A DNA stretch of 41,177 nucleotides. It comes from a virus (taxonomy: Duplodnaviria; Heunggongvirae; Uroviricota; Caudoviricetes). Shown here piece after piece: positions 1 to 41,177 of this stretch. The notes under the pieces were generated by a model. That model ran no database searches, was not told where the DNA came from, and saw only the letters and a list, made by a program, of their open reading frames with translations. The DNA is taken from positions 1 to 41,177 of IMG/VR virus record IMGVR_UViG_2534681997_000004. One strand, given 5' to 3'. Each line of letters starts with the position of its first letter. Position 1 is the stretch's first letter. Both the position numbers and the translations under genes were made by a program.

Positions 1-1194
1 ATGATCACCGACACAAAGCTCAGGAAGGCGCTCGGCAAGAAAAGAGATGATATCGAGATTATTTCTGATTCGCACGGGCTCAACGCCAGAATCAGCCAAG
101 CCGGAAAAATATCATTTTTCTATCGGTATCGCTGGGCCGGTAAAGCGGTAAAACTCAATGTTGGTGATTATCCTGCAATGAGTATCACCCAGGCAAGAGA
201 GCGTCGCCAACAATTCAGAAACTGGTTAACTGAGGGACTGGATCCGCGAGAGCAGGTGAAGCTGGATAAGCAGACCCGACAGGAAGCGATGTCCGTTGCC
301 GAAGCGTTCAATTACTGGATTGAAAGGCACTGTATCGCTAACGGGCTAGTTAAAGTCGATTACTATCGCCAGGTGTTTGAGAAACATATCGCCGAACCGA
401 TGAAGAATGTCAAAGTCGATAACACAGCGAAAATGCACTGGATCAACGTCTTCGATTCTATAGAAAGCAGGGTGATGGCTCATTACATGCTTTCGCTGTG
501 CAAACGGGCGTTTAGGTTCTGCGTTAACAGAAGTGTGATCGCCTCAAACCCACTCGAGGGATTACTGCCATCTGATGTCGGGCAAAAGCCTAAAAAGAGA
601 ACTCGCAGGATGGACGATGACGATCTGCGCAAAATCTATCAGTGGTTGAAAAGCCATATGTCGATAGAGTCCGTTTTCCTGGTGAAATTTATTATGCTTA
701 CCGGATGCCGTACGGCTGAGATTCGACTTAGTGAGAGATCATGGTTTCGATTGGATGATAATGAGTGGGTCGTGCCTGCGGGCAGTTATAAAACTCGGGT
801 ACATATTAGAAGGGGACTCTCAGACGCCGCCGTTAACCTGGTCAGAAATCACCTCAAGAAAATAAACACCAATCACCTGGTGACTTCACAACGTAAAATT
901 GATGGCGGGATCAAAGATTCGCCCGTTCATTCACCTGTGGCATCCAATTACGCCCGTTCTATTTGGAATGGAACAGGTATGGCAGAGTGGTCGCTTCATG
1001 ATATGAGGCGGACGATAGCCACAAATCTCTCTGAGTTAGGTTGCCCGCCGCACGTAATTGAAAAGCTGCTCGGGCATCAGATGGTGGGGGTTATGGCGCA
1101 TTACAACCTTCATGACTATATCGATGATCAGAAACACTGGCTCCGCGTTTGGCAGAGCCATCTTGAAGAGATCATCGGAGAGCCCTTCAGTTAA
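1..1194 (+). CDS. int: Tyrosine recombinase / phage integrase (P4-like family)
   Basis: 397-aa ORF; C-terminal catalytic region with LHDMRRT (HxxR) and LGHQ...MAHY motifs typical of tyrosine integrases; ORF begins at window position 1 so the true N-terminus may lie upstream. Confidence 0.85.
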
Positions 1195-1433
1195 TTTATC
1201 TTCTTTTTATCCTCCCACTCTTTGATTGACTCAGAGCGCCAGCGGTTAGGGTTGCCGGGCCAGTCAGGGGGTGGGAACGGGCATACGAAGCCCCGAGGCA
1301 TTGTGTCTGCACTTTGCCATGACCAAAGGGTTTTGCGTGAAATTTTGTAGCGACTGGTCAGGTCTGACGTTACCAAAATATCATCCATAGCTCTCTCCAG
1401 TTGCCCGTTCGGGCCATTCAAAATCTTTTTCAA
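1191..1433 (-). CDS. AlpA-family excisionase / small HTH regulator
   Basis: 80-aa ORF overlapping the int stop; [21 protein letters not shown] resembles the AlpA/Xis HTH; start codon ambiguous (internal Met at 1388 possible). Confidence 0.55.
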
Positions 1434-1672
1434 CCAACCTGCCCGGGCAGGGAGCGGAGACGGCGCATGCCGGTCATCGCTGTGGCCACGTAGCTCGCCT
1501 TTCGGTTCACCACCTCCACCCAGACTTTCACGCCTTCAACCTTCACCGTATAAGTCTCTTTCATCTTGCTTCGCCCATAGTCGCCATATGTTTGCAAGTG
1601 AGCTGCCAGCGCGATGTCGCATGCTTGGCGAGCTAAAGGTGATTGCTTACTTCCTCGATTGATCAGTCGCAT
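1430..1672 (-). CDS. Hypothetical protein
   Basis: 80-aa ORF between recT-like gene and excisionase, overlapping the downstream start by 4 nt. Confidence 0.35.
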   Translation of the reverse strand: MRLINRGSKQSPLARQACDIALAAHLQTYGDYGRSKMKETYTVKVEGVKVWVEVVNRKASYVATAMTGMRRLRSLPGQVG

Positions 1673-1710
1673 ATAATCTCCTTGAGGGAGGGTTACCCCT
1701 CCCGGTCTCG

Positions 1711-2829
1711 TCAGGCCACGTATTCCGGTTTCATATCCGCCAGGGTGATGCTGAATTGATCGTGCAGTTCATCGCCTAAGTGACGCTTTGAAGATGCAAG
1801 CATGCGCTCGGCTTCAGCGAACCGTTCGGCTGCATGCGGCTCGTCGGGCTGGGGCAGGGATTTAATAGCCTCCTCAACCTTGTTGCGTGCATCCACTAGG
1901 TAATAACGCTTTACGGCTTTGTTTTTCAGCTCGGTGAATAGTGCGGATCCCAGCGTAGCTTTCGCCGTTTCAATGTCGGCACGCAGCGATTTGGCGCTAT
2001 CCACGTCCTGAGCAGATTCGATGCGTTCGCGGAAATCATCGGCAAGAGAGCCGACATTTACCGACGATTCCTGTGCGCTTTGCGTGGTTGTGACGGTGTC
2101 ACCTGAGATATCAGCCAGGCTAACGCGTTGCGGCGTTGGGTTGATCTCTTTTTCTGTGCGCTGTTCAATCTCATCAGGGGTGTACACACCAAGAACAACT
2201 GCAGGGCAATACAGGCGCGCCCAGTATTTGAGTGCCAGATAAGCGATCTGCTGTTTCGGGTTTGATACCCAAAGTGGAGAATTACGTGTGATTACGCTGG
2301 AGAGGAAAACAGGCTCTCCCCAGGTGATATCACTTTCACCGCGAATAACGGCACCTACCCGTACCGACAGTCCTTGTTCATCAGCACTTTCCCAACCGCG
2401 TACCATTTCTTTCTTGTCGTACGTCCCGCCACCTTTCGCAGGCTTTTTAACGGTTATCTCGCGGCTGCTGGCACATTTCGACCAGTCGCCCTCGTACTCA
2501 TAGTGAAAGCGGCCAACGATGGCGTTTGAGCTGGAGATCACCGCATTAACCAGTTGCGCTTCGTATCCCAGGACACCGTTAACCAGGTGCGTCTTTTGCG
2601 CCACGGCGTAAGGGTTCATACCCCACTGCATCGCCTGCATGATGATGGCCATGCAGTCTGCCGGATTGCCGCGGAGGTGCTCAGGCACCGTTACGGCTGC
2701 CTGTGCCATCAACCCGGCGACAGACTGAAGCTGGGTTAAAGCCTGCACGTTGAAAATGGCATTGCTGGCTGAGATCGTGTTTGGAGTCTGCTGTTCAGCG
2801 GTTACGATATTCGTGTTTTCCATCATCAT
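1711..2829 (-). CDS. recT: RecT-family single-strand annealing protein
   Basis: 372-aa ORF immediately downstream of the RecE-like gene; central region (GNPADCMAIIMQAMQWGMNP...) resembles the RecT core; recE-recT gene order. Confidence 0.65.
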   Translation of the reverse strand: MMMENTNIVTAEQQTPNTISASNAIFNVQALTQLQSVAGLMAQAAVTVPEHLRGNPADCMAIIMQAMQWGMNPYAVAQKTHLVNGVLGYEAQLVNAVISSSNAIVGRFHYEYEGDWSKCASSREITVKKPAKGGGTYDKKEMVRGWESADEQGLSVRVGAVIRGESDITWGEPVFLSSVITRNSPLWVSNPKQQIAYLALKYWARLYCPAVVLGVYTPDEIEQRTEKEINPTPQRVSLADISGDTVTTTQSAQESSVNVGSLADDFRERIESAQDVDSAKSLRADIETAKATLGSALFTELKNKAVKRYYLVDARNKVEEAIKSLPQPDEPHAAERFAEAERMLASSKRHLGDELHDQFSITLADMKPEYVA

Positions 2830-2834
2830 TCCCC

Positions 2835-5669
2835 TTATGCCTGAGTACGCAGCGCTTCAAGGCGGCGCAGGTCGAAGTCGTTCAGTTCGTCGGTGTAGTC
2901 AGCAGTGATTGGCGCTGGCCATTCACCTGTGTCGAATCCGGTTGCGATATTGCGCATCGCTTTGCGGTACTCGAGCATACCCAGCTCCAGTAGTTCAGCG
3001 GATGCCTCGATGATGGCGATCCAGTGGTAGTTCTCGTCTTTGTTGACGAAAATCCAGAAGAACTGATCCAGCGCTGCGGTTTCGCAGTACATAGCCGCGC
3101 TCAGGTGATAATCACGTTCAATAATTTCCCGGTGTAGCCTGGCGCGCAGGCTTTCCTGCTTAACATTCCACATGCTGATGGTTTTCAGGTCAGCACCGAT
3201 ACGCACGCCGTCTAGGTCGATCTCAAGGTCAGGGCGCACACGAACTTCCAGTCCCGTCTCCTCGTCAAAGCCAAAGTAGCTCACCTCAACGGCGCGGCTC
3301 GGGTGGGTTAGCAGCATGCCTGCGGTCGGGTGTGCCAGCAGGGCCGACTGGATGGCCTGGGCGGTCACCAGCTGCTGGCGCGTCACCAGAATCTTGTCGC
3401 CCGGATTTTCTCGCCAGGCGTCCAGCAGCTCGTCGGCGAATACGGCATCGGGTTTAACCGACTTAATCGCTTGGATCATTTCCGCTTTGCTGCCGGACAC
3501 CTTAAGCGGTGCCGGCTTCTGGGCTTCCTGCTCCACCAGGTCAGGGTTGATGATTGCCAGCTGTTCAAGCAGCGCATCGCGGCTGCCGCTGGTTTTAACC
3601 GGCGCGGGCAGGGTGGCGTTGTACTCTTTGATGCAGGCTTTCATAGCTGCTGCGGTCTGCTTCTGGTCTGGCTCGATGCGCTGGTACTCTGCCGGCAAAG
3701 CCATATAGCTCTGGGCCGTTTCCTCCAGGCTGGCGCCCAGCGGCAGCTGCGCGGGCAGGGTGGCGTTGTGCTCTTCAAGCAGCGCTTTGATATCGTCAGT
3801 GCTCAGCAGTGCCGGCAGGGTGGCGTTGTGCGAATCGATGAACTCGCGCAGGGTGGCGGTGGTAGTAAAAGCATCTTCCGGGATCTCCGGCTCCACGCTG
3901 AACTCTGCCTCAAGGTTTTCAGGCTGCAGCGCCAGGGCGTGAACCAGATTACCCATGTCCAGCACCTTGGAAGGGGCCCGCGGGATAGTTTTGGCGACGT
4001 GGCGCGCGTTGAAGTACATCAGGCTGACCCTGGCATCCTTCACCTGGGTGGAACTGATCCCGTTCGCCGCGTGATAAACGTCATTCGGCACGCCTTCATA
4101 GCGGCCCGGTTCGAAGTACGCCGGGTATTCCGGGACCGGTTGTGAAGGTTGCTCTTCCGGCGCGCTCGCTTTCTCCTCTGATGCTTCGGTGGTCAATTCC
4201 TGCGTAGTGGCGTTCGCCAGCTCCGGCGCCGCGGCGGAGAGCACCTCAGCCGGGTTCAGGGTATCTGTTTGCGGATCAGTTGCATCAGCGCTTTCGCCTG
4301 GTGGTACCGTATCAACAGTTTTGTCTTTCTCTGGCTGAGTCGCTTCCATCTGCACATCGCTGGTGGTCTCCACTACGGTTTCCGGTTTTTCTGCTTCATT
4401 TGAGGGAATATTGATGACCGGGTTAGTATTTCCACTCAACAGGCCATTGATGGAGAACATGCCACCGCCGAGGTTCGCGACCTGCGGCTGAGCTGTTGGT
4501 TCCTCAACCTCTACTTGCGTCTGAACCGCGGACGCGCGCAGGGGCATCAGTTCAGTTGCGGCGTTAAACTCAGCGGTCATGGTCTGGTTAACGAACTCCA
4601 GATGGGCCGCCGGCGTACGATGAATGTTTTCCGGTGCGATCCGTACCAGGTTGAAAATGGCCGCACGGTTTACCGACAGAACGCCAGGCTGGTTACGCAG
4701 AAGGGCGCTCCATGATTTCCAGGGCTCTTCTTTTTTCGCCACGATTTCTTTGGCGCGACGGTGAATGCTGCCCGGGATCTCAAGGTGGTTGAAATCCATC
4801 GGCAGCAGGGCACAGGCGATCTCCAGATCCAGTGTGTCCAGCGTGTGATGCGCACCTTCGCCGCGGTCGGTGACATATCCACCATCGGCATTGGTACCTG
4901 CGTCAGTGCGCTGAACACTACTGATGTGATTACCGGCAGCCCATTCACGCGCCAGGATGCCACGGTCAATGTAATCAGTCGCCGCCCACATTCTGGTGAA
5001 ACGGAGTACCAGCGCGAGTTCGTGACGCTTGTCCTGGCTGAACACTTTGCGAATGGCATCGGTGTAGCGCCACAGGTCTTTGGTGTCGTAACCCTTCACT
5101 TCCGGGCAGTTCTCAGCAGCTAACAGCAAGTTCTGGACGTAACTGTTATCAGTGTCCATCTCCAGCGCGCCGATAGCTTCGTACTCTTCGCGGGTTACGT
5201 GGTGGCGCAGTTCGTCGGCGGTGAACTGGGAAAGCAGTTGCTTACGAAACGGCATCTGCACTACCGGGTAGAGGGTTGAGTCGTCGTCGTGTTCGTCCAG
5301 CGTGATGCCAGCGGTTTCTGGCAGCGTTGACTCAGTAGTTATGTGACTATCAACGGTCTGAGCCGTTTTCTCGTCAGAGTTTTCAGCTGTGACTTTTGGC
5401 AGCCAGGTGCGGTCATCGTTCTGCAGTTCGTAGCGTTTGCACCAGGTGTAATCCACTGCGCCTTCTTCCGGCAGGTCGTCATATACCGGGAAATCGGTGC
5501 GGATTGGTTTGGCATAATCTTTACCGCGGCCAGTTTCTTCAATTCCGGCTTCTTCCAGTGCCACATCGAGTTGGAGATTGGCGCGCGCTACACTTTTCGC
5601 AGTGAACCAAATCACTGCATCTTTCTTGCCAGACTTCTGACTGGCTTTTATCAGATGGAAAAATTCCAT
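2835..5669 (-). CDS. recE: RecE-like exonuclease VIII
   Basis: Long ORF; N-terminus (MEFFHLIKASQKSGKKDAVIWF...FPVYDDLPEEGAVDYTW) resembles RecE; C-terminal nuclease-like domain; start chosen at ATG 5669 preceded by AGAGGA RBS (ORF track extends to 5774 via an alternative start). Confidence 0.65.
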   Translation of the reverse strand: MEFFHLIKASQKSGKKDAVIWFTAKSVARANLQLDVALEEAGIEETGRGKDYAKPIRTDFPVYDDLPEEGAVDYTWCKRYELQNDDRTWLPKVTAENSDEKTAQTVDSHITTESTLPETAGITLDEHDDDSTLYPVVQMPFRKQLLSQFTADELRHHVTREEYEAIGALEMDTDNSYVQNLLLAAENCPEVKGYDTKDLWRYTDAIRKVFSQDKRHELALVLRFTRMWAATDYIDRGILAREWAAGNHISSVQRTDAGTNADGGYVTDRGEGAHHTLDTLDLEIACALLPMDFNHLEIPGSIHRRAKEIVAKKEEPWKSWSALLRNQPGVLSVNRAAIFNLVRIAPENIHRTPAAHLEFVNQTMTAEFNAATELMPLRASAVQTQVEVEEPTAQPQVANLGGGMFSINGLLSGNTNPVINIPSNEAEKPETVVETTSDVQMEATQPEKDKTVDTVPPGESADATDPQTDTLNPAEVLSAAAPELANATTQELTTEASEEKASAPEEQPSQPVPEYPAYFEPGRYEGVPNDVYHAANGISSTQVKDARVSLMYFNARHVAKTIPRAPSKVLDMGNLVHALALQPENLEAEFSVEPEIPEDAFTTTATLREFIDSHNATLPALLSTDDIKALLEEHNATLPAQLPLGASLEETAQSYMALPAEYQRIEPDQKQTAAAMKACIKEYNATLPAPVKTSGSRDALLEQLAIINPDLVEQEAQKPAPLKVSGSKAEMIQAIKSVKPDAVFADELLDAWRENPGDKILVTRQQLVTAQAIQSALLAHPTAGMLLTHPSRAVEVSYFGFDEETGLEVRVRPDLEIDLDGVRIGADLKTISMWNVKQESLRARLHREIIERDYHLSAAMYCETAALDQFFWIFVNKDENYHWIAIIEASAELLELGMLEYRKAMRNIATGFDTGEWPAPITADYTDELNDFDLRRLEALRTQA

Positions 5670-5807
5670 GTGAGATCCTCTTTTTTGAGTGTTAGAATCC
5701 CCGGGCCAGAGATAGCGCCCATTGGATGTTTTTTGGTTTGGTATAAATTCCGGTGTAACTTTGGTCGGTGGCACCGGACGTGAATCCCGCCTTGCGCGGG
5801 GTTTTCG

Positions 5808-5969
5808 TTATGCTTCGTGGGCCATCTGGTCGAACGAAGCGCAACGTACTGAACAGTAATCACGTTGCTCGCGTTTCAACTGCGTGCCGTGGATAAAGAG
5901 CAGTTCGTTTTTAACTTCCTTCCCTTGCTTGATCGGCTTGCGGCAGTACGCGCATTTTTTCTCCTGCAT
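5808..5969 (-). CDS. Small zinc-ribbon protein (CxxC...CxxxC), 53 aa, absent from ORF track
   Basis: ATG at 5969 preceded by GGAG RBS; translation MQEKKCAYCRKPIKQGKEVKNELLFIHGTQLKREQRDYCSVRCASFDQMAHEA with two Cys pairs. Confidence 0.5.
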   Translation of the reverse strand: MQEKKCAYCRKPIKQGKEVKNELLFIHGTQLKREQRDYCSVRCASFDQMAHEA

Positions 5970-5980
5970 AACTCACTCCG

Positions 5981-6331
5981 TTAATGGCTAAGGCCATGTC
6001 CTAAACCGTTTAGATAAACCTCAACCAGCAAATCTTTGGTGTAGGTACGTTCGATGCCACGGTGAAGATACAGGCGACCGCGTGCGTTAGCAGATGCGGT
6101 CCAGGTTGAGTCTTTGTGTTTTACAAGCATCCCCGGCTGAACTGCGCCGCGGTTTACTGTCTGTGTACCGTAGTGCTGATGAACCATGATGTTCTCCACT
6201 ATTGCTGAGTGAACTTCGCTGGTGGTGCCGTGACGCTGATCTTCACAGTTGAGCGTTTTAACTCTGCAATTCACCACCGCGAAGCTCACTTCTGTGTTTG
6301 CCCTTGTCGCCAGGCTGGCGGAACGTTTCAA
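5981..6331 (-). CDS. Hypothetical protein (first gene of leftward early operon; start uncertain)
   Basis: 116-aa ORF with TTG start and weak RBS; no recognisable motif. Confidence 0.3.
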   Translation of the reverse strand: MKRSASLATRANTEVSFAVVNCRVKTLNCEDQRHGTTSEVHSAIVENIMVHQHYGTQTVNRGAVQPGMLVKHKDSTWTASANARGRLYLHRGIERTYTKDLLVEVYLNGLGHGLSH

Positions 6332-6439
6332 ACCTACTGCGCGTTAATATCACCACCTCATTCCGGTTTTCGTATGCCCCGGACGGCTACTTCGTGGGCT
6401 CCATGCCTGGGTGGTTCGTGGTGCGTCTTGGTGAGTTAG

Positions 6440-6469
6440 ATTAAATCACTGGTTTATATACATGTCAAC
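6440..6469 (-). promoter_or_regulatory. Putative leftward early promoter (PL-like) with overlapping operator motif
   Basis: On minus strand TTGACA (6469..6464), 17-nt spacer, TTTAAT (6445..6440); spacer contains TAAATC-ac-TGGTTTAT, a motif that recurs in the repressor/cro intergenic region. Confidence 0.35.
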
Positions 6470-6542
6470 TTAAGGTTAGTGTTAATTGTAAATCTGAGGT
6501 TTATGTGGCTGGGTTTTGTGACACGTCTGCAGAATCGCAGGC

Positions 6543-6569
6543 AAAAAAAATCCCGACGCGTGGTCGGGA
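6543..6569 (-). terminator. Intrinsic terminator ending the repressor-side operon
   Basis: Stem TCCCGAC / GTCGGGA with 5-nt loop; read on the minus strand it is followed by an 8-nt U run. Confidence 0.6.
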
Positions 6570-6642
6570 TGAGAAGGTTCGGGGAAGGCGACAGAGTTAG
6601 TAGCTGAGAGCCTTATAACTCAGGCGTATTGACCAAATCTGA

Positions 6643-7164
6643 CTAAAAGAAGTGCATAAAAGCTTTGTACAGCCCTGTACCAATGGCGATAATCGCAGGG
6701 ACACCTAAGAGAATCGCCAATTTAGCATCAGAGATTTTCTTGTCCACTGTGTCTGATGAGGGCTTTTTGTCTACAGACTCTTTGATACTAGACAGCCTCT
6801 CCAAAACTACAGCCATATTTTTGTCCAGTGAATTCACTGTCGTATCAACTTTTGAAACTGTGTTTTTTATCTCGGCAACATCTTTCTTGATGTGGGCAAC
6901 TTCAACCTCAAGAATAGCCAATCTCTTTTCCATGTCGTCACCTCCATCTTCAGTTGACGTATGAATGATTTCAGTATCATCCATAGCAACTGATGTGACA
7001 ATCCGTTTTTGTTTATCCGAAGCGGCAAAACTACAAGCACCCATAAGGAAGGTTGCTTGGCTCGAAGCTACTGATGAAAACTCTAAGCCTACTGTAGCTC
7101 CGCTATGGTCTGAATATGCAATCAATAACTTCCCTTCACCAAGAGATGATTGAGCCGCATCCAT
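6643..7164 (-). CDS. Hypothetical coiled-coil protein with C-terminal transmembrane helix (candidate exclusion/abortive-infection effector)
   Basis: ATG at 7164 lies 3 nt after the upstream stop (coupled); AT-rich codon usage; heptad-like stretch EKRLAILEVEVAHIKKDVAEIKNTV and C-terminal AKLAILLGVPAIIAIGTGLYKAFMHFF. Confidence 0.55.
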   Translation of the reverse strand: MDAAQSSLGEGKLLIAYSDHSGATVGLEFSSVASSQATFLMGACSFAASDKQKRIVTSVAMDDTEIIHTSTEDGGDDMEKRLAILEVEVAHIKKDVAEIKNTVSKVDTTVNSLDKNMAVVLERLSSIKESVDKKPSSDTVDKKISDAKLAILLGVPAIIAIGTGLYKAFMHFF

Positions 7165-7170
7165 CAATTA

Positions 7171-7452
7171 TTATTCCTCAAACATACTTTTTAAGGATTG
7201 ATAAAAATCATAAGCCTTTTGTTTGCTTAAAGTCACAGACACAACTTTGGTTCGCTGCATGCCCTTGACGACTATATCCGCATTATCCGTACCGATGATC
7301 GGGCTGCTATTCAGGAACACAAAATTGTAAACTTCGTAACCGGCATTTTGTGTGCCGATTGTTACGACACCGTCAGCATTGGTCTCGATGAAATTTTTCG
7401 CTTCGATTACATCATTAAGATGCATAAGTTCGACGGTTGTTTCTTTAGACAC
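7171..7452 (-). CDS. Hypothetical small soluble protein (93 aa), first gene of immunity-region cassette
   Basis: GTG start at 7452 with GGAGGA RBS 5 nt upstream; AT-rich; co-oriented with and directly downstream of the repressor gene. Confidence 0.5.
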   Translation of the reverse strand: MSKETTVELMHLNDVIEAKNFIETNADGVVTIGTQNAGYEVYNFVFLNSSPIIGTDNADIVVKGMQRTKVVSVTLSKQKAYDFYQSLKSMFEE

Positions 7453-7516
7453 CGAATCCTCCAGAAGATATTAAATCTTGAAATATTTTTATTACATGGA
7501 ATTAGATACTACTGGT

Positions 7517-7906
7517 TTAGGTTTGCTCACCTTGCGATCGAATCCGACCCTTCATGTACTTCTCGTACAGCTCATCTAACTCTTTCAGGCGAAGCGCAAA
7601 AATGCGGAGCATGTTCTGCTGCTCTTCTTCCGGTAACTGGCGGTAGAGCTCGAGCAAACGCTGTTCGTCCGGTTTGAGACCGTCTTTCTCCCCAACGTCT
7701 TCACCGAGTAGCCAGGCGACAGAAATACCAACAGCGTCGGCTATGGCCAGTGCCGATTTCTTACTAATCACGCCTTTTTTGAACCAGCCGTTTACGGCCT
7801 GAGGGGTGACTCCAGCTATTCTTGCCATGTCTGCTTTGGTAACGCCGCGATCAGTGATCTCAGTAAGGCGCTCCACCAGAACGAGGTTGGGTTCTTCTTT
7901 TCTCAT
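7517..7906 (-). CDS. Phage repressor, short HTH (XRE/CI-like, RacR-like) without peptidase domain
   Basis: About 129 aa from ATG 7906; HTH region ADMARIAGVTPQAVNGWFKKGVISKKSALAIADAVGISVAWLL; divergent from a Cro-like gene. Confidence 0.7.
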   Translation of the reverse strand: MRKEEPNLVLVERLTEITDRGVTKADMARIAGVTPQAVNGWFKKGVISKKSALAIADAVGISVAWLLGEDVGEKDGLKPDEQRLLELYRQLPEEEQQNMLRIFALRLKELDELYEKYMKGRIRSQGEQT

Positions 7907-8008
7907 ATGGTCATTGTAAATATTTGGTTTATGCACGCAATAAATCCAAAGTTTGCATGAAGTATAAATCTGTGGTTTACTTCTGCTATCAATAAGCAGG
8001 AGAAGCAC
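7907..8008. promoter_or_regulatory. Divergent promoter/operator region (OR-like) between repressor and cro-like gene
   Basis: 102-bp AT-rich intergenic region with TGGTTTAT-N7-ATAAATCC (7925..7947) and ATAAATC-tg-TGGTTTAC (7964..7980) repeats. Confidence 0.5.
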
Positions 8009-8227
8009 ATGTCCGCACTCGATAAAGCAATTAAAGCCGCTGGCTCTGCCAGAAAGCTCAGCATCGCGCTTGGTGTGACGAGTATGTCTGTAAGTCATTG
8101 GAAGAATCGTGACCAAGGGATCGTCCCGCCAAGCTATATCTTCCCGATTTTCAAAATGACAGGCGTAACCCCCCACGAGCTGCGCCCTGATCTCTATCCA
8201 AATCCCACTGACGGATTACCAAAGTAG
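8009..8227 (+). CDS. Cro-like HTH regulator (YdaS-like)
   Basis: 72-aa ORF with AGGAGA RBS, divergent from repressor; HTH ARKLSIALGVTSMSVSHW. Confidence 0.6.
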   Translation: MSALDKAIKAAGSARKLSIALGVTSMSVSHWKNRDQGIVPPSYIFPIFKMTGVTPHELRPDLYPNPTDGLPK

Positions 8228-8238
8228 GAGCACTGACA

Positions 8239-8796
8239 ATGCAAACACTTTCTTTTCAACAGAATAACAGAGCGCCATCAGAGCACCTGAAATTCCAGTA
8301 TCAACACAGTGAGGCTGAAGGCCAGCCGGTCGATCACCGGGCTATCTGTTCTGCCGTCCGCGCCTGGGCGGCGGCAGAGGGCCGCGTGGCGGTCGCTCTG
8401 GCGATTAAAGAGGCTGCCGAACAGGCCGAGCTTGACAGCATTGACATGACCGGCAGCGCCGATGTGTGGAACGTGAAGCTGTTTCGCTGGCTGGACAACC
8501 ACGAGAAATCACCGGCCTACCGGGCGAACGTCGAGCAGCTGGCGCCGGTAATAATTTCGGTTCTGCCGCTGGCGTACCGGGATCGCGTGATTAAGCACGA
8601 CTGCTTTGCGGTTCGTGTCGCCAGGTCGGTGAAAGAAGACGCTGAGGCGATACAGGCTGTCGTCCTCAAAGCCCCCAGACACGAACGGATGAAGGAAATC
8701 AGCGAGAGCATCGTAGCCAAGCTCTACCTGGACGGACCTGATTCTGTGGCGCCCATTATGGCGATGGTTACAACGATGCTGGGTGGTGCGCTATGA
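8239..8796 (+). CDS. Putative CII-position regulator (YdaT-like)
   Basis: 185-aa ORF immediately after the cro-like gene with GGAG RBS; assignment by position and vague family resemblance. Confidence 0.4.
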   Translation: MQTLSFQQNNRAPSEHLKFQYQHSEAEGQPVDHRAICSAVRAWAAAEGRVAVALAIKEAAEQAELDSIDMTGSADVWNVKLFRWLDNHEKSPAYRANVEQLAPVIISVLPLAYRDRVIKHDCFAVRVARSVKEDAEAIQAVVLKAPRHERMKEISESIVAKLYLDGPDSVAPIMAMVTTMLGGAL

Positions 8797-8880
8797 CGGG
8801 CTCAGAAATGGCGAAAGCCGCGGTGCTCGAACACCAACGGCTTTCAGGTGCAAAAACTGTGCGTAATTGCGGAGAACAGT

Positions 8881-9792
8881 ATGTCAAATACCGCTGAAAT
8901 ATTCAAATTCCCCACACAGCAGGGGAAACAGGAGAGCAGCATGGCTGAACTGGAGAAAGGCTATTTGCGCCTGGCCAACCAGATTCAGGATGCCCTGTGT
9001 ATCGTCGAACTATCCGGGCGCGAGTTCCGGGTGCTGAATGCTATCGTTCGTCTGACCTATGGCTGGTCTAAGAGTTCTGACCGCATCGCCAATAGCCTCA
9101 TTGCAGATAAAACGACGCTGAAGGTGAAACACGTCTCTGAAGCCGTGTTGAGCCTTGCCTATCGGAACATCATCATCCTGCGCCGCATTGGGCAAACCAG
9201 ATACATAGGGATTAATACCAGCCTGGATAAATGGGCGTATACCAAGCCAAATTGCATGAAGTGTCCAGCGGTGTTTCCTGCTGCTGAAGTTGTCACATGG
9301 GTTATTACCATCCCTGAATTCAGGGATAGCAATTTTACCCCTTCAATCATCCCTGAAAACGGGGATAACCATCCCCAAAAACAGGGAGAGGTATCCCTGA
9401 AAACAGGGAACACCAAAGACATTCTTCCAAATACAAATATAAATACAGATCTAACCCCCTCTAATCCCCCAAAGGGGAAGGGTAAGTTTGACCCGCTGAC
9501 GATTCCCGTTCCTGAGTGGCTTGATTCTGTGTCCTGGAGTGAGTGGGTGGCCTACCGCCAACAGTCTGGCAAAGCCATCAAGACCGAAATGACGGTCACC
9601 AAAGCATTCAAGTTGCTCAAGGCTTGCCTGGACGCTGGGCATGACCCCGTTGATGTGATCAACACCAGTATCGCCAACGGGTACCAGGGACTGTTTAAAC
9701 CGAAGTTCGCTCTCAACGCTCGCAAAACGGGCAGGGATGTGAACCGCATTTCTGAGCCAGACAAAACAATCCCACCCGGATTCAGGGGGTAA
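8881..9792 (+). CDS. Replication initiation protein, lambda O N-terminal domain-like
   Basis: N-terminus (LRLANQIQDALCIVELSGREFRVLNAIVRLTYGWSKSSDRIANSLIADKTTLKVKHVSEA) resembles the phage O N-terminal DNA-binding domain; ATG 8881 with GGAG RBS (alternative ATG at 8848). Confidence 0.6.
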   Translation: MSNTAEIFKFPTQQGKQESSMAELEKGYLRLANQIQDALCIVELSGREFRVLNAIVRLTYGWSKSSDRIANSLIADKTTLKVKHVSEAVLSLAYRNIIILRRIGQTRYIGINTSLDKWAYTKPNCMKCPAVFPAAEVVTWVITIPEFRDSNFTPSIIPENGDNHPQKQGEVSLKTGNTKDILPNTNINTDLTPSNPPKGKGKFDPLTIPVPEWLDSVSWSEWVAYRQQSGKAIKTEMTVTKAFKLLKACLDAGHDPVDVINTSIANGYQGLFKPKFALNARKTGRDVNRISEPDKTIPPGFRG

Positions 9793-9794
9793 GC

Positions 9795-10133
9795 ATGCCA
9801 AGACCAAATACACCAGAAGAGCAGGCGGCACTTATCCGGGTGATCATCGAAGAGGTGAAAATCCGTGGACGCTTAACCGTTAGCGAGGCATCACAGATGT
9901 TGTCGCTGCATCGTCAGACTGCTGAGAAGTATTTCCGCGTAGCAGCCGAACGCGGCGAACTCATTCGTTACGGTCGTCTAGGTTTGTTCAGGGACCCAAA
10001 GGCTGTAATTGATTTCGATCTCCAACGATTCTCATACGGTTCGAGTAAGCCTCTGATTGAGTTACCAGCAGATTTTCGGGGAAGTGCGGTTATGCGTCGG
10101 GTTATAGATATCGTGGGGAGGATGCCAGCATGA
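9795..10133 (+). CDS. Hypothetical HTH-containing protein
   Basis: 112-aa ORF with AGGGGG RBS; HTH-like LTVSEASQMLSLHRQTAEKY. Confidence 0.4.
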   Translation: MPRPNTPEEQAALIRVIIEEVKIRGRLTVSEASQMLSLHRQTAEKYFRVAAERGELIRYGRLGLFRDPKAVIDFDLQRFSYGSSKPLIELPADFRGSAVMRRVIDIVGRMPA

Positions 10134-10324
10134 CAACCGAAAAACTGGCGTTGAATTATGACCCAGCCGATCCCGACAAGATGCGATTACCGGCTGGCAT
10201 AACATGTGGTAATTGCCACCATATCCATCGTTGTAAAGCAATTTTTGGACACACGGAGTCGAACACATATTGCGATTGGTCACCGTCGCGATTTACTGCT
10301 GGCATTGGCGTGAAGGGGGATTGA
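10130..10324 (+). CDS. Hypothetical small Cys-rich protein
   Basis: 64 aa, ATGA overlap with upstream gene; CGNCHH...C...C pattern. Confidence 0.4.
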   Translation: MTTEKLALNYDPADPDKMRLPAGITCGNCHHIHRCKAIFGHTESNTYCDWSPSRFTAGIGVKGD

Positions 10325-10325
10325 G

Positions 10326-10532
10326 ATGATTGCTGCAAACTACATAGTCAATCTCTACTGCGACTGCGATGAGTGCACCGGTAAGCAATGGGGAAGCCCA
10401 GATTTTGCCGAGTACATTGGAAATTCATGGTCTGGCTGCGCTAAAGAGGCGCGGCCACATGGCTGGCGTATCAGCAAGGATAGAACGCGAGCGTTCGCGC
10501 CAGGTCACAAGATTTCGAGGACTAACCCATGA
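10326..10532 (+). CDS. Hypothetical small Cys-rich protein
   Basis: 68 aa starting 2 nt after the upstream stop; YCDCDEC motif. Confidence 0.35.
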   Translation: MIAANYIVNLYCDCDECTGKQWGSPDFAEYIGNSWSGCAKEARPHGWRISKDRTRAFAPGHKISRTNP

Positions 10533-10900
10533 CAACTATTACCAAAAAGCAACGCGCAGAGCTACGCATGAAGTTTGGCGGTCGCTGTGCTTATTGTGGA
10601 TGCGAACTACCAGAGAAAGGCTGGCATGCTGACCATGTAAAACCGGTCATTCGTTTTGATGGAAATATGCTTCACCAGGAACGTGACGATATATCAAACA
10701 TGGTTCCAGCATGCCACCCATGCAATCTGCACAAGCATTGCAGTAGCCTGGAAGATTACCGGCGAATTATCGGTGATGGTCGTCGTGAATTCCTTGTGTC
10801 CGGGAAAGGCAAAGCGCTGGTTCGTATGGGATTGGTTGAAATGAAATCTGACCCAGTGGTGTTCTGGTTCGAAAAATATCAAGAAGGAGCGTCAGCATGA
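10529..10900 (+). CDS. HNH endonuclease
   Basis: CAYCG...HADHVKP...N...PACHPCNLHK matches the HNH Cys/His/Asn signature; overlapping start/stop with neighbours. Confidence 0.7.
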   Translation: MTTITKKQRAELRMKFGGRCAYCGCELPEKGWHADHVKPVIRFDGNMLHQERDDISNMVPACHPCNLHKHCSSLEDYRRIIGDGRREFLVSGKGKALVRMGLVEMKSDPVVFWFEKYQEGASA

Positions 10901-11376
10901 CAACTAACAACCACCCGGCGCACGGTCCTGTATCACTCGATCGCCTGCACCAGATACGTGAAATACTCAGCAAAGCAGCAGCACAAAGCGACGGCGGTAA
11001 TGTCGGCTATGCGATGGCTGATGCTGTGAAGGTGATCAATGGAGTTCTGGAGTCGATGGCCCGTGAGCAAGTACGCCGTGAGCATGCTACATGGTCACAG
11101 GCTACTTTCGGCGATGTCGGTCCAGTTGGTCCTCTGAAGCACCTTTCTAAAGAAGCGCTCGAGGCTGCTGCTGAACCTGGCGACCTTAGCGAATGGGCTG
11201 ACATGCAATTCCTGTTATGGGATACGCAGCGTCGTGCCGGTATCAGTGATGAACAGATTACCCAAGCGATGGTAGAGAAGTTGGCGATTAACAAACAGCG
11301 CAAATGGCCTGAGCCGAAAGACGGTGAGCCATGTGTACATGACAGAATGAATCATGAGCGTATTGATTTTAGCTGA
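10897..11376 (+). CDS. Hypothetical protein, possibly nucleotide pyrophosphohydrolase-like (MazG/DUF550-like)
   Basis: 159 aa, translationally coupled to the HNH gene; family assignment from memory only. Confidence 0.35.
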   Translation: MTTNNHPAHGPVSLDRLHQIREILSKAAAQSDGGNVGYAMADAVKVINGVLESMAREQVRREHATWSQATFGDVGPVGPLKHLSKEALEAAAEPGDLSEWADMQFLLWDTQRRAGISDEQITQAMVEKLAINKQRKWPEPKDGEPCVHDRMNHERIDFS

Positions 11377-11504
11377 CTCACCGTAGCAACAATGAATAAT
11401 GTTTCGAGTGTATTTGATTATGCATTGTGAGATGGACATTACTGAGAGTGTAAATCTTAGTTTATGATAATGGACAGCAATGAAATTATACCCGGAGAGC
11501 GATA

Positions 11505-11972
11505 ATGGATACTAAGAATGAAGTTGTGCAACATTCATCACCCCAGCAGGCAGTGAGAGTATTTGCCGAGGCCCTTGAACAAGCCGTTAGGGAGAACACT
11601 ATAGAAGATTCGAACTCTCGGTCGCCTGGAAAAACTGTGCTTGATTCAAATTCAGAAATAAAATCTTCAACAATTGTCGGTGCTGGTGGATTGATCGGAA
11701 CTGCTGGCGTTGCAGCCACTACAGCTTCGGCCGTTACTGGTGGGTCAGCTGCTACTATAATGTCTGCAACAGCTGGAACAGTTGGAGCCAGTGTTGCATC
11801 TTTAGCAGGCGCAGCAGGAACGGCAGGGGCTGCGTCGATCTCATCCGGAATGGCAGCCGTTGGTTCGGTTGTTGGAGGAGGAATGGCCGCCGGGGCAATA
11901 ATCACAGCGGTGGCACCTGTCGCAGCAGTCGCAAGTGTTGCTTACTTGGCTTTTAAGCTTTTTGAAGATTAA
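11505..11972 (+). CDS. Gly/Ala-rich hydrophobic (glycine-zipper-like) membrane protein
   Basis: GGAGAG RBS 6 nt before ATG; C-terminal about 100 aa is almost entirely G/A/S/T/V with GxxxG/AxxxA spacing. Confidence 0.55.
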   Translation: MDTKNEVVQHSSPQQAVRVFAEALEQAVRENTIEDSNSRSPGKTVLDSNSEIKSSTIVGAGGLIGTAGVAATTASAVTGGSAATIMSATAGTVGASVASLAGAAGTAGAASISSGMAAVGSVVGGGMAAGAIITAVAPVAAVASVAYLAFKLFED

Positions 11973-12175
11973 CTAACCTTTCATAAAGGCTGTTTAAGCA
12001 GGCTAATTTTCATATCTTAGTAAAGTTTCTGCTGGTTCATAATTAGCAGATACAAAACAGAATCCCGCGATTTCACGGCGGAGCCAGCGATGTTTGCTGA
12101 AGCACTGGTGCGTGCAAATTTGCCAGAGCTTTGTCAGCAGAAACAAATAGCGGCTTAATAAAACATTGCTAATTC

Positions 12176-12203
12176 AACCCGCTACGGCGGGTTTTCTTTT
12201 TTT
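12176..12203 (+). terminator. Intrinsic terminator
   Basis: CCCGC-tacg-GCGGG stem-loop followed by TTTTCTTTTTTT. Confidence 0.6.
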
Positions 12204-12265
12204 ACTACTGACAGAAAATTAACAATTTGTGCTCTTAAAACGTTGATCATTTCCGTGCATAGGTA

Positions 12266-12285
12266 TACTGTATAAAAACACAGTA
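12266..12285 (+). promoter_or_regulatory. LexA (SOS) box
   Basis: TACTGTATAAAAACACAGTA = CTGT-N8-ACAG palindrome, 18 nt upstream of the dinI-like start. Confidence 0.7.
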
Positions 12286-12303
12286 CATGCAATGGAGGCC
12301 ATT

Positions 12304-12537
12304 ATGAAAGTTGAATTAACCATTGATCGCATGAAAGAACTTCCTAAAGGCGCGGTACCAGCACTGGAGAAAGAATTGCTTAAGTGCCTGAATGATCACT
12401 ATGACAATTGCAGGCTCACAATCCGCCGTGCCGGGTCCGATGGGTTAAGTGTTTTCGGTGGAGACAAGGACGATAAAAAGAAAATCGAATCCATCCTCCA
12501 GGAAACCTGGGAAAGCGCTGACGACTGGTTTTATTAG
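12304..12537 (+). CDS. dinI: DinI-family DNA-damage-inducible protein
   Basis: GGAGG RBS; C-terminus ...KKKIESILQETWESADDWFY matches the DinI signature. Confidence 0.8.
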   Translation: MKVELTIDRMKELPKGAVPALEKELLKCLNDHYDNCRLTIRRAGSDGLSVFGGDKDDKKKIESILQETWESADDWFY

Positions 12538-12654
12538 AATTGCGCTTAAGGCTGGCGCGCATTTATCAGAATACCGCAATTTGCGTAACCCTCTGATGCT
12601 GCTGCCGACAATCTTTAATCGCGTCTGTTAGTCGCTCGAAGGGAGAACATAAAT

Positions 12655-12903
12655 GTGAGTGATTCAGCTTTGCAAACGTCAGATGACAACTGGTATGACA
12701 TTGTAAGAAGGTCTGACGGCTGCGTGGTGTTTAGCTTTCCTTCATCGGGCAGGCATCTAATTTATCGCGTCAATGGCATGGTTTCTATGCGGCCTTTGCT
12801 GGATGATGAAGAGGTCTTTACTCCTAATGGTTTTATGCAGTTTATTCACCGTCTCGGCTACCGGGTAACCCCACCTTCTGATAATATGAAATCAACGGTC
12901 TGA
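12655..12903 (+). CDS. Hypothetical protein
   Basis: 82 aa, GTG start with AAGGGAG RBS. Confidence 0.4.
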   Translation: MSDSALQTSDDNWYDIVRRSDGCVVFSFPSSGRHLIYRVNGMVSMRPLLDDEEVFTPNGFMQFIHRLGYRVTPPSDNMKSTV

Positions 12904-12937
12904 ACAACCGTAACCTACTGCGCCACGGAGAGAAACC

Positions 12938-13537
12938 ATGGCGCACGAACTACAACTCATCAAGCAGTCATCAGGAATCCTGATCCCCGCGACGCCGGAG
13001 ACCAGCGATATTCTGCAATCAAAAATCAAACTCGGCGCCGTGCTGGTAGCCGAATTTCGCCAGGTGAGGAATCCCGCATTCCATCGCCGTTTTTTTGCGC
13101 TCCTGAATCTCGGGTTTGAATACTGGGAACCTACTGGAGGGGCGATATCCAGCAATGAGCGTAAGCTCGTAAATGGTTATGCTAAATTCCTCGCGGCATT
13201 TGGTGGAAACGAAGGCGCACTGCTGGATGCTGCCGAGCAATATCTGGACCGCATCGCCGATAAGCGCGCCGGTAGCATCAGCATCTGCAAATCCTATGAT
13301 GCTTATCGCGCCTGGGTGATCGTCGAGTCTGGTCACTATGACGCTATTCAGCTTCCTGACGGAACACTTCGCAAACATCCCCGCAGTATTGCCTTCGCTA
13401 ACATGGACGAAACCGAGTTCCAGCAGCTGTACAAAGCCGCGCTCGATGTTCTGTGGCGATGGATACTCTCCCGATCATTTCGCAGTTGTGAAGAGGCAGA
13501 AAACGCCGCCGCCCAGCTGATGAGCTTTGCGGGGTGA
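12938..13537 (+). CDS. Nin-region protein, YbcN-like (DUF1367-like)
   Basis: 199 aa with GGAGAG RBS; position upstream of ybcO-like and rusA as in DLP12-type nin regions. Confidence 0.4.
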   Translation: MAHELQLIKQSSGILIPATPETSDILQSKIKLGAVLVAEFRQVRNPAFHRRFFALLNLGFEYWEPTGGAISSNERKLVNGYAKFLAAFGGNEGALLDAAEQYLDRIADKRAGSISICKSYDAYRAWVIVESGHYDAIQLPDGTLRKHPRSIAFANMDETEFQQLYKAALDVLWRWILSRSFRSCEEAENAAAQLMSFAG

Positions 13538-13743
13538 TGGCGATGAAATTTTCCTGGTTCCACCATCACGAATGCACCACCGAACAGGCCGACGAGCTGG
13601 TGGAGAAATACCGGGCGCGCGGTGTAAAGACAGAGCGCAGCCTGAATCGCGACAACATCACCTGGACCGTCAGCGCGCAATTGCCGGAAGGCGACAACGC
13701 GCCTCGCCCGAGCCGGGTATGGCAAAGCAAGGCGTGGGGGTGA
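13537..13743 (+). CDS. Hypothetical small protein
   Basis: 68 aa; TGATG stop/start overlap with upstream gene. Confidence 0.35.
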   Translation: MAMKFSWFHHHECTTEQADELVEKYRARGVKTERSLNRDNITWTVSAQLPEGDNAPRPSRVWQSKAWG

Positions 13744-13745
13744 GC

Positions 13746-14036
13746 ATGGCAAATTTACGCAAAGAGGCTCGTGGTCGTGATTGTCAGGTTCGAATTCCCG
13801 GCGTCTGCAACGGTAACCCGGAAACGTCTGTACTGGCGCACATTCGCCTGGCCGGGTTATGTGGCACCGGAATCAAACCGCCTGATCTGATTGCCACCAT
13901 TGCATGCTCTGCCTGTCACGACGAGATCGACCGCCGTACACATTTTGTCGATGCTGAGTATGCTAAAGAATGCGCGCTGGAAGGTATGGCGAGAACGCAG
14001 GTTATCTGGCTGAAAGAGGGGGTAATCAAGGCGTGA
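13746..14036 (+). CDS. YbcO-like small nuclease (DUF1364-like)
   Basis: [35 protein letters not shown]...[15 protein letters not shown]; located immediately upstream of rusA as in DLP12. Confidence 0.6.
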
Positions 14037-14395
14037 ATACTTACAACATCACATTGCCCTGGCCGCCGAGCAATAACCGCTACTACCGCCATAATCGCGG
14101 GCGCACGCACATCAGCGCAGAAGGGCAGGCATACCGCGATAACGTCGCCCGAATCATTAAAAACGCAATGCTGGATATCGGTCTGGCTATGCCTGTGAAA
14201 ATCCGCATTGAGTGCCACATGCCGGATCGCCGTCGCCGTGACCTGGATAATCTGCAAAAGGCCGCTTTTGACGCACTCACCAAAGCAGGTTTCTGGCTGG
14301 ACGATGCTCAGGTCGTTGATTATCGCGTTGTGAAGATGCCCGTTACCAAAGGTGGAAAGCTGGAACTGACAATCACCGGGCTGGAGGCCGTATGA
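14033..14395 (+). CDS. rusA: RusA Holliday junction resolvase
   Basis: 120 aa from GTG 14033; [95 protein letters not shown] closely matches RusA. Confidence 0.85.
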
Positions 14396-14529
14396 CATTT
14401 GAATCCTGTTTTTCCGATCACCTCCGCGTTCGCTGGCAGCGGCTTCGCTTATACCACTTTCCCGGCTCTGTGCTAACGGATTACCGAATACTGAAGAACT
14501 ACATCAAAACCATAGGCGGTGCAGTATGA
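14392..14529 (+). CDS. Small ORF (45 aa) coupled between rusA and the Q-like gene (YlcG-position)
   Basis: ATG overlaps the rusA stop (ATGA) and its stop overlaps the Q-like start (ATGA); not in ORF track because under 60 aa. Confidence 0.4.
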
Positions 14530-15215
14530 ATACTCAATTTCTCGAATACGTGCGCCAGCAGTTGATGGTGGCGACCGCAGACCTCAGCGGGGCGACGAAA
14601 GGGCAGCTGGTAGCTTTCGCCGAGAACGCGCAATTCACCGCGACGGCGCGGAGTCGGGGCCGGAAAAAGGTATTCGACAAGGATAAGCAGCGCATGGTCA
14701 ATCCTGACGGCCAGCCGATGAGCGGCAACCAGTCCCGCGCTAAGGGCTCGTCTATCGCGCTGGTGGGCCCGGTAGAGTACGGGACCGCATCGTGGCGCCG
14801 CGCTGTTCTGTCGCTTGAAGACCATCAGAAAGCGTGGCTGCTATGGAACTATAGCGAGAACGTGCGCTGGTGCTATCAGGTGGAAATCACTCAATGGGCG
14901 TGGGCAGAGTTCCGGGAGCAGCTCGGCGCGAAGAAGGTGGCCGGCAAAACGATGGAGCGCCTGAAGAAGCTTGTCTGGCTCGCGGCTCAGGACGTGAAAG
15001 CAGAGCTGGCAGGGCGTGAGACGTACGAATATCAGGCGCTGGCGTCGCTGGTTGGCGTAACGCCAAAAAACTGGTCAGAGACCTTTACTGACCGCTGGGT
15101 TGAGATGCGCAGCATCTTCCTGCGACTGGATAGCGGGGCTTTATTGCAGGTTACGCGATCACGTTCACAACAAAAGGCGACAAATTTAGACTCAAGTCTT
15201 GCAAAACTGGATTGA
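14526..15215 (+). CDS. Putative late-gene antiterminator (Q-like)
   Basis: 229-aa ORF between rusA and the lysis cassette, followed by a promoter-like element and intrinsic terminators; assignment mainly positional. Confidence 0.5.
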   Translation: MNTQFLEYVRQQLMVATADLSGATKGQLVAFAENAQFTATARSRGRKKVFDKDKQRMVNPDGQPMSGNQSRAKGSSIALVGPVEYGTASWRRAVLSLEDHQKAWLLWNYSENVRWCYQVEITQWAWAEFREQLGAKKVAGKTMERLKKLVWLAAQDVKAELAGRETYEYQALASLVGVTPKNWSETFTDRWVEMRSIFLRLDSGALLQVTRSRSQQKATNLDSSLAKLD

Positions 15216-15235
15216 AACGCATATATTTCATGTAA
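15207..15235 (+). promoter_or_regulatory. Putative late promoter (PR'-like)
   Basis: TTGCAA-17 nt-TATATT at the 3' end of the Q-like gene, upstream of tandem terminators and the holin gene. Confidence 0.35.
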
Positions 15236-15281
15236 ATCTGATATCGTCGCCATAGCTTCGTAGGTCGACAAAGAATTAAGA

Positions 15282-15311
15282 GCCTCGCCATCGTGCGGGG
15301 CTTTTTTATTT
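15282..15311 (+). terminator. Intrinsic terminator (tR'-like, first of tandem pair)
   Basis: 7-bp stem GCCTCGC/GCGGGGC with 6-nt loop followed by TTTTTTATTT. Confidence 0.55.
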
Positions 15312-15385
15312 GCGGTACGCAGCACACAGAACCCACTACCTGGGACCCTTCGGCCAGAGAGCCGACATTGCCTTACCCTCACATT

Positions 15386-15412
15386 GCCAGCCTGTCGCTG
15401 GCTTTTTTATTT
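15386..15412 (+). terminator. Intrinsic terminator (second of tandem pair)
   Basis: GCCAGC-ctgtc-GCTGGC stem-loop followed by TTTTTTATTT. Confidence 0.55.
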
Positions 15413-15484
15413 GCGATGTCCGGTCGTTGTTTCCTGGCATCCTTCCACTCTACACAAACAGCACCCCGTTCTTTCGGAGGTGAT

Positions 15485-15802
15485 ATGGCAAAGCGTATGA
15501 ATGACGACCATAAAATTGTAGGCCTGTCCTGGTTAGTCCTGCTCGGCATTGCATGCTGGGGCGGTTTAGTTCGCTACCTGATCGACGTAAAGCAGAATAA
15601 AGCGACATGGAGCTGGATAAACGCGCTGGCACAGATCGCTGTCTCCGGCTTTACCGGTTTGATTGGCGGGTTGATAAGCGTGGAGAGTGGGTTGAGTTTT
15701 CACATGATCCTTGTCACGTCCGGCATTAGCGGGGCGATGGGTTCAGTGGCTCTGACCTATTTCTGGGAACGCTTGACGGGGATGAAGAATGCAAACCAGT
15801 GA
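15485..15802 (+). CDS. Holin
   Basis: 105 aa with GGAGGTGA RBS; hydrophobic transmembrane segments; immediately upstream of and overlapping the lysozyme gene. Confidence 0.7.
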   Translation: MAKRMNDDHKIVGLSWLVLLGIACWGGLVRYLIDVKQNKATWSWINALAQIAVSGFTGLIGGLISVESGLSFHMILVTSGISGAMGSVALTYFWERLTGMKNANQ

Positions 15803-16229
15803 TAAAGGCATTGCCCTGATCAAAGAGTTCGAAGGTTGCAAGCTCACTGCCTATCAGGACAGCGTCGGCGTTTGGACGATCGGTTATGGCTGGACTCAGC
15901 CCGTCGACGGGAAACCAATCCGTGCCGGGATGACAATTAAGCAGGAAACGGCAGAACGCCTGCTGAAGACAGGAATGGTCAGTTACGAAAGTGACGTGTC
16001 ACGACTGGTTAAAGTTGGCCTGACTCAGGGGCAATTCGATGCCCTGGTGTCGTTCACGTATAACCTCGGTGCGCGGTCATTGTCGACATCGACTCTCCTG
16101 CGAAAACTCAACGCCGGAGATTACGCTGGTGCAGCCGATGAGTTCCTGCGCTGGAATAAAGCTGGTGGGAAGGTGCTGAATGGGCTGACACGTCGGCGGG
16201 AGGCAGAGCGAGCTCTGTTCCTGTCATGA
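15789..16229 (+). CDS. Endolysin, lysozyme (GH24 / T4-lysozyme-like)
   Basis: N-terminal LIKEFEGCKLTAYQDSVGVWTIGYGWT catalytic motif. Confidence 0.85.
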   Translation: MQTSDKGIALIKEFEGCKLTAYQDSVGVWTIGYGWTQPVDGKPIRAGMTIKQETAERLLKTGMVSYESDVSRLVKVGLTQGQFDALVSFTYNLGARSLSTSTLLRKLNAGDYAGAADEFLRWNKAGGKVLNGLTRRREAERALFLS

Positions 16230-16612
16230 TTAGCGCACTGGTTAAGCGTTACTGGCTGCAGTTGCTGGTGCTGGCGTTAATCGGCGTGCTGGCGTTCTTC
16301 GTGAACCACTACCGCGACAACGCCATCGCCTACAAAGACCAACGCGATAAGGCGACGGTCCGGGCAGACACATCAGAGGCGATCACCAGCAACGTGATCA
16401 CCACGATGAACCTCATCCGTGACATCTCACAGGCTACCCAGAATGCAAAGAACGAACTGGCTAAAAAGGGCGAGACGCGCATTGTCTACATCAGGCAATG
16501 GCTTGAAGGCGATCCGTGCGCTAAGCAGCTTGTTCCTACTGCCGCTACTGACAGCCTGCGGGAATTCGCAGACAGTTTACGTTCCGGCCCCAGTGGTGCC
16601 GATAAGCGCTGA
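16226..16612 (+). CDS. Rz-like i-spanin
   Basis: 128 aa with N-terminal TM helix and coiled-coil-rich periplasmic part; directly after lysozyme gene. Confidence 0.6.
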   Translation: MISALVKRYWLQLLVLALIGVLAFFVNHYRDNAIAYKDQRDKATVRADTSEAITSNVITTMNLIRDISQATQNAKNELAKKGETRIVYIRQWLEGDPCAKQLVPTAATDSLREFADSLRSGPSGADKR

Positions 16613-16766
16613 CCTGACCGCAGACACACCGATCCCCGGAATGGTGGTTCCGTTCACATGGCAGGCAAGTCTCGAGTTAAACGCTCAGCTCTACACGGCG
16701 CTGGGGCAGTGCAATCTGGATAAGGCAGCAATCAGGAAAATCGAATCATCAAGAGCCTCGCAATAG
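16419..16766 (+). CDS. Rz1-like o-spanin lipoprotein (overlapped with Rz in a different frame)
   Basis: Alternate-frame ORF starting inside Rz; lipobox LLPLLTAC-G; start codon ambiguous (GTG 16419 or ATG 16443). Confidence 0.5.
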   Translation: MTSHRLPRMQRTNWLKRARRALSTSGNGLKAIRALSSLFLLPLLTACGNSQTVYVPAPVVPISADLTADTPIPGMVVPFTWQASLELNAQLYTALGQCNLDKAAIRKIESSRASQ

Positions 16767-16779
16767 CGGGGCTTTTTTA
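16755..16779 (+). terminator. Intrinsic terminator after lysis cassette
   Basis: GCCTCGC-aata-GCGGGGC stem-loop plus TTTTTT; near-duplicate of the 15282 terminator. Confidence 0.55.
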
Positions 16780-16927
16780 CGCCTGCAGTAAACCCGCGCA
16801 TTCTCGTGCGCATATCAACCAAGAGCCTTTCGGGGTAGAGCTTGAGATAGGGCAGTGGTAACGCTGACCGCTCTTGGGCTGCCCATATCTACGAGAACAG
16901 GCTCAACCACCAAAAGGTATCAGCGAA

Positions 16928-17425
16928 ATGAAATCATTAACCCTCTTCAATCAACCAATCCGTGTCGGGGAAGACGGCATGATCTGCCTCACCGATATGT
17001 GGAAAGCCAGTGGCAAAAGTGATGCTGAGTCGCCTTACCACTATCTGCGAAACAAGCAGACAAAAGAGTTCCTGGCCGAGCTGGAGAAAAACCACGAATC
17101 TGTGGTTTTCACTGAGCGCGGTGTACACGGTGGAACATATGGCGGGAAGTTTGTTGCTTACGATTATGCGGCTTGGTTAAACCCCGGGTTCAAGTACGCG
17201 GCCTATAAAGTCCTCGATGACTACTTCACTGGAGAACTTCAGCATCGCAACAGCTTAAGTGCGCAGCTCAACATGAAGTGCCATGAGTTTGACCAGAAAA
17301 AGGACATGGCGAGCTTCTGCGGACAAGGACTCGCAGCATGGCGTTATACGAAGCCTGTATTGGTCGCTGAGATTAACACCCTTGCTAACCAGCTGCAGAT
17401 TACGATCCCAGGGCTTCAAGGATGA
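16928..17425 (+). CDS. KilA-N domain protein
   Basis: N-terminal region (ICLTDMWKASGKSDAESPYHYLRNKQTKEFLAEL) resembles the KilA-N DNA-binding domain; alternative upstream ATG at 16874. Confidence 0.55.
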   Translation: MKSLTLFNQPIRVGEDGMICLTDMWKASGKSDAESPYHYLRNKQTKEFLAELEKNHESVVFTERGVHGGTYGGKFVAYDYAAWLNPGFKYAAYKVLDDYFTGELQHRNSLSAQLNMKCHEFDQKKDMASFCGQGLAAWRYTKPVLVAEINTLANQLQITIPGLQG

Positions 17426-17679
17426 ATAATCGCGTCATCGAATGCGCCTCCAGAGCGGGGCGAGACTTCTCTGAGTTCATGAAAGGCGAGAAGGGCATGA
17501 TGGAAGTGCTGGCCTCGGTTGATCAGTTTGGCGAGCAACTCCGTCTCAACGGCTGCGTCAATCATCACTTTGTCAGTTACATGATGAGGAACTCGATCAT
17601 GCAGGCATTTATGGACATGGCAAACGCTGAGAAGAAAGAAGAGCGTCGCCGTAAACGAGCGGAAGCAAAATCAAGGTAG
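17422..17679 (+). CDS. Hypothetical protein
   Basis: 85 aa, ATGA overlap with the KilA-N gene stop. Confidence 0.4.
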   Translation: MNNRVIECASRAGRDFSEFMKGEKGMMEVLASVDQFGEQLRLNGCVNHHFVSYMMRNSIMQAFMDMANAEKKEERRRKRAEAKSR

Positions 17680-17817
17680 CCATTACAAAGCTCATCGCCG
17701 GGTGGGCTTGATAATGGAAAAAATTAAAGCTTATATTGTGGTTGACATAATCCATTGTTTTGCAATGGTTATTTTGTTGTTGGTATAATTAACTCGTTCC
17801 ACAGATAGGGGGTTAAT

Positions 17818-18096
17818 ATGCTGACAATAATTCTGTTTGACGATGGGAAGCCTGGCTTGATTTGGCCTATCGAAGAAATTGGCAAAGTGGTAAAAGTCCC
17901 TGACTACCAGTTTAAGGCTCGAGAAATGCTCGGTGGTGTGGCGGTCATGCCTGATGTGGAGTATCAGGTCTATGAGTTCCAGATGGATGACGAGATTTAT
18001 CTTATTGGAGTAAATGGGGGCAGGCCAAGCGACGATGTAATTAAGTCTCACATCAAGCATGGCGACCCCAAGCCGGAACCATACAAAACACTGTAA
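17818..18096 (+). CDS. Hypothetical protein (AT-rich moron with own promoter and terminator)
   Basis: 92 aa with GGGGG RBS; extended -10 TGGTATAAT at 17782..17790 upstream; intrinsic terminator immediately downstream. Confidence 0.5.
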   Translation: MLTIILFDDGKPGLIWPIEEIGKVVKVPDYQFKAREMLGGVAVMPDVEYQVYEFQMDDEIYLIGVNGGRPSDDVIKSHIKHGDPKPEPYKTL

Positions 18097-18118
18097 CCGC
18101 CTCCGGGCGGTTTTTTAT
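18097..18118 (+). terminator. Intrinsic terminator
   Basis: CCGCC-tccg-GGCGG stem-loop followed by TTTTTT. Confidence 0.6.
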
Positions 18119-18172
18119 TGTCAACTTTATGAGCAAACTGATCTTAATTACTGTAACTAGGTGGTCAATGAT

Positions 18173-18811
18173 ATGGCAACGCTTAAGGACCTTTCCAGTC
18201 AGTTAAGACAGCTGCAGAAGCAAATACCGTTTGCGACTGCCCAGGCTATGACTAAAGTGGTTCGCCAGATAGAAGCGGCCCAAAAAACAGCATTTGAGCG
18301 GAATCTGGATAATCCAACACCTTTTACAGTTAAATCGGTTGGGTCAGTTGGTGCCAGGAAAAACAGCCTTCGTGCGAAGGTGTTTGTTCGTGATACTGCT
18401 GCTGGTTACCTTGAACCCTTCGAGTTCGGCGGAGAGCACAAGCTTAATGGTAGTGCTTTGCTTAACCCGAAAGACATAAAGCTTAATAAATACGGCAACC
18501 TGCCGCGTAATAAGCTCTCTCAGCTCAAAGCAAAGGAAAATGTATTCGTAGGTGAGGTGGATGGCGTTAACGCTGTCTGGCAGCGTAAGAAACCGATGAA
18601 AGCTAAGAAGCGACGGGCCAAGCGCTCCGCTAATGGGACGCGAAGACCGAAACGTAAACAGCGTTCTCCAAAGCTTTTGATCCGGTTTGGTGATGCGCTA
18701 CCTGTGACTCCAGTGCTGGGGTATATGGATAGGGCCCGTACCATGGCGAACGCACTGCTACCGTCTGCTTTAAATCAGGCGATAGCAGAAGCCATCAGGA
18801 CGGCAAAATAA
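18173..18811 (+). CDS. Hypothetical protein with Lys/Arg-rich segment
   Basis: 212 aa from ATG 18173 (AGGTGG RBS); basic stretch KKPMKAKKRRAKRSANGTRRPKRKQRSPK. Confidence 0.45.
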   Translation: MATLKDLSSQLRQLQKQIPFATAQAMTKVVRQIEAAQKTAFERNLDNPTPFTVKSVGSVGARKNSLRAKVFVRDTAAGYLEPFEFGGEHKLNGSALLNPKDIKLNKYGNLPRNKLSQLKAKENVFVGEVDGVNAVWQRKKPMKAKKRRAKRSANGTRRPKRKQRSPKLLIRFGDALPVTPVLGYMDRARTMANALLPSALNQAIAEAIRTAK

Positions 18812-18821
18812 AAGCAGTAAC

Positions 18822-19325
18822 TTATAAGTTAATTTCGCAAGCTTTTATGAAGCTGTTTACTGCAGTTGTCGATCCAGAAACATTGGCTGACATGGAATGC
18901 TGGTTTCCGCCATCCTTTGTTTGCACACCAACTAACACTTTGGATTTCGCCCCCTGAAGCTGCTTAAGCACTGTTTTTAGTTGGTCCGCGTCATCCGATT
19001 GAATCTGGAGGCTCTGAACATTACGTCTTGAAAGGGTAGCATCGAGCTTCACTGCGGTATTCCCGTCGACCTTCATTATCAGGTCCATTGGTACCTCTGA
19101 TAGTGATTCGGTGCTTTTATCCATTTCAACGTATGCCGCCGATAGCTTTTCTTTAGTGCAGTCAAACACAATGGCGCCATTGTCGGATGAAACCTCGCCA
19201 AGCATCATTGCTTTCTTACCACCAGAGAAAAGGTCATCTTCAGTATTAGTTACCCACTGGGCATGAGCAATTGGTGATGCCAGCACTGCGGCTACGAAAG
19301 TTATTTTGATTATATTGTTACCCAT
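18822..19325 (-). CDS. Secreted/periplasmic hypothetical protein (signal peptide), opposite-strand moron
   Basis: AAGGAG RBS 7 nt before ATG 19325; N-terminal signal MGNNIIKITFVAAVLASPIAHA-QW; AT-rich. Confidence 0.55.
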   Translation of the reverse strand: MGNNIIKITFVAAVLASPIAHAQWVTNTEDDLFSGGKKAMMLGEVSSDNGAIVFDCTKEKLSAAYVEMDKSTESLSEVPMDLIMKVDGNTAVKLDATLSRRNVQSLQIQSDDADQLKTVLKQLQGAKSKVLVGVQTKDGGNQHSMSANVSGSTTAVNSFIKACEINL

Positions 19326-19468
19326 TACATTCTCCTTGTATTGAATAGGAATAATCATAGTCGGAGCGAATGGTCGAAGCCATTAAAAAAATGGGTCCTT
19401 CCTGAGACTTTTGTAAGGTACGGGCATTGCGCGCCGCGGTGTTTTCCTAGCTACAACTTTCAGATTTG

Positions 19469-19618
19469 TGTCCCATGTCCCACCTCTGGCGATCATTACG
19501 GACACCTCGCCAGCTCTGGCTATTCCAGTTTATTCCAGTGGGACATTCTGGTGGGACATGGCAAAAATGTCCCAGGCGAATGTCCCACCCCAGAAAATGT
19601 CCCAGGTGATGTCCCATG
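19469..19618. repeat. Array of about 8 TGTCCCA repeats (6 direct, 2 inverted); candidate cosB-like terminase binding sites
   Basis: TGTCCCA at about 19469, 19476, 19569, 19581, 19599, 19611 and TGGGACA at about 19539 and 19551, ending at the Nu1-like start codon. Confidence 0.55.
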
Positions 19619-20185
19619 ACCACGATGAACCAGAGTCAGTACGCACAACATTCAGGTGTGGATCGCAAAACAATTGGTCGGTGGATTAAAGCCGGGCGCT
19701 TCATTGTGATGGACGGAGACCTGATTGACGTAGAGGCCAGCGATGCGGCATTGAAGAAAAACCGCGATGGCAAAGACCCGCGCGCCTCGAACGCGAAGAA
19801 AAAGAAAACTCCCGTCGTTAGCGATAACGATGATGACGGTGATGAAATCAATAAAACTGTCCGCCAGATAATGCTCACTGAAGGGGCAGATCTTTCGAGA
19901 GAGGAAGCGGGACGTATCCGCGAGAATTACATGGCCCTGCAGGCAAAGCTGCAGTATGAAAAAGACAGCGGCCAGCTTATTGAGCTGACAGCAGCCGAGG
20001 AGGTTTTATTCAACGCCTTTCGCCAACAGCGTGATGCCTGGCTTAACTGGCCGTCCAGGGTGGCGCCGCTAATGGCTGCTGATCTGGATGTACCGGCGGA
20101 CAGGATGACAGAGGTGCTGATTGAACATGTCCACAAACACATCTCAGTCCTCGGAGAGCCAGAGTTTAACCCGGCAGAAGATTGA
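19616..20185 (+). CDS. Terminase small subunit (Nu1-like)
   Basis: 189 aa; N-terminal HTH (QYAQHSGVDRKTIGRWIKAG); immediately upstream of and overlapping the large terminase gene. Confidence 0.6.
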   Translation: MTTMNQSQYAQHSGVDRKTIGRWIKAGRFIVMDGDLIDVEASDAALKKNRDGKDPRASNAKKKKTPVVSDNDDDGDEINKTVRQIMLTEGADLSREEAGRIRENYMALQAKLQYEKDSGQLIELTAAEEVLFNAFRQQRDAWLNWPSRVAPLMAADLDVPADRMTEVLIEHVHKHISVLGEPEFNPAED

Positions 20186-22250
20186 GCGTCTTGAATTAAG
20201 CGTCCGCAAAGGCTGGACACCCCCGCCGCGTATCAGTGTGCCGCAGTGGGCAGATGACTATCGTAAGCTGGCAAAAGAGGCTGGGAGCACTTCGGGAAAC
20301 TGGGAAACATCGACGGTAGAAATTGCCCGCGGACCGATGCTTGCCGCGACGGAGTCCGGGGTTCATATCATCACTGTAATGTGCTGTACCCAGTTGATGA
20401 AGACAGCACTGCTGGAAAACCTTTTTGGCTATTTTGCCCACCTCGATCCTTGTCCGATACTGCTGCTGCAGCCGAAAGAAGAAGCCGCTGAACAGTTTTC
20501 GAAAGAGCGTATTAGCCCGCTGGTAAGGGTGACGCCGGTACTGCGTAAAATCATCGGTGATTCGAAACAGAAAAGCTCGAAAGAAACCATTCTTTACAAG
20601 GCATTCACTGGCGGATTTCTGGCGCTGGCGGGTGCTGGTAGCCCTGATAACCTTGCGCGTCGTCCGATTCGTGTCCTGCTGGCGGATGAAGTGGACAAGT
20701 ACCCGATAACCCGCGAAGGCGATCCAATTGCGCTGGCCGAAGAGCGTACAGCGACATTTGGCCTGACCTGGCTGTCTGTACGCGCCTGTTCGCCGACGGT
20801 GGAGGATGAGAGCCGCATTGCTGACAGCTACGCCGACTCCGATCAGCGCCGGGCATCTGTGGTTTGCCCGCACTGTGGCCACCGCCAGTTCCCCGACTTT
20901 TTCAAACACGTTCAGTGGCCGAAAGAGGGAGATAAACACCTGACTAAATCGGCGATGCTCTATTGCGAATGCTGTGGTAGTGGCTGGTCCGAAGGACAGC
21001 GCCTCAGAGCTCTGCACACTATTCGATGGCATCAGACGCGCCCATTTGAGTGCTGCGGGGAGCGGCACTCACCGCTGATGGATTATGACCTTGCCTGGCG
21101 GGCGGCAGACGAGGGCAGCGTTGAAAAGGTCTGGCAATGGTCAGAGTCGGAACGGCATGCGGTCTATCGCGCAATCTGCCCCTCCTGTGGAAAGGAGGCA
21201 GTCGATAACCACCACGCGGGGTACCAGGCATCCAAGCTTTTCAGCCCCTGGCAAAAAGATAAGCCGTCGGATATTGCGAAAAAATATATCGATGCGAAGG
21301 GCGATCCGGATAAGGAACAGGCGTGGTGGAATACCCAGATGGGGCTTCCGCACCGACCTAATCATGGGAAACAGCTCCCTGTTGATGTTCTGCTGGCGCG
21401 CCGGGAAATATTTCCGGCCGTCGTTCCGGACGGGGTGGCATTGTTAACAGCTGGAGTTGATACCCAGGACGATCGCTTCGAAATTACGATCACCGGCTGG
21501 GGGAGAGATGAAGAATCGTGGTCGGTCGCGCATGACGTTATTTATGGTGACCTTGAGACGGAAGAACCCTGGAAGCGACTGGATGCATACCTGAAACAGA
21601 TCTGGCGACGTGGTGACGGGCGCGGCCTGAATATCATGGCAACGTGCATGGACTCCGGTGGCCACCATACGCAGAAGGTATACGAATTCGCCAAAGAGCG
21701 TCTTGGCCGTCGTGTCTGGGCAATTAAGGGGGAGTCTGCACAGGGAGGTAAACGCAATCCTGTCTGGCCGACCAAACGACCATCATCGAAAAGCAAAGCC
21801 AGTTTCCGCCCTGTCATTCTGGGGGTTAACTCAGCGAAAGACGTGATACGCGGTCGCCTGCATCTTGAGCCACCCAAACCTGGCGCCGCCGCTGCGGGTT
21901 ATATGCATTTTCCTGACGATCGCGATCTCGGGTACTTCAATCAGCTGCTGGCGGAGCGACTGGTTTACAAAGTCATTTCCGGGCAGCGGTACAGTATCTG
22001 GGAAGCAATACCAGGACGAGCTAACGAAGCGCTTGACTGCCTCGTTTACAGCTATGCCGCGCTGTGCGGTCTCAAACATATGGGGTTAAAACTCAACGTC
22101 CGGGCCGCCAACCTCGAAGCCGATCCGGATAAGTTCCTGCCAGCGCCAGTTGGACAGGAAGAAAAAATCAATTACGAGCTGCCGGGTGCGGTTATTGAAG
22201 AACCAGCGCCGGTCAAACGTAAGCGAATATCGCAACTCCTGCCGAAATAA
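20127..22250 (+). CDS. Terminase large subunit (lambda GpA family)
   Basis: About 707 aa; ATPase region (ITVMCCTQLMKTALLENL ... VLLADEVDKYP) and C-terminal nuclease region typical of GpA-type terminases; TTG at 20121 alternative start. Confidence 0.85.
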   Translation: MSTNTSQSSESQSLTRQKIERLELSVRKGWTPPPRISVPQWADDYRKLAKEAGSTSGNWETSTVEIARGPMLAATESGVHIITVMCCTQLMKTALLENLFGYFAHLDPCPILLLQPKEEAAEQFSKERISPLVRVTPVLRKIIGDSKQKSSKETILYKAFTGGFLALAGAGSPDNLARRPIRVLLADEVDKYPITREGDPIALAEERTATFGLTWLSVRACSPTVEDESRIADSYADSDQRRASVVCPHCGHRQFPDFFKHVQWPKEGDKHLTKSAMLYCECCGSGWSEGQRLRALHTIRWHQTRPFECCGERHSPLMDYDLAWRAADEGSVEKVWQWSESERHAVYRAICPSCGKEAVDNHHAGYQASKLFSPWQKDKPSDIAKKYIDAKGDPDKEQAWWNTQMGLPHRPNHGKQLPVDVLLARREIFPAVVPDGVALLTAGVDTQDDRFEITITGWGRDEESWSVAHDVIYGDLETEEPWKRLDAYLKQIWRRGDGRGLNIMATCMDSGGHHTQKVYEFAKERLGRRVWAIKGESAQGGKRNPVWPTKRPSSKSKASFRPVILGVNSAKDVIRGRLHLEPPKPGAAAAGYMHFPDDRDLGYFNQLLAERLVYKVISGQRYSIWEAIPGRANEALDCLVYSYAALCGLKHMGLKLNVRAANLEADPDKFLPAPVGQEEKINYELPGAVIEEPAPVKRKRISQLLPK

Positions 22251-22258
22251 GGAAAATC

Positions 22259-22522
22259 ATGTTCAACCGGAACACCAGCCTGCTTGCCGGCGCAATGACT
22301 GACGATCAGCTCAGGGATGCGCTTGCGAAAGCTCAGCAGGCGTACATTGATTTAGCAACCGGGAGCCACGGTGTTTCGTTTTCCTATACGCAGGGAGACG
22401 GGACGCGATCAGTGTCCTATCAGCAAAGCACCCTGGCTGATCTGCTGGCCCTGATTCAACTTCTGCAGGCGCAACTGGGGATTATCTCTCGTCCCCGGAA
22501 ACCAGCGAGGTTTAGATTCTGA
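22259..22522 (+). CDS. Head-tail joining protein (lambda gpW-like)
   Basis: 87-aa ORF between terminase and portal genes; size and position as lambda W. Confidence 0.55.
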   Translation: MFNRNTSLLAGAMTDDQLRDALAKAQQAYIDLATGSHGVSFSYTQGDGTRSVSYQQSTLADLLALIQLLQAQLGIISRPRKPARFRF

Positions 22523-24159
22523 TGAATAAAGTACAGATACTGGGCTCTGATGGGCAGCCGTTGCGACAGCAGCGTCCCTCTATGCTGGTGGGGGGGAGCC
22601 GCGTACCTTATGACGCAGCTGACTCTTTCAGCGATCAACTGGCGAACTGGCAACCCGCGCTGTGGTCCCCGGACAATGAAATTAACATTTACCGGGATCG
22701 CATCGTGTCCCGCGCACGCGATCTGGTCCGTAATGACGGCTGGGCAAACGGTGCGGTCACACGTCTGCTGGATAATGCGGTTGGTGCCAACTTCCGCCCC
22801 ATCATGAAACCCGATTACCGTGTTCTCAGAATGATCACCGGAAACAAGGCGTTTGATGCGTCCTGGGCGGAAGAGTACGGAAAAGCACTGGACGGGCACT
22901 GGCGGACCTGGAGTAACGATCCTGGCCGGTATTGTGATGTTGAACGAAAACTCACCGTGTCGCAGATGTTACGCCTGGGATTTCGTCACAAGCTTATTGA
23001 CGGGGATGCTCTGGCCATTCTCCAGTACAGAACTGACAGGCTTGGTCCCGGAAGAGGGCGTTACGCCACCACGGTACAGATTGTCGATCCTGACCGCCTC
23101 AGTAATCCTCAGCAGAATTTCGATATGCCAAATGTCCGTGGTGGCGTTGAAATTGATGCGGACGGTGCGCCGGTTGCTTACCACATCAGGGAGGCCCATA
23201 TCGGTGACTGGTGGAGCGGGGCTAAAACCATGACGTGGCAGCGTATCCCGCGTGAAACTGACTGGGGCCGCCCGCATGTGGTTCACGATTTTGATCATGA
23301 GCGTGGCGCGCAGCACCGTGGTAACGGCATCCTGACTCCGGTTATTCAGCGTCTGAAAATGCTGGTGAAGTATGACCAGAGTGAGCTTGAGGCAGCAATT
23401 CTTAATGCCATATTTGCCGCTTACATTGAGTCACCCTATGACCCTGCGATGGTTCAGTCTGCCCTGGGCGAGACCTATGACGAGTCGGAGTTAGGCACTT
23501 ATCAGGACGGGCGTGTTGAGTTCCATAACGATCGGCGTCTGACACTTCAGAATGGTGCCCGAATGCCCATTCTTTATCCTGGTGAGAAAATCACGACGGT
23601 TAACGCGGCGCGGCCCTACAGCAATTTTGAAGTCTTCGAATCTGCTGTTCTCCGTAATTTTTCTTCAGGAACAGGGTTGTCCCCACAGCAGGTCACCCAG
23701 GACTGGTCTGACGTTAACTACAGTTCTGCACGCTCCTCGTTGCTGGAGGCATGGAAAACACTGACTCGCCGCCGGGACGATTTTTCTACCGGCTTCGCTC
23801 AGCCCATTCTCACCGCCTTTGTTGAAGAAGTTCACGACAATGAGGATTTACCCCTGCCCGCAGGCGCACCTGATTTTGTTGACGCCAGAGCCGCGTATTC
23901 TCGCGCGCGCTGGATGGGGCCAGGGCGCGGCTGGGTGGATCCGGTTGCAGAGAAAAAAGGCGCCATTCTTGGTCTGGATGCCGGACTTTCCACCCTCGAG
24001 ATTGAGGTGGGTGAAAACGTCGGTGAAGACTGGGAAGAAGTGCTTGATCAGCGCCAGAGAGAAATTGAGTCATGTCTTAAACGCGGATTACCGCTTCCGA
24101 GCTGGGCACAGGCTGACCAGTTTGCGAGCCAGACCATTACCGATCCGGAGGAAAAGTGA
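22522..24159 (+). CDS. Portal protein (lambda gpB family)
   Basis: 545-aa ORF following the W-like gene; portal-like size, position and sequence character. Confidence 0.8.
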   Translation: MNKVQILGSDGQPLRQQRPSMLVGGSRVPYDAADSFSDQLANWQPALWSPDNEINIYRDRIVSRARDLVRNDGWANGAVTRLLDNAVGANFRPIMKPDYRVLRMITGNKAFDASWAEEYGKALDGHWRTWSNDPGRYCDVERKLTVSQMLRLGFRHKLIDGDALAILQYRTDRLGPGRGRYATTVQIVDPDRLSNPQQNFDMPNVRGGVEIDADGAPVAYHIREAHIGDWWSGAKTMTWQRIPRETDWGRPHVVHDFDHERGAQHRGNGILTPVIQRLKMLVKYDQSELEAAILNAIFAAYIESPYDPAMVQSALGETYDESELGTYQDGRVEFHNDRRLTLQNGARMPILYPGEKITTVNAARPYSNFEVFESAVLRNFSSGTGLSPQQVTQDWSDVNYSSARSSLLEAWKTLTRRRDDFSTGFAQPILTAFVEEVHDNEDLPLPAGAPDFVDARAAYSRARWMGPGRGWVDPVAEKKGAILGLDAGLSTLEIEVGENVGEDWEEVLDQRQREIESCLKRGLPLPSWAQADQFASQTITDPEEK

Positions 24160-25022
24160 ATCTACCCCATCTGGCCCAGCGATTATTTAACACCCCGCTG
24201 GCGCTGCACCCGAGTAAAGCCGAAGTCATCATGGCATCCGTAATGGACCGATTTGGTATCAGTAAAATCGAATCTTCTCTTGCCATGGAGGATGACTGGT
24301 ACGGATATGACGATAACCGGGGACGTGAATCCCGTAGTGATCCGGGTTATGACAATGTGCTGGGTGTCGCCGTCATCCCGATATGCGGAACGCTGGTGCA
24401 AAAACTGGGCAGTCTGCGTCCGTACAGTGGAATGACAGGGTATGACGGCATTCGTCAGGCGTTTCTTACTGCGATGGAAGATCCCGACATTTCGGGCATT
24501 TGCCTGGATATCGACTCACCCGGCGGCGAGGTCGCTGGATGCTTCGATCTGGTTGATGTCATTTACGGCTCCCGGGGGAAAAAGCCTATCCATGCCATTC
24601 TGACGGAAAGCGCTTATTCCGCTGCGTATGCCATTGCCAGTGCAGCGGACCGGATTTCTGTTCCGCGCACCGGCGGAGTGGGTTCTGTGGGTGTGATCAC
24701 CATGCACCTTGACTGGACGCAGCGGATTAAAGATGACGGTCTTAAAGTTACGATCATCACCTATGGATCCCGCAAGGCTGAAGGTTCGCCGCTGAGAGAG
24801 TTGTCAGATGAAGCTCTGGCCGCCATCCAGCAGGACATTAATACCATGGGCGAATTGTTTGTGAACACTGTTGCCAGAAACCGGGGGATTAGCGCAAAGG
24901 TTATAAAAAGTACCCAGGCCGCCTGTTTTATGGCTGCTGATGGCGTTGAAATTGGACTGGCTGATGAGGTGTGTCCTCCTGACGCTGCGTTCAAAAACTT
25001 ACTTGAAAAAACAGGAGCCTGA
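24156..25022 (+). CDS. Prohead protease, S49 (ClpP/SppA-like) family
   Basis: GICLDIDSPGGEVAGCFDL ... SAAYAIASAADRISVP resembles the S49 peptidase core. Confidence 0.8.
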   Translation: MNLPHLAQRLFNTPLALHPSKAEVIMASVMDRFGISKIESSLAMEDDWYGYDDNRGRESRSDPGYDNVLGVAVIPICGTLVQKLGSLRPYSGMTGYDGIRQAFLTAMEDPDISGICLDIDSPGGEVAGCFDLVDVIYGSRGKKPIHAILTESAYSAAYAIASAADRISVPRTGGVGSVGVITMHLDWTQRIKDDGLKVTIITYGSRKAEGSPLRELSDEALAAIQQDINTMGELFVNTVARNRGISAKVIKSTQAACFMAADGVEIGLADEVCPPDAAFKNLLEKTGA

Positions 25023-25023
25023 A

Positions 25024-25614
25024 ATGGCAAAGAAAAAGACGTTTAGTTTTGCTCACCTCATTGGTCTTGGCCCTTCCGCTTCTGAGGAAGAAGAGGATAA
25101 AAAAGCCAAAAAAGCGAAAGCCCGTCGCGCGGAAGAGGACGAGCGCGAAGATGATGCCGATGATGATGAGCGCGACGACGACGCGGAAGAAGACGAACGC
25201 GACGATGATGCTGAAGATGACGGCGATGATCCGGATGCGTCAGAAGATGATGATTCTGAAGACGACGGCGACGACGATCGCAAAGAGAGTAAGGCGGTAA
25301 AAAATGCACGCGCTGCTGAGCGTAAACGCTGCGCCCGTATTTTCGGCAGTAAGCATGCAGCTGCGAATCCTTCACTGGCCGCGTCACTGGCTTTCAATAC
25401 CGGGATGAGTTCTGCGGCAGCAATTAATGTCCTAGCCTCTTCGGCTCCGGCCGCAGCCGCATCTCAGCCATCCCGTAAACGCTCTCTCGATCAGCGTATG
25501 CAGGAAAGCCACCAGGTCCGGCTTAATCCGGATAGCGGACAGAAAGAGACCGGAAAGTCTGCGCTGGTAAGTAAAATGACCGGCCTCTACAACTCCACAA
25601 GAGGAGAGAAATAA
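25024..25614 (+). CDS. Acidic repeat-containing protein in the scaffold position
   Basis: AGGAG RBS; Asp/Glu-rich tandem repeats (EDEREDDADDDERDDDAEEDERDDDAEDDGDD); located between protease and decoration genes. Confidence 0.45.
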   Translation: MAKKKTFSFAHLIGLGPSASEEEEDKKAKKAKARRAEEDEREDDADDDERDDDAEEDERDDDAEDDGDDPDASEDDDSEDDGDDDRKESKAVKNARAAERKRCARIFGSKHAAANPSLAASLAFNTGMSSAAAINVLASSAPAAAASQPSRKRSLDQRMQESHQVRLNPDSGQKETGKSALVSKMTGLYNSTRGEK

Positions 25615-26018
25615 TGGATCAGTTTGGTCAGAATGCGTTTGCGCCTGGCATGAAGAGCGCGCTGTTTGTTCCGGATCAGCTTGTCGCTGGCACGCTCCAG
25701 CTGGTGACTGACACCGGGATCATTACGGGCGGTGCCTTTAAGCGTGGTACTGTCCTGGGCCTGGTGGCTGCCAGCGGGAAATACACGCAATGTGTGAAAA
25801 CGGCTGAAGATGGCAGTCAGTTACCCGTTGCTATTCTGGTTGATGATGTTGATGCATCGTCTTCCGATCAGAACGGCGGCCTGTATCTGATGGGGGAATT
25901 CAACCAGCACCGAATTATTTTTGATAACTCCTGGACGACCGCTGACCTGAAAAAAGCGCTCCGACCGCTGGCTATCTTCCTGAAAGACAGTGACCAGGCA
26001 CCTGTAACCACCTCCTGA
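25614..26018 (+). CDS. Head decoration protein (lambda gpD-like)
   Basis: 134 aa directly upstream of the major capsid gene; gpD-like size and position. Confidence 0.5.
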   Translation: MDQFGQNAFAPGMKSALFVPDQLVAGTLQLVTDTGIITGGAFKRGTVLGLVAASGKYTQCVKTAEDGSQLPVAILVDDVDASSSDQNGGLYLMGEFNQHRIIFDNSWTTADLKKALRPLAIFLKDSDQAPVTTS

Positions 26019-26115
26019 TTTCCCCCACGGCTCTCCTGACGAATGCTTTAACCGGCAGGGGCTGGCTCGTTTAAATTTTTTGCCAGCTGCGGCTGGCACT
26101 ATCAAGAGACTGAAT

Positions 26116-36219: not shown

Positions 36220-36653
36220 GTGACATCGCTTCATTCTGGAATGTGGATGAGATGTTTGCTGACTGGCAGAAAGGGCTGGGTGAACTCACCACGGGGAACG
36301 ATTTACAGACTGCAATACTGGACAGCCTGTTTACCGACAGGCTGGCGCGCGCTGACGATGATTATGAGGATAGCGATCGCCGCGGCTGGTGGGGGGATTC
36401 CGGGGAGGAATCCCAACTGGGATCCCGGCTGTGGCTGCTACGGCGGAAAAAACTGACCCCGGATGTAGCAAAAAAAGCGGAGGAATACTCGAGTGAAGCG
36501 CTCAACTGGTTAAAGGTTGATGGCGTTGTCAGCGAGGTTATTCCTGTTGCAAGGATCGTCCTGCCTGACCGGCTCAATCTCATTATCCGCTATCAGGCAC
36601 CGGGGAAGGACTGGCAGGAATTCAGGTTTTACTGGATATGGGAGCAACGTTAA
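36216..36653 (+). CDS. Baseplate protein, GP46 family
   Basis: 145 aa; position before the baseplate J-like gene. Confidence 0.6.
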   Translation: MSDIASFWNVDEMFADWQKGLGELTTGNDLQTAILDSLFTDRLARADDDYEDSDRRGWWGDSGEESQLGSRLWLLRRKKLTPDVAKKAEEYSSEALNWLKVDGVVSEVIPVARIVLPDRLNLIIRYQAPGKDWQEFRFYWIWEQR

Positions 36654-36655
36654 TA

Positions 36656-37797
36656 TGCCGTTTAAACGACCGACGCTGAGCGAACTCCGCGACGGAAACC
36701 GGAAATTTATGCAGGCGGAGCTTGAGGATGTTGGTGCGCTCCTGCGCTTCGCGAACCTGAAGGTACTGGCTGACATGGATGCGGGGATGGGGCATCTGCA
36801 TTACGCCTACCTTGACTATATTGCCCTGCAGACAAACCCGTTTACCTCTACCGATGAGTATCTCGCCGGGTGGATGGCCCTTAAGCAGGTATTCAGAAAA
36901 CCAGCTGCAGCGGCGAAGTCGCCTGCGGTACAGGCTAGTGGCAGTGTTGACTGTATTATCCCTGTTGGCTCGATCATTAACCGCGGGGACGGATACCAGT
37001 ACCGGACGGATGCAGATCTTAAAATTCAGGCAGATGGATTTGGTATCGTCGCGGTGACGGCCATCCTGCCGGATATTACCAGTGATGTAACGGGTGGAGG
37101 CGCGCGCGGTAACGCTGATGCCGGGACCATAATGACCCTGGACGCGAATATTGCTGGCGTGGATCCACAGGTAACGTTACTGTCCGCTGCGACCGGCGGA
37201 GCCGATATTGAAACGGAAGAGGATTTTCGCAGTCGTGGCTTGCTGGCATGGCAGAATCCGCCTCAGGGTGGAAGCGACGCCGATTATAAAAAATGGGCGC
37301 TTGAGGTTTCGGGCGTCACCCGCGCGTGGGTAAAGCGGCGTCTGAACGGGGCCGGGACCGTTGGCGTGTATATCATGTGTGATCGGAATGACAATGGTGG
37401 GTTTCCGGTCGGTACCGACGGAATATCCCAACTTGAGGACTGGGGGGCTGTTAAAGCCACCGGAGACCAGCTCGCTGTCGCCGACCACATCTATCCGCAG
37501 CAGACAGACACTGCCATTGTTTTCGTATGTTCCCCGATCAAGAAAGTCATCAATATTGAAATCTCTGGGATCAAAAATGCCGACAGCACCACAGTTCAGG
37601 GGATAAAAGACGCGCTGACGGCGCTGTTTTTTGATGAAGCTAACCCTGATGGTTCCGGGAAAGTTTACCTCTCTGATATTAACGGGAGTATCGGCGGTGT
37701 TAGCGGCACGACGGGCTATATCCTTAACTCTCCGACGGCCAATATCACCTTTGCTGTTGGCGAAATTCCGGTGCTTGGCGGGGTGAATTTTGTATGA
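36656..37797 (+). CDS. Baseplate J-like protein (Mu gp47-like)
   Basis: About 380 aa from ATG 36656; baseplate J family character and position. Confidence 0.7.
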
Positions 37798-38387
37798 GCC
37801 TCTTTTCAAAAAATGATTATGCCGGTGCGCTTGGTGCGCTGCTACCGACGGGCAGGGCGTGGCCCCGGTCGCAAAGAACGGTACAGGCTGCGGTATTACG
37901 GGCACTGGGCAGCGCGTTTCAGCGTTCTGACAACGATGCGCAAAGCCTGATTACTGGTGCTTTTCCCCCTACAGCGACGGTAATGTTGTCAGAATGGGAA
38001 AGCTCTCTGGGGTTACCAGATGATTGTGCGATTGGTGAATCCGGTGGCGTCAGCGATCGCCAGCGCGCCGTGGTGGCAAAGTTAATCAGCACCGGCGGCC
38101 TGAACCGCGATTATTACATCCGGGTGGCTGCAGCTCTTGGTTATACCATCACTATCACACAGTTCCGGCCCGCTATGAGTGGCATGTCAGTATGCGGTGA
38201 TGCGCTTAACGGTGACGAGTGGCCATTTACCTGGCGGATAAATGCGCCACAAACAACGATCAAGTATTCGCTTGCTGGCGCGTCCTACTGCGGAGATCCG
38301 CTCGCATCGTGGGGCAATAAACAACTGGAGTGTTCAATCAACAAAATTGCCCCATCCCATCTGAACATCATTTTCAATTATTCATAA
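37794..38387 (+). CDS. Tail protein, Mu gp48-like (DUF2313/YmfQ-like)
   Basis: 197 aa immediately upstream of the tail fibre gene. Confidence 0.55.
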   Translation: MSLFSKNDYAGALGALLPTGRAWPRSQRTVQAAVLRALGSAFQRSDNDAQSLITGAFPPTATVMLSEWESSLGLPDDCAIGESGGVSDRQRAVVAKLISTGGLNRDYYIRVAAALGYTITITQFRPAMSGMSVCGDALNGDEWPFTWRINAPQTTIKYSLAGASYCGDPLASWGNKQLECSINKIAPSHLNIIFNYS

Positions 38388-38438
38388 CTGATATTTCCCC
38401 CTCTGATTTTATCGCTTAACACTAAGTGAGGATTAACT

Positions 38439-39101
38439 ATGCTCCGAATCGGGCAAGTCGAAGCCACTGCAACGCAGGATGGCAAATATACTGATGGAAG
38501 TGTTGCTGGTGGTATTGCCGCAACGAGGCTGCGGGCCGCAGCGTTTAACGCCATGCAGGAAGAGTTAGCGCATATTGTAGAGTCGGCAGGATTGGCGCTC
38601 GACATTAACGATATGACGCAGGTTTTAAAAGCAATTCAAAAACTGACACTGAGCCGTATAAACCCATTCGCTGATATCAAATCAGATGGTGCAGCGGCGA
38701 TTTCTACGGCTCTCGCAAACCTTGATTTGGGAGAGGCGGCAAAACGGGATGTAGGGACAGGGGAAAATCAGATACCGGACATGAACGCATGGAGCCATAG
38801 CGGCCCAGCAACTGGCCGCTGGAGAAAATCACCTGACGGACTTATTGAGCAATGGGGAAGTGCTGGTATATCAGATGCATACGGCAACGCGGCAGTGACA
38901 TTCCCTATTGCCTTCTCTTCCGAACCTGATTTTGTTTTATTTGGGCCGCGAAACGTGACAGCACCTACAAGGATGACGTCTATCGTGCTTGACGAGAGCC
39001 AGTTACGTAATACCGGATTTACATGCAGATGCTTTGACCATTTAGATGGATCTACTACGCCAAGCACAAGTAACTTTTATTGGTATTGCAGGGGATATTG
39101 A
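38439..39101 (+). CDS. Tail fibre protein (constant N-terminus plus variable C-terminus, currently expressed orientation)
   Basis: 220 aa; followed by a tail fibre assembly gene and an inverted second fibre/assembly pair. Confidence 0.6.
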   Translation: MLRIGQVEATATQDGKYTDGSVAGGIAATRLRAAAFNAMQEELAHIVESAGLALDINDMTQVLKAIQKLTLSRINPFADIKSDGAAAISTALANLDLGEAAKRDVGTGENQIPDMNAWSHSGPATGRWRKSPDGLIEQWGSAGISDAYGNAAVTFPIAFSSEPDFVLFGPRNVTAPTRMTSIVLDESQLRNTGFTCRCFDHLDGSTTPSTSNFYWYCRGY

Positions 39102-39103
39102 TA

Positions 39104-39544
39104 ATGAACGTCTATTACTATAGTGCCATGAACAACGCCTTTTACCTGGCGGAGAACATTGATCTCTACAAAGAACAAAGCACCTGGCCATCTGACGCGA
39201 TAAAAGTTGAAGATAGTCTGTTTGATGAATTTAATTCACCACCGCCAGGGAAAATTCGCGCAGCGGGGGAAAATGGTTTGCCAGTATGGATTGACATTCC
39301 ACAGCCAACACCTGGCGAGATTATTGCAATTGCAGAATATAAAAAGAAGATTCTGATTTCTGATGCTAATAGCTACATCAGCGCCAAACAATGGCCAGGT
39401 AAAGCCGCCATTGGTCGTCTGAAAGGTGATGAACTGGCGCAATATAATTTGTGGCTGGATTATCTGGACGCACTGGAGCTGATCGATACTTCCGGTGCGC
39501 CAGATATTGAATGGCCTACGCCTCCGGGGGAACAGGCCAGTTAA
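39104..39544 (+). CDS. Tail fibre assembly protein (Tfa)
   Basis: N-terminal MNVYYYSAMNNAFY motif typical of Tfa chaperones. Confidence 0.7.
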   Translation: MNVYYYSAMNNAFYLAENIDLYKEQSTWPSDAIKVEDSLFDEFNSPPPGKIRAAGENGLPVWIDIPQPTPGEIIAIAEYKKKILISDANSYISAKQWPGKAAIGRLKGDELAQYNLWLDYLDALELIDTSGAPDIEWPTPPGEQAS

Positions 39545-39869
39545 CATTCTCGGGATCGGTTTTGACCTCCCACGCCTTAACCTCATTTTTATAATCCAGC
39601 CACGCTGACAGCTTAGCTTTGTTGGCGTCGCTGATTTCACCCAGCATCAATTCCGTACGCCAGTCGAGCATAACAGCGTCTGCATGGGTCAGTAGTTGCT
39701 GACGCTCGTATTCGGCTGCGGCAATTAATTCCTCTTTGGTAGGAGGCGGATTCAATATTTCATTTGCTTCATTTTCTGTTATTAGCGTTAATCCTTCGGC
39801 AATGAACTCTTCATCACACTCATCTTCATACGCGTAAATATTATTTTCGTCATCAATATAATATTTCAT
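39516..39869 (-). CDS. Alternative tail fibre assembly protein (inverted copy)
   Basis: GGAGGG RBS before ATG 39869; MKYYIDDENNIYAY Tfa-type N-terminus; convergent and overlapping with the plus-strand tfa. Confidence 0.65.
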   Translation of the reverse strand: MKYYIDDENNIYAYEDECDEEFIAEGLTLITENEANEILNPPPTKEELIAAAEYERQQLLTHADAVMLDWRTELMLGEISDANKAKLSAWLDYKNEVKAWEVKTDPENVNWPVPPEA

Positions 39870-40576
39870 CGTAATTCCCTCCACGTGAACGTTGTAATGC
39901 CAGATACGTTAACTCTGTAAGTGGAACCCGGAGGAATAACCGGGCAATATCCACCGGCACCCGATGGCGTTAATCCATCTACCACAATATTTAAAACCCA
40001 TGATGTTGTTGGTCGGACAAAGTCCAGCAAAAGCTGTATCGGTTTTCCGGTGGTGTTTGTATAAGTGACACCTACTGAACGCTGTGACGTCACATCAACC
40101 CATGACTGACCGTGTCCGAGTAAAGGAAGATTGATATCTTTACTGCCATCAAAAGAAACGCCATTAATTAACCGTGCAACAGAAAGCTTTGCTGCAGCCA
40201 CCGCGACAGCATTCGACGCAAGTGCGCCAATGTCTGCAGGAGTTGGTTTATGGTTTGTTCCATAAAACTCAGTCCAGGGCTTCCACGGTCCCCCTGTCGT
40301 TTCAAGCCCCCTTACAAATTTTCGTCCAGAGCCGAAAGCGGTGTACTCCTGCTGGCAACCGTAGGCGCTGGGGGTGACTAACAGCGTACCGGCTTCTTTG
40401 ATGGGGTAATGATGCTCGGACGTGGCATTCTCATCAAGAGACTGAAAATACACTCCCGCACTGGAAAAATCGTAAAGCGTATTCAGGTCAATGGTTAAAG
40501 CTGACTCTTTAACCTGAAACGCATTTGCCGCCAGTTTTACTGTTTCTTCCAAATGAACCTTTTTTATAACCATCAA
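39866..40576 (-). CDS. Alternative tail fibre variable C-terminal segment (not fused to the constant part in this orientation)
   Basis: 236-aa ORF on the opposite strand upstream of the alternative tfa; its frame stays open only 11 codons upstream of the first Met. Confidence 0.55.
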   Translation of the reverse strand: MMVIKKVHLEETVKLAANAFQVKESALTIDLNTLYDFSSAGVYFQSLDENATSEHHYPIKEAGTLLVTPSAYGCQQEYTAFGSGRKFVRGLETTGGPWKPWTEFYGTNHKPTPADIGALASNAVAVAAAKLSVARLINGVSFDGSKDINLPLLGHGQSWVDVTSQRSVGVTYTNTTGKPIQLLLDFVRPTTSWVLNIVVDGLTPSGAGGYCPVIPPGSTYRVNVSGITTFTWRELR

Positions 40577-40597
40577 AAATCTGGTGATGCTTCGCCG

Positions 40598-40623
40598 TTT
40601 CTCCTGTTTTCATAACAGGAGAA
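40598..40623. promoter_or_regulatory. Palindrome overlapping the invertase ribosome-binding site
   Basis: TTCTCCTGTT-ttcat-AACAGGAGAA, perfect 10-bp arms; right arm contains the AGGAGA RBS 7 nt before the invertase ATG. Confidence 0.4.
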
Positions 40624-40628
40624 ATCCC

Positions 40629-41177
40629 ATGATTTACGGTTATGCCCGAGTATCAACAAACCACCAGGACACTGAATTGCAACTAACGGCGCTCAAGTCA
40701 GCGGGTTGTGAGAAAATTTTTGAAGAGCATGCCAGCGGGAGGAAATCGAATCGGCCGGTTCTAAAACGGCTGATCGCCACTATGCAGCCGGGGGATGAAC
40801 TGGTGGTCTGGAAGCTGGACAGGATAGGCCGCAACGTTCTGCATGCGCTGTTGATGTTCCAGCAGTTACAGGAAAAGGGTATCAACTTCCGCAGTATTAC
40901 CGATGGCGTGGATCTCAAAACAGCCAGCGGCCGCTATAACTTTCGTAACATCCTTTCCGCAGCACAATATGAATCTGATCTTAATAGCGAACGTACCTTA
41001 GCAGGGCTGGCCGTAGCCAGGGCAAAAGGGCGAGTTGGTGGTCGCAGGCCTAAGTTCACGGATGAGCAATGGCGGGAAATGGGGGAGCGGATGGCAACCG
41101 GTGAATCACGACAAAGCGTATCAAAAACGTATGGAGTAGGGCTCTCAACTCTGTATAAAAAGTTTCCAGCTAGCTGA
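40629..41177 (+). CDS. Serine recombinase, DNA invertase (Hin/Gin/Pin family)
   Basis: MIYGYARVSTNHQD catalytic N-terminus, VVWKLDRIGRN, and C-terminal HTH ending ...STLYKKFPAS; stop coincides with the window end. Confidence 0.85.
   Translation: MIYGYARVSTNHQDTELQLTALKSAGCEKIFEEHASGRKSNRPVLKRLIATMQPGDELVVWKLDRIGRNVLHALLMFQQLQEKGINFRSITDGVDLKTASGRYNFRNILSAAQYESDLNSERTLAGLAVARAKGRVGGRRPKFTDEQWREMGERMATGESRQSVSKTYGVGLSTLYKKFPAS

Follow-up and report, generated by a model that had tools for sequence, protein, structure and literature searches.

Our analysis indicates that a repeated 15-bp motif, TAAATC-NN-TGGTTTA, probably serves as the operator of the immunity system of a Rac/Gifsy-like lambdoid E. 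coli prophage, and we give this reading, with the switch model set out below, a probability of about 85%. Four full 15-base copies in one shared orientation are present in the window (the whole stretch of DNA that was analysed, 41,177 nucleotides), two at the putative leftward early promoter and two in the repressor/cro intergenic region (Table 1). Within each pair the copies are 47 bp (OL) or 48 bp (OR) apart, a regularity absent from the first-pass annotation in which the motif was originally proposed. No earlier description of this operator sequence was found.

Table 1. Features of the immunity region and of the candidate antirepressor module, with positions in the window
Feature	Position	Strand	Details
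OL1, strong operator	6442..6456	.	TAAATCACTGGTTTA; 0 mismatches; 25.0 bits; identical in 10/11 class-A relatives
Distal left operator (OL3-equivalent)	6489..6503	.	TAAATCTGAGGTTTA; 1 mismatch; 23.2 bits; 47 bp from OL1
PL, predicted early leftward promoter	6440..6468	-	-35 TTGACA 6463-6468; spacer 17 nt; extended -10 TGATTTAAT 6440-6448
Intrinsic terminator	6550..6570	-	8-pair stem then T-run; adjacent A-run GGCAAAAAAA conserved in relatives
Repressor gene, 129 aa	7517..7906	-	ORF; N-terminal HTH_3 head and helical C-terminal domain
PRM, predicted	7913..7940	-	-35 TTGCGT 7935-7940; spacer 16 nt; -10 TACAAT 7913-7918
OR3-equivalent operator	7917..7931	.	TAAATATTTGGTTTA; 1 mismatch; 24.5 bits; over PRM -10 and spacer
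Possible weak OR2-equivalent	7941..7955	.	TAAATCCAAAGTTTG; 3 mismatches; 9.3 bits, rank 12 of 82,326 positions
PR, predicted	7953..7981	+	-35 TTGCAT 7953-7958; spacer 17 nt; extended -10 TGGTTTACT 7973-7981
OR1-equivalent, strong operator	7965..7979	.	TAAATCTGTGGTTTA; 0 mismatches; 26.0 bits, top score of the window; over PR spacer and -10
Cro-like gene, 72 aa, YdaS family	8009..8227	+	Pfam YdaS_toxin E 1.4e-13; phrog_35
CII-like gene, 185 aa, YdaT family	8239..8796	+	Pfam YdaT_toxin E 1.5e-17; phrog_163, CII-like activator, E 3e-40
LexA box, perfect	12266-12285		
Candidate antirepressor ORF, 82 aa, GTG start	12655-12903		

The core is a 15-bp pseudo-palindrome, TAAAYC-N3-GRTTTA (written TAAATCNNTGGTTTA), of which OL1 is the most symmetric copy (TAAAtCA-c-TGgTTTA). 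With at most one mismatch, it has four matches in 41 kb, each inside the two control regions, and with at most two mismatches it has six matches against 0.8 expected, a count reached by none of 100 shuffles. The first-pass annotation had named local AT-rich composition as the chance explanation that would overturn its proposal, and dinucleotide shuffles reached the observed count in 0/20,000 cases for 6400-6520 and in 1/20,000 (5e-5) for 7907-8008. A position weight matrix (PWM) built only from the sites of relatives, with 82,326 positions ranked, gives the four sites 23 to 26 bits, and the best match elsewhere in the window reaches 13.5 bits.

Two of the copies first reported, TTAAATCacTGGTTTAT at 6441-6457 and ATAAATCtgTGGTTTAC at 7964-7980, lie exactly where they were claimed to be, while other parts of that description had to be redrawn. 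The sequence TGGTTTAT-N7-ATAAATCC (7925-7947) had been wrongly parsed as an "inverse arrangement", as the real copies run in the same orientation: TGGTTTAT is the right half of the full OR3-equivalent copy, which had been overlooked because its left half reads TAAATA, and ATAAATCC is the left half of the weak copy at 7941-7955. A "weaker copy" placed at 6478-6494 was off by 11 bp, and the true copy at 6489-6503 is not weak, since it carries only one mismatch. What had been called a further copy at 7510-7521 is a half-site only (CTGGTTTA), which scores 5.1 bits vs 23 to 26 for the real sites and does not occur in relatives, where the 3' end of the repressor gene is different, and we rejected it as an operator.

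A simple sigma-70 scan of 6200-8300 left PL, PR, and PRM all unreported, the first two because their -11 base is T and not the near-universal A, and the third because its -35 hexamer is weak (3/6 match). The three promoters were placed by hand from geometry, conserved -35 hexamers, and spacing, and their hexamers and start sites are given as predicted positions. PL would start near 6433; its -35 is conserved in 10/11 relatives, and immediately downstream the same strand encodes a conserved structured RNA. OL1 overlaps the predicted -10 and spacer of PL, so that its earlier placement within the leftward promoter's spacer holds for 11 of its nucleotides and fails for the 4 that fall in the -10 hexamer. 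The OL3-equivalent, upstream of PL, does not coincide with any promoter; it is 46 to 47 bp from OL1 in relatives, and a site with at most two mismatches is present at +45 to +49 in 67/79 IMG/VR loci. The intrinsic terminator ends the repressor-cargo (PRM) transcript just before OL and PL.

On the right, PR would start near 7988, followed by a Shine-Dalgarno sequence (AGGAG, 7998-8002), and its geometry (a good -35, 17 nt, and then YTTAMT) is common to all four operator classes described below. The predicted start of PRM is the A of the repressor ATG (7906), and the repressor mRNA would consequently be leaderless. A -10-like hexamer is present 6 to 7 nt before the repressor ATG, without a Shine-Dalgarno sequence, in all operator classes, and we consider a leaderless repressor mRNA probable. 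The OR3-equivalent is centred at -18 from the predicted PRM start, and its position 6 is never C in relatives.

A lambda-type arrangement of three adjacent sites, about 23 to 24 bp centre to centre, would place a further site at the midpoint of each pair, where we found 9.3 bits at OR and -2.2 bits at OL. We rejected the left midpoint (~6465-6479) as an operator, although its GGTTA-like right half is loosely conserved. The possible OR2-equivalent lies exactly midway (24 + 24 bp) between the strong sites, with its centre at -42 from the predicted PRM start. It has at most two mismatches in loci L005 and L009 and in 16 of 60 IMG/VR loci, and its left half, TAAAT, is conserved, although part of this conservation may be promoter driven, because the site overlaps the PR -35. 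The centre-to-centre distance of 47 to 48 bp amounts to about 4.5 helical turns, so that the strong sites point to opposite sides of the helix, an arrangement awkward for simple pairwise cooperativity.

The relatives in which the layout was compared are PHB10, two other E. coli prophages, and prophages in Atlantibacter, Pseudocitrobacter, Enterobacter, Pseudescherichia, and Leclercia. The four cores stand out as conserved within flanking DNA that has diverged, and the 2+2 layout is kept in relatives of five or more genera with differing genes between OL and the repressor. In these relatives the OR sites lie at +11 (OR3-equivalent) and +59 (OR1-equivalent) from the repressor ATG, positions that recur in the IMG/VR loci, and the OL pair, 46 to 47 bp apart, lies 1.4 to 2.4 kb from that ATG. 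A search that started from the motif gave a similar picture. When the OL1 18-mer was searched in IMG/VR, with counts covering 60 loci with enough flanking sequence, a repressor homologue was found in 60/60 loci, 527 to 2921 bp from the OL1 word at about 50 different distances, and the OR pair is present in 59/60. Of complete E. coli genomes, about 1% (60/5,426) carry this prophage type, which also occurs in several other Enterobacteriaceae.

In relatives in which the same C-terminal domain is joined to another HTH head, these positions are occupied by a different motif (TAAGYC..GCTTA, TAAA..GCTTTA, or TAAAC..TGTTTA), and each of these motifs recurs as a 46- to 47-bp pair at its own OL. The motif thus changes together at OL and OR, in step with the repressor HTH head. 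A class-by-class matrix is near diagonal, with own-class patterns matching in 11/11, 3/3, 4/4, and 6/7 loci, and its sole cross-match is that the looser class-C pattern also fits 9/11 class-A loci. Members of one subgroup (L022 and L024-L026) have the same recognition helix and looser inner operator positions, so that rules relating one residue to one base are not justified.

The presumed reader of these sites is encoded between the two control regions. Pfam assigns the repressor an HTH_3 domain (residues 21-67, E 1.6e-6), and among the Pfam matches to this protein there are HTH families only, without Peptidase_S24. By its domain content, the repressor is of the non-cleavable DicA/PaaR2/Gifsy kind. 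It shares 28% identity with DicA over 111 aa (pairwise E 8e-12), and its C-terminal domain aligns with that of PaaR2 at an hhalign probability of 85% (E 5.9e-6), suggesting that these two domains are probably homologous. When the repressor was searched against PDB sequences, the only matches were spurious ones to ubiquitin and a marginal one to the 434 repressor (E 0.08). The gene diverges from a YdaS-type cro and a YdaT-type cII across a 102-bp intergenic region (7907-8008), and the cargo downstream of it encodes two uncharacterised proteins.

In the switch that we propose, each copy of the motif would be bound by a dimer of the 129-aa HTH repressor, and the 72-aa Cro-like YdaS protein probably reads the same sites. 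The inner TG and the TTTA half-site of the operator appear to double as the extended -10 of PL (TGATTTAAT) and of PR (TGGTTTACT); a protein on OL1 or OR1 would therefore be expected to exclude RNA polymerase. In lambda, OR3 serves negative autoregulation or Cro-mediated shut-off of the repressor promoter, and the OR3-equivalent, lying over the PRM -10 and spacer, may do the same here. The weak middle site, at the lambda OR2 position, could activate PRM if it were cooperatively filled. More speculatively, the distal left site may stabilise binding through oligomerisation or OL-OR looping, an idea for which we draw on the lambda precedent and on a suggestion made for octameric PaaR2.

That the repeats are operators for the short HTH repressor, in an OL/OR-like arrangement flanking the immunity cassette, was the central proposal of the first-pass annotation, and every computational test that we applied argues for it, by virtue of the position of the sites, their conservation, their layout, their covariation, and the CP-933P precedent. 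It is improbable that only the YdaS Cro, or only the repressor, reads the sites and that the other regulator uses different, unrecognised sequences. The operator class is tracked by the N-terminal HTH part of Cro just as it is by the repressor head, and covariation therefore cannot tell the repressor from Cro as the reader. However, no second repeated motif was seen in the 102-bp intergenic region, immunity needs the repressor at both PL and PR, where the sites are the only elements common to both regions, and in lambda, as in CP-933P (PMC8630535), one set of repeats carries overlapping footprints of repressor and Cro.

We see even less room for the idea that the repeats are promoter elements (an extended -10 with its flanks) or leftovers of an OL/OR duplication, conserved as promoters. 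The TG and TTTA of the motif do coincide with the predicted extended -10 elements of PL and PR, and the OL3- and OR3-equivalents share flanking bases (26 nt, 81% identical; family D1), but the distal left site is conserved although there is no -35/-10-like pair there, and the palindromic symmetry fits a dimer binding site and not a promoter. Moreover, RNA polymerase is the same in all hosts, yet the motif changes with the phage HTH class, at OL and OR together. The same covariation weighs against a host factor such as IHF, which we rate as similarly far-fetched, together with binding by the CII-like YdaT. OL1 reads AATCACTGGTTTA and is thereby one position off the IHF consensus, WATCAANNNNTTR, but the other three copies mismatch the IHF core at 2 to 3 positions each, and a site for a host factor would not be expected to follow the class of the phage repressor, for which reason we rejected the IHF reading of OL1. 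YdaT is a DNA-binding protein encoded beside cro, but CII-type activators work at PRE-type promoters and not over PR and PL, and the YdaT of CP-933P recognises TTGATT-N6-AATCAA (PMC9986795), which is absent near OL and OR and the immunity region as a whole and has 4 matches elsewhere vs 2.1 expected.

As the repressor is without an S24 domain, RecA-dependent cleavage cannot be the route of induction, and induction would most likely proceed via a small LexA-controlled antirepressor, for which the ORF at 12655-12903 is our candidate. The LexA box is followed by a gene for a DinI homologue (E 7e-25), the 82-aa GTG-start ORF, and a DUF1367 gene. Homologues of the small ORF occur in the same phages as repressor homologues. 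In mEp237, for which literature searches gave unrelated matches only, the small ORF is 96% identical, and the repressor shares the C-terminal domain and is 73% identical overall. The candidate has no detectable similarity to Rem. Taking gene order and co-occurrence into account, the LexA-controlled dinI-small ORF-DUF1367 module probably supplies the antirepressor.

The PL leader contains an 86-nt structured RNA (6339-6424, minus strand) that begins about 10 nt past the predicted PL start. Its helices covary in 16 aligned sequences, from SfV, ST64B, phiNP, SPN3UB, PHB10, other phages, and related prophage loci. Rfam has no family that matches it at gathering scores and nothing in the leader stretch at E <= 10, the fold energy of the single sequence is unremarkable (z = +1.2), and neither BLAST nor a covariance model found a match in the HK022 region expected to hold putL and putR. 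There is no N-like gene in the PL operon. It is conceivable, but in our view rather doubtful, that this RNA represents an undescribed class of cis-acting leader, which might, for instance, antagonise Rho or act as a processive antiterminator like put, and that it is common to many N-less lambdoid phages and gated by the operators. If true, OL1 and PL would gate more than ordinary early genes.

These findings define the operator sequence, and hence the immunity specificity, of this prophage type. The repressor family may constitute a natural kit, with interchangeable HTH heads of at least four operator specificities, one constant C-terminal domain, and possibly a shared antirepressor. One repressor scaffold with at least four DNA specificities, matched at OL and OR, helps to predict mutual prophage exclusion, and the classes are candidate orthogonal repressor/operator pairs for engineering. 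Should the constant domain be the target of a shared antirepressor, the classes also suggest which prophages may be co-induced. A known phage-switch design is extended by these observations, and the understanding of such switches is unchanged.

As in lambda, repressor and cro diverge about 100 bp apart, PRM and PR are back to back with related pseudo-palindromic sites over both, and a second cluster of sites is found at PL, past the other end of the repressor operon. The site centres at -18, -42, and -66 from the predicted PRM start are presumably the positions of lambda OR3, OR2, and OR1. The repressor mRNA is leaderless in lambda and probably here, and accessory genes lie downstream of the repressor, as with lambda rexAB. 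In contrast to lambda, the 129-aa repressor is without an S24 autocleavage domain, each cluster has two strong sites 47 to 48 bp apart with a middle position that is weakly matched at OR and implausible at OL, the operator is of unrelated sequence, and Cro belongs to the YdaS type and CII to the YdaT type.

A precedent in organisation is CP-933P of E. coli O157:H7, in which overlapping repeats that span PRM and PR are footprinted by PaaR2 and YdaS, which also act as repressors of a PL that bears the same repeats, and in which the paaR2 mRNA was found to be leaderless by 5' RACE (PMC8630535). The gene order is the same, with a short repressor and cargo divergent from ydaS-ydaT (intergenic region of 97 bp vs 102 bp here), as are the -10 hexamer 6 nt before the repressor ATG and the use of one repeat set at PR/PRM and at PL beyond the cargo. 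However, PaaR2's DNA-binding domain, at the N terminus, is unrelated in sequence (overall identity 18.5%, pairwise E 0.001), its cargo is the paaA2-parE2 toxin-antitoxin pair and not the two uncharacterised proteins present here, and no DNA similarity to CP-933P was detected.

Qin DicA (135 aa) aligns with the repressor over almost its full length, including the C-terminal LLELF..LPE.EQ motif. It has been described as short, non-cleavable, and inactivated by the small antirepressor Rem, its operators being located in the dicA-dicC interval and at dicBp, which corresponds to PL (PMC10448788). Unlike the sites described here, the DicA operators are P22-like and of another sequence, and our comparison does not place DicC in the YdaS family. 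The Rac-type racR-ydaS-ydaT module likewise has a YdaS-family Cro and a YdaT-family CII downstream of PR, but RacR operators read (T/A)TAGGC-n3-GCCTA(T/A) (PMC9638921), and the repeated motif in our window does not follow this consensus.

The Gifsy-1, -2, and -3 repressors (GfoR, GtgR, and GfhR) are also short and uncleaved, with LexA-controlled antirepressors that act across heteroimmune repressors (PMC3121763). No Gifsy records were among the tblastn matches in the phage collection. The Gifsy SOS module consists of a terminator, a LexA box, a dinI homologue, a small GUG-start antirepressor gene, and an irsA homologue (PMC3121763), and the same order is found here at 12180-13537, with the DUF1367 gene as its last member.

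The 15-bp motif TAAATC-NN-TGGTTTA appears to be the operator of a 129-aa helix-turn-helix (HTH) repressor. A search of the window with TAAATCNNTGGTTTA found four sites with at most one mismatch (6442-6456, 6489-6503, 7917-7931, and 7965-7979), all on one strand, and a repeat finder grouped the same four copies into a single family, spaced by 47, 1428, and 48 bp. At up to two mismatches, six matches were observed in the window versus 0.8 expected, and a weight matrix built from sites of other genomes only, with those of the window left out, scored the four sites at 23 to 26 bits, with 13.5 for the top unrelated position. The two perfect copies noted in the first-pass annotation lie where it placed them, while its weak copy at 6478-6494 turned out to be a good copy at 6489-6503. 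What it had described as an inverse arrangement joins halves of two copies, the right one from 7917-7931 and the left one from the weak copy at 7941-7955, and its copy at 7510-7521 is a half-site that is absent from relatives.

The genes are arranged as in a Rac/Gifsy-like lambdoid immunity region, and the stretch 6300-8300 is 100% identical to the chromosome of E. coli strain AR_0119 and present in its entirety in 13 complete genomes. The two cargo genes between the repressor and OL (6643-7452, minus) occupy the position of lambda rexAB, a slot that is filled in relatives by hicAB, yoaK, fumD, and other genes. Their products are a 93-aa protein (phrog_12039, function unassigned in phrog) and a 174-aa protein (phrog_12602) that shows a coiled-coil signal (a weak SlyX match) and has a hydrophobic C terminus. 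The first open reading frame (ORF) of the PL operon matches phrog_294 (E 2.8e-35), the Kil protein, a septation inhibitor; a mechanical ORF list has it begin at a TTG, giving 116 aa, which is probably wrong.

Features of the immunity region, the SOS module, and nearby sequence
Feature	Position	Strand	Remarks
RecE-type exonuclease, 979 aa		leftward	
YdaE-family ORF		leftward	
Kil-like ORF	5981-6187	minus (leftward)	68 aa from ATG
Leader RNA, ~86 nt	6339-6424	minus	starts ~10 nt after inferred PL start
OL1	6442-6456		
PL (inferred)	6468-6463; 6448-6440	minus	consensus -35 TTGACA, 17 nt, TGATTTAAT
Distal left site	6489-6503		
Intrinsic terminator	6570-6550		after the two cargo ORFs
Cargo ORF	6643-7167	minus	same strand as and downstream of repressor
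Cargo ORF	7171-7452	minus	same strand as and downstream of repressor
HTH repressor, 129 aa	7517-7906	minus	
OR3-equivalent	7917-7931		
PRM (inferred)	7940-7935; 7918-7913	minus	TTGCGT, 16 nt, TACAAT; upstream of repressor
OR2-equivalent	7941-7955		weak middle site
OR1-equivalent	7965-7979		
PR (inferred)	7953-7958; 7973-7981	plus	TTGCAT, 17 nt, TGGTTTACT
YdaS-family Cro-like protein, 72 aa	8009-8227	rightward	
YdaT-family CII-like protein, 185 aa	8239-8796	rightward	
Replication O protein		rightward	listed after YdaT-family gene
Terminator-like hairpin			first element of SOS module (12180-13537)
LexA box, perfect	12266-12285		TACTGTATAAAAACACAGTA
DinI homologue	12304-12537		
82-aa ORF, GTG start	12655-12903		without Pfam family; candidate antirepressor
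DUF1367 gene	12938-13537		
isrJ Hfq-binding sRNA	15231-15304	plus	full-length Rfam match, 68.7 bits (gathering score 37)

The layout of the sites is conserved well beyond this prophage. The same four sites are found in phage PHB10 and in two further E. coli prophages, with different genes between OL and the repressor: one has hicAB, yoaK, and a second HTH gene, another has fumD. A cross-genus scan with one genome per species gave 27 loci encoding relatives, with repressors at 86% identity or more in Atlantibacter, Pseudocitrobacter, Enterobacter, Pseudescherichia, and Leclercia; in every locus with such a repressor, OR sites lie at +11 and +59 relative to the ATG, and two OL sites, spaced 46 to 47 bp, are located 1.4 to 2.3 kb from it. 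Starting instead from the motif, an 18-mer around OL1 was found in 88 IMG/VR stretches, 80 of which were taken as loci, and 60 of these had 3.2 kb or more of flank on the relevant side. All 60 encode a repressor homologue (65 to 100% identity) on the opposite strand, at some 50 different distances from the 18-mer (527 to 2921 bp), and the OR pair was present in 59 of 60 and the middle site, at up to two mismatches, in 16.

Local AT-richness, which the first-pass annotation had named as a possible cause of the motif copies, is a poor explanation, as dinucleotide shuffles of the two regions matched the observed count in 0/20,000 and 1/20,000 cases. Host-factor sites or bare promoter elements are a further alternative, and here the relatives are informative. 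In many of them the C-terminal domain of the repressor is almost identical (GEDVGEKDGLKPDEQRLLELYRQLPEEEQQNML...) and the N-terminal HTH head is different; a comparison with L010-L028, loci from relatives, shows near identity over the C-terminal ~60 residues and four or more classes of head that differ in their operators, which implies recombination at a domain boundary inside the repressor gene. Other head classes have palindromes of their own (TAAGYC-N4-GCTTA, TAAA-N5-GCTTTA, and TAAAC-N4-TGTTTA) at the same two OR positions, each found again at OL of its own prophage as a 46- to 47-bp pair. Scoring each locus class against each pattern class gives a nearly diagonal matrix (own-class matches 11/11, 3/3, 4/4, and 6/7), the sole cross-match being the looser class-C pattern on 9/11 loci of class A, to which the window belongs. 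Such layout and covariation would be expected of operators, and not of host-factor sites or bare promoter elements.

The head of the Cro-like proteins likewise varies with class while their C-terminal TGVTPHELRPDLYPNPTDGLP segment is constant, so that covariation cannot tell whether the repressor, Cro, or both read the motif. We take both to bind, by analogy with lambda and CP-933P, and in the latter the PaaR2 and YdaS footprints overlap (PMC8630535). At position 6 of the OR3-equivalent, C is never seen in relatives, and one may speculate that this site is tuned to a different affinity. An operator-like TAAACGGCTGGTTCA within the repressor gene (7780-7794, minus, 8.7 bits) is formed by the codons of the recognition helix (VNGWF), and its equivalent in the relatives' loci L011 and L024 has at most one mismatch to the operator consensus. 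It is probably a coding coincidence; compare RacR, which has an operator that extends into its own coding sequence.

At both early promoters the TG and TTTA of the operator itself would form the extended -10, so a protein on OL1 or OR1 would occupy bases that sigma-70 needs. A simple promoter scan missed PL, PR, and PRM, with T at -11 in PL and PR and a weak -35 at PRM. Taking the putative PRM start as 7906, the three right-hand sites are centered at -18, -42, and -66, which we take to be the geometry of lambda OR3, OR2, and OR1. The TACAAT of PRM ends 6 nt before the repressor ATG, no Shine-Dalgarno sequence lies upstream of that ATG, and all classes of relatives have a -10-like hexamer 6 to 7 nt before the repressor ATG. 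Hexamer and ATG are spaced in CP-933P DNA as they are in the window, and its paaR2 was shown by 5' RACE to be leaderless (PMC8630535).

Near the start of the inferred PL transcript lies a conserved structured RNA, whose position and strand lend added support to the PL assignment. The first ~120 nt of the transcript are 96% identical in phage mEp237, the similarity ending just before the operators. SfV, ST64B, 118970_sal3, phiNP, and others have a 52-nt core of it immediately downstream of their repressor gene, and versions downstream of the repressor gene are also found in SPN3UB, Kati, and Klebsiella phages. The RNA also occurs in L035-L042 and most of L010-L028. A gapless alignment of 16 sequences folds into two hairpins closed by an outer helix, with CACGAAGUAGC and GGCAUAYGAA invariant, 90% of cells paired, and both-sided changes in 10 of 15 pairs; covariation is strong, with a score of 0.56 that 0/500 shuffles reach, compared with 0.17 in shuffles and no more than 0.12 in slid controls. 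With the covariance model, the window shows a single copy, and the RNA is found in 20 of the 25 other loci searched, across all operator classes, but none in HK022 (put), CP-933P, or Qin, and no Rfam family matches. With no N-like gene in the PL operon, the RNA might act in cis in antitermination.

In addition to the immunity region, the window carries a Gifsy-like SOS module. Lemire et al. describe the same module order in Gifsy prophages, where the last gene is an irsA homologue (PMC3121763), whereas that of the window is a DUF1367 gene, matched by gene order only. The 82-aa ORF and the repressor have their homologues in essentially the same phages; in mEp237 the ORF is 96% identical and the repressor 73% identical overall. 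Given the matching module and the shared phage distribution, we propose this ORF, which has no similarity to Rem, as a candidate antirepressor.

The switch would work like lambda OR/OL, but its repressor, unlike that of lambda, lacks a cleavage domain: Pfam found HTH families only and no S24 peptidase domain. It shares 28% identity over 111 residues with Qin DicA (pairwise E 8e-12), including an LLEL(F/Y)..LPE.EQ motif, and the family profile matches the C-terminal part of PaaR2 with 85% probability, although the PaaR2 N-terminal domain is unrelated. DicA and the Gifsy repressors are likewise short and uncleaved, and are inactivated by small antirepressors (PMC10448788, PMC3121763). Where lambda has a three-site array, the strong sites of one pair are here ~4.5 helical turns apart with a weak or absent site between them, and repressors on them might cooperate via the weak middle site, a higher oligomer, as exemplified by the PaaR2 octamer (PMC8630535), or OL-OR looping. 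The operator differs in sequence from those of RacR (TAGGC-n3-GCCTA) and PaaR2/YdaS (GTTTAGTAA repeats) and from the YdaT site, and a literature search found no paper on this specificity. The system fits the DicA/PaaR2/Gifsy short-repressor switches with YdaS/YdaT partners, and would thus represent a new operator specificity within this known class.

Follow-up and report, generated by a model that had tools for sequence, protein, structure and literature searches.

What does this E. coli prophage encode directly downstream of its repressor gene, and does it protect the lysogen? The two small genes found there occupy the spot that rexAB takes in phage lambda, which makes them a testable candidate for a new prophage-encoded defence family. 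A sequence-only reading had proposed such a role for the pair. Here, we analysed the whole stretch of 41,177 nucleotides (the window) and compared the pair with relatives in other prophages.

The cassette lies in a rexAB-type position

The genes and signals of the region are as follows:

7517..7906, minus strand: repressor gene, ATG at 7906, 129 aa, a short DicA/Gifsy-type HTH protein without a Peptidase_S24 domain
7913..7940, minus strand: putative maintenance promoter, PRM-like (TTGCGT, 16 nt, TACAAT), read from the sequence
7917..7979, unstranded: right operator set, TAAATATTTGGTTTA at 7917-7931, TAAATCCAAAGTTTG at 7941-7955 (one mismatch) and TAAATCTGTGGTTTA at 7965-7979
6543..6570, minus strand: intrinsic terminator, tIMM-like, ATCCCGAC-cacgc-GTCGGGAT followed by T8
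6440..6503, minus strand: left operator/promoter region, PL with TTGACA (6468-6463), 17 nt and TTTAAT (6445-6440), operators at 6442-6456 and 6489-6503

On the minus strand, the repressor gene (7906-7517), gene A (7452-7171) and gene B (7164-6643) form a three-gene unit that is closed by the terminator. The repressor assignment of the earlier reading is borne out by Pfam matches to HTH_3 (E 1.5e-6) and Phage_CI_repr (E 8.6e-4); the protein also matches the DicA subfamily at E 1.9e-8, under the family cut-off. Opposite the repressor lie a YdaS/Cro-like gene (8009-8227) and a YdaT/CII-like gene (8239-8796).

The -35 hexamer of the PRM-like promoter is too weak for the promoter scan, and this promoter was read directly from the letters. 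Its start is predicted at or adjoining the repressor ATG, which would give a leaderless mRNA, like that of lambda cI. The promoter is overlapped by the operator at 7917-7931, and the annotation of phage HK544 shows the same geometry. The right operators are spaced by 24 nt between repressor and cro and share the form TAAAT-N5-GTTTA, exact copies of which occur in the 41 kb only at 6442, 6489, 7917 and 7965; a search tolerating one mismatch gives 15 matches, where 3.1 would be expected. The two operator sets, OR and OL, thus bracket the three-gene unit.

The terminator has an 8-bp stem with five G-C pairs at 6570-6550, and its T8 run reaches 6543, so the terminator previously placed at 6543..6569 is real in prediction, strong, and one nucleotide longer. 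Its 3' arm and T-run are common to relatives with other cargo. The Rfam search found no RNA family within the cassette; its only two sub-threshold matches were an isrB-like one at 5711-5806 and a toxic-sRNA model over the terminator. Beyond the terminator, a leftward early promoter had been suspected, and the TTGACA-17-TTTAAT promoter overlapped by operator repeats was found there. It points away from the cassette to kil, ydaE, recE and recT (gene order from the annotated twin locus L001), and the Kil-like ORF belongs to phrog_294 (E 2e-36).

No terminator was predicted in the repressor-A interval, and neither inspection by eye nor the promoter scan revealed a convincing separate promoter in the 64-nt spacer between these genes. 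Sequence and comparison indicate that the only predicted promoters able to read A and B are those of the repressor transcript and one nested in B (see below), and that the repressor transcript would start at PRM, cover both cassette genes and stop at the terminator (6543-6570). The cassette therefore has a rexAB-type location, between the repressor and OL/PL, on the predicted repressor transcript and with a tIMM-like end. Operator mapping confirms this earlier assignment, and the fully annotated immunity region of HK544 has the matching order pRM-cI-c104-c103-Timm-oL/pL-N.

The cassette fills an exchangeable cargo slot

6560..7526, unstranded: exchanged segment (cargo slot), 41% GC

The cassette has a GC content of 41.0%, compared with 51.9% for the whole window; nowhere else in the window is GC as low, and among all its 810-nt windows the cassette ranks in the lowest 0.4%. 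Homology to prophages that have the same repressor and cro but other cargo ends at 6559 on the left and restarts at 7527-7551 on the right. Between flanks that are 95-99% identical, the place is taken in these prophages by an unknown protein of 467 aa, by HicAB together with others, or by a set of three unknown proteins. Both the AT-richness noted before and the separate acquisition proposed from it are supported by these data. Judged by the swap boundaries, the slot behind the repressor is a cargo hotspot, and the cassette is a swappable, horizontally exchanged accessory module. In Gifsy-1, the corresponding slot behind the repressor carries remAIN and GiPD474, both proven defence systems, with remAIN genes being expressed without induction.

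Gene A encodes a small soluble protein and gene B a tail-anchored membrane protein

7171..7452, minus strand: gene A, 93 aa, acidic soluble protein (10.4 kDa, pI 4.9), GTG start, SD GGAGGA at 7462-7457
6643..7164, minus strand: gene B, long form (B-long), 173 aa from ATG 7164

The SD of gene A is separated by 4 nt from the GTG, and the start codon at the same position is ATG in an Enterobacter homologue and GTG in HK544. All full-length homologues have 93 aa, and phrog_12039, a PHROG without functional annotation, spans residues 1-93 of 93 (E 1.6e-47). The 84-aa PGAP call for A is thus probably too short. The homologues fall into 19 clusters, all from Enterobacterales, and the Enterobacter homologue differs at 72 nucleotides, 50 of them in third codon positions. 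Hydropathy revealed no membrane helix in A, in line with the soluble 93-aa product and the start and ribosome-binding site originally proposed. The AF2 model of A has a pLDDT of 47.

Mass spectrometry of uninduced O157:H7 strain 86-24, grown in stationary anaerobic cultures, identified 394 proteins, which include one homologue of A, ECs2991 (10 kDa); this strain carries the pair (locus H37). The mostly third-position change, the conserved homologues and the detection of one homologue as a protein confirm that A and B are real genes. The same detection, together with the terminator-free prediction for the repressor-A interval, indirectly favours the expression in lysogens that had been assumed.

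For gene B, the sequence-only reading gave 174 aa from ATG 7164, 3 nt after the upstream stop. The gene itself stands; the numbers do not, since 174 aa and 3 nt belong to TTG 7167, and the ATG at 7164 lies 6 nt past the TAA of A (7173-7171). Residues 1 to about 73 of B form an N-terminal adaptor domain (a beta-hairpin and a helix in the AF2 secondary structure), which is under purifying selection in comparison with homologues. A DGGDD linker connects it to a coiled coil (residues 78-132), behind which an invariant KKPS motif precedes the C-terminal membrane helix. The coiled coil has eight perfect heptads with 94% L/I/V/M at a/d positions, and the single hydrophobic helix (~147-167, Kyte-Doolittle 1.96) means that B is not polytopic; this is the architecture that had been seen in outline before. 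About 6 residues follow the helix, which is unusually conserved, with invariant L, V, P, I, T and K. B matches phrog_12602 (residues 1-147, E 2.7e-54) and phrog_3556 (63-173, E 3.2e-28), neither of which is functionally annotated, and its AF2 model has a pLDDT of 60. Sequence features and comparison together lead us to assign B as a predicted tail-anchored inner-membrane protein, the cytoplasmic part of which would be an eight-heptad coiled coil. In one of 13 E. coli carriers, B is interrupted by IS3, suggesting that it is dispensable and possibly costly.

This topology bears on whether the cassette acts at phage entry, as in the models for HK97 gp15, P22 SieA and T4 Imm. Here, B would block DNA translocation or a needed host membrane factor, and the cell would survive. 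Prophage exclusion genes commonly encode small membrane proteins; a predicted inner-membrane protein on the immunity transcript would agree with this, and the highly conserved membrane helix would suit binding to a host membrane protein. We nevertheless consider entry exclusion unlikely, because B is nearly all cytoplasmic, with only the few residues mentioned past its helix, and because the variable partner and exchangeable adaptor resemble a cytoplasmic sensor that would be superfluous for an entry block.

Gene B appears to contain a nested gene

Within the coding sequence of B, a second set of signals was found:

6973..7001, minus strand: nested sigma-70-like promoter (TTGTCA, 17 nt, GATACT)
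6931..6945, minus strand: internal SD and ATG, GGAGG at 6945-6941, 7-nt spacer, ATG at 6933-6931 (Met78)
6643..6933, minus strand: B-short, predicted nested product, 96 aa, ~10.5 kDa, basic, with coiled coil, KKPS motif and membrane helix

The end of the nested -10 hexamer lies 39 nt upstream of the internal ATG. A promoter match of at least 9/12 occurs at the same position in 17 of 27 distinct family sequences and in at least 7 unrelated N-terminal peptide contexts, whereas synonymous recoding gave 0.8 expected and a maximum of 5 in 20,000 simulations. Of 24 distinct sequences, 22 have the internal GGAGG, which reads in frame as Gly-Gly of B, 4-15 nt 5' of the invariant ATG, against 7.4 expected and a maximum of 16 in 20,000 simulations of the same kind; both sets of simulations treat kin sequences as independent, and the promoter hexamers overlap conserved peptide motifs. 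Met78 is invariant, with variable residues on either side. In addition, stand-alone database proteins of 93-99 aa begin exactly at the Met78 equivalent. B thus appears to contain a nested 96-aa gene, the signals of which predict B-short as a second product. The sequence-only reading had missed these internal signals, as well as the presence of the pair in the known phages HK544 and VT1-Sakai.

It could be argued that the nested promoter, SD and ATG are relics, that the long protein alone is made, and that the Gly linker and Met are kept for protein reasons. Gly-Gly is indeed a sensible flexible linker, Met sits at a heptad d position, the conserved peptide bits under the hexamers include IE and PHN, and phylogenetic kinship would let the simulations overstate independence. 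However, synonymous choice favours GGA-GGN well beyond expectation, the promoter hexamers are likewise favoured across unrelated peptides at a constant distance to the ATG, and separate database proteins start precisely at this Met. On balance, we regard the relic view as doubtful, though it deserves more weight than the other alternatives considered here.

Partner and adaptor types covary in a widespread family

An uncharacterised family, to which the pair belongs, is found behind at least three repressor types; among its members are those of phage HK544 and of the O157:H7 Sakai Stx1 phage. Relatives were present in 106 of 5,426 complete E. coli genomes. For the wider family, 1.8 billion representatives were profile-searched, keeping matches of 88-185 aa that also covered the membrane helix; long multi-stretch coiled-coil matches were discarded as compositional noise. 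An upstream partner ORF was found in 27 of 30 non-redundant loci, and in each of these its distance to B is between -29 and +15 nt. The next gene upstream matches HTH_3 in 12 of 18 distinct cases, with Peptidase_S24 as well in 7 of the 18, and one further case is Arc-like. The pair does not adjoin a repressor in Rahnella and at one other locus.

Within the family, partner/adaptor types number about six and membrane modules about five. Each of six partner clusters corresponds to its own type of B N-terminus, while one adaptor type occurs with at least four different membrane-helix modules. As sequence comparison across these loci brings out, the A type tracks the B N-terminus type, and the membrane modules are exchanged independently. 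This one-to-one covariation fits the earlier suggestion of a membrane-acting effector plus a partner. Partner clusters 2, 3 and 4 (87-93 aa) share an 'xNxxxxxAD' motif and a C-terminal strand-helix pattern, and were for this reason considered as distant homologues of one another; the idea was dropped because hhalign gave such homology a probability of 0.1%.

Covariation of this kind would also be expected of a toxin-antitoxin-like addiction pair serving prophage retention, in which B or B-short is a membrane toxin and A an antitoxin that binds the adaptor. Such a pair would fit a two-gene unit that starts with a small soluble protein tightly coupled to the second gene, as well as the HicAB carried in the same slot by a sister prophage and the IS3 disruption of B in one carrier. 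On the other hand, A has no recognisable DNA-binding or antitoxin domain, and B-short lacks the adaptor, so that A could not neutralise B-short directly. We therefore judge an addiction pair improbable; it is in any case not exclusive of abortive infection and overlaps our main explanation.

The proteins match no described family

Pfam, NCBIfam and PADLOC scans with A, B, the C-terminal module and the six partner families yielded only sub-cut-off coiled-coil noise (SlyX, FlaC, LPP, LmuB, IcmG). The PDB sequence-profile search left A without a match and gave B generic coiled coils only, and the Pfam, NCBIfam and PDB sequence searches gave no match of either protein to type II toxin-antitoxin families. 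RexA and RexB were absent among Pfam matches at E≤1, and PADLOC again gave only coiled-coil noise. Likewise, there was no match of the cassette to SieB (PF14163). When the AF2 models were compared with PDB and BFVD by Foldseek, E was 0.2 at best and TM-scores did not exceed 0.41 (query) and 0.49 (target), which makes these matches meaningless. A literature search on the accession and PHROG numbers of the pair found no paper. The original statement that neither protein belongs to a described family thus holds for these databases, PDB sequences and fold searches.

A membrane-acting defence module as the favoured reading

Taken together, the data suggest that the cassette is most likely (probability of about 0.5) a lysogen-expressed, horizontally exchanged module of a Rac/lambda-like prophage that would act as an abortive-infection/exclusion system with a membrane effector. 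A would dock onto the adaptor of B-long, while B-long and B-short may co-assemble via coiled coil and membrane helix. The product of an infecting phage might then be sensed via A and the adaptor, changing the assembly, and the changed assembly would permeabilise or depolarise the membrane and halt phage development, as proposed for RexA/RexB. The B-short:B-long ratio could set a threshold or self-immunity, comparable with holin/antiholin or P22 SieB/Esc. Given models with such low pLDDT values and no fold match, we infer the A-adaptor contact from covariation only. It also speaks against this reading that a tail anchor offers the periplasm almost nothing and that one membrane helix is the bare minimum for forming a pore.

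Alternatively, the cassette could regulate host physiology or the life cycle of its own prophage rather than act on other phages, for example through the timing of lysis, through induction, through CII-type stability controlled at the membrane (FtsH/HflKC) or through ElaB/YqjD-like ribosome tethering. The combination of coiled coil and C-terminal membrane helix in about 100 aa does resemble XhlA-type lysis accessories and ElaB/YqjD/YgaM, a dual-product design is typical of lysis timing devices, and the A homologue was detected in cultures that were stationary and anaerobic. Nevertheless, this role is quite unlikely: the cassette lies outside the lysis cassette, and the repressor transcript that carries it is switched off in the lytic cycle; the Pfam XhlA match is not above threshold and DUF883 gives none; and unrelated cargo fills the slot in sister prophages with the same regulatory genes, which indicates that the cassette is not part of the core switch.

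Returning to the defence reading, a more far-reaching version of it, which we put forward only tentatively, would make the cassette the first recognised member of a modular 'rex-position' defence family of Enterobacterales. Exchangeable sensors (A plus the matching adaptor) would be combined with exchangeable tail-anchored coiled-coil effectors, and a separately promoted short isoform would tune or veto firing in an antiholin- or Esc-like manner. The Gly-rich linker and parts of the adaptor may then derive from ORF extension that overprinted an ancestral promoter and SD.

Should the cassette prove to defend, its family would be new to PADLOC v2.0 and to the literature searched. The pair sits, unstudied, in known phages, HK544 and VT1-Sakai, so that its carriers, including the Stx1 prophage of E. 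coli O157:H7 Sakai, are both tractable in the laboratory and medically relevant. The partner/adaptor types and membrane modules offer natural swap experiments on Rex-like coupling of a cytoplasmic sensor to a membrane lesion. Moreover, the nested gene would be a clear example, backed by statistics, of one gene inside another, in which the linker of the long protein serves as the predicted ribosome-binding site of the short one. For annotation, the PGAP call of the 93-aa gene is corrected, and probably the repressor start as well.

Comparison with known systems

The Gifsy-1 systems remAIN and GiPD474 and BTP1 BstA share with the cassette the repressor-downstream slot, which is variable between sister prophages. 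Their proteins are unrelated to those of the cassette: remAIN has a ParA-like ATPase, and GiPD474 and BstA each consist of one large protein. remAIN, GiPD474, HepS and BstA, all at comparable prophage positions, were accordingly rejected as relatives.

ElaB, YqjD and YgaM of E. coli are tail-anchored proteins with a cytoplasmic helical domain of ~100 aa and a C-terminal membrane anchor, and would match B-short in size and topology. Unlike the cassette, they are chromosomal stress genes with no partner gene, and the cassette has no DUF883 match in Pfam. XhlA of Bacillus PBSX is also small, with an N-terminal coiled coil and a C-terminal membrane helix, and in dual-start holin/antiholin genes two products from one frame control a membrane lesion, to which the cassette can be likened. 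The XhlA echo is sub-threshold (phrog_937, E 1.4e-5; Pfam PF10779, E 0.0017 for the best family member; family member P0137, 16.4 bits against a cut-off of 34.7), and B itself has no XhlA match in Pfam. In contrast to such genes, the cassette has no adjoining holin or endolysin and lies on the repressor transcript rather than a late one; in all loci examined for lysis context, its neighbours are the repressor and PL early genes.

P22 SieB is an abortive-infection protein regulated by Esc, which arises from an in-frame internal start. SieB/Esc of P22 and lambda resembles the cassette in being membrane-associated, and the predicted B-short would likewise be a shorter in-frame product of an internal start. 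However, sieB is encoded on the other strand, in the region of the PL operon, and a separate sieB accompanies the cassette in HK544-type and Sakai prophages.

The comparison with lambda RexA/RexB is at the level of layout, as there is no sequence or profile similarity. RexB is a polytopic membrane protein with four helices, whereas B is a single-pass tail-anchored coiled coil; RexA has 279 aa compared with the 93 aa of A; and the nested product of the cassette, unlike the lambda arrangement, would be a shorter isoform in the same reading frame. Nevertheless, both systems consist of two genes directly behind the repressor and inside the immunity region before OL/PL, with one soluble and one inner-membrane product. 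Both would be co-transcribed from the maintenance promoter up to a tIMM-type terminator, and in both the membrane component has a promoter of its own within coding sequence, PLit in rexA and the predicted one at 7001-6973 here.

Position of the cassette in the immunity region

The region belongs to an E. coli prophage of the Rac/lambda-like type, and its features are listed below.

Features of the immunity region
7913-7979: right operator/promoter block, upstream of the repressor gene
7906-7517, minus strand: HTH repressor, 129 aa
Between 7517 and 7452: AT-rich spacer between the repressor gene and A, 64 nt
7452-7171, minus strand: gene A, 93 aa, GTG start, GGAGGA 4 nt upstream
7164-6643, minus strand: gene B, 173 aa, ATG start, 6 nt past the stop of A
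6570-6543, minus strand: intrinsic terminator, 8-bp stem (5 G-C pairs) at 6570-6550, then T8 to 6543
6440-6503: left operator/promoter block, reading away into kil, ydaE, recE and recT

The sequence-only reading had described a repressor gene and two ORFs on the same strand closed by an intrinsic terminator, and this layout was confirmed. No terminator was predicted in the 64-nt spacer, and the predicted terminator at 6570-6543 was graded strong; the layout shows a cassette (A plus B) predicted to lie on the repressor transcript and to be closed by this terminator. Its placement in the rexAB position was also borne out. Exact copies of TAAAT-N5-GTTTA occur at only four sites in 41 kb, two in the left block and two in the right block, and a third right-block copy with one mismatch lies at 7941, forming a right-operator (OR) triplet spaced 24 nt. 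Because these repeats flank both sides, the cassette falls within the immunity region, with the repressor on one side and the left operators and leftward promoter (OL/PL) on the other. As had been noticed earlier, it is more AT-rich than its surroundings (41.0% GC vs 51.9% for the window), and no other stretch of the window is as AT-rich. RefSeq (PGAP) starts the repressor at GTG 7936 (139 aa); however, a putative repressor promoter read from the sequence, TTGCGT-16-TACAAT, ends at 7913, a geometry favouring a leaderless ATG at 7906, and the PGAP call looks wrong.

The recombination module is of Rac type, since RecT follows a RecE-family ORF. This ORF is very long (2835-5774, minus strand; 979 aa in the mechanical ORF list), and PGAP annotates the gene in the twin locus with 944 aa. 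Near the recE 5' end, between recE and ydaE, Rfam gave a match to isrB, an sRNA of Salmonella, over the full model length but below threshold (5711-5806, plus strand; 30.4 bits, gathering score 35; E 0.0066).

Genes A and B and their products

The coding test counted nucleotide differences by codon position against homologues of 73-83% identity. Third positions held 50 of the 72 differences in A, and 24/34, 29/41 and 30/50 in three homologue comparisons of the N-terminal domain of B; judged by this pattern, both are real genes. For A, the proposed 93-aa product from GTG 7452 behind GGAGGA held up, and the start codon is ATG in an Enterobacter homologue and GTG in phage HK544. Because full-length homologues are all 93 aa and the start site is kept, the PGAP call (ATG 7425, 84 aa) is probably too short, GTG 7452 being favoured by family conservation. 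The protein is acidic, and a hydropathy scan found no hydrophobic helix in it. In Stx1 phage VT1-Sakai (O157:H7), the pair corresponds to ECs2991/ECs2992, as mapped via the HK544 annotation notes, with a different membrane helix. When O157:H7 strain 86-24 was grown anaerobically without induction, ECs2991 (10 kDa) was among 394 iTRAQ-identified proteins (PMC3936929). This strain carries the A/B pair, and the detection points indirectly to production of A in a lysogen.

For B, the ATG at 7164 was retained, but it gives 173 aa, 6 nt past the stop of A; the earlier values of 174 aa and 3 nt correspond to a TTG start at 7167. The claimed coiled coil and single C-terminal hydrophobic helix were both found. 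Residues 10-49 are predicted to form a beta-hairpin and a helix (pLDDT about 70-77, the rest of the model being weak), and a DGGDD linker leads into eight unbroken heptads, whose a (LVVVVMLV) and d (MLIIVLVI) positions are 94% hydrophobic. An invariant KKPS motif follows the coiled coil, and then a single membrane helix (about 147-167, Kyte-Doolittle 1.96) with only about 6 residues after it. Across the family, several residues of this helix never vary (L, V, P, I, T, K), a degree of conservation beyond the needs of a simple anchor. In one of the 13 complete genomes carrying the cassette, B is cut by IS3: in E. coli KL53 (L071, 942-2526), the element sits in the 3' part of the gene (about window 6800-6850) and leaves an ORF of 119 aa that lacks KKPS and the membrane helix.

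A predicted second gene nested in B

Met78 (ATG 6933-6931), the first residue of the coiled coil, is invariant while its neighbours vary. Of 24 distinct family sequences, 22 have a GGAGG 4-15 nt upstream of this ATG, encoded in frame as Gly-Gly (GGA GGN). Under synonymous recoding with local codon usage (n=20,000), 7.4 of 24 were expected and no simulation exceeded 16. Similarly, a sigma-70-like promoter lies upstream of the internal ATG in 17 of 27 distinct sequences (at least 9/12 positions, spacer 16-18 nt, -10 ending 28-42 nt before the ATG), against 0.8 expected under synonymous recoding and a simulated maximum of 5. These simulations overstate independence because the sequences are related, and the promoter hexamers overlap the conserved peptide bits IE and PHN; the matches nevertheless span at least seven unrelated peptide contexts. 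In the window, the promoter scan placed TTGTCA-17-GATACT at 7001-6973 (minus strand). Moreover, stand-alone database proteins of 93-99 aa begin exactly at the Met78 equivalent. These data suggest that B very probably yields two products, the 173-aa long form and a 96-aa short form (B-short). The latter would be limited to the coiled coil and membrane helix and be expressed from a promoter and ribosome-binding site of its own. The arrangement reads like overprinting, in which translation of an upstream ORF extension now runs through a former promoter and SD; the 'Gly linker' of B reads like that SD in frame.

In the otherwise variable N-termini of the B homologues at L008, L041, L042 and L048, the kept 'IE' coincides with the -35 (TTGAA) of the nested promoter and 'PHN/PHT' with its -10 (CATAAT/CATACT), so conservation of these bits may be driven at the DNA level.

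A modular family linked to repressors

B homologues form two groups, one full-length and one shorter that shares only the C-terminal module. A profile of this module found 54 loci in IMG/VR prophages, 30 of them non-redundant. In 27 of the 30, those in which an upstream partner ORF was found, the partner lay -29 to +15 nt upstream of B. The gene above the partner matched HTH_3 in 12 of 18 distinct cases, 7 of the 18 also with Peptidase_S24, and one further case was Arc-like. In individual look-ups, the gene order was kept behind three repressor types in E. coli and Klebsiella, including a true lambda-like prophage with cI(S24)-93aa-183aa followed by N, sieB, cIII, kil and gam. In coliphage HK544, annotated by its depositors as pRM-cI-c104-c103-Timm-oL/pL-N, the pair is present and B has another type of membrane helix. 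Among 5,426 complete E. coli genomes, 106 carry relatives of the pair, and many of these 106 are O157:H7. The cassette proteins fall in PHROGs 12039, 12602 and 3556, annotated as function unknown, and a literature search on the accessions and these PHROGs found no paper mentioning them.

The upstream partners form six unrelated clusters (the 93-aa family of A, a 139-187-aa family, an 87-91-aa family, an 88-aa family, a Cys-rich 119-aa protein and a paralogous coiled-coil protein), each paired with its own N-terminus type on B. Membrane helices of at least five types are attached to the conserved coiled-coil core; one N-terminal adaptor occurs with several of these, and A tracks the adaptor, not the membrane helix. 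Most simply read, A would bind the adaptor of B, and exchange of the sensor-side modules would be independent of that of the membrane-side modules. The finding is real, with more structure than was first seen: the pair represents a family of uncharacterised, modular cassettes that are linked to repressors and have two genes and probably three products.

Two loci have other neighbours. L051 (1022-1761) holds two tail-anchored coiled-coil paralogues in tandem with different membrane-helix types, the upstream one starting near the conserved Met, beside a gene of AraC type, not a phage repressor. A Rahnella metagenome contig (L013, 4284-5528) has a 93-aa plus 175-aa pair whose neighbours are host transport genes and a DUF3024 gene instead of a repressor; this pair may be what remains of a prophage, or a chromosomal copy independent of one.

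The slot and the proposed function

Among the 5,426 complete E. coli genomes, 13 have the identical unit. Other prophages that share its repressor, cro, kil and recE (flanks 95-99% identical) carry different cargo between 6559 and 7527-7551. In a near-identical prophage of E. coli ET881, the slot holds a single 467-aa protein (L002, 3545-4948) that had no Pfam, NCBIfam or PADLOC match and is another uncharacterised cargo candidate. In E. coli AR_0118, it holds a second HTH gene, a YoaK-like small membrane protein, HicA/HicB and an unknown 141-aa protein (L003, 3126-4953), and in phage PHB10, whose repressor region is 76-87% identical, three unknown proteins of 106, 125 and 140 aa (L004, 3772-4898). 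The terminator 3' arm and T-run are common to cassette carriers and relatives with other cargo. Compared in this way, the slot is a cargo hotspot.

With a probability of about one half, the cassette is a lysogen-expressed abortive-infection or exclusion module. This defence reading is supported because the slot is a hotspot, because the diversification is typical of arms-race genes, and because the equivalent slot of Gifsy-1 holds the proven defence systems remAIN and GiPD474, the remAIN genes showing no induction by mitomycin C (PMC12724215, PMC9879122). For B, what the sequences themselves show is a membrane topology class, covariation and predicted nested signals. In the proposed mechanism, A and the adaptor would sense a phage product, a coiled-coil and membrane-helix assembly of long and short B would then damage or depolarise the inner membrane, and the short:long ratio would set the threshold or give self-immunity. 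Less probable alternatives are an exclusion protein that blocks entry, a stabiliser of toxin-antitoxin type, and a regulator acting on the phage's own cycle or on host physiology.

Comparison with known systems

An internal-start isoform like the predicted B-short is found in P22 SieB/Esc and in holin/antiholin pairs. However, a Pfam scan found no SieB domain in the cassette proteins, and a separate sieB gene co-occurs with the pair in related prophages. XhlA and ElaB/YqjD have an architecture like B-short; profile matches to XhlA were sub-threshold, and the Pfam scan gave none to ElaB/YqjD. As for RexAB of lambda, Pfam and PADLOC scans found no homology to A or B, and B has one membrane helix whereas the RexAB membrane protein has four; for these reasons, the cassette is not a RexAB family member. 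The two nevertheless share the slot between the repressor and OL/PL, placement on the repressor transcript, the pairing of a soluble with a membrane protein, and a separate promoter, predicted in the cassette, that serves the membrane component (cf. PLit). By layout, the cassette would be a Rex-like, repressor-linked exclusion module.

Follow-up and report, generated by a model that had tools for sequence, protein, structure and literature searches.

A Gly/Ala-rich predicted membrane protein as the lone cargo of a prophage slot: a candidate phage-exclusion or defence factor

What is a solitary gene for a small protein, built largely from glycine, alanine and other small residues, doing in the early region of a temperate phage? 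The window, by which we mean the whole 41,177-nucleotide stretch analysed here (IMG/VR record IMGVR_UViG_2534681997_000004), comes from a temperate phage of E. coli type. In the early region it resembles mEp237 and HK225, in the late region it shares 99.7% identity with prophages of E. coli genomes, and the prophage lineage is an E. coli one that joins a lambdoid early region to a contractile tail. The rightward early region encodes, in order, a replication gene, HNH, DUF550, the 155-residue protein that is our subject, dinI, ninB, rusA and Q. An initial annotation, made from the DNA letters, had called the fourth of these a self-contained moron with bacteriocin-like composition, and had left its role as toxin, immunity protein or exclusion factor. 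Among these three, the genomic context favours an exclusion or defence factor, a choice made by association and held here tentatively; that the locus is a real cargo gene of membrane type is held with much higher confidence.

A single-gene cassette in a variable slot

The reading frame had been described as starting behind a GGAGAG ribosome-binding site and encoding 155 residues, and this is borne out, sequence and position being in agreement. A sister prophage, that of E. coli AREA_C483, delimits the segment that carries it (Table 1). To the left, the DUF550 gene of AREA_C483 is 93.6% identical to window positions 10896-11330; to the right, from 12096 on, its methyltransferase remnant, terminator and dinI gene are 92.7% identical to the window. 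Between these flanks the window has the 155-aa gene as the sole gene of the foreign cassette, while AREA_C483 has 2.5 kb containing a 106-aa ORF followed by RmrT and RmrA (PADLOC E-values 2e-26 and 2e-106), which together make up the RosmerTA anti-phage system. The slot is identical, mapped base by base, and in both prophages foreign cargo is followed by the terminator; the cargo itself differs, since the lone small predicted membrane protein of the window resembles neither RmrT nor RmrA. Elsewhere the slot is empty (WEM25), or it holds a 55-aa secreted peptide (KMi029) or gp47 (mEp237), and in both KMi029 and mEp237 the slot boundary sequences are duplicated around the cargo.

Table 1. Positions of the features of the cargo slot and of the 155-aa protein within the window
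Feature	Position	Strand	Remarks
DUF550 / EaA-type gene, left flank	10897..11376	+	last ~46 bp lie within the cassette
Foreign cassette, 765 bp	11331..12095	.	homology to AREA_C483 prophage breaks at 11330 and resumes at 12096
Promoter-like hexamers CTGAGA-18-GATAAT	11442..11471	+	putative; 9/12 match
Shine-Dalgarno GGAGAG	11494..11499	+	5 nt ahead of ATG; read from sequence
Coding sequence	11505..11972	+	155 aa; small Gly/Ala-rich predicted membrane protein
Orphan hydrophilic N-terminal extension, residues 1-50	11505..11654	+	predicted helix 13-35, pLDDT ~77
Possible alternative in-frame GTG start	11637..11639	+	inferred; would yield a canonical-length 111-aa product
Conserved family core, residues 51-155	11655..11969	+	57-75% identity to ~30 homologues
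C-terminal hairpin module, residues 106-155	11820..11969	+	motif GSxVGGGMAAG..AAAP..YGLxK, common to the wider superfamily; predicted helices
Cassette-specific 3' untranslated stretch	11973..12091	+	GC 0.40; no match in relatives
DNA methyltransferase 3' remnant, right slot boundary	12092..12158	+	shared with mEp237 and E. coli prophages
Intrinsic terminator	12176..12203	+	7-bp stem (5 G-C pairs), 4-nt loop, T-tail; ancestral slot element
dinI homologue, right flank	12304..12537	+	LexA-box-like site at 12268-12283

The cargo looks foreign by composition and by distribution. The third-position GC content (GC3) of the 155-aa gene, 0.33, is the lowest of 13 local genes, with values of 0.42-0.69 for its 12 neighbours, and the intergenic DNA upstream of it has a GC content of 0.36. 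None of 50,697 deposited phage genomes and none of 5,426 complete E. coli genomes contains the DNA of the gene, and positions 11377-12095 found no E. coli match even by sensitive blastn. A tblastn search of phage and plasmid collections likewise returned no match, a weak negative in that the low-complexity filter probably masks the core of the protein; the comparisons made with DNA give the firmer negatives. The identical 155-aa protein is encoded in four IMG/VR viral contigs. Among these four copies there are no SNPs between positions 11230 and 12195, while the flanks of one of them (L047) carry SNPs; one contig, with a different replication module, has about 18 SNPs in its DUF550 gene and none across 11230-12195. 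To judge from the sequences, a tract of zero SNPs amid diverged flanks suggests a cassette that has spread recently.

The name moron is apt in so far as the gene is absent from relatives at the same position and has an odd GC3. That the unit is self-contained does not hold in full, because the terminator is shared: it was correctly recognised as an intrinsic terminator, with a G+C-rich stem and a T-tail, and it is kept in mEp237 and in E. coli relatives that are without the 155-aa gene, so that it belongs to the slot and not to the gene. The roughly 200 bp between stop codon and terminator, described as non-coding, likewise divide into two parts. The first, 11973-12091, is indeed anonymous. 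The second, 12092-12158, is the remnant of a gene: it shares 82% identity with the last part of the methyltransferase gene of mEp237, and in E. coli prophages it is annotated as a partial DNA (cytosine) methyltransferase. Upstream of the coding sequence, the promoter-like hexamers listed in Table 1 are to be read with the observation that sites of such a score are no more numerous in the region than in shuffled sequence.

A conserved family of small Gly/Ala-rich proteins

Among 5.8 billion proteins, 25 relatives were recovered; when 185,579 species were scanned with one genome each, 31 loci turned up, belonging to gamma-, beta- and epsilonproteobacteria, a cyanobacterium and Desulfobacterales. 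Homologues are typically 104-111 aa in length, and full-length ones share 57-75% amino acid identity over 105 residues. The family core, of about 105 aa, is marked by the motifs GGSAATIMSATAGT and SGMAxxGSxVGGGMAAGxxxTAAAPxA...YGLFKLFED, both of which the window protein fits; invariant residues include G91, G124, G126, M127, G130, P138 and Y147. The window protein deviates at two points, a near-invariant glycine (G148) that is replaced by Leu and a Thr that is replaced by Val in AGTTGA.

Pairwise codon analysis of about 30 full-length homologues gave a median dN of 0.24 and a median dS of 1.64 (saturated), a ratio of about 0.14, and GC3 among the homologues spans 0.05 to 0.90, following the host genome. 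From the low ratio, the saturated dS and the host-matched GC3, the codon comparisons indicate that the reading frame is a genuine gene under strong purifying selection, with long residence. An antisense ORF of 139 aa (11486..11905) was considered as a real gene and rejected. Its residues reflect the sense codons, with Ala opposite Ala and Pro opposite Gly (an effect of GCN and GGN codons), it stops short of the conserved C-terminal 22 codons, those for P138 and Y147 included, and in-frame fusions to LRAT and HTH domains are seen only in the + frame.

At most of 27 loci, the canonical start is an ATG with a Shine-Dalgarno sequence, located 2-7 codons before a conserved Lys. This ATG is absent from the window copy, which starts 50 codons further upstream or possibly at GTG 11637; the GTG lies six codons ahead of the first aligned residue, Glu51, and eight ahead of the conserved Lys53, and is preceded by a weak GGA alone as a ribosome-binding match. 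The first 50-53 residues, the N-terminal extension, found no homologue anywhere, the DNA of the N-terminal part is absent from JGI metagenome contigs, and the exact 155-aa protein is absent from a 15-billion-protein collection. Hydrophilic N-terminal extensions of 17-66 residues arose independently in three other loci.

Searches of Pfam, NCBIfam, PHROGs and PADLOC with the protein and 26 family members found nothing meaningful, the window protein matching 0 Pfam families at E<=10; a sequence-profile search of the PDB with the window protein gave no match either. The family of small Gly/Ala-rich proteins is, at the level of sequence profiles, uncatalogued in those four libraries. Prophage accessory genes that encode small membrane proteins in variable slots are a familiar type of element; it is the protein family that is new to the curated libraries searched.

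The C-terminal two thirds of the protein are rich in Gly, Ala, Ser, Thr and Val, as had been noticed: these five make up 80% of residues 56-155 (A30, G18, V12, T10, S10). The further suggestion of repeated small-xxx-small spacing did not hold up beyond what composition provides. There are 35 instances, against a mean of 33.7 in shuffles (p=0.38), so composition suffices, and zipper-type motifs gave p=0.21 against composition shuffles. Between K53 and K151 lies a 97-residue stretch without any charged residue. A crude hydropathy plot of the 155-aa protein peaks at about residues 116-150, and the N-terminal half of the core is weakly hydrophobic. AlphaFold predicts an all-helical protein with helices at 13-35, 56-76, 82-103, 106-122 and 128-154, at low confidence (mean pLDDT 59-64), and a Foldseek search of PDB and BFVD with the better model found no significant match, a result of little weight given the low-confidence model. 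A membrane location remains plausible as a prediction; it draws on the uncharged stretch, on the architectures in which the C-terminal module occurs, and on the partial match of distant relatives to BnzA. On this modelling we infer a helical-hairpin protein of the inner membrane with a small cytoplasmic head.

Beyond the family proper, a profile search of 1.84 billion representative proteins returned 186 clusters at E<=0.001. The C-terminal stretch of about 65 residues can be recognised as a module, GLSAAGITSGLAAxGxxVGGGMAAG....AAAPxA.....YGxYK, for which the window-type motif is SGMAAxGSxVGGGMAAG..AAAPxA..YGLxK. In most cases the module is an entire standalone protein of some 80 aa, annotated as hypothetical in every instance and free of Pfam domains. 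LRAT (NlpC/P60-type) proteins carry one or two copies of it at their C-terminal end; elsewhere it follows an ADP-ribosylglycohydrolase domain or forms the C-terminus of XRE-HTH proteins. Bacterial LRAT proteins thus have the same C-terminal module as the window protein, which lacks the enzyme domain and has in its place a 50-residue orphan head.

In PADLOC, the model of the Bunzi defence protein BnzA is matched by seven distant relatives over positions 286-369 of its 544 (best E=9e-9), though not by the window protein at E<=0.01. This TerB protein is depicted with two predicted transmembrane helices, to which the 84 model positions matched by the distant relatives may correspond. BnzA differs from the window protein in having a TerB domain and a partner, BnzB; the window protein has neither TerB, by Pfam, nor BnzB. 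A second likeness is to the GlyZip motif of calcyanins and DUF1269, in which two zipper halves, split by a small residue and Pro, are predicted to form a helical hairpin. By the published description, the window protein has a similar two-part small-residue zipper, with ...GGGMAAGAIITAAAP-VAA... as the equivalent; motif details differ, the window protein lacks a lipobox or signal peptide, and none of 26 family members matched the Pfam glycine-zipper families or DUF1269 at E<=1.

Neighbourhoods of the relatives

All-against-all blastp of ORFs of at least 50 aa within 4 kb, at 27 loci, found no conserved neighbour, which argues against a toxin-immunity or bacteriocin-exporter arrangement. Among 119 neighbours surveyed with Pfam, no exporter or peptidase family recurred in the 25 families listed, the commonest of 103, and small ORFs upstream of the homologues, compared by eye, are unrelated. 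Ankyrin neighbours were considered as a general partner and rejected, being confined to two Sulfurovum loci.

What recurs is the type of neighbourhood: most homologues lie in bacterial islands adjoining defence or toxin-antitoxin genes, not in phage early regions. One relative is on a 25-kb Rep3/ParA plasmid beside a HigBA-like pair, and another is near a RelE gene, a HepT/MNT pair and an IS element. In Vibrio, a relative directly follows the candidate system PDC-M18A/B in an integrative element that is inserted into comM; the Sulfurovum relatives have ankyrin/HisKin-conflict genes nearby; an E. albertii relative comes after a type-III-restriction-like helicase; and other neighbourhoods contain type I and type II restriction-modification genes and MzaA. 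Single-module relatives are found directly upstream of HamA and a helicase, beside ParE pairs, and near a Card1 gene. In an Aliivibrio P2-like prophage, a single-module relative sits between gpA and the portal gene, the region that in P2-like phages is the old/tin defence hotspot (PMC9122126), and on a P2-like IMG/VR contig a homologue lies about 2.6 kb from a putative portal gene (identified by eye). Several relatives' neighbourhoods contain no defence gene. As a pattern in genome sequences, the hotspot associations of the family are suggestive.

Proposed role and competing explanations

Our preferred reading, offered tentatively and short of an even chance, is that the 155-aa protein is an inner-membrane phage-exclusion or defence factor carried as hotspot cargo. 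Under it, the uncharged core would insert in the inner membrane as helical hairpins, with both the KLFED tail at the C-terminus and the N-terminal head on the cytoplasmic side, and conserved small residues would mediate packing or oligomerisation of the helices (G/A/S at i, i+3/4 and i+7, the GSxVGGGMAAG turn, and AAAP). The protein would act alone at the membrane, either blocking entry of the genome of a superinfecting phage or permeabilising the membrane and aborting the infection. Transcription would come from pR during lytic growth and possibly from a weak promoter of its own in lysogens, in which case the slot terminator would shield dinI, the nin genes and Q from the lysogen transcript.

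Small inner-membrane superinfection-exclusion proteins are familiar from HK97 (gp15), P22 (SieA) and T4 (Imm). Like the window protein, these are solitary small membrane proteins from prophage accessory genes; they differ in having ordinary hydrophobic helices, against the 97-residue core rich in Gly, Ala, Ser, Thr and Val seen here, and we know of no sequence relationship between any of them and the window protein. A broader proposal, which we regard as speculative and put at roughly one chance in a few, is that the solitary 80-110-aa glycine-zipper hairpin proteins of the membrane form a widespread, so far undescribed superfamily of minimal single-gene anti-phage factors, exclusion or abortive in action, and a free-standing form of the membrane module found in larger conflict proteins such as BnzA and bacterial LRAT proteins.

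Among the alternatives, a benign accessory membrane protein, serving in anti-defence, as an anchor or adaptor, or in stress tolerance, with the hotspot location a by-product of cargo turnover, fares best, though we think it unlikely. Enzymes and regulators carry the related module, hotspots hold non-defence cargo too (the KMi029 secreted peptide and mEp237 gp47), and the gene sits in an early lytic operon. Identity of 57-75% in the core across phyla nevertheless suggests a specific activity or partner, and a chance by-product fits poorly with the concentration of homologues in bacterial islands by defence or toxin-antitoxin genes.

Somewhat less probable still is a stand-alone membrane toxin, either a type-I-like addiction factor of mobile elements or a depolariser for stress or lysis, silenced by RNA or by expression control. 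Relatives on a plasmid, beside toxin-antitoxin pairs and at the edges of integrative elements are consistent with it, as is the want of a protein partner at the 27 loci. A small RNA had been suspected at 11973-12175, and the + strand of 11973-12203 does fold better than shuffles (z=-3.2). There is also a precedent in the T6SS effector Tde1, whose glycine-zipper segments reportedly permeabilise membranes (PMC10240207). At 105-155 aa, however, the proteins are far longer than typical type I toxins (<60 aa). The minus strand, moreover, has no promoter-like site and just a weak 5-bp terminator-like hairpin, no Rfam family matched in the 3' stretch, and the flanking non-coding DNA shows no conservation among homologues.

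The window copy might instead be a decaying hitch-hiker that has lost its function in this phage, a reading we give about one chance in ten. Loss of the canonical start, the orphan N-terminal extension and the change of the near-invariant G148 to Leu would fit, and the missing start and the substitution could indeed reflect altered or decaying function. The ORF is intact, however, with a strong Shine-Dalgarno sequence, and its protein is identical in four independent viral contigs; the zero-SNP tract over the cassette between diverged flanks points to recent spread rather than decay; and other members have N-terminal extensions of independent occurrence.

A lysis-timing accessory of holin or antiholin type, made as two isoforms from ATG 11505 and GTG 11637, is very unlikely. 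The idea has its origin in the two possible in-frame starts and in the P2-like IMG/VR contig, where the homologue comes directly after what by eye is a putative lysis cassette, composed of a short ORF with one hydrophobic stretch (a possible holin), a 130-aa ORF and a 115-aa ORF. Against it, the window gene lies among the early genes, some 3 kb ahead of the annotated Q and the genes that follow Q; most homologues are outside phages altogether; the protein ends in a very short tail without strong charge; and the best holin-family match of any family member, at E=0.28, is not significant.

The bacteriocin-like reading of the composition fell away: a secreted, microcin-like pore-forming peptide or its immunity protein is highly improbable, since the Gly/Ala-rich composition like that of class II microcins and the single Xenorhabdus relative that follows a PAAR gene and a T6SS effector-immunity pair stand against the lack of any bacteriocin family match in Pfam or NCBIfam, of an exporter, C39 peptidase or immunity gene travelling along at the 27 loci, and, by eye, of a canonical double-glycine leader or signal peptide at the N-terminus. 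Class II microcins, glycine-rich pore-forming bacteriocins and the glycine-zipper segments of Tde1 (PMC10240207) share a Gly/Ala-rich, potentially membrane-active composition with the window protein; they come with a leader, exporter, immunity gene or delivery domain, of which none is found for the window protein. Homology to a virion structural protein, named beforehand as the outcome that would speak against a membrane-type cargo protein, was sought in PHROGs, PDB and BFVD and not found, a PHROG tail-fibre match at E=0.1 being compositional, with no PDB match and no significant BFVD match.

Should phage exclusion prove to be the role of the 155-aa protein, it would be among the smallest single-gene defence factors, and a function would be gained for a conserved family outside Pfam, NCBIfam, PHROGs and PADLOC; should it have no such activity, the gene would be an ordinary hypothetical membrane-protein moron. 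The comparison of prophages also defines a cargo hotspot in this E. coli prophage lineage, in the order DUF550, cargo, methyltransferase remnant with terminator, and dinI. With RosmerTA occupying it in a sister prophage, this slot could be mined for more systems.

Boundaries of the slot and possible exchange of its cargo

In mEp237 and E. coli KMi029, relatives with other cargo in the slot, both the 3' end of the methyltransferase gene and the terminator are present as two copies that flank the cargo genes. These duplicated segments look like recurrent recombination joints, or boundary sequences, for the exchange of cargo. In the AREA_C483 sister prophage, the anti-phage system RosmerTA and a 106-aa ORF occupy the equivalent slot, flanked by DUF550 and dinI.

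Coordinates of features in the window and in comparison loci (L numbers, own coordinates)
Feature	Location	Strand	Remarks
Methyltransferase 3' end / terminator copies	window 12092-12158; L001 2888-2954 and 3479 onward; L002 3659-3684
RmrT+RmrA (RosmerTA) and 106-aa ORF	L053 2108-4418		E. coli AREA_C483, NZ_CP123310.1
Small integrative mobilisable element	L004 1-9154		Vibrio contig with V. splendidus-annotated protein P0007
Family gene adjoining truncated comM	L006 7038-7922		second marine locus
Single-module relative, then TPR/Sel1-repeat protein	L051 5371-7113; L056 6365-8986
Antisense ORF, 139 aa	window 11486-11905	-	Ala/Pro/Thr/Asp-rich; mirrors gene
3' untranslated region	window 11973-12203	+
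Hairpin	window ~12028-12048
LexA-box-like site	window 12268-12283
Replication block	window 8912-10896
HNH endonuclease gene	window 10529-10900
DNA invertase (Pin-like) gene	window 40584-41177		window end

Family members elsewhere

The mobilisable element encodes a serine recombinase, Mob_Pre and Phage_GPA and is inserted in comM (the ChlI/Mg-chelatase gene, truncated). It carries PDC-M18A/B, a candidate defence system, with a family gene after it; at a second marine locus, too, a family gene adjoins truncated comM. At two loci (L051 and L056), an ~80-aa relative that contains only the C-terminal motif precedes a large TPR/Sel1-repeat protein, which may be a subfamily-specific partner.

Sequences around the gene

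Compared with its shuffles, the 3' untranslated region has a more stable predicted fold (z=-3.2); it matched no Rfam family. Its hairpin starts with UUUCUGCUGG (~12028-12037). This stretch is complementary to CAGCAGAAA (~12135-12143), but the MFE fold pairs it locally.

Comparable antisense ORFs are listed at the three homologous loci checked (L019, L023 and L049). The antisense ORF is a codon-composition artefact; its wobble positions are the same as those of the sense frame.

A LexA-box-like site, CTGT-N8-ACAG, lies 21 nt upstream of the start of the dinI homologue and is the only such sequence in the entire window, which suggests that dinI is a separate SOS-regulated unit directly past the terminator.

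Other genes of the window

The replication block, absent from mEp237, includes an HNH endonuclease gene; this gene shows 92% identity to its counterpart in Stx2a-converting and ArgO145 phages. The invertase gene is 99% identical to that of HK225, suggesting an adjoining invertible tail-fibre segment.

Follow-up and report, generated by a model that had tools for sequence, protein, structure and literature searches.

In this study, the window, by which we mean the whole stretch of 41,177 nt that was analysed, was found to carry a module of an already known kind, the Gifsy-type induction module. The LexA box in this module probably gates a GfoA-type antirepressor, whose predicted target is a non-cleavable repressor of the GfoR type; DinI would be an accessory that is expressed alongside. 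By analogy with the Gifsy prophages, it is most likely the 82-aa antirepressor, not DinI, that switches the prophage on after DNA damage.

The Gifsy induction module was described by Lemire, Figueroa-Bossi and Bossi (PLoS Genet 2011; PMC3121763). It consists of a terminator-like palindrome and a LexA box, a dinI homologue, an antirepressor gene with a non-canonical start codon and an irsA homologue. They reported that LexA cleavage releases the antirepressor, which sequesters a repressor that RecA cannot cleave, and the conservation of the module in Escherichia prophages was already noted in 2011 (PMC3121763). The unit in the window has the order terminator, LexA-overlapped promoter, dinI, an 82-aa ORF with a GTG start, and a DUF1367/irsA homologue.

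Genomic context of the module

The window is a lambdoid prophage-like element with integrase, RecE/RecT, repressor/cro, O, RusA and Q genes. The integrase gene (1-1194) is followed by RecE/RecT-type genes on the minus strand. A gene for an HTH repressor lies divergent from a Cro-like YdaS gene, after which come a YdaT-family gene and an O-type replication gene. The dinI region is followed by YbcO, RusA, Q and then the late genes, and the dinI unit is located in a nin-like region upstream of Q. The left arm, including the repressor gene, shows 99.9% DNA identity to a prophage of E. coli AR_0119, and the dinI-antirepressor module shows 99.2% identity to it, while the intervening module differs. 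Because the left arm and the dinI region are near-identical to AR_0119, the host is taken to be E. coli or a close relative. Among isolated phages, mEp237 comes closest in the dinI region (94%), and DNA-level matches to this region were also obtained with the dinI regions of Gifsy-1 and Gifsy-2.

The positions of Cro and cII are held by YdaS (8009-8227) and YdaT (8239-8796) genes on the plus strand, which Pfam labels as 'toxins'. A dATP/dGTP pyrophosphohydrolase-like gene (10897-11376, plus strand) was found downstream of the replication genes. The segment 11400-12090 is a cargo slot, not common to the E. coli or mEp237 relatives, and it holds an ORF of 155 aa (11505-11972, plus strand) whose product is hydrophobic and rich in Gly/Ala in its C-terminal half and gave no match in Pfam. 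The sequence shared with these relatives restarts at about 12092, where a DNA cytosine methyltransferase gene has left its 3' remnant. Directly 3' of Q (14526-15215), positions 15231-15304 on the plus strand match the Rfam family isrJ, an Hfq-binding sRNA, with 68.7 bits; this isrJ-like match probably forms the leader of the late transcript that depends on Q. The late/structural region (15000-39900) has a nucleotide coverage of only about 4% in the isolated-phage collection, which means that the virion module is poorly covered by cultured phages. The best structural match was the capsid gene of a Serratia myovirus (79%).

The LexA box and the promoter region

The control region contains the following features.

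12176-12203, plus strand: intrinsic terminator, AACCCGCTACGGCGGGTT followed by a T-run (terminator scan; hairpin kept in relatives)
12243-12248, plus strand: putative -35 element TTGATC (conserved GTTGA block in an alignment of 21 upstream regions)
12264-12271, plus strand: putative -10 region (alignment and phage 186 p95 precedent)
12266-12285, plus strand: LexA (SOS) box TACTGTATAAAAACACAGTA (window scan, shuffles and the loci of relatives)

The LexA-like 20-mer TACTGTATAAAAACACAGTA is the single occurrence of CTGT-N8-ACAG across the window. The earlier note had placed such a site 18 nt upstream of an ORF, and this was confirmed, as the gap between the box and the ATG at 12304 is exactly 18 nt (12286-12303). 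The box differs from the LexA consensus TACTGTATATATATACAGTA at three positions, all in the central AT-rich part, and the second-best LexA-like site in the window has seven mismatches. The loose CTGT-N8-ACAG pattern is expected by chance about 0.5 times per window and was matched at least once in 38 of 100 shuffles, but none of 100 dinucleotide-preserving shuffles gave a site with three or fewer mismatches to the 20-mer consensus. The same 20-mer is present in mEp237 and in the Citrobacter youngae and C. pasteurii loci.

There are two candidates for the -10 element, TATACT at 12264-12269 with a 15-nt spacer and TACTGT at 12266-12271 with a 17-nt spacer, and the putative -10 overlaps the left arm of the LexA box. 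A consensus promoter scan flagged no sigma-70 promoter in the window, because only 8 of 12 consensus positions match here. The assignment of the -35 and -10 elements is a weak one, which we infer from conservation and from the precedent of the 186 p95 promoter. In the Enterobacter relatives, TTGCAA-N17-TATAAA adjoins the box in place of the arrangement with the GTTGA block. The terminator hairpin is conserved in mEp237, Gifsy-1, Gifsy-2 and the Citrobacter loci, and the terminator at 12176-12203 would insulate the SOS unit from upstream early transcription. Both the consensus-like LexA box at the promoter and the terminator-like palindrome upstream of it align with those of Gifsy-1 and Gifsy-2.

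The genes of the SOS unit

Downstream of the box, the unit is composed as follows.

12304-12537, plus strand: dinI homologue, 77 aa, leader gene (Pfam DinI, PDB 1GHH)
12538-12654, plus strand: dinI-antirepressor spacer, 117 nt (no terminator; folding at the level of shuffled sequence)
12655-12903, plus strand: GfoA-type antirepressor gene, 82 aa, GTG start (91% identity to GfoA)
12938-13537, plus strand: irsA homologue, third gene (Pfam DUF1367, E=3e-92)

The first gene has the Shine-Dalgarno sequence GGAGG at 12294-12298. Its product ends in ESILQETWESADDWFY and matched Pfam DinI (PF06183) with E=7e-25 (87.6 bits against a cut-off of 24.2), which bears out the statement of the earlier note that the C-terminus carries the DinI signature. 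The match to E. coli DinI (PDB 1GHH) is full-length (E=1e-16, residues 1-76), and in this alignment the acidic C-terminal helix ILQETWESADDWF is kept. The protein is 66% identical to DinI of Gifsy-2 and 32% identical to the C-terminal half of Tum of phage 186 (E=8e-14). It scored 88 bits with NCBIfam NF007893, the equivalog model of chromosomal DinI, which is under the cut-off of 111, and it is therefore regarded as a phage paralogue and not the host orthologue. The phage protein probably binds RecA filaments as the host DinI does, judging from the homology. The ORF lister had placed the start of dinI at 12292; this start is unlikely to be in use, because the starts of E. coli DinI, of DinI in Gifsy and of the gene called by RefSeq in AR_0119 all correspond to 12304.

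The second gene is preceded by the Shine-Dalgarno sequence AGGGAG at 12640-12645 and has a non-canonical start codon, as in Gifsy. Its product is labelled merely 'hypothetical protein' in RefSeq and in mEp237, and family and structure searches gave no Pfam or NCBIfam family and no PDB relative. The PDB matches to RsgA were short-stretch artefacts or noise. BLASTP of the 82-aa ORF against GftA of Gifsy-2 showed no similarity, but the view that the ORF is unrelated to the Gifsy antirepressors was ruled out by the gfoA primers. The published 5' primers of gfoA encode MSNSALQK and the tagging primer encodes ...RRLGYRVTPPSDI (primer tables of PMC3121763), and the ORF in the window reads (M)SDSALQT...HRLGYRVTPPSDNMKSTV, so that both termini match. 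A weak profile similarity between GftA and the antirepressor family of the window was detected with hhalign (E=1.4e-4), which agrees with the Gifsy paper, where GftA is called 'more distantly related' (PMC3121763).

An exact search of IMG/VR with the gfoA 5' primer sequence retrieved 37 viral contigs; the same search with the gfoA 3' tagging primer (32-mer) gave no match. One of these loci, L010, also encodes a repressor with the termini MKEKTHQIN... and ...EKYMKGRIRTRED, which match the gfoR primers. The GfoA/GfoR pair of L010 is considered authentic because its ends match the published primers, and the ORF in the window is 91% identical to this GfoA. When the published primers le163 and pp867 were compared with the 37 IMG/VR gfoA loci (L005-L041), the gfoA 3' tagging primer implied the C-terminus ...PPSDI, and all 37 loci encode ...PPSDNMKSTA. 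This discrepancy suggests that the alleles differ or that the tag site is internal. Several Salmonella GfoA variants (P0027, P0028, P0033 and P0035) are frameshifted or fused, and in some lineages the antirepressor may therefore have been inactivated repeatedly.

The third gene belongs to the DUF1367 family and is named NinB/Orf-like in some phage records. Its product is 88% identical to STM1020 of Gifsy-2 and begins with MAHELQLIKQS, the same 11 residues that are encoded by primer pp644, which served to delete irsA in Gifsy-1. A dinI homologue is thus the first gene and an irsA homologue the third, as in the Gifsy modules. No terminator-like site was found on the plus strand between 12204 and 14600, and folding of the spacer 12538-12654 revealed no attenuator (z=+0.5 against shuffled sequence). 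We infer that dinI, the antirepressor gene and the irsA homologue are co-transcribed from the LexA-controlled promoter. The median pairwise dN/dS was 0.14 for dinI, 0.19 for the antirepressor gene and 0.07 for the DUF1367 gene, and all three genes are therefore maintained by selection.

The repressor and the cro-like gene

The immunity region contains two divergent genes.

7517-7906, minus strand: GfoR-type immunity repressor, 129 aa (HTH N-terminal domain and conserved C-terminal domain)
8009-8227, plus strand: Cro-like gene of the YdaS family, divergent from the repressor gene (Pfam YdaS_toxin, E=1e-13; weak P22_Cro)

The start codon of the repressor gene was placed by analogy with the experimentally used start of gfoR. 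Pfam detected only HTH domains in the repressor and no S24/LexA-like peptidase domain, and the nearest NCBIfam model is DicA. The protein is therefore, as in Gifsy, an HTH repressor of about 130 aa of the GfoR/GtgR/DicA type that has no self-cleavage domain; both the Gifsy paper and the later study of Qin count DicA among the short non-cleavable repressors (PMC3121763; bioRxiv 10.1101/2023.04.14.536235). PDB matches of the repressor to polyubiquitin were short-stretch artefacts or noise. Since the repressor is devoid of an S24 domain and the window holds no other LexA site, no route by RecA cleavage and no second LexA-controlled route is apparent. The early lytic promoter at the Cro-like gene is expected to be the one that is de-repressed on induction, a role assigned from its position.

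The repressor is 62% identical to authentic GfoR (HTH half 52%, C-terminal half 75%) and 26% identical to GtgR of Gifsy-2. The GfoR-type family contains two HTH types. In contrast, the C-terminal half (DGLKpDEqRLLELYrQLP...LRLKELDelYeKYM) has a mean pairwise identity of about 80% among the window, L010 and L042-L060. The repressor of the window is the presumed target of the 82-aa antirepressor. The antirepressor and repressor alleles showed no co-variation, with Mantel r of -0.10 and 0.02 when the HTH and C-terminal halves were taken separately. Because the HTH half is only 52% identical to that of GfoR and the alleles do not co-vary, cognate recognition is a prediction from family membership.

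Distribution of the module in related loci

When species-representative genomes were searched with an antirepressor-family profile, 21 loci were obtained, which came from Citrobacter, Enterobacter, Raoultella, Leclercia, Atlantibacter, Siccibacter and other genera. A LexA box was found 5' of the antirepressor homologue in 20 of the 21, and a DUF1367 gene followed the antirepressor gene in 19. The dinI gene was located between the box and the antirepressor gene in 17 loci and was absent from four. In three loci without dinI (L057, L058 and L062), the box lies directly 5' of the antirepressor gene at about 175 nt. As the box is present in 20 of the 21 loci, yet dinI is absent from four, the antirepressor appears as the constant partner of the box and dinI as an optional leader.

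The sole clean example of a module without dinI is L058 (Leclercia), in which the repressor, box, antirepressor and DUF1367 genes are all intact. L062 (Leclercia) was rejected as a witness for frameshifts in the antirepressor and DUF1367 genes, and L057 (Silvania) for the loss of its repressor. The decayed module in L062 occupies the region 9810-10850. L057 carries an orphan antirepressor gene that keeps the box and the DUF1367 gene, and RecT abuts cro in this locus (3400-4700, 9829-10883).

A GfoR-family repressor gene was found within 10 kb upstream in 13 of the 21 loci and was not seen there in the other eight, and the pairing of the antirepressor with this repressor is therefore not universal. 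In these eight loci, tblastn with approximate DicA and lambda CI queries gave no match to an alternative repressor, a negative result to which no weight is given. All of the Salmonella gfoA loci with retained upstream sequence (36 of 36) have the LexA box. In the phage collection, a repressor homologue was also present in 13 of the 15 records with an antirepressor homologue, against a chance expectation of about 0.01 records, although these records are not mutually independent. Repressors 96-98% identical to that of the window occur together with antirepressors of only 53% identity. The module region was matched in 113 of 5,426 complete E. coli genomes.

Discussion

The following course of events is proposed. 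In the lysogen, host LexA bound at 12266-12285, overlapping the -10 region, would silence the unit, and the upstream terminator would shield it from read-through. After DNA damage, active RecA would lead to the self-cleavage of LexA, and the operon would be transcribed. The 82-aa antirepressor would then bind the short non-cleavable GfoR-type repressor and remove it from its operators, and the early promoters would be de-repressed, leading to phage induction. DinI would be co-expressed as the leader, as an accessory and not as the trigger. Recognition of the window repressor by the window antirepressor is likewise a prediction from the two protein families.

The experiments on the Salmonella relatives agree with this proposal. 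GfoA is the experimentally proven LexA-controlled antirepressor of Gifsy-1 (PMC3121763), and a gfoA::mCherry reporter was induced by ciprofloxacin (PMC12626290). Lemire et al. reported that the lexA3 allele blocks Gifsy induction and that induction became arabinose-dependent when the box was swapped for PBAD. GftA or GfoA alone induces, and the antirepressor is necessary and sufficient in the Gifsy prophages. They also observed stable repressor-antirepressor complexes, GfoA/GfoR and GftA/GtgR, with no cleavage of the repressor (PMC3121763).

The earlier note had read this region as a phage RecA modulator under host SOS control that could tune induction or host mutagenesis. The SOS control of the phage DinI is upheld, as the box is strong and the orthologous Gifsy dinI promoters, with a single box 19 bp from the ATG, were induced 23-, 14- and 4.6-fold by nalidixic acid (PMC8072944). 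The note ended at the dinI stop codon and missed the antirepressor and irsA/DUF1367 genes, which are likely transcribed from the same promoter. Its suggested consequence, that DinI is the functional payload and tunes prophage induction or host SOS mutagenesis by modulating RecA, is unlikely. It is favoured by an intact DinI that keeps its C-terminal ILQETWESADDWF helix under purifying selection, and the record of phage 186 annotates truncated DinI-like Tum products as modulators of SOS induction. However, neither the level nor the rate of induction was significantly altered when dinI was removed from Gifsy-1 and Gifsy-3 by non-polar deletion (PMC3121763), and dinI is missing from related modules, of which L058 is complete. 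Since the antirepressor suffices, the Gifsy dinI deletions are neutral and dinI can be absent, tuning through RecA is at best accessory. On the other hand, a DinI-like module accompanies LexA-controlled antirepressors of unrelated families, fused to the antirepressor part in 186 Tum and as a separate leader here. This association, together with the purifying selection, argues for some accessory role of DinI.

One such role can be suggested, as a speculative idea that has a real but small chance of being correct: the phage DinI may be a built-in feedback element of a reversible antirepressor switch. If so, the action of DinI on RecA filaments would set the duration of LexA cleavage, and with it the damage threshold or the commitment time for induction. 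This effect would escape notice at the saturating mitomycin C doses used so far. It would explain why the DinI-like module is found with unrelated antirepressors and has a dN/dS of 0.14, yet can be lost.

It might also be supposed that the module is a relic, in which the antirepressor has been mismatched to the repressor by mosaic exchange and the element is either not self-inducible or serves other prophages only. The missing co-variation of the alleles, the occurrence of near-identical repressors with divergent antirepressors and the orphan or frameshifted copies (L057, L062 and the Salmonella variants) would fit this, and trans-acting cross-talk is documented for Gifsy and Fels-1 (PMC3121763). 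We nevertheless judge it improbable, for the antirepressor and the repressor are both intact and under purifying selection, the family shows about 80% conservation in the C-terminal domain of the repressor, and the same antirepressor-repressor pair recurs in E. coli AR_0119. Lemire et al. reported that GfoA inactivates two different repressors, GfoR and GfhR (PMC3121763), which suggests broad recognition.

A common docking surface for GfoA-type antirepressors could be provided by the C-terminal domain that is conserved in the repressor family. Such a surface would fit the action of GfoA on both GfoR and GfhR and would explain the cross-induction of heteroimmune prophages; in that case, the antirepressor of the window could induce heteroimmune prophages in the same cell.

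Less probable still is the notion that the terminator, promoter and dinI form a 'moron' that benefits the host with extra DinI during the SOS response and is unconnected to induction, the small ORF being served by early or antiterminated transcription. A classic moron is laid out in just this way, with a promoter of its own and a terminator ahead of it, and the unit is situated in the nin-like region upstream of Q. Against this, no terminator follows dinI, the relatives that are free of dinI have the box directly before the antirepressor gene, and replacement of the box abolishes induction in Gifsy (PMC3121763). That the LexA-like palindrome is a chance match with no function has a negligible probability and is effectively refuted already: the loose pattern is indeed expected about every second window, but the full consensus was not approached in the shuffles, the position of the box is kept in 20 species loci and 36 Salmonella loci, and the orthologous sites are LexA-dependent by experiment.

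With the antirepressor as the probable switch, an annotation should be corrected, as the 'hypothetical protein' of 82 aa is likely the trigger of induction, and a pipeline that sees only a 'DinI family protein' overlooks the induction switch. The element falls into the class of prophages that are induced via LexA and an antirepressor and not by cleavage of the repressor. This mechanism is reversible in principle and permits cross-talk between co-resident prophages.

Comparison with known systems

The Rem/DicA pair of the E. coli Qin cryptic prophage also has a short DicA-type repressor without a cleavage site and a small antirepressor that counters DicA, and Rem was found via GfoA homology searches. 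Rem is a distant relative of GfoA, and neither a LexA box nor a dinI leader has been reported with it (bioRxiv 10.1101/2023.04.14.536235). The chromosomal DinI of E. coli (1GHH) shares full-length homology and the acidic C-terminal helix with the phage protein, and both genes are LexA-regulated, that of the window as predicted from its sequence. The chromosomal gene is a stand-alone SOS gene, whereas the phage gene is the leader of an induction operon.

In coliphage 186, the geometry matches that of the window: the LexA box of p95-tum overlaps the -10 element, which is annotated as the first 6 nt of the box, and 18 nt including TGGAGG precede the tum start. There, too, a DinI-like module and an antirepressor are expressed together, and the latter inactivates a repressor that is not cleavable. 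The two parts are fused in one polypeptide in Tum and stand in the opposite order, the antirepressor half of Tum is unrelated to the GfoA family (hhalign probability 0.3%), and the phage is P2-like and not lambdoid.

Gifsy-2, with dinI-gftA-irsA and GtgR/GftR, has the same architecture and promoter region as the window, together with similar DinI (66%) and irsA (88%) products. It differs in having another antirepressor allele, GftA, and a repressor that is only 26% identical. Gifsy-1 of ATCC14028, with dinI-gfoA-irsA and GfoR, has the same order of parts as the window. The LexA box lies about 18-19 nt from the dinI ATG, and the identities are 91% for the antirepressor, which has 82 aa and a non-ATG start in both, and 62% for the short HTH repressor. 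The differences are the host (Salmonella in place of an E. coli-like host), the start codon of the antirepressor gene (TTG in place of GTG) and the central bases of the LexA box. As the identity in the HTH half of the repressor reaches only 52%, the element in the window is probably heteroimmune.

Follow-up and report, generated by a model that had tools for sequence, protein, structure and literature searches.

A predicted phage 82-type late promoter with an IsrJ-family leader and an empty tRNA slot in a lambdoid prophage

The DNA analysed here, referred to as the window, is the whole 41,177-nt stretch of the viral record IMGVR_UViG_2534681997_000004 (Caudoviricetes). The window carries a prophage which begins with an integrase gene and extends to tail genes on the + strand. 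The gene that an earlier, sequence-only reading had called Q-like encodes a full-length member of the Pfam family PF06323 (E = 5.8e-87; 291 bits, cutoff 25; 5-221 covered). The protein shares 67% identity with the 82-like Q of phage 434, which is also a PF06323 protein, 63% with AntQ of the Salmonella prophage Gifsy-1 and 75% with the Q protein of CobraSix; CobraSix is an Enterobacter phage. Lambda Q (PF03589) and Q21 (PF06530) have no obvious sequence similarity to Q82, and the Q82 family was named in a 2022 paper as the one still awaiting characterisation (PMC9388147). When a copy of the Protein Data Bank was searched by sequence, no chain matching the window Q was found; Q82 is the sole Q family for which this is so. 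Downstream of the promoter and the terminators T1 and T2 come the lysis genes and then long + strand ORFs, to approximately 40 kb. The holin gene, the first late gene, has 88% nucleotide identity to the ST64T/P22-type gene 13. The features of the region are listed in Table 1.

Table 1. Genes and predicted control elements around the end of the Q gene (positions in the window)
Feature	Position	Strand	Basis
Q antiterminator gene, 229 aa, phage 82 family	14526..15215	+	Pfam PF06323 (Phage_antiter_Q)
-35 element, TTGCAA	15199..15204	+	Within final Q codons; TTGCA invariant in 31 distinct sequences from 43 loci
Promoter spacer, 17 nt; candidate Q-binding element	15205..15221	+	Analogy of position; match to phage 434 spacer
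-10 element, TATATT	15222..15227	+	Identical position in 43/43 sequences
Transcription start zone	15231..15234	+	Rfam isrJ model starts at 15231; IsrJ 5' end mapped in Salmonella
Short terminated leader RNA of the IsrJ family, predicted, ~75-80 nt	15231..15311	+	RF01393
Extended -10-like TGaTATCGT; predicted sigma70-dependent pause element	15239..15247	+	Conservation; comparison with phage 434
Leader hairpin 1 (GUCGcC ... GgUCGAC)	15246..15269	+	In Rfam isrJ consensus structure
T1 (tR'), intrinsic terminator	15278..15311	+	Stem 15278-15305, U-tract to 15311
Copies of 16-nt repeat	15299-15314 and 15400..15415	+	Exact match
Linker where relatives carry tRNA genes or morons	15312..15329	+	Locus comparison
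Conserved trailer of tRNA cassette	15330..15385	+	At least 18 loci; 84% mean column identity
T2, intrinsic terminator closing the cassette slot	15386..15412	+	Stem 15386-15402, U-tract to 15412
Holin	15485..15802	+	PF16083, E = 6e-21
Endolysin	15789..16229	+	PF00959, E = 2e-50
Rz-like i-spanin	16226..16612	+	ORF; CobraSix homologue annotated as Rz-like spanin
Rz1-like o-spanin	16530..16766 (start uncertain: 16503 or 16530)	+	Lipobox LLPLLTAC; CobraSix annotation
T3, post-lysis intrinsic terminator with T1 arms	16751..16779	+	-17.0 kcal/mol, z = -5.6

The promoter sequence TTGCAA-17-TATATT, which had been proposed to overlap the end of the Q gene, is present at 15199-15227. The Q stop codon, TGA (15213-15215), falls within the 17-nt spacer; the -35 element is therefore encoded by the last codons of Q. 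By itself the hexamer match is at chance level: 9 of 12 positions agree with the consensus, and there are 22 such sites in 20 kb compared with 17.6 expected. The significance of the match rests on conservation. The comparison covered 42 related loci, comprising 39 genomic loci which encode Q homologues, CobraSix, phage 434 and Gifsy-1. Full-length Q matches are 58-93% identical to the window protein, and three loci (L040-L042) are weaker, being partial or only 45% identical. Hosts of these loci include Enterobacter, Citrobacter, Kluyvera, Leclercia, Raoultella and other genera. All 43 sequences (the 42 loci and the window) share one gap-free register of -35 element, -10 element and a G-n-TATnnT motif further downstream, with zero insertions or deletions from the -35 element through the pause element among the 31 distinct sequences. 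Variants of the -10 element include TATATT, TACATT, CATATT, TATACT and similar hexamers. In loci where the module adjoins Q, the -35 element begins 14 nt before the Q stop codon; the Gifsy-1 module follows anrP instead.

Phage 434 was used as the reference for the 82-type promoter; the phage 82 record (X92588) stops at the -35 element. In the 82/434 type, TTGCAA likewise lies in the last Q codons, the -10 element and TG-n-TATnnT are found in the identical register, and a terminator follows within ~80 nt. The window spacer, AACTGGATTGAAACGCA, matches the 17-nt spacer of 434 at 14 positions. The Q-binding element (QBE) of lambdoid phages has been described between the -35 and -10 elements (PMC4914094), and 15205-15221 can be considered a candidate QBE on grounds of position. 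In phage 434, a CII site is also annotated across the -35 element. Two other candidates were rejected in the window. TTCACA-17-TAGACT at 15164 would be an alternative promoter, but relatives do not conserve its -10 hexamer. A CII-activated antisense promoter (paQ) would require TTGY-N6-TTGY, which the minus-strand sequence TTGC-N6-TGAG does not fit.

T1 could in principle be a mere terminator of an early operon ending with Q, in which case the hexamers would be a by-product of the C-terminal Q codons. This would suit a -35 element which lies within coding sequence and a hexamer match which, taken alone, is no better than chance. However, the -10 and pause elements are non-coding and are conserved as much as the coding part; furthermore, the Gifsy-1 module starts exactly at TTGCAA, directly past anrP, yet makes IsrJ from its own promoter. 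A role restricted to ending the Q operon is hardly credible, and the sequence is treated below as a predicted late promoter (PR') which is presumably active.

A transcription start 7 nt past the -10 element would fall at A15234. The mapped 5' end of IsrJ corresponds to 15231, whereas a pause at +25 would be best explained by a start 3 nt further downstream. The G-n-TATnnT motif is placed 14 nt beyond the -10 hexamer in all 42 loci and in the window. Numbered from the start of the -35 element, G42, T44, A45, T46 and T49 are invariant or nearly so among the 31 distinct sequences; phage 434 carries TGGTATGTT at this position. In lambda, the sigma70-dependent pause occurs 10-11 nt past a -10-like element. 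Counting from A15234, the hexamer of the window element lies at approximately +9 to +14, and the pause is predicted at about +25 (about 15258). Sigma-dependent pauses have been located at +25 for PR' of phage 82, at +16/17 for lambda and at +18 for phage 21 (PMC3326312, PMC4914094). The element spacing in the window fits the published phage 82 value.

Both of the terminators previously proposed between Q and the holin gene were found within a few bases of their proposed positions, with a spacing of 101 bp. T1 has an 11-bp stem, a 6-nt loop and a U6-A-U3 tail (-16.4 kcal/mol, z = -3.6). A GC-rich hairpin followed by a T-run is present at this place in 39 of 40 distinct leaders, a count which includes four leaders where the terminator was seen from the sequence and the fold ended before it. 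The stem sequences are various, and in other relatives T1 has been replaced by unrelated hairpin and U-tract terminators. The remaining leader (L036) has no obvious T1 within the ~105-140 nt examined.

The RNA between the start zone and T1 belongs to a known family. RF01393 (isrJ) matches 15231-15304 over the full length of its covariance model (1-75 of 75; 68.7 bits, with the curated gathering threshold at 37; whole-window E = 1e-10), with both hairpins covered, and it is the only Rfam family above threshold anywhere in the window. Of 40 related loci, 24 also have an isrJ match, placed at the same offset of 19 nt past the Q stop codon. Those related loci which have no isrJ match keep the promoter and the pause element; the leader hairpin or the terminator sequence differs. 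Hairpin 1 occurs with three distinct arm sequences among the relatives, each of which folds at this place in single-sequence folds, in slightly different registers. It is absent from the 82/434-type leader. The window leader (~75 nt) thus differs from that of 434 (~54 nt) in having an extra hairpin and an A-rich linker; the terminator sequence is also different, and the window has the T2 module before the lysis genes.

The Gifsy-1 RNA IsrJ is 74 nt long and has its own promoter, from which it was expressed on a plasmid; primer extension has located the 5' end of the RNA (PMC2330248). From the -35 element to the terminator, the Gifsy-1 module has 86% nucleotide identity to the window, and AntQ is also of the Q82 family. 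The two differ in their surroundings: an isrK-orf45-anrP insert parts the Gifsy-1 module from antQ, whereas the window module adjoins Q, and tRNA-Arg, isrI and gogA lie between the Gifsy-1 module and the holin gene. IsrJ is strongly transcribed in a lysogen in which the lytic genes are silent (PMC7067206); a constitutive late promoter whose transcript ends at tR' would behave in this way. However, it should be noted that IsrJ has been reported to be HilA-dependent (PMC2330248), a dependence which a simple constitutive PR' should not show and which counts against one. On balance, IsrJ is probably the terminated PR' leader of a Q82-type late promoter. As corollaries, the true Q-responsive late promoter of Gifsy-1 would be PisrJ, and isrK-orf45-anrP would be a c4/ant insert resembling P1 immI, not an antitermination-regulated unit. 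The papers searched treat IsrJ as an island-encoded virulence sRNA and name IsrK, not IsrJ, as the Gifsy-1 RNA which is transcribed from an antitermination-regulated promoter; a link between IsrJ and a Q82-type leader was not found stated in them.

The same module can also be considered in a regulatory RNA context: the promoter-T1 unit might be selected mainly as a trans-acting, IsrJ-like sRNA directed at host mRNAs, with antitermination only its evolutionary origin. In Salmonella, both invasion and effector translocation are reduced when isrJ is deleted, and the invasion rate recovers when isrJ is supplied on a plasmid (PMC2330248); StxS, the short PR' RNA of Stx phages, is a working sRNA (PMC7547250). 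The full-length isrJ match, the retention of hairpin 1 despite three different arm sequences, and the A-rich linker and U tail, which are typical of Hfq-bound sRNAs, all agree with such a function. The most conserved bases, however, are DNA signals (-35, -10 and pause element) and not a candidate seed, and the leaders of the 82/434 type, L015 and L032 do without hairpin 1 and the linker. IsrJ has a virulence phenotype known only for Salmonella, which is probably not the host here, and no target is known. Selection mainly for action in trans is unlikely on this evidence. It is similarly doubtful that an IsrJ-class leader, made constitutively by many Enterobacteriaceae prophages, acts in trans on host mRNAs here in the manner of StxS. 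An sRNA function would also be compatible with late-gene control at this promoter.

T2 has a 6-bp stem (-10.9 kcal/mol, z = -2.6) and is the weakest of the three hairpins. The stems of T1 and T2 each run into an identical tail, UUUUUUAUUU, and an exact 16-nt direct repeat, GGCTTTTTTATTTGCG, is present at the two tails, where 0.03 matches are expected; the repeat did not feature in the sequence-only reading. Among 20 sequences compared, the ATTTGCG tail past T2 was found only in the window and in an identical segment of E. coli KFu022, a river isolate. That segment has 100% identity to the window over 226 nt and adjoins a truncated Q gene. T2 is neither a duplicate of T1 nor a second tR'; in relatives it ends a trailer which directly follows tRNA genes.

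The conserved segment which includes T2 is a trailer of ~90 nt (15322-15412) found in at least 18 loci. Five relatives (L006, L011, L016, L019 and L034) carry tRNA-Asn(GTT) ~8 nt past T1, followed by tRNA-Thr(TGT). In these and in L010, the trailer module lies directly 3' of the tRNA-Thr end; T2 is thus the terminator which ends the trailer of a cargo slot behind T1. In other relatives the slot contains a small ORF and tRNA-Arg (CobraSix) or degenerate tRNAs. It is empty, with trailer and T2 retained, in the window, L009, L012, L013, L027 and E. coli KFu022. A tRNA scan of the window, including the T1-T2 spacer, found none, and there is accordingly no tRNA gene directly 5' of the module here; since the homologous module follows tRNA-Thr in six relatives, the window copy is a remnant. 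The ~8 nt between T1 and tRNA-Asn is too short for a sigma70 promoter, so the tRNAs must be transcribed by read-through from PR'. In the tRNA-carrying relatives, T2 may serve to keep this read-through out of the lysis genes, as the arrangement of the loci suggests. Homology with relatives extends no further than the last bases of the T2 U-tract (15411/15412), beyond which different loci continue with at least three unrelated sequences; T2 is therefore also a mosaic junction. An Rfam search of 15000-17000 at E <= 1 yielded no credible family for either the T2 trailer or T3, only weak, chance-level matches to terminator-bearing families.

ST64T, a P22-like phage, has the same order of elements: PR', T1, a tRNA/tRNA-like region, a trailer with GCCTTACCCTC, a T2-like terminator and a homologous holin gene. 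It differs from the window in its promoter and in its Q, which is annotated as similar to phage 21 Q; the window, for its part, has lost the tRNAs.

This history raises the question of whether T2 has any selected late-control role in the window, or is simply left over from a deleted tRNA cassette with T1 sufficing. The second alternative agrees with the position of the module as the 3' trailer of tRNA-Asn/tRNA-Thr in relatives, with the lack of tRNA in the window, with the low stability of the hairpin and with the 82/434 type, which has one annotated terminator directly past PR'. It agrees less well with the state of the other tRNA-less loci, namely L009, L012, L013, L027 and E. coli KFu022, where trailer and T2 are near-intact (91-98% identity). 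Across 18 loci the T2 stem shows compensatory changes at three pairs; the hairpin has therefore been maintained by selection across the group. ST64T, too, keeps the equivalent terminator just upstream of its holin gene. That T2 is purely vestigial here is a real but lesser possibility. Such a T2 would be partly compatible with late-gene control at PR'.

The explanation which best accommodates the region, and which is considered highly probable, is the PR'-tR' late-gene control of a lambdoid prophage with a phage 82-type Q, comprising a start at PR', a pause at +25 and Q-gated T1 and T2. The analysis shows the sequence elements and how they are conserved, as well as the Q family and the isrJ membership. 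Promoter activity, pause position, Q-binding site and Q-dependent read-through are predicted from phage 82 and IsrJ. Host sigma70 RNA polymerase would initiate constitutively at approximately 15231-15234; sigma70 would then re-bind TGaTATCGT (15239-15247), and the polymerase would pause at about +25. When Q is absent, transcription would terminate at T1 with release of an IsrJ-type RNA of ~75 nt, and the few polymerases leaking past T1 would halt at T2, ahead of the holin gene. When Q is present, it would bind its site in the promoter DNA and load onto the paused polymerase; the modified polymerase would ignore T1, T2, T3 and later terminators, allowing expression of the lysis and structural genes. 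T2 probably originated as the terminator closing a cargo slot, occupied by tRNA-Asn/tRNA-Thr or morons in relatives. The slot is empty in the window, so T2 would now be only a back-up gate. The late-promoter assignment made in the sequence-only reading thus holds in outline, given the PF06323 Q, the conserved geometry of promoter, pause element and terminator, the isrJ leader and the late genes downstream.

Similar arrangements are found in lambda (PR'-6S RNA-tR') and in Stx phages (PR' and StxS), which also transcribe a short terminated RNA in the lysogen from a constitutive late promoter. In the lambda/Stx type, polymerase carrying Q passes terminators and goes on into the late genes (PMC7547250). 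Lambda differs from the window in its earlier pause and in its longer leader, with termination at ~+193 (PMC4914094).

The type of region is well known: it is an ordinary lambda-like late switch of the phage 82 type. What the analysis adds is the probable identity of the IsrJ-family RNA as a Q82-type late-promoter leader, the empty tRNA slot and a portable terminator (see below). For prophage annotation, this reading would fix the start of the late operon, account for three terminators and explain the T1-T2 interval as an empty cargo slot. It would also link a Salmonella sRNA family, IsrJ, to a textbook mechanism. Many enterobacterial matches to Rfam isrJ may mark prophage late promoters, and the 31 distinct natural promoter variants, with their fixed register, could help to define the Q82 DNA site.

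The near-identical terminator which had been noticed past Rz1 is present as T3. Its stem arms, AAGAGCCUCGC and GCGGGGCUUUUUUA, are exactly those of T1, down to the U-G wobble pair; the loops differ (CATCGT in T1, AATA in T3). The shared pattern, AGCCTCGC-N(3-7)-GCGGGGCTTTT, occurs twice in the window compared with 0.00 expected from 100 shuffles. In the window, the 5' arm of T3 doubles as the final Rz1 codons. Relatives which share Rz1 lose homology at 16745-16750, just before T3, and only CobraSix shares T3 at this place. The exact 23-nt T3 core, AGCCTCGCAATAGCGGGGCTTTT, is present in at least 119 IMG/VR viral contigs; among the matches listed, the copies have 82 distinct upstream flanks, many of them similar to the end of the window Rz1 gene, and 81 distinct downstream flanks.

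The sequence-only reading had interpreted T1 and T3 as a duplicated module and suggested recombinational reuse. Recombinational reuse is supported by the position of T3 at a homology breakpoint and by its widespread core; duplication within the genome is not. Local duplication was rejected on two counts: relatives with the same Rz1 are without T3, and the T3 allele is widespread elsewhere. The spread of T3, its varied flanks and the co-occurrence of the T1 and T3 alleles in five relatives argue for portable alleles rather than a within-genome duplication, and T1 and T3 are therefore best described as two alleles of a widespread portable terminator which recurs at module boundaries. GC-rich 8-bp stems with a U6 tract are generic, and together with the different loops this might suggest that T1 and T3 merely converged on a good terminator design, without shared ancestry or recombination. 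Convergence is nonetheless highly unlikely: the identity of the arms extends to the wobble pair and three flanking A's, beyond anything expected by chance, and the allele co-occurrence, the many flanks of the T3 core and the breakpoint at T3 all tell against it. So does the T1 of L025, which is intermediate between the two alleles and has the loop AATCT.

The late promoter of the Q82 type (PR'; TTGCAA-17-TATATT in the window) is also found in the Salmonella prophage Gifsy-1, where it directly follows the stop codon of anrP and starts exactly at TTGCAA. IsrJ is the product of this promoter. Upstream, isrK is overlapped by the Rfam family c4-a1b1 and is followed by a C4 antisense RNA match. Given these two matches, isrK-orf45-anrP looks like an antirepressor module of the P1 immI type (c4/icd/ant) whose insertion has separated antQ from the Q82-type promoter. 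This arrangement suggests that the Q-responsive late promoter of Gifsy-1 is PisrJ, not PisrK.

The slot that separates the Q82-type promoter from the lysis genes is a small-RNA gene hotspot. Matches to isrI and STnc100 (Rfam) recur there, in the cargo region of related loci L023, L028, L029, L033, L035, L037, L038 and L039; some loci carry multiple copies. The first hairpin of the leader comes in three forms, GUCGCC/GGUCGAC, UGCCA/UGGCA and GCUGCC/GGCGGC, whose arms are unrelated to one another, and is absent from the leaders of the 82/434 type and from those of L015 and L032.

The tRNA-cassette trailer, which lies directly 3' of tRNA-Thr in relatives, shows strong sequence conservation, with an invariant run GACATTGCC..ACCC..CA, and is kept even in loci without tRNAs. 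It contains a small hairpin (UCGGC/GCCGA) with a compensatory change in one pair. The trailer of the window matches no Rfam family; a processing signal and a small RNA derived from the 3' trailer are both possibilities.

The two intrinsic terminators before the holin gene, T1 and T2, share an exact 16-nt direct repeat, GGCTTTTTTATTTGCG (0.03 matches expected), which at each runs from the 3' arm through the U-tract to 7 bases beyond it. Relatives differ from the window in the sequence 3' of T2; the repeat may thus record a recombination or deletion event particular to the window's lineage. The PR'-T1-T2 segment is 100% identical in a defective prophage of E. coli KFu022. There the Q gene is reduced to 84 nt and adjoins a RecE fragment; with so little of Q left, the lysis genes should be shut off behind the terminators.

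The exact 23-nt core of T3, the terminator after Rz1, is found in at least 119 viral contigs. Among the matches listed, there are about 80 distinct flanks per side, and the hairpin is conserved far beyond the surrounding sequence.

Coordinates of the features in the window and in related loci
Feature	Locus	Coordinates	Remarks
Leader hairpin 1	window; homologous positions in L004-L042	15246-15269	just 3' of pause element
16-nt repeat at T1	window	15299-15314	
tRNA-cassette trailer	window	15330-15385	
16-nt repeat at T2	window	15400-15415	
T3 core	window; contigs L045-L124	16754-16776	window coordinates
Moron-like unit	window	17708-18112	
Strong promoter-like sites, moron-like unit	window	17708-17737, 17760-17789	10/12 matches; one with extended TG
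92-aa ORF, moron-like unit	window	17818-18096	
Symmetric hairpin, moron-like unit	window	18095-18112	terminator score on both strands
Region considered	Gifsy-1 (L003, NC_010392)	1661-2607	
c4-a1b1	Gifsy-1	1684-1736	
isrK	Gifsy-1	1697-1773	
C4 antisense RNA match	Gifsy-1	1799-1882	
Region with PR'-T1-T2 segment and shortened Q gene	E. coli KFu022 (L043, NZ_CP091677)	2572-3226	

The window also carries a moron-like unit, the parts of which are listed in the table.

Follow-up and report, generated by a model that had tools for sequence, protein, structure and literature searches.

The window analysed in this work, a stretch of DNA of 41,177 nucleotides, is a complete prophage. In the gap between its lysis and packaging genes lies a cassette of about 440 bp, which consists of a predicted promoter, a single gene of 92 codons and a predicted terminator. 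Upstream of the cassette, the lambda-82-type Q gene ends at position 15215. A promoter-like site and a short leader ending in a terminator are located 3' of Q, and the leader matches the Rfam family isrJ (15231..15304, 68.7 bits). Together, these three elements form the usual pR'-tR' layout for Q-dependent late transcription. They are followed by the holin gene, which lies between the Q leader and the lysozyme gene, by the lysozyme gene itself (15789..16229), Rz/Rz1 (16226..16766), a KilA-N/ORF11CD3 gene (16874..17425) and a phrog_875 gene (17422..17679), which directly precedes the cassette. Downstream of the cassette are a gene for a 216-aa protein (phrog_1924), a gene for a 178-aa protein on the opposite strand and the genes of the small terminase subunit TerS (19616..20185) and the GpA-type large subunit TerL (20121..22250). 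The cassette is thus located, as had been predicted, after lysozyme and Rz and before TerS and TerL. A prophage of E. coli MLI104K1 is 98.9% identical to the window across positions 15444..22160, and the two diverge upstream of 15444.

The ORF occupies positions 17818..18096 of the plus strand, from an ATG start codon to a TAA stop codon at 18094-18096, exactly where it had been reported. It had also been described as AT-rich, which is only mildly true. The GC content of the ORF (46.6%) is only a little lower than that of the window (51.9%), and the truly AT-rich part of the cassette is the 138-nt upstream spacer with 36% GC. In this spacer, we found the extended -10 element TGGTATAAT at 17781..17789 on the plus strand, with TATAAT at 17784..17789. 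The original prediction was right about the element, but its coordinates (17782..17790) were one base off. A -35-like hexamer TTGCAA (17760..17765, plus strand) is separated from TATAAT by 18 nt, and in the promoter scan TTGCAA-18-TGGTATAAT gave 10 of 12 matches plus the TG. The predicted transcript start is near 17796, which would give a 5' UTR of about 21 nt, and a Shine-Dalgarno sequence GGGGG (17808..17812, plus strand) lies 5 nt before the ATG. A TTGACATAA box is located farther upstream at 17742..17750 (plus strand).

The ORF is followed by the predicted intrinsic terminator AACCGCC-TCCG-GGCGGTT plus six T (18095..18118, plus strand). The stem spans 18095..18112 and overlaps the TAA stop codon; it consists of 7 bp, five of them G-C pairs, closed by a tetraloop, and TTTTTT occupies 18113..18118. 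The centroid hairpin has an energy of -12.8 kcal/mol. Folding of a 43-nt segment gave z = -3.3, and none of 200 shuffles folded as well, so the strong terminator that had been predicted after the ORF is present. At the other end of the cassette, a hairpin CCATTAC-AAAGCTCATC-GCCG-GGTGGGCTT-GATAATGG (17680..17717, plus strand) immediately follows the stop codon of the phrog_875 gene. Its energy is -20.1 kcal/mol with z = -5.3. This hairpin has no U-tract and is not a canonical terminator.

Conservation of the cassette in related prophages

The promoter and terminator patterns prove nothing alone, because they are not enriched over shuffles. The window contains 8 promoter-like patterns against 5.3 ± 2.0 expected and 10 terminator-like patterns against 6.7 ± 2.5 expected. 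What sets the cassette beyond chance is its conservation across loci, and not the pattern match. We compared 31 loci with their flanks, collected from E. coli genomes, IMG/VR contigs and assemblies. In all of them the same order was found: the hairpin, about 25 nt of A+T-rich sequence, the TTGACATAA box, the extended -10 element, the leader, the ORF and the terminator. The ORF is unbroken in 31 of 31 homologous loci, and each locus keeps about 100 nt of AT-rich spacer upstream of it. The cassette always lies 3' of the lysis genes (lysozyme/Rz), in some loci separated from them by KilA-N, Rha or phrog_875 genes, and is followed by at least four unrelated kinds of packaging module: the GpA type, the P22-like type, the L004 type and a type with a DUF1441 TerS. 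An identical protein (P0006) occurs on backbones that differ in their Q, replication and terminase genes. Judging by these comparisons, lambdoid and P22-like prophages of Enterobacteriaceae exchange the unit as a whole.

Relatives of the prophage carry other DNA in the same slot. In HK022, the phrog_875 gene and the hairpin are followed by unrelated sequence, and the cassette is absent. In E. coli prophages of the ECCWS199 type, the slot holds a DUF2513 gene that ends on the identical terminator. At least 14 E. coli genomes combine this DUF2513 gene with the exact terminator of the window and with the 216-aa gene, the 178-aa gene, TerS and TerL. The gap between the DUF2513 gene and the lysis gene is 33 nt, which leaves no room for a promoter.

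The promoter region of the 31 loci falls into two architectures. Class A includes the window and 21 other loci and has a TTGCAA-type -35 hexamer at 18 nt, which is largely conserved with the variants TTGCAA, TTGTAA, TTGAAA, TTGCAT and TTGAAT. The nine loci of class B have no recognisable -35 hexamer, and their promoters apparently rely on the extended -10 element (TG-n-TATAAT) alone. The extended -10 element reads TGGTATAAT in 17 loci, TGATATAAT in nine, TGATAAAAT in three and GGGTATAAT in two. Its hexamer is TATAAT in 28/31 loci and TAAAAT in 3/31; in class A, TATAAT is unchanged in all 17 distinct sequences. The TG is present in 29 of the 31 loci. The distance from the -10 element to the ATG is constant at 27-29 nt, and all loci have a purine-rich ribosome-binding site (GAGGG or AGGAGG equivalents). 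Among complete E. coli genomes, only 14 sites carry the promoter sequence, and at least 12 of these sites are in cassette-bearing genomes.

Since the -10 element and its TG are kept in both architectures while the spacer, the leader and the protein (down to 47% identity) diverge, we consider the promoter to be probably functional. One can also suppose that the gene is an ordinary late gene, transcribed only from the Q-dependent promoter, and that the promoter-like sequence is fortuitous or non-functional. The gene indeed has the orientation of the late operon, such matches are not enriched in the region, and the DUF2513 gene occupies the slot with no room for a promoter. However, a fortuitous sequence does not account for a -10 element with TG retained in 29-31 of the 31 loci despite a diverged spacer and 5' UTR, for its retention in two different architectures, for the constant presence of the AT-rich spacer of about 100 nt or for the near restriction of the promoter sequence to cassette-bearing E. 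coli genomes. An exclusively late gene is therefore very unlikely.

The TTGACATAA box deserves a separate consideration. Its core TTGACATAA is found in 31/31 loci and usually has GG before it. The distance from the box to TATAAT is 36 nt in class A (22 loci) and 24 nt in class B (9 loci). Both distances are too long for TTGACA at 17742 to serve as a -35 hexamer, and no conserved -10 partner was found 16-18 nt from the box across the 31 loci. The box may be a site for a regulator, which would weaken the proposal that expression is constitutive. An inverted repeat CCATTGT-TTT-GCAATGG (17752..17768, plus strand; z = -3.2) overlaps the -35-like hexamer and is partially conserved among other class A loci as CAyTG..CAATG. 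It is a possible operator, although the evidence for it is weak. We also considered hairpins in the 5' UTR that would hide the Shine-Dalgarno sequence. Such hairpins are found again in the variants, with energies that do not differ from those of shuffles (z mostly from +1.5 to -1.9, and only locus L018 reaches -3.6), and we rejected them.

Both ends of the cassette are conserved as structures. The left hairpin is present in 31/31 cassette loci, whatever gene precedes it, and it also follows the phrog_875 gene in HK022, ES18 and mEp235, where the cassette is absent. Five of its pairs are changed on both sides, a covariation score reached by none of 500 shuffles, and its U-G wobbles pair on the plus strand only. 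In our reading, this hairpin closes the 3' end of the upstream unit and would also serve as the left exchange joint. The terminator has the form AACCGCC-nnnn-GGCGGTT-T6 across the 31 loci, with a conserved stem and a variable loop; the exceptions are one locus in which the stem is deleted and another with a C-to-T change. It is likely to be the right joint of the cassette. Because both structures are also found in phages without the gene, they are likely joints for homologous exchange.

Morons were reportedly defined for HK97 and HK022 by Juhala and coworkers and by Hendrix and coworkers in 2000. The cassette resembles them in sequence. It adds DNA between genes that adjoin each other in HK022 or are separated by a different gene in ECCWS199-type prophages, and it has its own promoter at the sequence level and its own predicted factor-independent terminator. 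In base composition, the ORF differs little from the window, and the spacer differs more. The original prediction had called it a single-gene moron, and its conservation in 31 loci on several backbones, together with relatives that lack it or differ in the slot, bears this out. We are confident, on the basis of these comparisons, that this promoter-gene-terminator cassette is a genuine moron.

The 92-aa protein and its family

The protein has a molecular mass of 10.4 kDa, a pI of 4.7 and no membrane segment, and inspection of its 92 residues revealed no signal-peptide or lipoprotein features. It is therefore probably cytoplasmic. It is identical to the E. coli protein WP_024174861.1, and the exact sequence occurs on 54 contigs. 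Among the PHROGs, it matches only phrog_17438, a family of unknown function (E = 1.4e-35, residues 1-92 against positions 1-88 of 88).

Comparison of 13 divergent genes in 69 pairs gave a median dN/dS of 0.30, and dS reached about 2.6. In 27 of 27 distinct sequences, the sense frame is open throughout and free of indels. The codon-aligned antisense ORF at 17731..18060 is broken in 12 of these 27, and we rejected it as a gene. Across the family, protein identity ranges from 47 to 99%, and the 92 codons are kept without indels. The 92-codon ORF is evidently a real gene under purifying selection. It had been noted in advance that poor conservation or interruption of the ORF in related prophages would speak against the prediction; this is not what the 27 sequences show.

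Identity at third codon positions increases toward the 3' end: it is 0.42-0.60 in the central part of the gene, reaches 0.73-0.74 over codons 71-90 and is 0.97 for the three final codons. Such a rise toward the terminator would also be expected if the gene acted through an RNA, such as an sRNA made of its 3' end and the terminator, and the ORF were incidental or secondary. Many 3'-derived sRNAs consist of the 3' end of a gene and its terminator, and the cassette shares this layout. Nevertheless, the dN/dS of 0.30 at dS up to about 2.6 and the absence of indels at 47-99% identity indicate selection on the protein, and Rfam has no match within the cassette. The rise at the 3' end is equally well explained by recombination at the right joint, a process that it fits. 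We regard an RNA product as extremely improbable and continue to treat the protein as the product of the gene.

The family is narrow. It comprises about 35 clusters with members of 91-92 aa, all from Enterobacteriaceae (Escherichia, Leclercia, Kluyvera, Atlantibacter, Cronobacter and Enterobacter). An exhaustive HMMER profile search of 1.84 billion representatives found five, frameshifted copies included, and after two further profile searches, which covered 5.8 billion proteins, the family was complete at about 35 clusters. Frameshifted copies account for 3 of about 38 protein clusters. The gene is rare: about 0.3% of the complete E. coli genomes carry it. A tblastn search of 50,697 phage GenBank records gave no match to the 92-aa protein. 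No match was found in Pfam for any of 33 family members, in NCBIfam for the three homologues scanned, in PADLOC at E <= 1 for three divergent members or among PDB sequences for the 92-aa protein, and we found no mention of the family accessions or the PHROG identifier in the literature.

Residues F7, G10, G13, V51, Y61, L62, G64, P70 and I75 are invariant in the family, and E19, G40, E53, G67, S71, D72, I79, H81, P88, K90 and L92 are nearly so. Neither set suggests a catalytic site, and for this reason we favour the idea that the protein is a stoichiometric binder. The structure-based homology search that had been proposed along with the original prediction was unsuccessful. AlphaFold2 gave a pLDDT of 60 and a pTM of 0.52 with an alignment of 12 sequences and a pLDDT of 42 with 33 sequences, and fold searches with these poor models returned only noise.

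Three specific roles were considered and rejected. PGAP names two E. coli homologues (e.g., WP_227533682.1) PP2C-family serine/threonine phosphatases. This name could not be reproduced. The PP2C, SpoIIE and PP2C_2 models of Pfam matched none of 33 members at E <= 10, and PP2C-type NCBIfam models matched none of three homologues at E <= 1, including the PGAP-labelled protein of locus L002. Moreover, 92 aa is far too short for a PP2C domain, which has about 240 aa and metal-binding Asp motifs. The name is spurious, and it is propagating in RefSeq. Some members have an N-terminal GAGxxG that resembles the dinucleotide-binding motif GxGxxG, but the first Gly is replaced by Asp in the protein of the window, and only G10 and G13 of the motif are invariant. 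Thus, a dinucleotide-binding role was discarded. A DNA mimic was discarded as well: the pI varies from 4.7 to 7.9 across the family, and the acidity is not conserved.

Expression and function of the cassette

We propose the following scheme. Host sigma-70 RNA polymerase would start near 17796, independently of the Q-dependent late transcription of the phage, in the lysogen as well as directly upon entry of the DNA. The transcript of about 320 nt would end at 18118, so that the packaging genes downstream would stay silent. During late lytic growth, Q-modified polymerase coming from pR' would read through the unit; such read-through is established for lambdoid late operons. The product would be a small soluble protein with no enzyme-like conserved motif, which would act by binding a host or phage protein. 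Expression in the lysogen, which had been predicted as likely, is a reasonable inference, since a near-consensus sigma-70 promoter travels with the gene across different Q and replication modules and is unlikely to depend on the regulators of any one phage. A need for expression early in lytic growth would explain a private promoter equally well. Taken as a whole, a mobile moron with its own expression, which would encode a small binding protein, is the best explanation of the data and probably the correct one.

The neighbours of the gene offer a hint to its function. In most of the 31 loci, the upstream neighbours are regulator-like genes of the KilA-N/Rha type. In four loci (L025, L032, L033 and L043), the gene directly upstream encodes an Acb2/Tad1-hairpin protein (E = 4.8e-10), and in L035 it encodes a Tad2-like protein (E = 1.9e-24). 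In two more loci, the cassette is directly preceded by a gene of the N4 gp49/Sf6 gp66 family. Because the slot carries anti-defence genes of the Acb2/Tad1 and Tad2 types in several loci, phage-host or phage-phage conflict, that is, counter-defence or superinfection control, appears to be the most likely functional arena. We propose it tentatively, since its chance of being right is somewhat less than even, and the association by neighbour genes concerns only about five of the 31 loci. The protein itself is unrelated to these neighbours. With hhalign, the family profile gave a probability of 0.5% against the neighbouring Tad2-like protein and 0.07% against the Acb2-like protein, and no family member has a Pfam match to the Acb2_Tad1_hairpin or the Tad2-like (DUF2829) domain.

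Within this arena, the gene may serve anti-defence, its strong private promoter providing immediate-early expression and its expression in the lysogen being incidental. A promoter of its own is sensible for such a gene, which from its place in the late region would otherwise be switched on too late. Clustering and strong promoters are known features of anti-defence genes, acr operons being an example, and the cassette encodes a small soluble protein in a slot that it shares with known sponge families (Acb2/Tad1 in four loci and Tad2-like in one). On the other hand, hhalign relates the protein to neither Acb2 nor Tad2 (the probabilities do not exceed 0.5%), anti-defence neighbours are confined to about five of 31 loci, an Aca-like repressor gene is absent and the family is restricted to Enterobacteriaceae. 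We consider this role possible rather than probable.

A factor of lysogenic conversion or superinfection control, made constitutively from the repressed prophage to the benefit of the lysogen, can be envisaged with the same reserve. It could, for instance, exclude other phages or modify a process of the host by binding a protein. This is the classical role of promoter-gene-terminator morons such as lambda bor and lom and HK97 gp15. It agrees with the conservation of the promoter across different Q and immunity modules, which points to its independence of phage-specific regulators, and with a terminator that shields the packaging genes downstream. However, characterised exclusion morons are mostly membrane or secreted proteins, and the 92-aa protein has neither a membrane segment nor a signal peptide. 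The absence of a PADLOC match, the rarity of the gene (about 0.3% of complete E. coli genomes) and its occasional frameshifts also speak against a benefit to the lysogen. The architecture of the cassette fits anti-defence and lysogen benefit or exclusion equally well.

The conflict arena allows one further and more speculative step, which we regard as rather doubtful. The 92-aa protein could found a new phage conflict family, most plausibly as an inhibitor of an immune system, and the cassette could be a plug-in unit, equipped with a constitutive promoter and a terminator of its own, in an anti-defence hot spot that enterobacterial temperate phages would have between their lysis and packaging genes, with the hairpin and the terminator serving as joints for swapping.

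Significance and comparison with known systems

The cassette can be described as a well-delimited new phage moron that carries an orphan protein. If it is expressed as proposed, it shows in a clean and portable form how accessory genes are carried by temperate phages and passed between them. The conserved mobile entity would then be the whole promoter-gene-terminator unit and not just the ORF, bounded by two short structured joints. Since the protein is an orphan, any phenotype, be it counter-defence, superinfection control or modulation of the host, would define a new family. Because its gene lies next to Acb2/Tad1- or Tad2-like genes in five loci, it can reasonably be included in screens for anti-defence proteins.

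Two known systems can be compared with the cassette. Like the genes of anti-defence clusters (Acb2/Tad1, Tad2, acr-aca), the cassette gene is small and adjoins such genes in five loci, and like acr operons it has a strong private promoter, predicted here. It differs from these clusters in that its protein has no similarity to Acb2 or Tad2, an Aca-type regulator is lacking and the adjacency is seen in a minority of loci. The likeness to morons of lambdoid phages, for which lambda bor and lom and HK97 gp15 serve as examples, concerns the architecture. In both cases, extra DNA lies between genes that are adjacent in relatives, and this DNA consists of a single ORF with its own sigma-70 promoter and intrinsic terminator (both predicted here). 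The G+C content of the cassette ORF is slightly lower than that of its surroundings. Lambda bor is also located in the late region, in the gap between lysis and cos/packaging; it is oriented opposite to the late operon, whereas the cassette gene has the same orientation. In contrast to the products of the lambdoid morons, the cassette protein is a soluble orphan and not a lipoprotein or membrane protein. Finally, the cassette differs from these morons in that the whole of it, promoter and terminator included, is documented as a conserved unit on at least four backbones.

Conserved elements around the cassette promoter

A structured hairpin lies on the plus strand at 17680-17717, directly 3' of the stop codon of the gene upstream of the cassette. 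It is kept in all 31 cassette loci, and the same hairpin is also found in HK022, ES18 and mEp235, related phages that all lack the cassette. The stem carries compensatory changes, and U-G pairs occur on the plus strand only; a U-tract is absent. It is possible that this hairpin serves as a transcript 3' end or stabiliser, as a processing site, or as a module joint.

Every cassette locus also contains a TTGACATAA box, usually preceded by GG (window 17742-17750, plus strand). It is separated from the -10 hexamer downstream by 36 or 24 nt, too great a distance for it to be the -35 element of this promoter, and no conserved -10 partner for the box was found across the cassette loci. The box may be the binding site of a regulator. 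In the leader (17790-17820 in the window) and its counterparts at the other loci, most cassette variants have the Shine-Dalgarno sequence within the 3' arm of a short stem-loop. The arms of this hairpin vary among the variants (CCUCU/AGAGG, CUCUC/GAGAG, CUCGU/ACGAG and UAACUC/GGGUUA). The folding energies were no better than those of shuffled sequences, and the hairpins may therefore be due to chance.

Genes adjoining the cassette

In some loci with homologues of the 92-aa gene, a gene of one of three families adjoins the cassette upstream. Relative to the 92-aa gene, this is a gene for an Acb2/Tad1-hairpin protein at about -390 to -130 (L025, L032, L033 and L043), for a Tad2-like (DUF2829) protein at -419 to -141 (L035), or for an N4 gp49/Sf6 gp66-family protein at -505 to -140 (L018 and L034). 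Judging by these neighbours, the lysis-to-packaging gap in these prophages seems to be a hot spot for accessory or anti-defence genes.

Downstream of the cassette, a 216-aa gene on the plus strand (18161-18811) matches phrog_1924, annotated as 'minor tail protein'. This annotation is probably unreliable, since the gene has no match in Pfam or NCBIfam. The gene is located upstream of TerS, which is an odd placement for a tail gene. The 178-aa gene at 18822-19358 matches phrog_19473 and is on the minus strand, opposite to the late operon. Some related backbones (L011) lack this gene, which is a candidate for a second moron. By eye, its product has an N-terminal signal peptide-like stretch (…VLASPIAHA/QW), and the protein is probably secreted.

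Distant homologues and a probable misannotation

Distant 91-aa homologues of the 92-aa protein are encoded at L041 (7600-8320) and L005 (1-700). Identity is 24-28% in the family alignment and at most about 31% in local ones. Their setting differs from the cassette slot: the genes follow a primase gene and an array of iteron-like GAACCAAC repeats and precede the structural genes. They come with a terminator of their own and with a CCCCCTTT…AAAGGGGG hairpin whose folding would sequester the ribosome-binding site. RefSeq/PGAP labels some homologues that are themselves 92 aa long 'serine/threonine-protein phosphatase' or 'PP2C family' (WP_227533682.1, L002 4141-4419; NZ_AP045775.1). No profile supports this label, so it is likely an annotation error, which could propagate.

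Mosaic breakpoint and putative late-operon leader

The window and the prophage of E. coli MLI104K1 share 98.9% identity from 15444 to 22160. Upstream of about 15444 the two are unrelated, which marks a mosaic breakpoint. There MLI104K1 carries genes for tRNA-Asn and tRNA-Thr as well as a DUF2441 gene, whereas tRNA genes are absent from the window. Shortly after the end of the Q gene (14526-15215), the plus-strand segment 15231-15304 matches Rfam isrJ (68.7 bits, E = 1.5e-11) and ends in a terminator at 15278-15305. This segment appears to be the late operon's short pR'-tR' leader, a 6S-like RNA. If so, the Salmonella 'isrJ sRNA' family would be a prophage late-leader transcript.

What the first reader, a model, noticed from the sequence alone, without database searches (positions are those of the whole stretch)
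18822..19325. Opposite-strand secreted protein immediately before the cos region (bor-like position)
Seen in sequence: a minus-strand ORF with a strong AAGGAG RBS encodes a 167-aa protein with a typical N-terminal signal peptide (cleavage predicted after AHA), in AT-rich DNA, transcribed against the late operon. Established knowledge: lambda carries the lysogenic-conversion gene bor on the opposite strand in this same location. Inference: a lysogen-expressed periplasmic or outer-membrane factor, possibly fitness- or virulence-related.
Basis: partly seen in the sequence, partly recalled or inferred. Interest (0 to 1): 0.5.

Follow-up and report, generated by a model that had tools for sequence, protein, structure and literature searches.

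The report
Secreted phage moron protein beside cos
A real, conserved prophage gene sitting 98 bp from the phage's DNA-packaging cut site encodes a small protein exported to the bacterial periplasm; it is an optional add-on ("moron") of unknown function, related in fold but not sequence to the Bartonella invasion protein IalB, and not related to lambda Bor.

Summary
A minus-strand ORF at 18822-19325 has an AAGGAG RBS 6 nt before the ATG. It encodes 167 aa with a classical Sec signal peptide, cut after AHA22. It is the last gene before cos, which I place at 19424-19435.

It is a real gene. dN/dS is 0.07-0.13, it matches PHROG 19473 over its full length, and 269 clusters at 50% identity are related.

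It is a classic moron:
- It is a ~580-bp cassette of lower GC.
- It is absent from E. coli prophages with a 93-98% identical backbone and from phage phiNP.
- Homologues sit in at least five other phage positions and in some non-phage chromosomal sites.

So it is "bor-like" by position only. It is most likely a soluble periplasmic accessory protein. My favoured but untested role is envelope-level protection or exclusion of incoming phage. Expression in the lysogen and any virulence role remain untested. This is an ordinary kind of element with an uncharacterised protein.

The parts
18822..19325 (-). CDS of the 167-aa secreted protein (stop TAA at 18822-18824); identical to RefSeq WP_001472855.1
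   Evidence: Full-length PHROG 19473 match. dN/dS 0.07-0.13.
19260..19325 (-). Codons 1-22, the Sec-type signal peptide (MGNNIIKITFVAAVLASPIAHA); predicted signal peptidase I cut before Q23
   Evidence: This rests on heuristics and family conservation; no SignalP run was possible.
19332..19337 (-). Shine-Dalgarno AAGGAG, 6 nt upstream of the ATG
   Evidence: AAGG(A/G)G is conserved in all 13 diverged upstream regions aligned.
19354..19383 (-). Putative weak promoter: -35-like ATGGCT (19378-19383), 18-nt spacer, -10 TATGAT (19354-19359). A T7 tract (19385-19391) lies just upstream. Inferred, not shown.
   Evidence: It fails the strict consensus scan. TAT-AT is conserved in all aligned homologous upstream regions. 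The homologous Salmonella site scores 9/12, and ACTATGATTATT is also kept upstream of the chromosomal Leminorella copy.
18812..19391 (.). The moron cassette (~580 bp): 10-bp spacer after the stop of the neighbouring gene, the CDS, and 66 bp of upstream DNA. Boundaries are approximate to within a few bases.
   Evidence: It is absent from E. coli prophages whose flanks are 93-98% identical; identity resumes at 19392. It is also absent from Citrobacter phage phiNP.
19392..19423 (+). Conserved backbone block TGGGTCCTTCCTGAGACTTTTGTAAGGTACGG. It is the last 32 bases of the virion right end and is in a cosQ-like position.
19424..19435 (+). cosN cohesive-end sequence GCATTGCGCGCC, assigned by identity to the experimentally supported 12-nt 5' overhang of Serratia phage vB_SspM_BZS1
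   Evidence: PMC7556043
19475..19615 (.). Cluster of seven GGGACAT/ATGTCCC repeats between cos and the small-terminase start; a cosB-like candidate for small-terminase binding sites
   Evidence: All 7 occurrences in the 41-kb window lie here. Repeats and inverted repeats were found. The repeat changes to GTTACC in loci whose TerS is only 52-64% identical.
18161..18811 (+). Convergent neighbour (216 aa; PGAP start 18173). It matches PHROG 1924, labelled 'minor tail protein'. Its stop is 10 bp from the stop of the secreted-protein gene.
   Evidence: It is adjacent to the secreted-protein gene in every cos-adjacent locus. Its homologues are the last or first gene at the ends of several linear phage genomes.
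19616..20185 (+). Small terminase subunit (PHROG 57), the first gene of the packaging and head operon

Best explanation
The gene is the cargo of a ~580-bp moron cassette. The cassette sits in the variable slot between the last late-region gene and cos of a temperate phage with a lambda-type packaging and head module and a Mu-type contractile tail.

Proposed mechanism, step by step:
1. The gene is read leftwards, against the late operon. Transcription probably starts from a weak promoter inside the cassette (inferred).
2. It is translated from a strong RBS (sequence shown).
3. The precursor is exported by Sec and cut after Ala22 (inferred from sequence and family-wide conservation).
4. This gives a 145-aa, acidic (computed on residues 24-167: 15.4 kDa, pI 4.9), soluble periplasmic protein. 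Its two invariant cysteines (C56, C163) probably form a DsbA-made disulfide (inferred).
5. The mature protein is a beta-sandwich with two helices of the IalB / MotY-N type. That fold is so far seen in periplasmic proteins that act by binding other envelope components.

The gene is dispensable for the phage, so it must pay its way as an accessory function in the envelope of the carrier cell. I commit to it binding an envelope or periplasmic target. My favoured specific role, at about 0.3, is blocking a periplasmic step of infection by other phages. This would resemble P1 Sim or T4 Spackle. I favour this over a Bor-like surface function.
For: Real, selected gene:
- dN/dS 0.07-0.13.
- 33 close and 269 distant homologue clusters, almost all about 165 aa.

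Export:
- Signal-peptide features occur in 119-121 of 121 relatives, with no lipobox.
- W24, C56 and C163 are invariant or nearly so.
- Residues 1-20 are disordered in the model and the rest is confident, with mean pLDDT 86.

Fold:
- IalB-domain proteins are described as periplasmic or secreted (PMC7327166; PMC6299047).

Moron behaviour:
- E. coli prophages (ES8 and the mussel isolate) with near-identical backbones lack the cassette, as does phiNP.
- Serratia phage BZS1 has two other small ORFs in the same slot.
- ORF GC is 44.6% against 51.9% for the window.
- Homologues lie after com/mom at the right end of Mu-like prophages.
- Others flank the tape-measure gene, lie between Rz and an HNH/P27-type terminase, or lie near CI and HicAB.
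- Others are at chromosomal sites with no phage-family gene annotated nearby.

Fast divergence:
- Its dN is 5-6 times that of TerL in the same pairs. This fits a protein engaged with variable partners.
Against: - No direct evidence of transcription in a lysogen. The strict promoter scan finds nothing upstream, and no terminator follows the gene.
- The function is not indicated by any annotated homologue. All named relatives are 'hypothetical'.
- There is no hit to PADLOC defence models or to any known exclusion protein.
- In several phages the homologue is co-oriented with, and tightly packed into, the tail operon. This suggests late lytic expression there.
- Overall selection is purifying, with no arms-race signal.
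- The structural similarity to IalB is at fold level only.
Confidence: 0.55

Rival explanations
1. Bor-like lysogenic-conversion factor. The protein reaches the cell surface or the medium and changes interaction with an animal host, for example serum resistance, adhesion or invasion as reported for IalB.
For: - It has the same kind of position and orientation as lambda bor (lambda map from established knowledge).
- Its best structural match is IalB, which promotes erythrocyte invasion by Bartonella through an unknown mechanism.
Against: - No lipobox or membrane anchor, and no Bor or Ail/Lom Pfam hit.
- The model is a soluble domain.
- The IalB Pfam model is not matched.
- Carriers are mostly commensal or environmental strains and genera.
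- IalB-domain proteins also serve housekeeping periplasmic roles, such as RgsG.
Confidence: 0.1
2. A helper of the phage's own lytic cycle that acts in the periplasm late in infection. It might tune lysis, protect against lysis from without, or prevent progeny from wasting DNA on lysing cells.
For: - Homologues in four phage groups lie inside the tail operon in the late orientation, with 30-90-bp gaps.
- In L059 the homologue lies directly after the lysis cassette.
Against: - In the window, and in about 45 related loci, the gene is antisense to the late transcript.
- Near-identical prophages lack it.
- Copies also occur at chromosomal sites with no phage-family gene annotated nearby.
Confidence: 0.15
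3. A general periplasmic protein that binds a ligand or another protein. It benefits host physiology independently of phage or animal hosts, for example in envelope stress or small-molecule binding, and is merely carried about by phages.
For: - Distant relatives sit at chromosomal loci, for example next to DUF2501 and fimbrial genes, in Leminorella, and in an alphaproteobacterium.
Against: - Among the relatives whose context could be examined, most lie in phage or prophage DNA.
Confidence: 0.15
4. A chance or decaying ORF with no function.
For: No promoter or terminator was found by the consensus scan.
Against: - dN/dS 0.07-0.13 with saturated dS.
- The full-length family extends across orders of bacteria.
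- The structure prediction is confident.
Confidence: 0.02

Closest known systems
PHROG 19473 (phage protein family, function unknown)
   Same: The match is full length, 1-167 of 167, E 1.6e-99. Distant relatives also hit only this family.
   Different: Nothing differs; this is the family. It carries no annotation. No member was found by tblastn in 50,697 deposited phage genomes, so known copies are in prophages and metagenomic viral contigs.
Lambda Bor (lipoprotein, lysogenic-conversion gene on the opposite strand between Rz and cos)
   Same: It shares the position class and orientation. It is a small exported protein, and the gene is an optional extra.
   Different: There is no sequence similarity. 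Bor is a lipoprotein anchored in the outer membrane (established knowledge), whereas this protein has no Cys at +1 and looks soluble. This gene lies 98 bp from cos, whereas bor lies well over 1 kb from it (lambda map from memory).
Bartonella IalB (PDB 3DTD; Pfam PF06776)
   Different: Sequence identity is only 13%. The query does not match PF06776. One of 51 relatives matches at E 0.002, which is below significance. Family profiles do not find 3DTD among PDB sequences. The molecular function of IalB is itself unknown.
N-terminal domain of a Vibrio flagellar T-ring protein (8z5n_A, probably MotY)
   Different: This protein has no OmpA-like C-terminal domain, shows no sequence similarity and has no flagellar context. 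I did not verify the identity of the chain.
Periplasmic superinfection-exclusion proteins: P1 Sim and T4 Spackle (from my own knowledge)
   Same: This is what the protein may work like: a small, signal-peptide-bearing, soluble periplasmic protein of a myovirus. These proteins are dispensable for growth.
   Different: No sequence similarity to anything in the phage collection, which should hold P1 and T4, and no PADLOC hit. The function was not tested here.
HK97 gp15 moron (exclusion protein encoded next to the tape-measure gene; from my own knowledge)
   Same: Homologues in L074 and L075 sit immediately before the tape-measure gene, and in L015 and L071 immediately after it. The architecture is that of a moron.
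   Different: gp15 is an inner-membrane protein, whereas this one has only a cleavable signal peptide. There is no homology.

Membership tests
PHROG 19473 | Full-length match to the family HMM | tested here: met
   E 1.6e-99, residues 1-167 on profile positions 1-167.
Moron (optional phage cargo gene) | Present in some phages and absent from close relatives with the same flanks | tested here: met
   E. coli ES8 and the mussel isolate have 93-98% identical flanks and no cassette. phiNP lacks it. BZS1 has other ORFs in the slot.
Moron (optional phage cargo gene) | Base composition differs from the surrounding genome | tested here: met
   ORF GC 44.6% against 51.9% for the window, and 52-57% for the 500-bp windows covering the terminase genes. 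The difference is modest.
Moron (optional phage cargo gene) | Own promoter | tested here: inconclusive
   No site passes the 9/12 scan. ATGGCT-18-TATGAT (8/12) is conserved, and the homologous Salmonella site scores 9/12. By eye, the Mu-like copy has TTGCTT-17-TATAAA, which the scan does not list. No expression data are available.
Moron (optional phage cargo gene) | Own terminator | tested here: not met
   No terminator-like site lies in the 10 bp between the two convergent stop codons. The nearest minus-strand sites are inside the neighbouring gene, at 18506-18492 and 18112-18095.
Moron (optional phage cargo gene) | The same gene occurs at unrelated positions in unrelated phages | tested here: met
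   It lies after mom in Mu-like prophages, before or after the tape-measure gene, after Rz next to an HNH/P27 terminase, and in the immunity region.
Sec / signal peptidase I substrates | Basic n-region, hydrophobic h-region, small residues at -3 and -1 | tested here: met
   K7, ITFVAAVLASPI and A-H-A. The pattern is family-wide: 121/121 h-region, 119/121 basic n-region and 102/121 Ala at -1. SignalP itself was not available, and export has not been shown experimentally.
Bacterial lipoproteins (as Bor) | Lipobox with Cys at +1 | tested here: not met
   0 of 121 relatives have Cys after the predicted cut, and the query has Q23.
Lambda Bor / Iss family | Sequence homology to Bor | tested here: not met
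   No Bor-family hit in Pfam at E <= 0.1. tblastn against 50,697 phage records found nothing.
Lambda Bor / Iss family | Opposite-strand gene between the lysis genes and cos | tested here: met
   Lysis cassette at about 15.5-16.8 kb, gene at 18822-19325 (-), cos at 19424-19435.
IalB family (PF06776) | Match to the Pfam model above its gathering score | tested here: not met
   The query has no hit. One of 51 relatives hits at E 0.002, and none of 30 distant relatives hits.
IalB family (PF06776) | Same three-dimensional fold as 3DTD | tested here: met
IalB family (PF06776) | Promotes host-cell invasion | not testable with these tools
   This needs infection assays.
Known anti-phage defence / exclusion proteins | Match to a PADLOC model or to an annotated exclusion PHROG | tested here: not met
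   PADLOC gave only a chance-level hit at E 0.007 to a type I specificity subunit. The only PHROG hit is the unannotated 19473.

The most novel reading that the evidence does not exclude
The family (PHROG 19473 plus about 270 diverged clusters) could be a new class of soluble periplasmic phage-exclusion or envelope-modulating proteins. It is built on the IalB / MotY-N fold and is spread as a moron among temperate phages, mostly those with contractile tails. That would give the first molecular handle on what the IalB fold does: binding a conserved periplasmic or envelope target.
Probability: 0.2. Interest if true: 0.6.

Novelty: new member of a known kind. Interest (0 to 1): 0.3.

Why it matters
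Morons are the main route by which temperate phages change the phenotype of their hosts. This one is a clean natural example:
- The cassette boundaries are defined.
- Natural cassette-plus and cassette-minus prophages exist.
- The cos site is mapped 98 bp away.

That makes it easy to test. If the protein proves to exclude other phages or to alter the envelope, it would annotate a family of several hundred 'hypothetical' periplasmic proteins. It would also hint at the long-unknown activity of the IalB fold. If not, it remains one more uncharacterised accessory gene.

Tried and rejected
1. Homology to Bor or any deposited phage protein. tblastn of the protein, and of a 183-aa paralogue, against 50,697 phage records gave nothing.
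2. Pfam, NCBIfam, PADLOC and PDB sequence searches gave only chance-level hits: DUF7767 E 0.03, SigF, a type I S subunit and FabH.
3. Sequence link to IalB. Profiles of 121 and of 30 relatives searched against PDB sequences did not find 3DTD. Pfam scans of 51 and 30 relatives gave one marginal PF06776 hit. I keep the IalB relation as fold-level only.
4. Foldseek against the PDB gave no significant match; the top hits, TEAD and fibre heads, are noise. BFVD gave weak matches to uncharacterised proteins of T4-like phages KP15 and RB16. The AFDB libraries were not available.
5. I first thought the conserved block upstream of the gene (CGCGGCGCGCAATGCCCGT...GGACCCATTTTTTT) might be a terminator or part of the gene's own control region. 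It does not fold (z 0.24). It is present without the gene in phiNP, ES8 and BZS1, and it contains the BZS1 cohesive end. It is therefore the cos site.
6. Sigma-54 and other alternative promoter motifs were checked by eye and rejected.
7. Wider searches for genomic context were limited. The alignments were too diverse for the search for related loci. The genome scan returned only 4 loci. The last two word-indexed protein searches added little.
8. I assumed the whole window equalled the MLI104K1 prophage. This is wrong. Only 15444-38737 matches, at 99.5%. The tRNA and DUF2441 genes of that prophage are not in the window.
9. Literature searches for the accession numbers, the PHROG id and IalB-domain function found nothing that assigns a mechanism.

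Full report
**1. The observation**

The minus strand carries an ORF from 19325 down to 18822, 167 aa with stop TAA.
- AAGGAG lies at 19332-19337, 6 nt from the ATG.
- A longer in-frame start at 19358 (178 aa) has no RBS. It is not kept in diverged homologues.
- RefSeq's pipeline calls the same 167-aa product, WP_001472855.1, in E. coli MLI104K1. That chromosome is 100% identical over window 18000-20200. It is 99.5% identical over 15444-38737, but unrelated in the early region.
- The ORF has 44.6% GC against 51.9% for the window.
- Both neighbours are on the + strand. They are a 216-aa gene ending at 18811, 10 bp from the stop of our gene, and the small terminase gene starting at 19616.

**2. 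It is a real gene**

- Thirty-three close homologue clusters exist in Enterobacterales.
- An exhaustive profile search finds 269 clusters at 50% identity, nearly all 160-175 aa.
- Against orthologues in the same genomic position, dN/dS is 0.07-0.13 wherever dS is not saturated.
- The protein matches PHROG 19473 (function unknown) end to end, E 1.6e-99.
- Nothing else matches: Pfam, NCBIfam, PADLOC and PDB sequences give only chance-level hits.

**3. It is exported and soluble**

- The N-terminus is MGNNIIK / ITFVAAVLASPI / AHA | QW.
- In an alignment of 121 relatives the sequence of this segment varies but its character does not. All have a hydrophobic core, 119 have a basic n-region, 102 have Ala at -1, and most have a small residue at -3. 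Trp two residues after the cut is invariant.
- No member has Cys at +1, so this is not a lipoprotein.
- C56 and C163 are invariant or nearly so. A disulfide is the natural reading for a periplasmic protein, but I could not measure the distance in the model.
- The AlphaFold2 model has mean pLDDT 86 and pTM 0.79. Residues 1-20 are disordered. The rest forms nine strands and two helices, with no further hydrophobic segment.

**4. Where exactly it sits**

- The linear genome of Serratia phage vB_SspM_BZS1 starts with GCATTGCGCGCC. This is annotated cosL and supported by PhageTerm and by sequencing across the prophage junction (PMC7556043).
- That genome ends with ...AAAAAAATGGGTCCTTCCCTGCACTTTTGTAAAGCACGG.
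- The window reads AAAAAAATGGGTCCTTCCTGAGACTTTTGTAAGGTACGG | GCATTGCGCGCC at 19385-19435.
- So cos is at 19424-19435. The gene is the last one at the right end of the virion DNA, and its start codon is 98 bp from the cut.
- Between cos and the terminase gene lie all seven GGGACAT copies found in the window. In related loci whose small terminase is only 52-64% identical, these are replaced by GTTACC repeats. This is what one expects of terminase-binding sites.
- The packaging and head genes are lambda-type: GpA terminase, gpW, portal, S49 protease, decoration protein and capsid E. The tail is Mu-type.

**5. It is a moron**

- E. coli strains ES8 and a mussel isolate carry the same backbone (93-98% identity). 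There the 216-aa gene is followed directly by a small hairpin and the cos block. About 560-580 bp are missing, and identity with the window resumes at 19392.
- Citrobacter phage phiNP has the same arrangement without the gene.
- BZS1 has two unrelated small ORFs in the slot.
- In about 45 viral contigs, and in Salmonella and Klebsiella prophages, the gene occupies the same slot in the same opposite orientation.

Homologues also occur in other places:
- After com/mom and before the right end of Mu-like prophages inserted at four different chromosomal or prophage sites.
- Immediately after or before the tape-measure gene in the late orientation.
- Between Rz and an HNH/P27-type terminase module.
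- Beside a CI-like repressor and a probable toxin-antitoxin pair, read from its sequence as HicAB-like.
- At chromosomal sites with no phage-family gene annotated nearby.

One pair (L049) has identical terminase genes but only 81% identity in this protein. This places a recombination joint at cos.

**6. Expression**

- The strict sigma-70 scan finds no promoter in the 290-bp upstream region and no terminator after the gene.
- In 13 diverged upstream regions a TAT-AT hexamer (TATGAT at 19354-19359) is conserved, with ATGGCT 18 nt upstream and a T-tract before that.
- The homologous Salmonella site reaches 9/12. The motif ACTATGATTATT also precedes the chromosomal Leminorella copy.
- By eye, the Mu-like copy has TTGCTT-17-TATAAA upstream. 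The scan does not list it, because it requires T at the last position of the second hexamer.
- I therefore infer a weak own promoter. Expression in the lysogen is not shown.

**7. What the protein is like**

- Foldseek finds nothing significant in the PDB. It finds only uncharacterised proteins among viral models.
- Sequence profiles do not connect the family with IalB.
- IalB is a signal-peptide-bearing protein that promotes erythrocyte invasion by an unknown mechanism. Its location is disputed (PMC6299047).
- An IalB-domain protein, RgsG, is an essential periplasmic polar-growth factor in Sinorhizobium (PMC7327166).
- The shared theme is a periplasmic binding module, not a known activity.

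**8. Interpretation**

The steps I regard as well supported:
- It is a real gene.
- It is an optional cassette.
- It lies next to cos.
- It encodes a Sec-exported, soluble, probably disulfide-bonded periplasmic protein with an IalB-like fold.

The steps that are inferred:
- It has its own promoter and is expressed in the lysogen.
- It acts by binding an envelope component.
- The specific pay-off.

I favour protection against incoming phage at the periplasmic step, for four reasons:
- The gene is dispensable.
- It is carried mainly by temperate phages. The four carrier groups whose tail genes could be seen (the window type, Mu-like prophages, L015/L071 and L074/L075) all have contractile tails.
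- It repeatedly sits next to tape-measure genes.
- It diverges 5-6 times faster than the terminase.

Soluble periplasmic exclusion proteins are a known kind, for example P1 Sim and T4 Spackle (my own knowledge). None of this is a test.

A Bor-like surface or virulence role is less likely. There is no lipid anchor, no homology, and no association with pathogenic lineages. A role in the phage's own lytic cycle, or a general host-physiology role, cannot be excluded.

**9. Verdict**

- The 'bor-like' label is right for position and wrong for the molecule.
- This is a new, uncharacterised member of a familiar class of element. It has moderate to low interest, and would gain interest only if the family turns out to define a function for the IalB fold.

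Noticed in passing
window 19392-19435 and 19475-19615: The cos site can be placed by identity to the 12-nt cohesive end of Serratia phage BZS1. All seven GGGACAT copies in the window cluster between cos and the small-terminase start. In related loci with a diverged small terminase the repeat is GTTACC instead. This suggests that the terminase and its binding sites have co-evolved.
   Followed up: partly
L059:7870-7990 (IMG/VR contig 3300011573_000024): A phage with a different packaging module (HNH endonuclease, P27-type small terminase, 581-aa large terminase) carries a 67%-identical copy of the gene. It also carries most of the same cos-flank block (GCGCGCAACGCCCGTGCCTTACAAGAGGTCCAGGAAGGACCCATTTTTT), located upstream of the HNH gene. 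Either that phage uses a similar cos, or the block was dragged along with the cassette. This is unexplained.
   Followed up: no
window 18161-18811 (+): The 216-aa neighbour matches PHROG 1924, labelled 'minor tail protein'. However, it sits far from the tail genes. In linear genomes of Rhodobacter, Dinoroseobacter, Serratia, Yersinia and Ralstonia phages it is the last or first gene next to the genome end. It has a very basic C-terminal stretch (KKRRAKRSANGTRRPKRKQRSPK) and no Pfam or PDB match. The label may be wrong.
   Followed up: partly
window 18095-18112: A GC-rich hairpin (AACCGCC-TCCG-GGCGGTT) with T-runs on both strands sits just upstream of the 216-aa gene. It is a likely bidirectional terminator. 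It coincides with a mosaic breakpoint: several E. coli prophages match the window only from 18095 rightwards and carry a DUF2513 gene to its left instead.
   Followed up: no
window 1-15443 versus L001: The early half of the window is unrelated to the MLI104K1 prophage, which is 99.5% identical from 15444 to 38737. That prophage has tRNA-Asn and tRNA-Thr genes, a partial Q gene and an opposite-strand DUF2441 gene between Q and the holin. The window lacks all of these and has no tRNA genes. This is a second variable moron slot in the phage lineage.
   Followed up: partly
L075:7398-8857 (IMG/VR contig 2706794629_000004): Here the homologue is flanked by two more small ORFs with signal-peptide-like N-termini (163 aa and 122 aa), directly before the tape-measure gene. 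This forms a small cluster of secreted cargo genes.
   Followed up: no
proteins P0178, P0181, P0152, P0170, P0065, P0066: Some distant relatives contain two or three tandem copies of the domain (331-655 aa). Others have a C-terminal extension of 130-230 residues with no Pfam match. One (P0097) is fused to, or miscalled with, a phage capsid E domain.
   Followed up: no
L079, L080, L081, L084-L086: Two distant chromosomal relatives (P0212, P0213) are each convergent with a DUF2501 gene (a family I recall as periplasmic) next to a chaperone-usher fimbrial operon. This synteny recurs across several metagenomic contigs.
   Followed up: no

Follow-up and report, generated by a model that had tools for sequence, protein, structure and literature searches.

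A predicted cos site with a heptamer array as candidate cosB equivalent upstream of the small terminase gene of an Enterobacterales prophage

What is the function of the repeat-rich, unannotated interval that lies immediately upstream of a small terminase gene (terS) in a prophage of Escherichia coli? The stretch of DNA analysed here (IMGVR_UViG_2534681997_000004; 41,177 bp, referred to as the window) carries in this interval an array of the heptamer TGTCCCA. An original prediction, made from the sequence alone, took the repeats as candidate binding sites of the small terminase and placed the genome ends just upstream of them. We examined the interval by comparison with relatives from E. coli genomes, IMG/VR and GTDB genomes.

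Genomic context and predicted genome ends

The terS gene (19616..20185, plus strand) encodes a protein of 189 aa that matches the terminase small subunit family phrog_57 (E 4.6e-36). Its end is overlapped by the start of terL (20127..22250 according to PGAP, plus strand; open from a TTG at 20121), which encodes a gpA-type large terminase (PF05876, PF20454) having 29% identity to lambda gpA (E 2e-60). On the 3' side of terL are genes for gpW, a lambda-type portal, an S49 protease, a decoration protein and the major capsid protein, followed by Mu-like contractile-tail genes; on the 5' side of the predicted cos are a lambdoid early region and a lysis cassette. The early region of one relative (L001) contains three tRNA genes, and the window contains none. 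The prophage region was present in 59-63 of 5,426 complete E. coli genomes. A DNA search of INPHARED with 19300-20200 gave no match.

Upstream of cos, a 216-aa ORF (18161-18811, plus strand; phrog_1924, 'minor tail protein') is homologous to p72 of Serratia phage vB_SspM_BZS1 (hereafter BZS1) and is conserved at this place across the phage family of the window; the odd position of p72 was remarked on by the authors of the BZS1 paper (PMC7556043). The p72 homolog is separated from cos by an inserted minus-strand ORF (18822-19358; 178 aa, or 167 aa from the PGAP start at 19325; phrog_19473), whose N-terminus resembles a signal peptide. This minus-strand ORF is missing from many relatives, and their homology to the window resumes at 19392. 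PGAP/RefSeq annotation of an identical prophage shows no CDS between the minus-strand gene (19325) and terS (19616). Two plus-strand ORFs that had been called over the array were suspected from the start to be artefacts of the repeats. Besides their absence from the PGAP annotation, the 92-aa ORF starts in sequence that relatives lack (homology begins at 19392), and the 73-aa ORF overlaps terS out of frame; the suspicion was well founded. The terS ORF of five relatives is open upstream through the TGTCCCA array (MSHAMSHVSQCP...), and such ORFs would mislead gene callers into N-terminal extensions.

Homology to other E. coli prophages starts at 19392. The segment 19392..19467 forms a 76-bp module that is 92-93% identical in E. 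coli prophages carrying different arrays; several of these prophages match the window in this module only, and their next ~150 bp are wholly different. One base inside the module is a cosQ-like heptamer, GGGTCCT (19393..19399, plus strand), followed by the predicted cosN core, GCATTGCGCGCC (19424..19435), a 12-nt 5' cohesive end for which nicking is predicted at 19423/19424 (top strand) and 19435/19436 (bottom strand). GGGTCCT occupies nt 31 to 25 upstream of the predicted top-strand nick, i.e., 24 nt separate the two. The same word is found in lambda, where it is reportedly cosQ (Wieczorek & Feiss 2001). According to Feiss et al. (2015), lambda-like phages show strong conservation of their 7-bp cosQ. 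GGGTCCT was identical in all 35 alignable relatives, and GCATTGCGCGCC was present in 58/58 loci retrieved via the cosQ side only; exact cosN or cosQ words were the retrieval keys for relatives, and a word used as key is invariant by construction. Between cosN and the first TGTCCCA lies a conserved spacer (GCGGTGTTTTCCTAGCTAC...; 19436..19468), which has the position of lambda's I2 segment and is weakly similar to lambda CGCGGGTTTTCGCTA.

The placement of the ends was obtained from BZS1. The 12-mer at 19424..19435 is the annotated cosL (1..12) of this phage (MT843275), whose linear record starts with GCATTGCGCGCC ('cosL; left cohesive end') and ends with ...GTAAAGCACGG (...CACGG); over positions 19419-19440, which take in the 12-mer and the bases flanking it, the window has the same sequence as the BZS1 cos junction. 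The BZS1 5' overhang was determined by PhageTerm on virion reads (Bujak et al. 2020, PMC7556043), and a single 12-bp cos was confirmed by comparison of a prophage PCR product with the phage ends (PMC7556043). BZS1 carries GGTAACA heptamers in a split architecture and is not of the TGTCCCA class; the ends given here are transferred from this relative. Nicks one base further left (TACG|GGCATTGCGCGC), suggested by an alignment with lambda, do not agree with the BZS1 record. The original prediction had located the genome ends near 19400..19470 and had offered the GC-rich segment CATTGCGCGCCGCGGTG as a possible nicking site. The segment is found at 19425-19441, the 12-mer and flanks matching the experimentally mapped BZS1 junction fall in the proposed range, and the guess was right to within a base or two of the predicted cut at 19423/19424. 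These comparisons make it very probable that 19392..19616 is a cos site with ends at 19424..19435.

Two breaks in database sequences coincide with or lie close to this position. An IMG/VR metagenome piece (L131) ends exactly at ...GTAAGGTACGG (...TACGG), the predicted top-strand nick, and two pieces of a 44,382-bp contig (L010/L136) abut at GTAAGGT|ACGGGC. Contig ends and storage boundaries look alike, and both breaks were set aside as evidence of ends. A literature search for the 12-mer GCATTGCGCGCC returned the BZS1 paper and one other match only; the latter, upstream of lrp, was rejected as a chance match.

Anatomy and conservation of the heptamer array

Exact TGTCCCA, counted on both strands, occurs nine times in the window. 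Eight copies lie inside 19469..19616 (148 bp): six direct copies beginning at 19469, 19476, 19568, 19581, 19598 and 19610 (plus strand) and two inverted copies, TGGGACA, at 19539 and 19552 (minus strand). The earlier description of about eight copies, six direct and two inverted, within ~150 bp up to the start codon was accurate. The sole copy outside the array is at 29413. Dinucleotide shuffles gave an expectation of 5.18 copies for the whole window, and the Poisson probability of eight copies in 148 bp was ~3.5e-19 per window position, or ~1.5e-14 over all starts.

The array can be divided into three groups of sites. A tandem pair, TGTCCCATGTCCCA (19469..19482, plus strand), located at bp 46-59 from the left end, is the candidate equivalent of lambda R3. 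After a variable spacer (19483..19538) comes an inverted pair (19539..19558, minus strand), 13 bp apart, which corresponds to R2 by orientation and sits in a 22-nt inverted repeat with arms at 19538-19559 and 19567-19588. Four direct copies (19568..19616, plus strand) with spacings of 13, 17 and 12 bp would correspond to R1. The Shine-Dalgarno sequence AGGTGA (19604-19609) lies between copies 7 and 8, and the terS ATG (19616) shares its A with the last copy (19610-19616). The resulting order, >><<>>>>, is the most frequent orientation string among relatives with TGTCCCA arrays (class A, see below) and recurs among those with GGTAACA arrays (class B). The most frequent spacing between neighbouring copies is 7 bp in the proximal pair and 12-13 bp elsewhere in the array.

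The variable spacer contains an inverted repeat, CTGGCGA (19486-19492) / TCGCCAG (19507-19513), and two copies of TATTCCAGT (19521-19529 and 19531-19539). The latter have a 10-bp period, adjoin the inverted heptamers, and are kept in E. coli-type relatives despite the drifting spacer. Other class A relatives have, directly after the tandem pair, a TGCATAnnTATGCA palindrome instead. Both elements could be sites of a second (host?) factor in place of lambda's IHF site. In one IMG/VR relative (L128), the 49-bp segment from the third to the sixth heptamer (window 19539-19587) is flipped relative to the window; because this segment is a quasi-palindrome, owing to the 22-nt arms, the flip leaves the arrangement of sites unchanged. 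An Rfam search gave only a sub-threshold miRNA match, which was taken as chance.

Conservation was measured in 35 distinct relatives that were alignable with the window and were chosen for having at least five heptamers. Within the 56 heptamer columns, 0.8% of cells differed from the window and 7 columns (7/56) were variable; the corresponding values for the 92 other columns of 19469..19616 were 23% and 59/92 (64%; Fisher p = 3e-10 for variable columns). Heptamer columns were thus ~30-fold better conserved than spacers. Each heptamer copy was intact in 30-35 of the 35 relatives, and the four direct copies in 31-35. The bias arising from the choice of relatives with at least five heptamers is small, because class A regions defined by protein motif (44, later 53) all have at least six. 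Part of the conservation of copies 7 and 8 could reflect translation signals (ribosome-binding site and start codon). The substitution pattern indicates that the heptamers are under selection.

Co-variation of the heptamers with TerS

An AF2 model of TerS was built from 26 homologs. Its mean pLDDT was moderate (69; ~76 for the N-domain), and in it an N-terminal winged helix-turn-helix (~1-50) is connected through a disordered linker (53-75) to a C-terminal domain made of helices. The order of elements in the N-domain was strand, helix 6-13, helix 17-25, wing and helix 39-50. The best PDB matches of this domain in Foldseek were mycobacteriophage Xis and BldC (4j2n, 6amk/6ama), the gpNu1 DNA-binding domain and the TerS domain 6hn7, all with E >0.1 because the domain is short; comparison with the lambda gpNu1 DNA-binding domain (1j9i) gave a probability of 0.92, TM 0.58, rmsd 2.8 A over 55 columns and E = 0.76. 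Sequence similarity to lambda Nu1 was marginal, as judged by BLASTP (E 0.043, residues 4-34 vs Nu1 3-33, ~29% identity over 31 residues) and hhalign (E 0.007, probability only 5.7%). A Pfam search of TerS at E up to 0.01 was negative, and a search of PDB sequences with the protein gave nothing useful; its RecA matches in that search were multi-copy, low-scoring and spurious. The model is consistent with the winged helix-turn-helix fold class, and sequence comparison did not place TerS in the Nu1 family. The label 'Nu1-like' used in the original prediction is apt for position, role and fold class; as a statement of family by sequence it fails. Nearly all clusters of TerS homologs (P0001-P0120) are annotated as 'hypothetical protein' without a Pfam domain.

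A total of 127 distinct cos regions was assembled from exact-word scans of IMG/VR and GTDB species genomes, plus E. coli loci, and classed by the predicted recognition-helix motif of TerS; 111 regions were classified. Class A (V(D/N)RKT(I/V)xRW; n=53), to which the window belongs, had 6-9 copies of TGTCCCA and no GGTAACA. Class B (VSRKTxTxWK; n=45) had 3-12 copies of GGTAACA and at most one TGTCCCA. The remaining classes were C ((M/I)SRR(S/A)FYNWES; n=7) with 4-6 copies of TTCACAC, D (CSDTLVRRAV; n=1) with 8 copies of GTTCGCA, E (MSRQALYxWE; n=3) with 6-7 copies of TTGACAC, and F (C(D/E)(D/E)K(L/Q)VRRA; n=2) with 4-5 copies of TGTCCGC. Each class had its own heptamer and essentially none of the other five. 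Between classes C and E, the heptamer changes at a single base and the helix at a few residues (SRRSFYNWES vs SRQALYxWE). The first heptamer started at bp 46-49 from the left end in all four classes measured. Because classes A, B and C are all present in E. coli chromosomes, a host protein cannot explain the differences between heptamers.

Seven loci of Burkholderiales/Neisseriales type share the cosQ-cosN core and have another TerS of 165-177 aa with the motif ISQQAVSDL, starting ~54 bp after the end. A search for a repeated heptamer in these seven loci found none; they have only a conserved AAGGGGGTTGTATG at the R3 position, which could be one isolated site or simply the ribosome-binding site.

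Comparison of the window with a class B prophage (L002) revealed ~92% identity in cosQ-cosN and 92% in TerL, and the two heptamer arrays were unalignable. Between the window and class B representatives, identity was 81-82% in the TerS C-domain and 50-52% in the N-domain. This pattern indicates that array and TerS N-domain are exchanged together as one cassette, while cosN, the TerS C-domain and TerL stay ~90% identical.

A second architecture was observed in BZS1 (L171, 245-305), phiNP (L173, 2674-2730), six further loci, and two loci with GTTCGCA. Here terS starts only ~75 nt after the cohesive end, 2-3 heptamers lie upstream of it, and 5-7 further heptamers lie inside terS ~200 bp on, in frame and in 12-15-bp steps. 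Translated, these in-frame copies give a (Gly-Asn-x-x)n linker that joins the two TerS domains, so the coding sequence appears to carry a packaging signal as well. Two other loci have cosQ-cosN and a TGTCCCA array without terS, terL or head genes. One, in E. coli 2015C-4136CT1 (L003, 3001-3260), is a remnant beside thiMD, next to thiM; in the other (L082, 5200-6000) tail sheath and baseplate genes come immediately after the array. Both loci may have arisen by deletion, or may be elements needing a class A helper in order to be packaged.

The idea that the repeats are candidate small-terminase sites gained from the conservation of the heptamers, their co-variation with the helix in six classes, the fixed, R3-like start and the exchange of the array with the N-domain; comparison with related cos regions, proposed at the outset as a check, revealed a shared cosQ-cosN and class-specific arrays. 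Taken together, these findings suggest that the heptamers are probably recognition sites of TerS.

Proposed mechanism, alternatives and known systems

The reading that we favour, with a probability of roughly 0.8, is that 19392..19616 is the complete cos of a temperate Enterobacterales phage with a lambda-type head and a Mu-type tail, in which heptamers read by TerS are the equivalent of cosB. According to this model, the winged helix-turn-helix N-domains of a TerS oligomer would read the heptamers. The tandem pair (bp 46-59), at the place of lambda R3, would position the gpA-type TerL on cosN, which TerL would nick with a 12-bp stagger. At bp 116-193, the two inverted and four direct copies would act as R2 and R1 do, keeping the complex stable on the left end, which would then dock on the portal. 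Termination at the next cos would be served by cosQ and cosN alone. Packaging specificity would be set by the heptamer sequence and the TerS N-domain, exchanged between phages as one cassette. Binding by TerS, the roles of the individual copies, and cutting in the window's prophage are points that we infer.

The heptamers might be packaging-specificity sites read by another phage protein, e.g., the p72 homolog, with TerS merely nearby. The p72 homolog is always adjacent to cos and is not identical across classes (79% identity, window vs L002). However, its divergence is evenly spread, it has no Pfam match, DNA-binding or other, and in the window the inserted minus-strand gene separates it from cos; moreover, it is TerS whose N-domain was modelled as a winged helix-turn-helix and whose helix motif sorts perfectly with the heptamer in the 111 classified regions, and the mosaic boundary is inside terS, not upstream of cos. 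A reader of this kind is therefore improbable. The position of copies 7 and 8 on either side of the Shine-Dalgarno sequence and start codon, and that of the array between divergent genes, might be expected if the array were chiefly a regulatory operator rather than a packaging signal, serving for example autoregulation of terS/terL or control of the divergent minus-strand gene. Yet a scan of 18700-19800 revealed no sigma-70-like promoter and no intrinsic terminator, most relatives keep the array without the minus-strand gene, and the copies in sister phages are mostly inside terS, ~200 bp from its start. The first heptamer, furthermore, is fixed at bp 46-49 while terS starts 44 to ~290 bp after the end. 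We assign the operator explanation a very low probability.

Neutral origin of the repeats by slippage or duplication, or as coding remnants, would account for a duplicated 30-bp unit (19564-19579 / 19594-19609) and for the several ORFs that are open over the array. It does not fit with the ~30-fold difference in conservation between heptamers and spacers, with the filling of the same architecture by six different heptamers or, for coding remnants, with the lack of any PGAP gene call over the array. Headful (pac) packaging was considered along with it; against this, TerL is gpA-type, cosQ and cosN are present, and the ends of BZS1 are unique, defined 5' cohesive ends. That the repeats lack function, or that packaging is headful, seems extremely improbable.

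The TerS-read cosB equivalent may be extended to a more specific reading, which we put forward tentatively and consider rather doubtful. The array would serve as a track for head-to-tail polymerisation of TerS N-domains in 12-13-bp steps, in the manner of Xis and BldC, with the tandem pair anchoring TerL at cosN and with no IHF hairpin. The helix/heptamer pairs, at least six, would form a natural code, and the signal of sister phages would lie inside the terS frame. If this polymerisation track were real, the recognition code would be readable, with one pair differing by a single base, and linker and DNA signal would be co-encoded in the sister phages.

A TerS-read cosB equivalent would provide candidate functions for an intergenic region that lacks annotation and for a Pfam-less family of 'hypothetical proteins' in many Enterobacterales genera, and the exact virion ends are predicted for a prophage type of E. 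coli. A common cosQ-cosN combined with at least six swappable cassettes of array and TerS N-domain amounts to a natural experiment on DNA choice by small terminases. It predicts which co-resident prophages can or cannot package each other's DNA, or that of cos-bearing satellites and plasmids.

The locus resembles lambda cos in the order cosQ, cosN, cosB, terS, terL; in the distance of GGGTCCT from the end (23 nt before the lambda right end vs 24 nt here); in the 12-nt 5' overhang, predicted here; in the direct / inverted / direct orientation of R3, R2 and R1; in the start of the small subunit gene (Nu1 ATG at bp 191 vs terS ATG at bp 193); and in having a gpA-type TerL together with a winged helix-turn-helix TerS N-domain, modelled here. 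The distance from cosN to R3 is crucial in lambda, where the critical R3 bases are at bp 55-63; the first site here is at ~bp 46-59. The differences concern the sites themselves. Lambda cosB has three 16-bp R sequences, whereas 7-bp words repeated 6-12 times are found here. The cohesive ends GGGCGGCGACCT (lambda) and GCATTGCGCGCC are identical at 5/12 positions, which places the phage outside the 'lambda-like' group of Feiss et al. (2015). The 'complex' cosB of lambda has an IHF site (I1) between R3 and R2; none was found here when both strands of 19380-19640 were searched for the IHF consensus WATCAANNNNTTR, allowing 1 mismatch. Because no IHF site was found, the lambda hairpin model is not simply transferable. 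The spacers are unrelated among relatives, some being AT-rich and some carrying the TGCATAnnTATGCA palindrome.

The direct-repeat arrangement has a parallel in BldC and Xis, MerR-like/excisionase-type winged-helix proteins and the best structural matches of the TerS N-domain. On direct repeats, proteins of this type bind cooperatively and form multimers in head-to-tail order. By analogy, such a binding mode would suit direct heptamers spaced by 12-13 bp, which we offer as conjecture; BldC and Xis are not terminases, and the likeness is at fold level only (all E >0.1).

Among terminase systems, phage N15 has a distal site inside terS. So do BZS1, phiNP and many IMG/VR contigs, in which the distal sites are ~200 bp away from the proximal ones. 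N15 has one inverted copy there, whereas phages of the BZS1 type have 5-7 in-frame copies and the window has all its copies upstream. BZS1 shares with the window the 12-nt overhang, the cosQ-cosN module, homologous TerS, TerL and portal proteins, and p72 upstream of cos; it differs in its GGTAACA heptamers and split architecture. The BZS1 paper mapped the ends, does not mention cosB or the repeats, and reported no viral homologs for the TerS (PMC7556043). Our literature search found no paper linking TGTCCCA with the terminase of the window. The relationship among the classes described here is like that between lambda and phage 21, which have a common cosQ/cosN and differ in cosB and in the TerS recognition helix, several specificities occurring in one host species (Feiss et al. 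2015). Two or three specificities were studied there, as compared with at least six sequence-defined classes here. The packaging principle is that of lambda and is already known; the probable cosB equivalent built as an array of heptamers is a new flavour of it.
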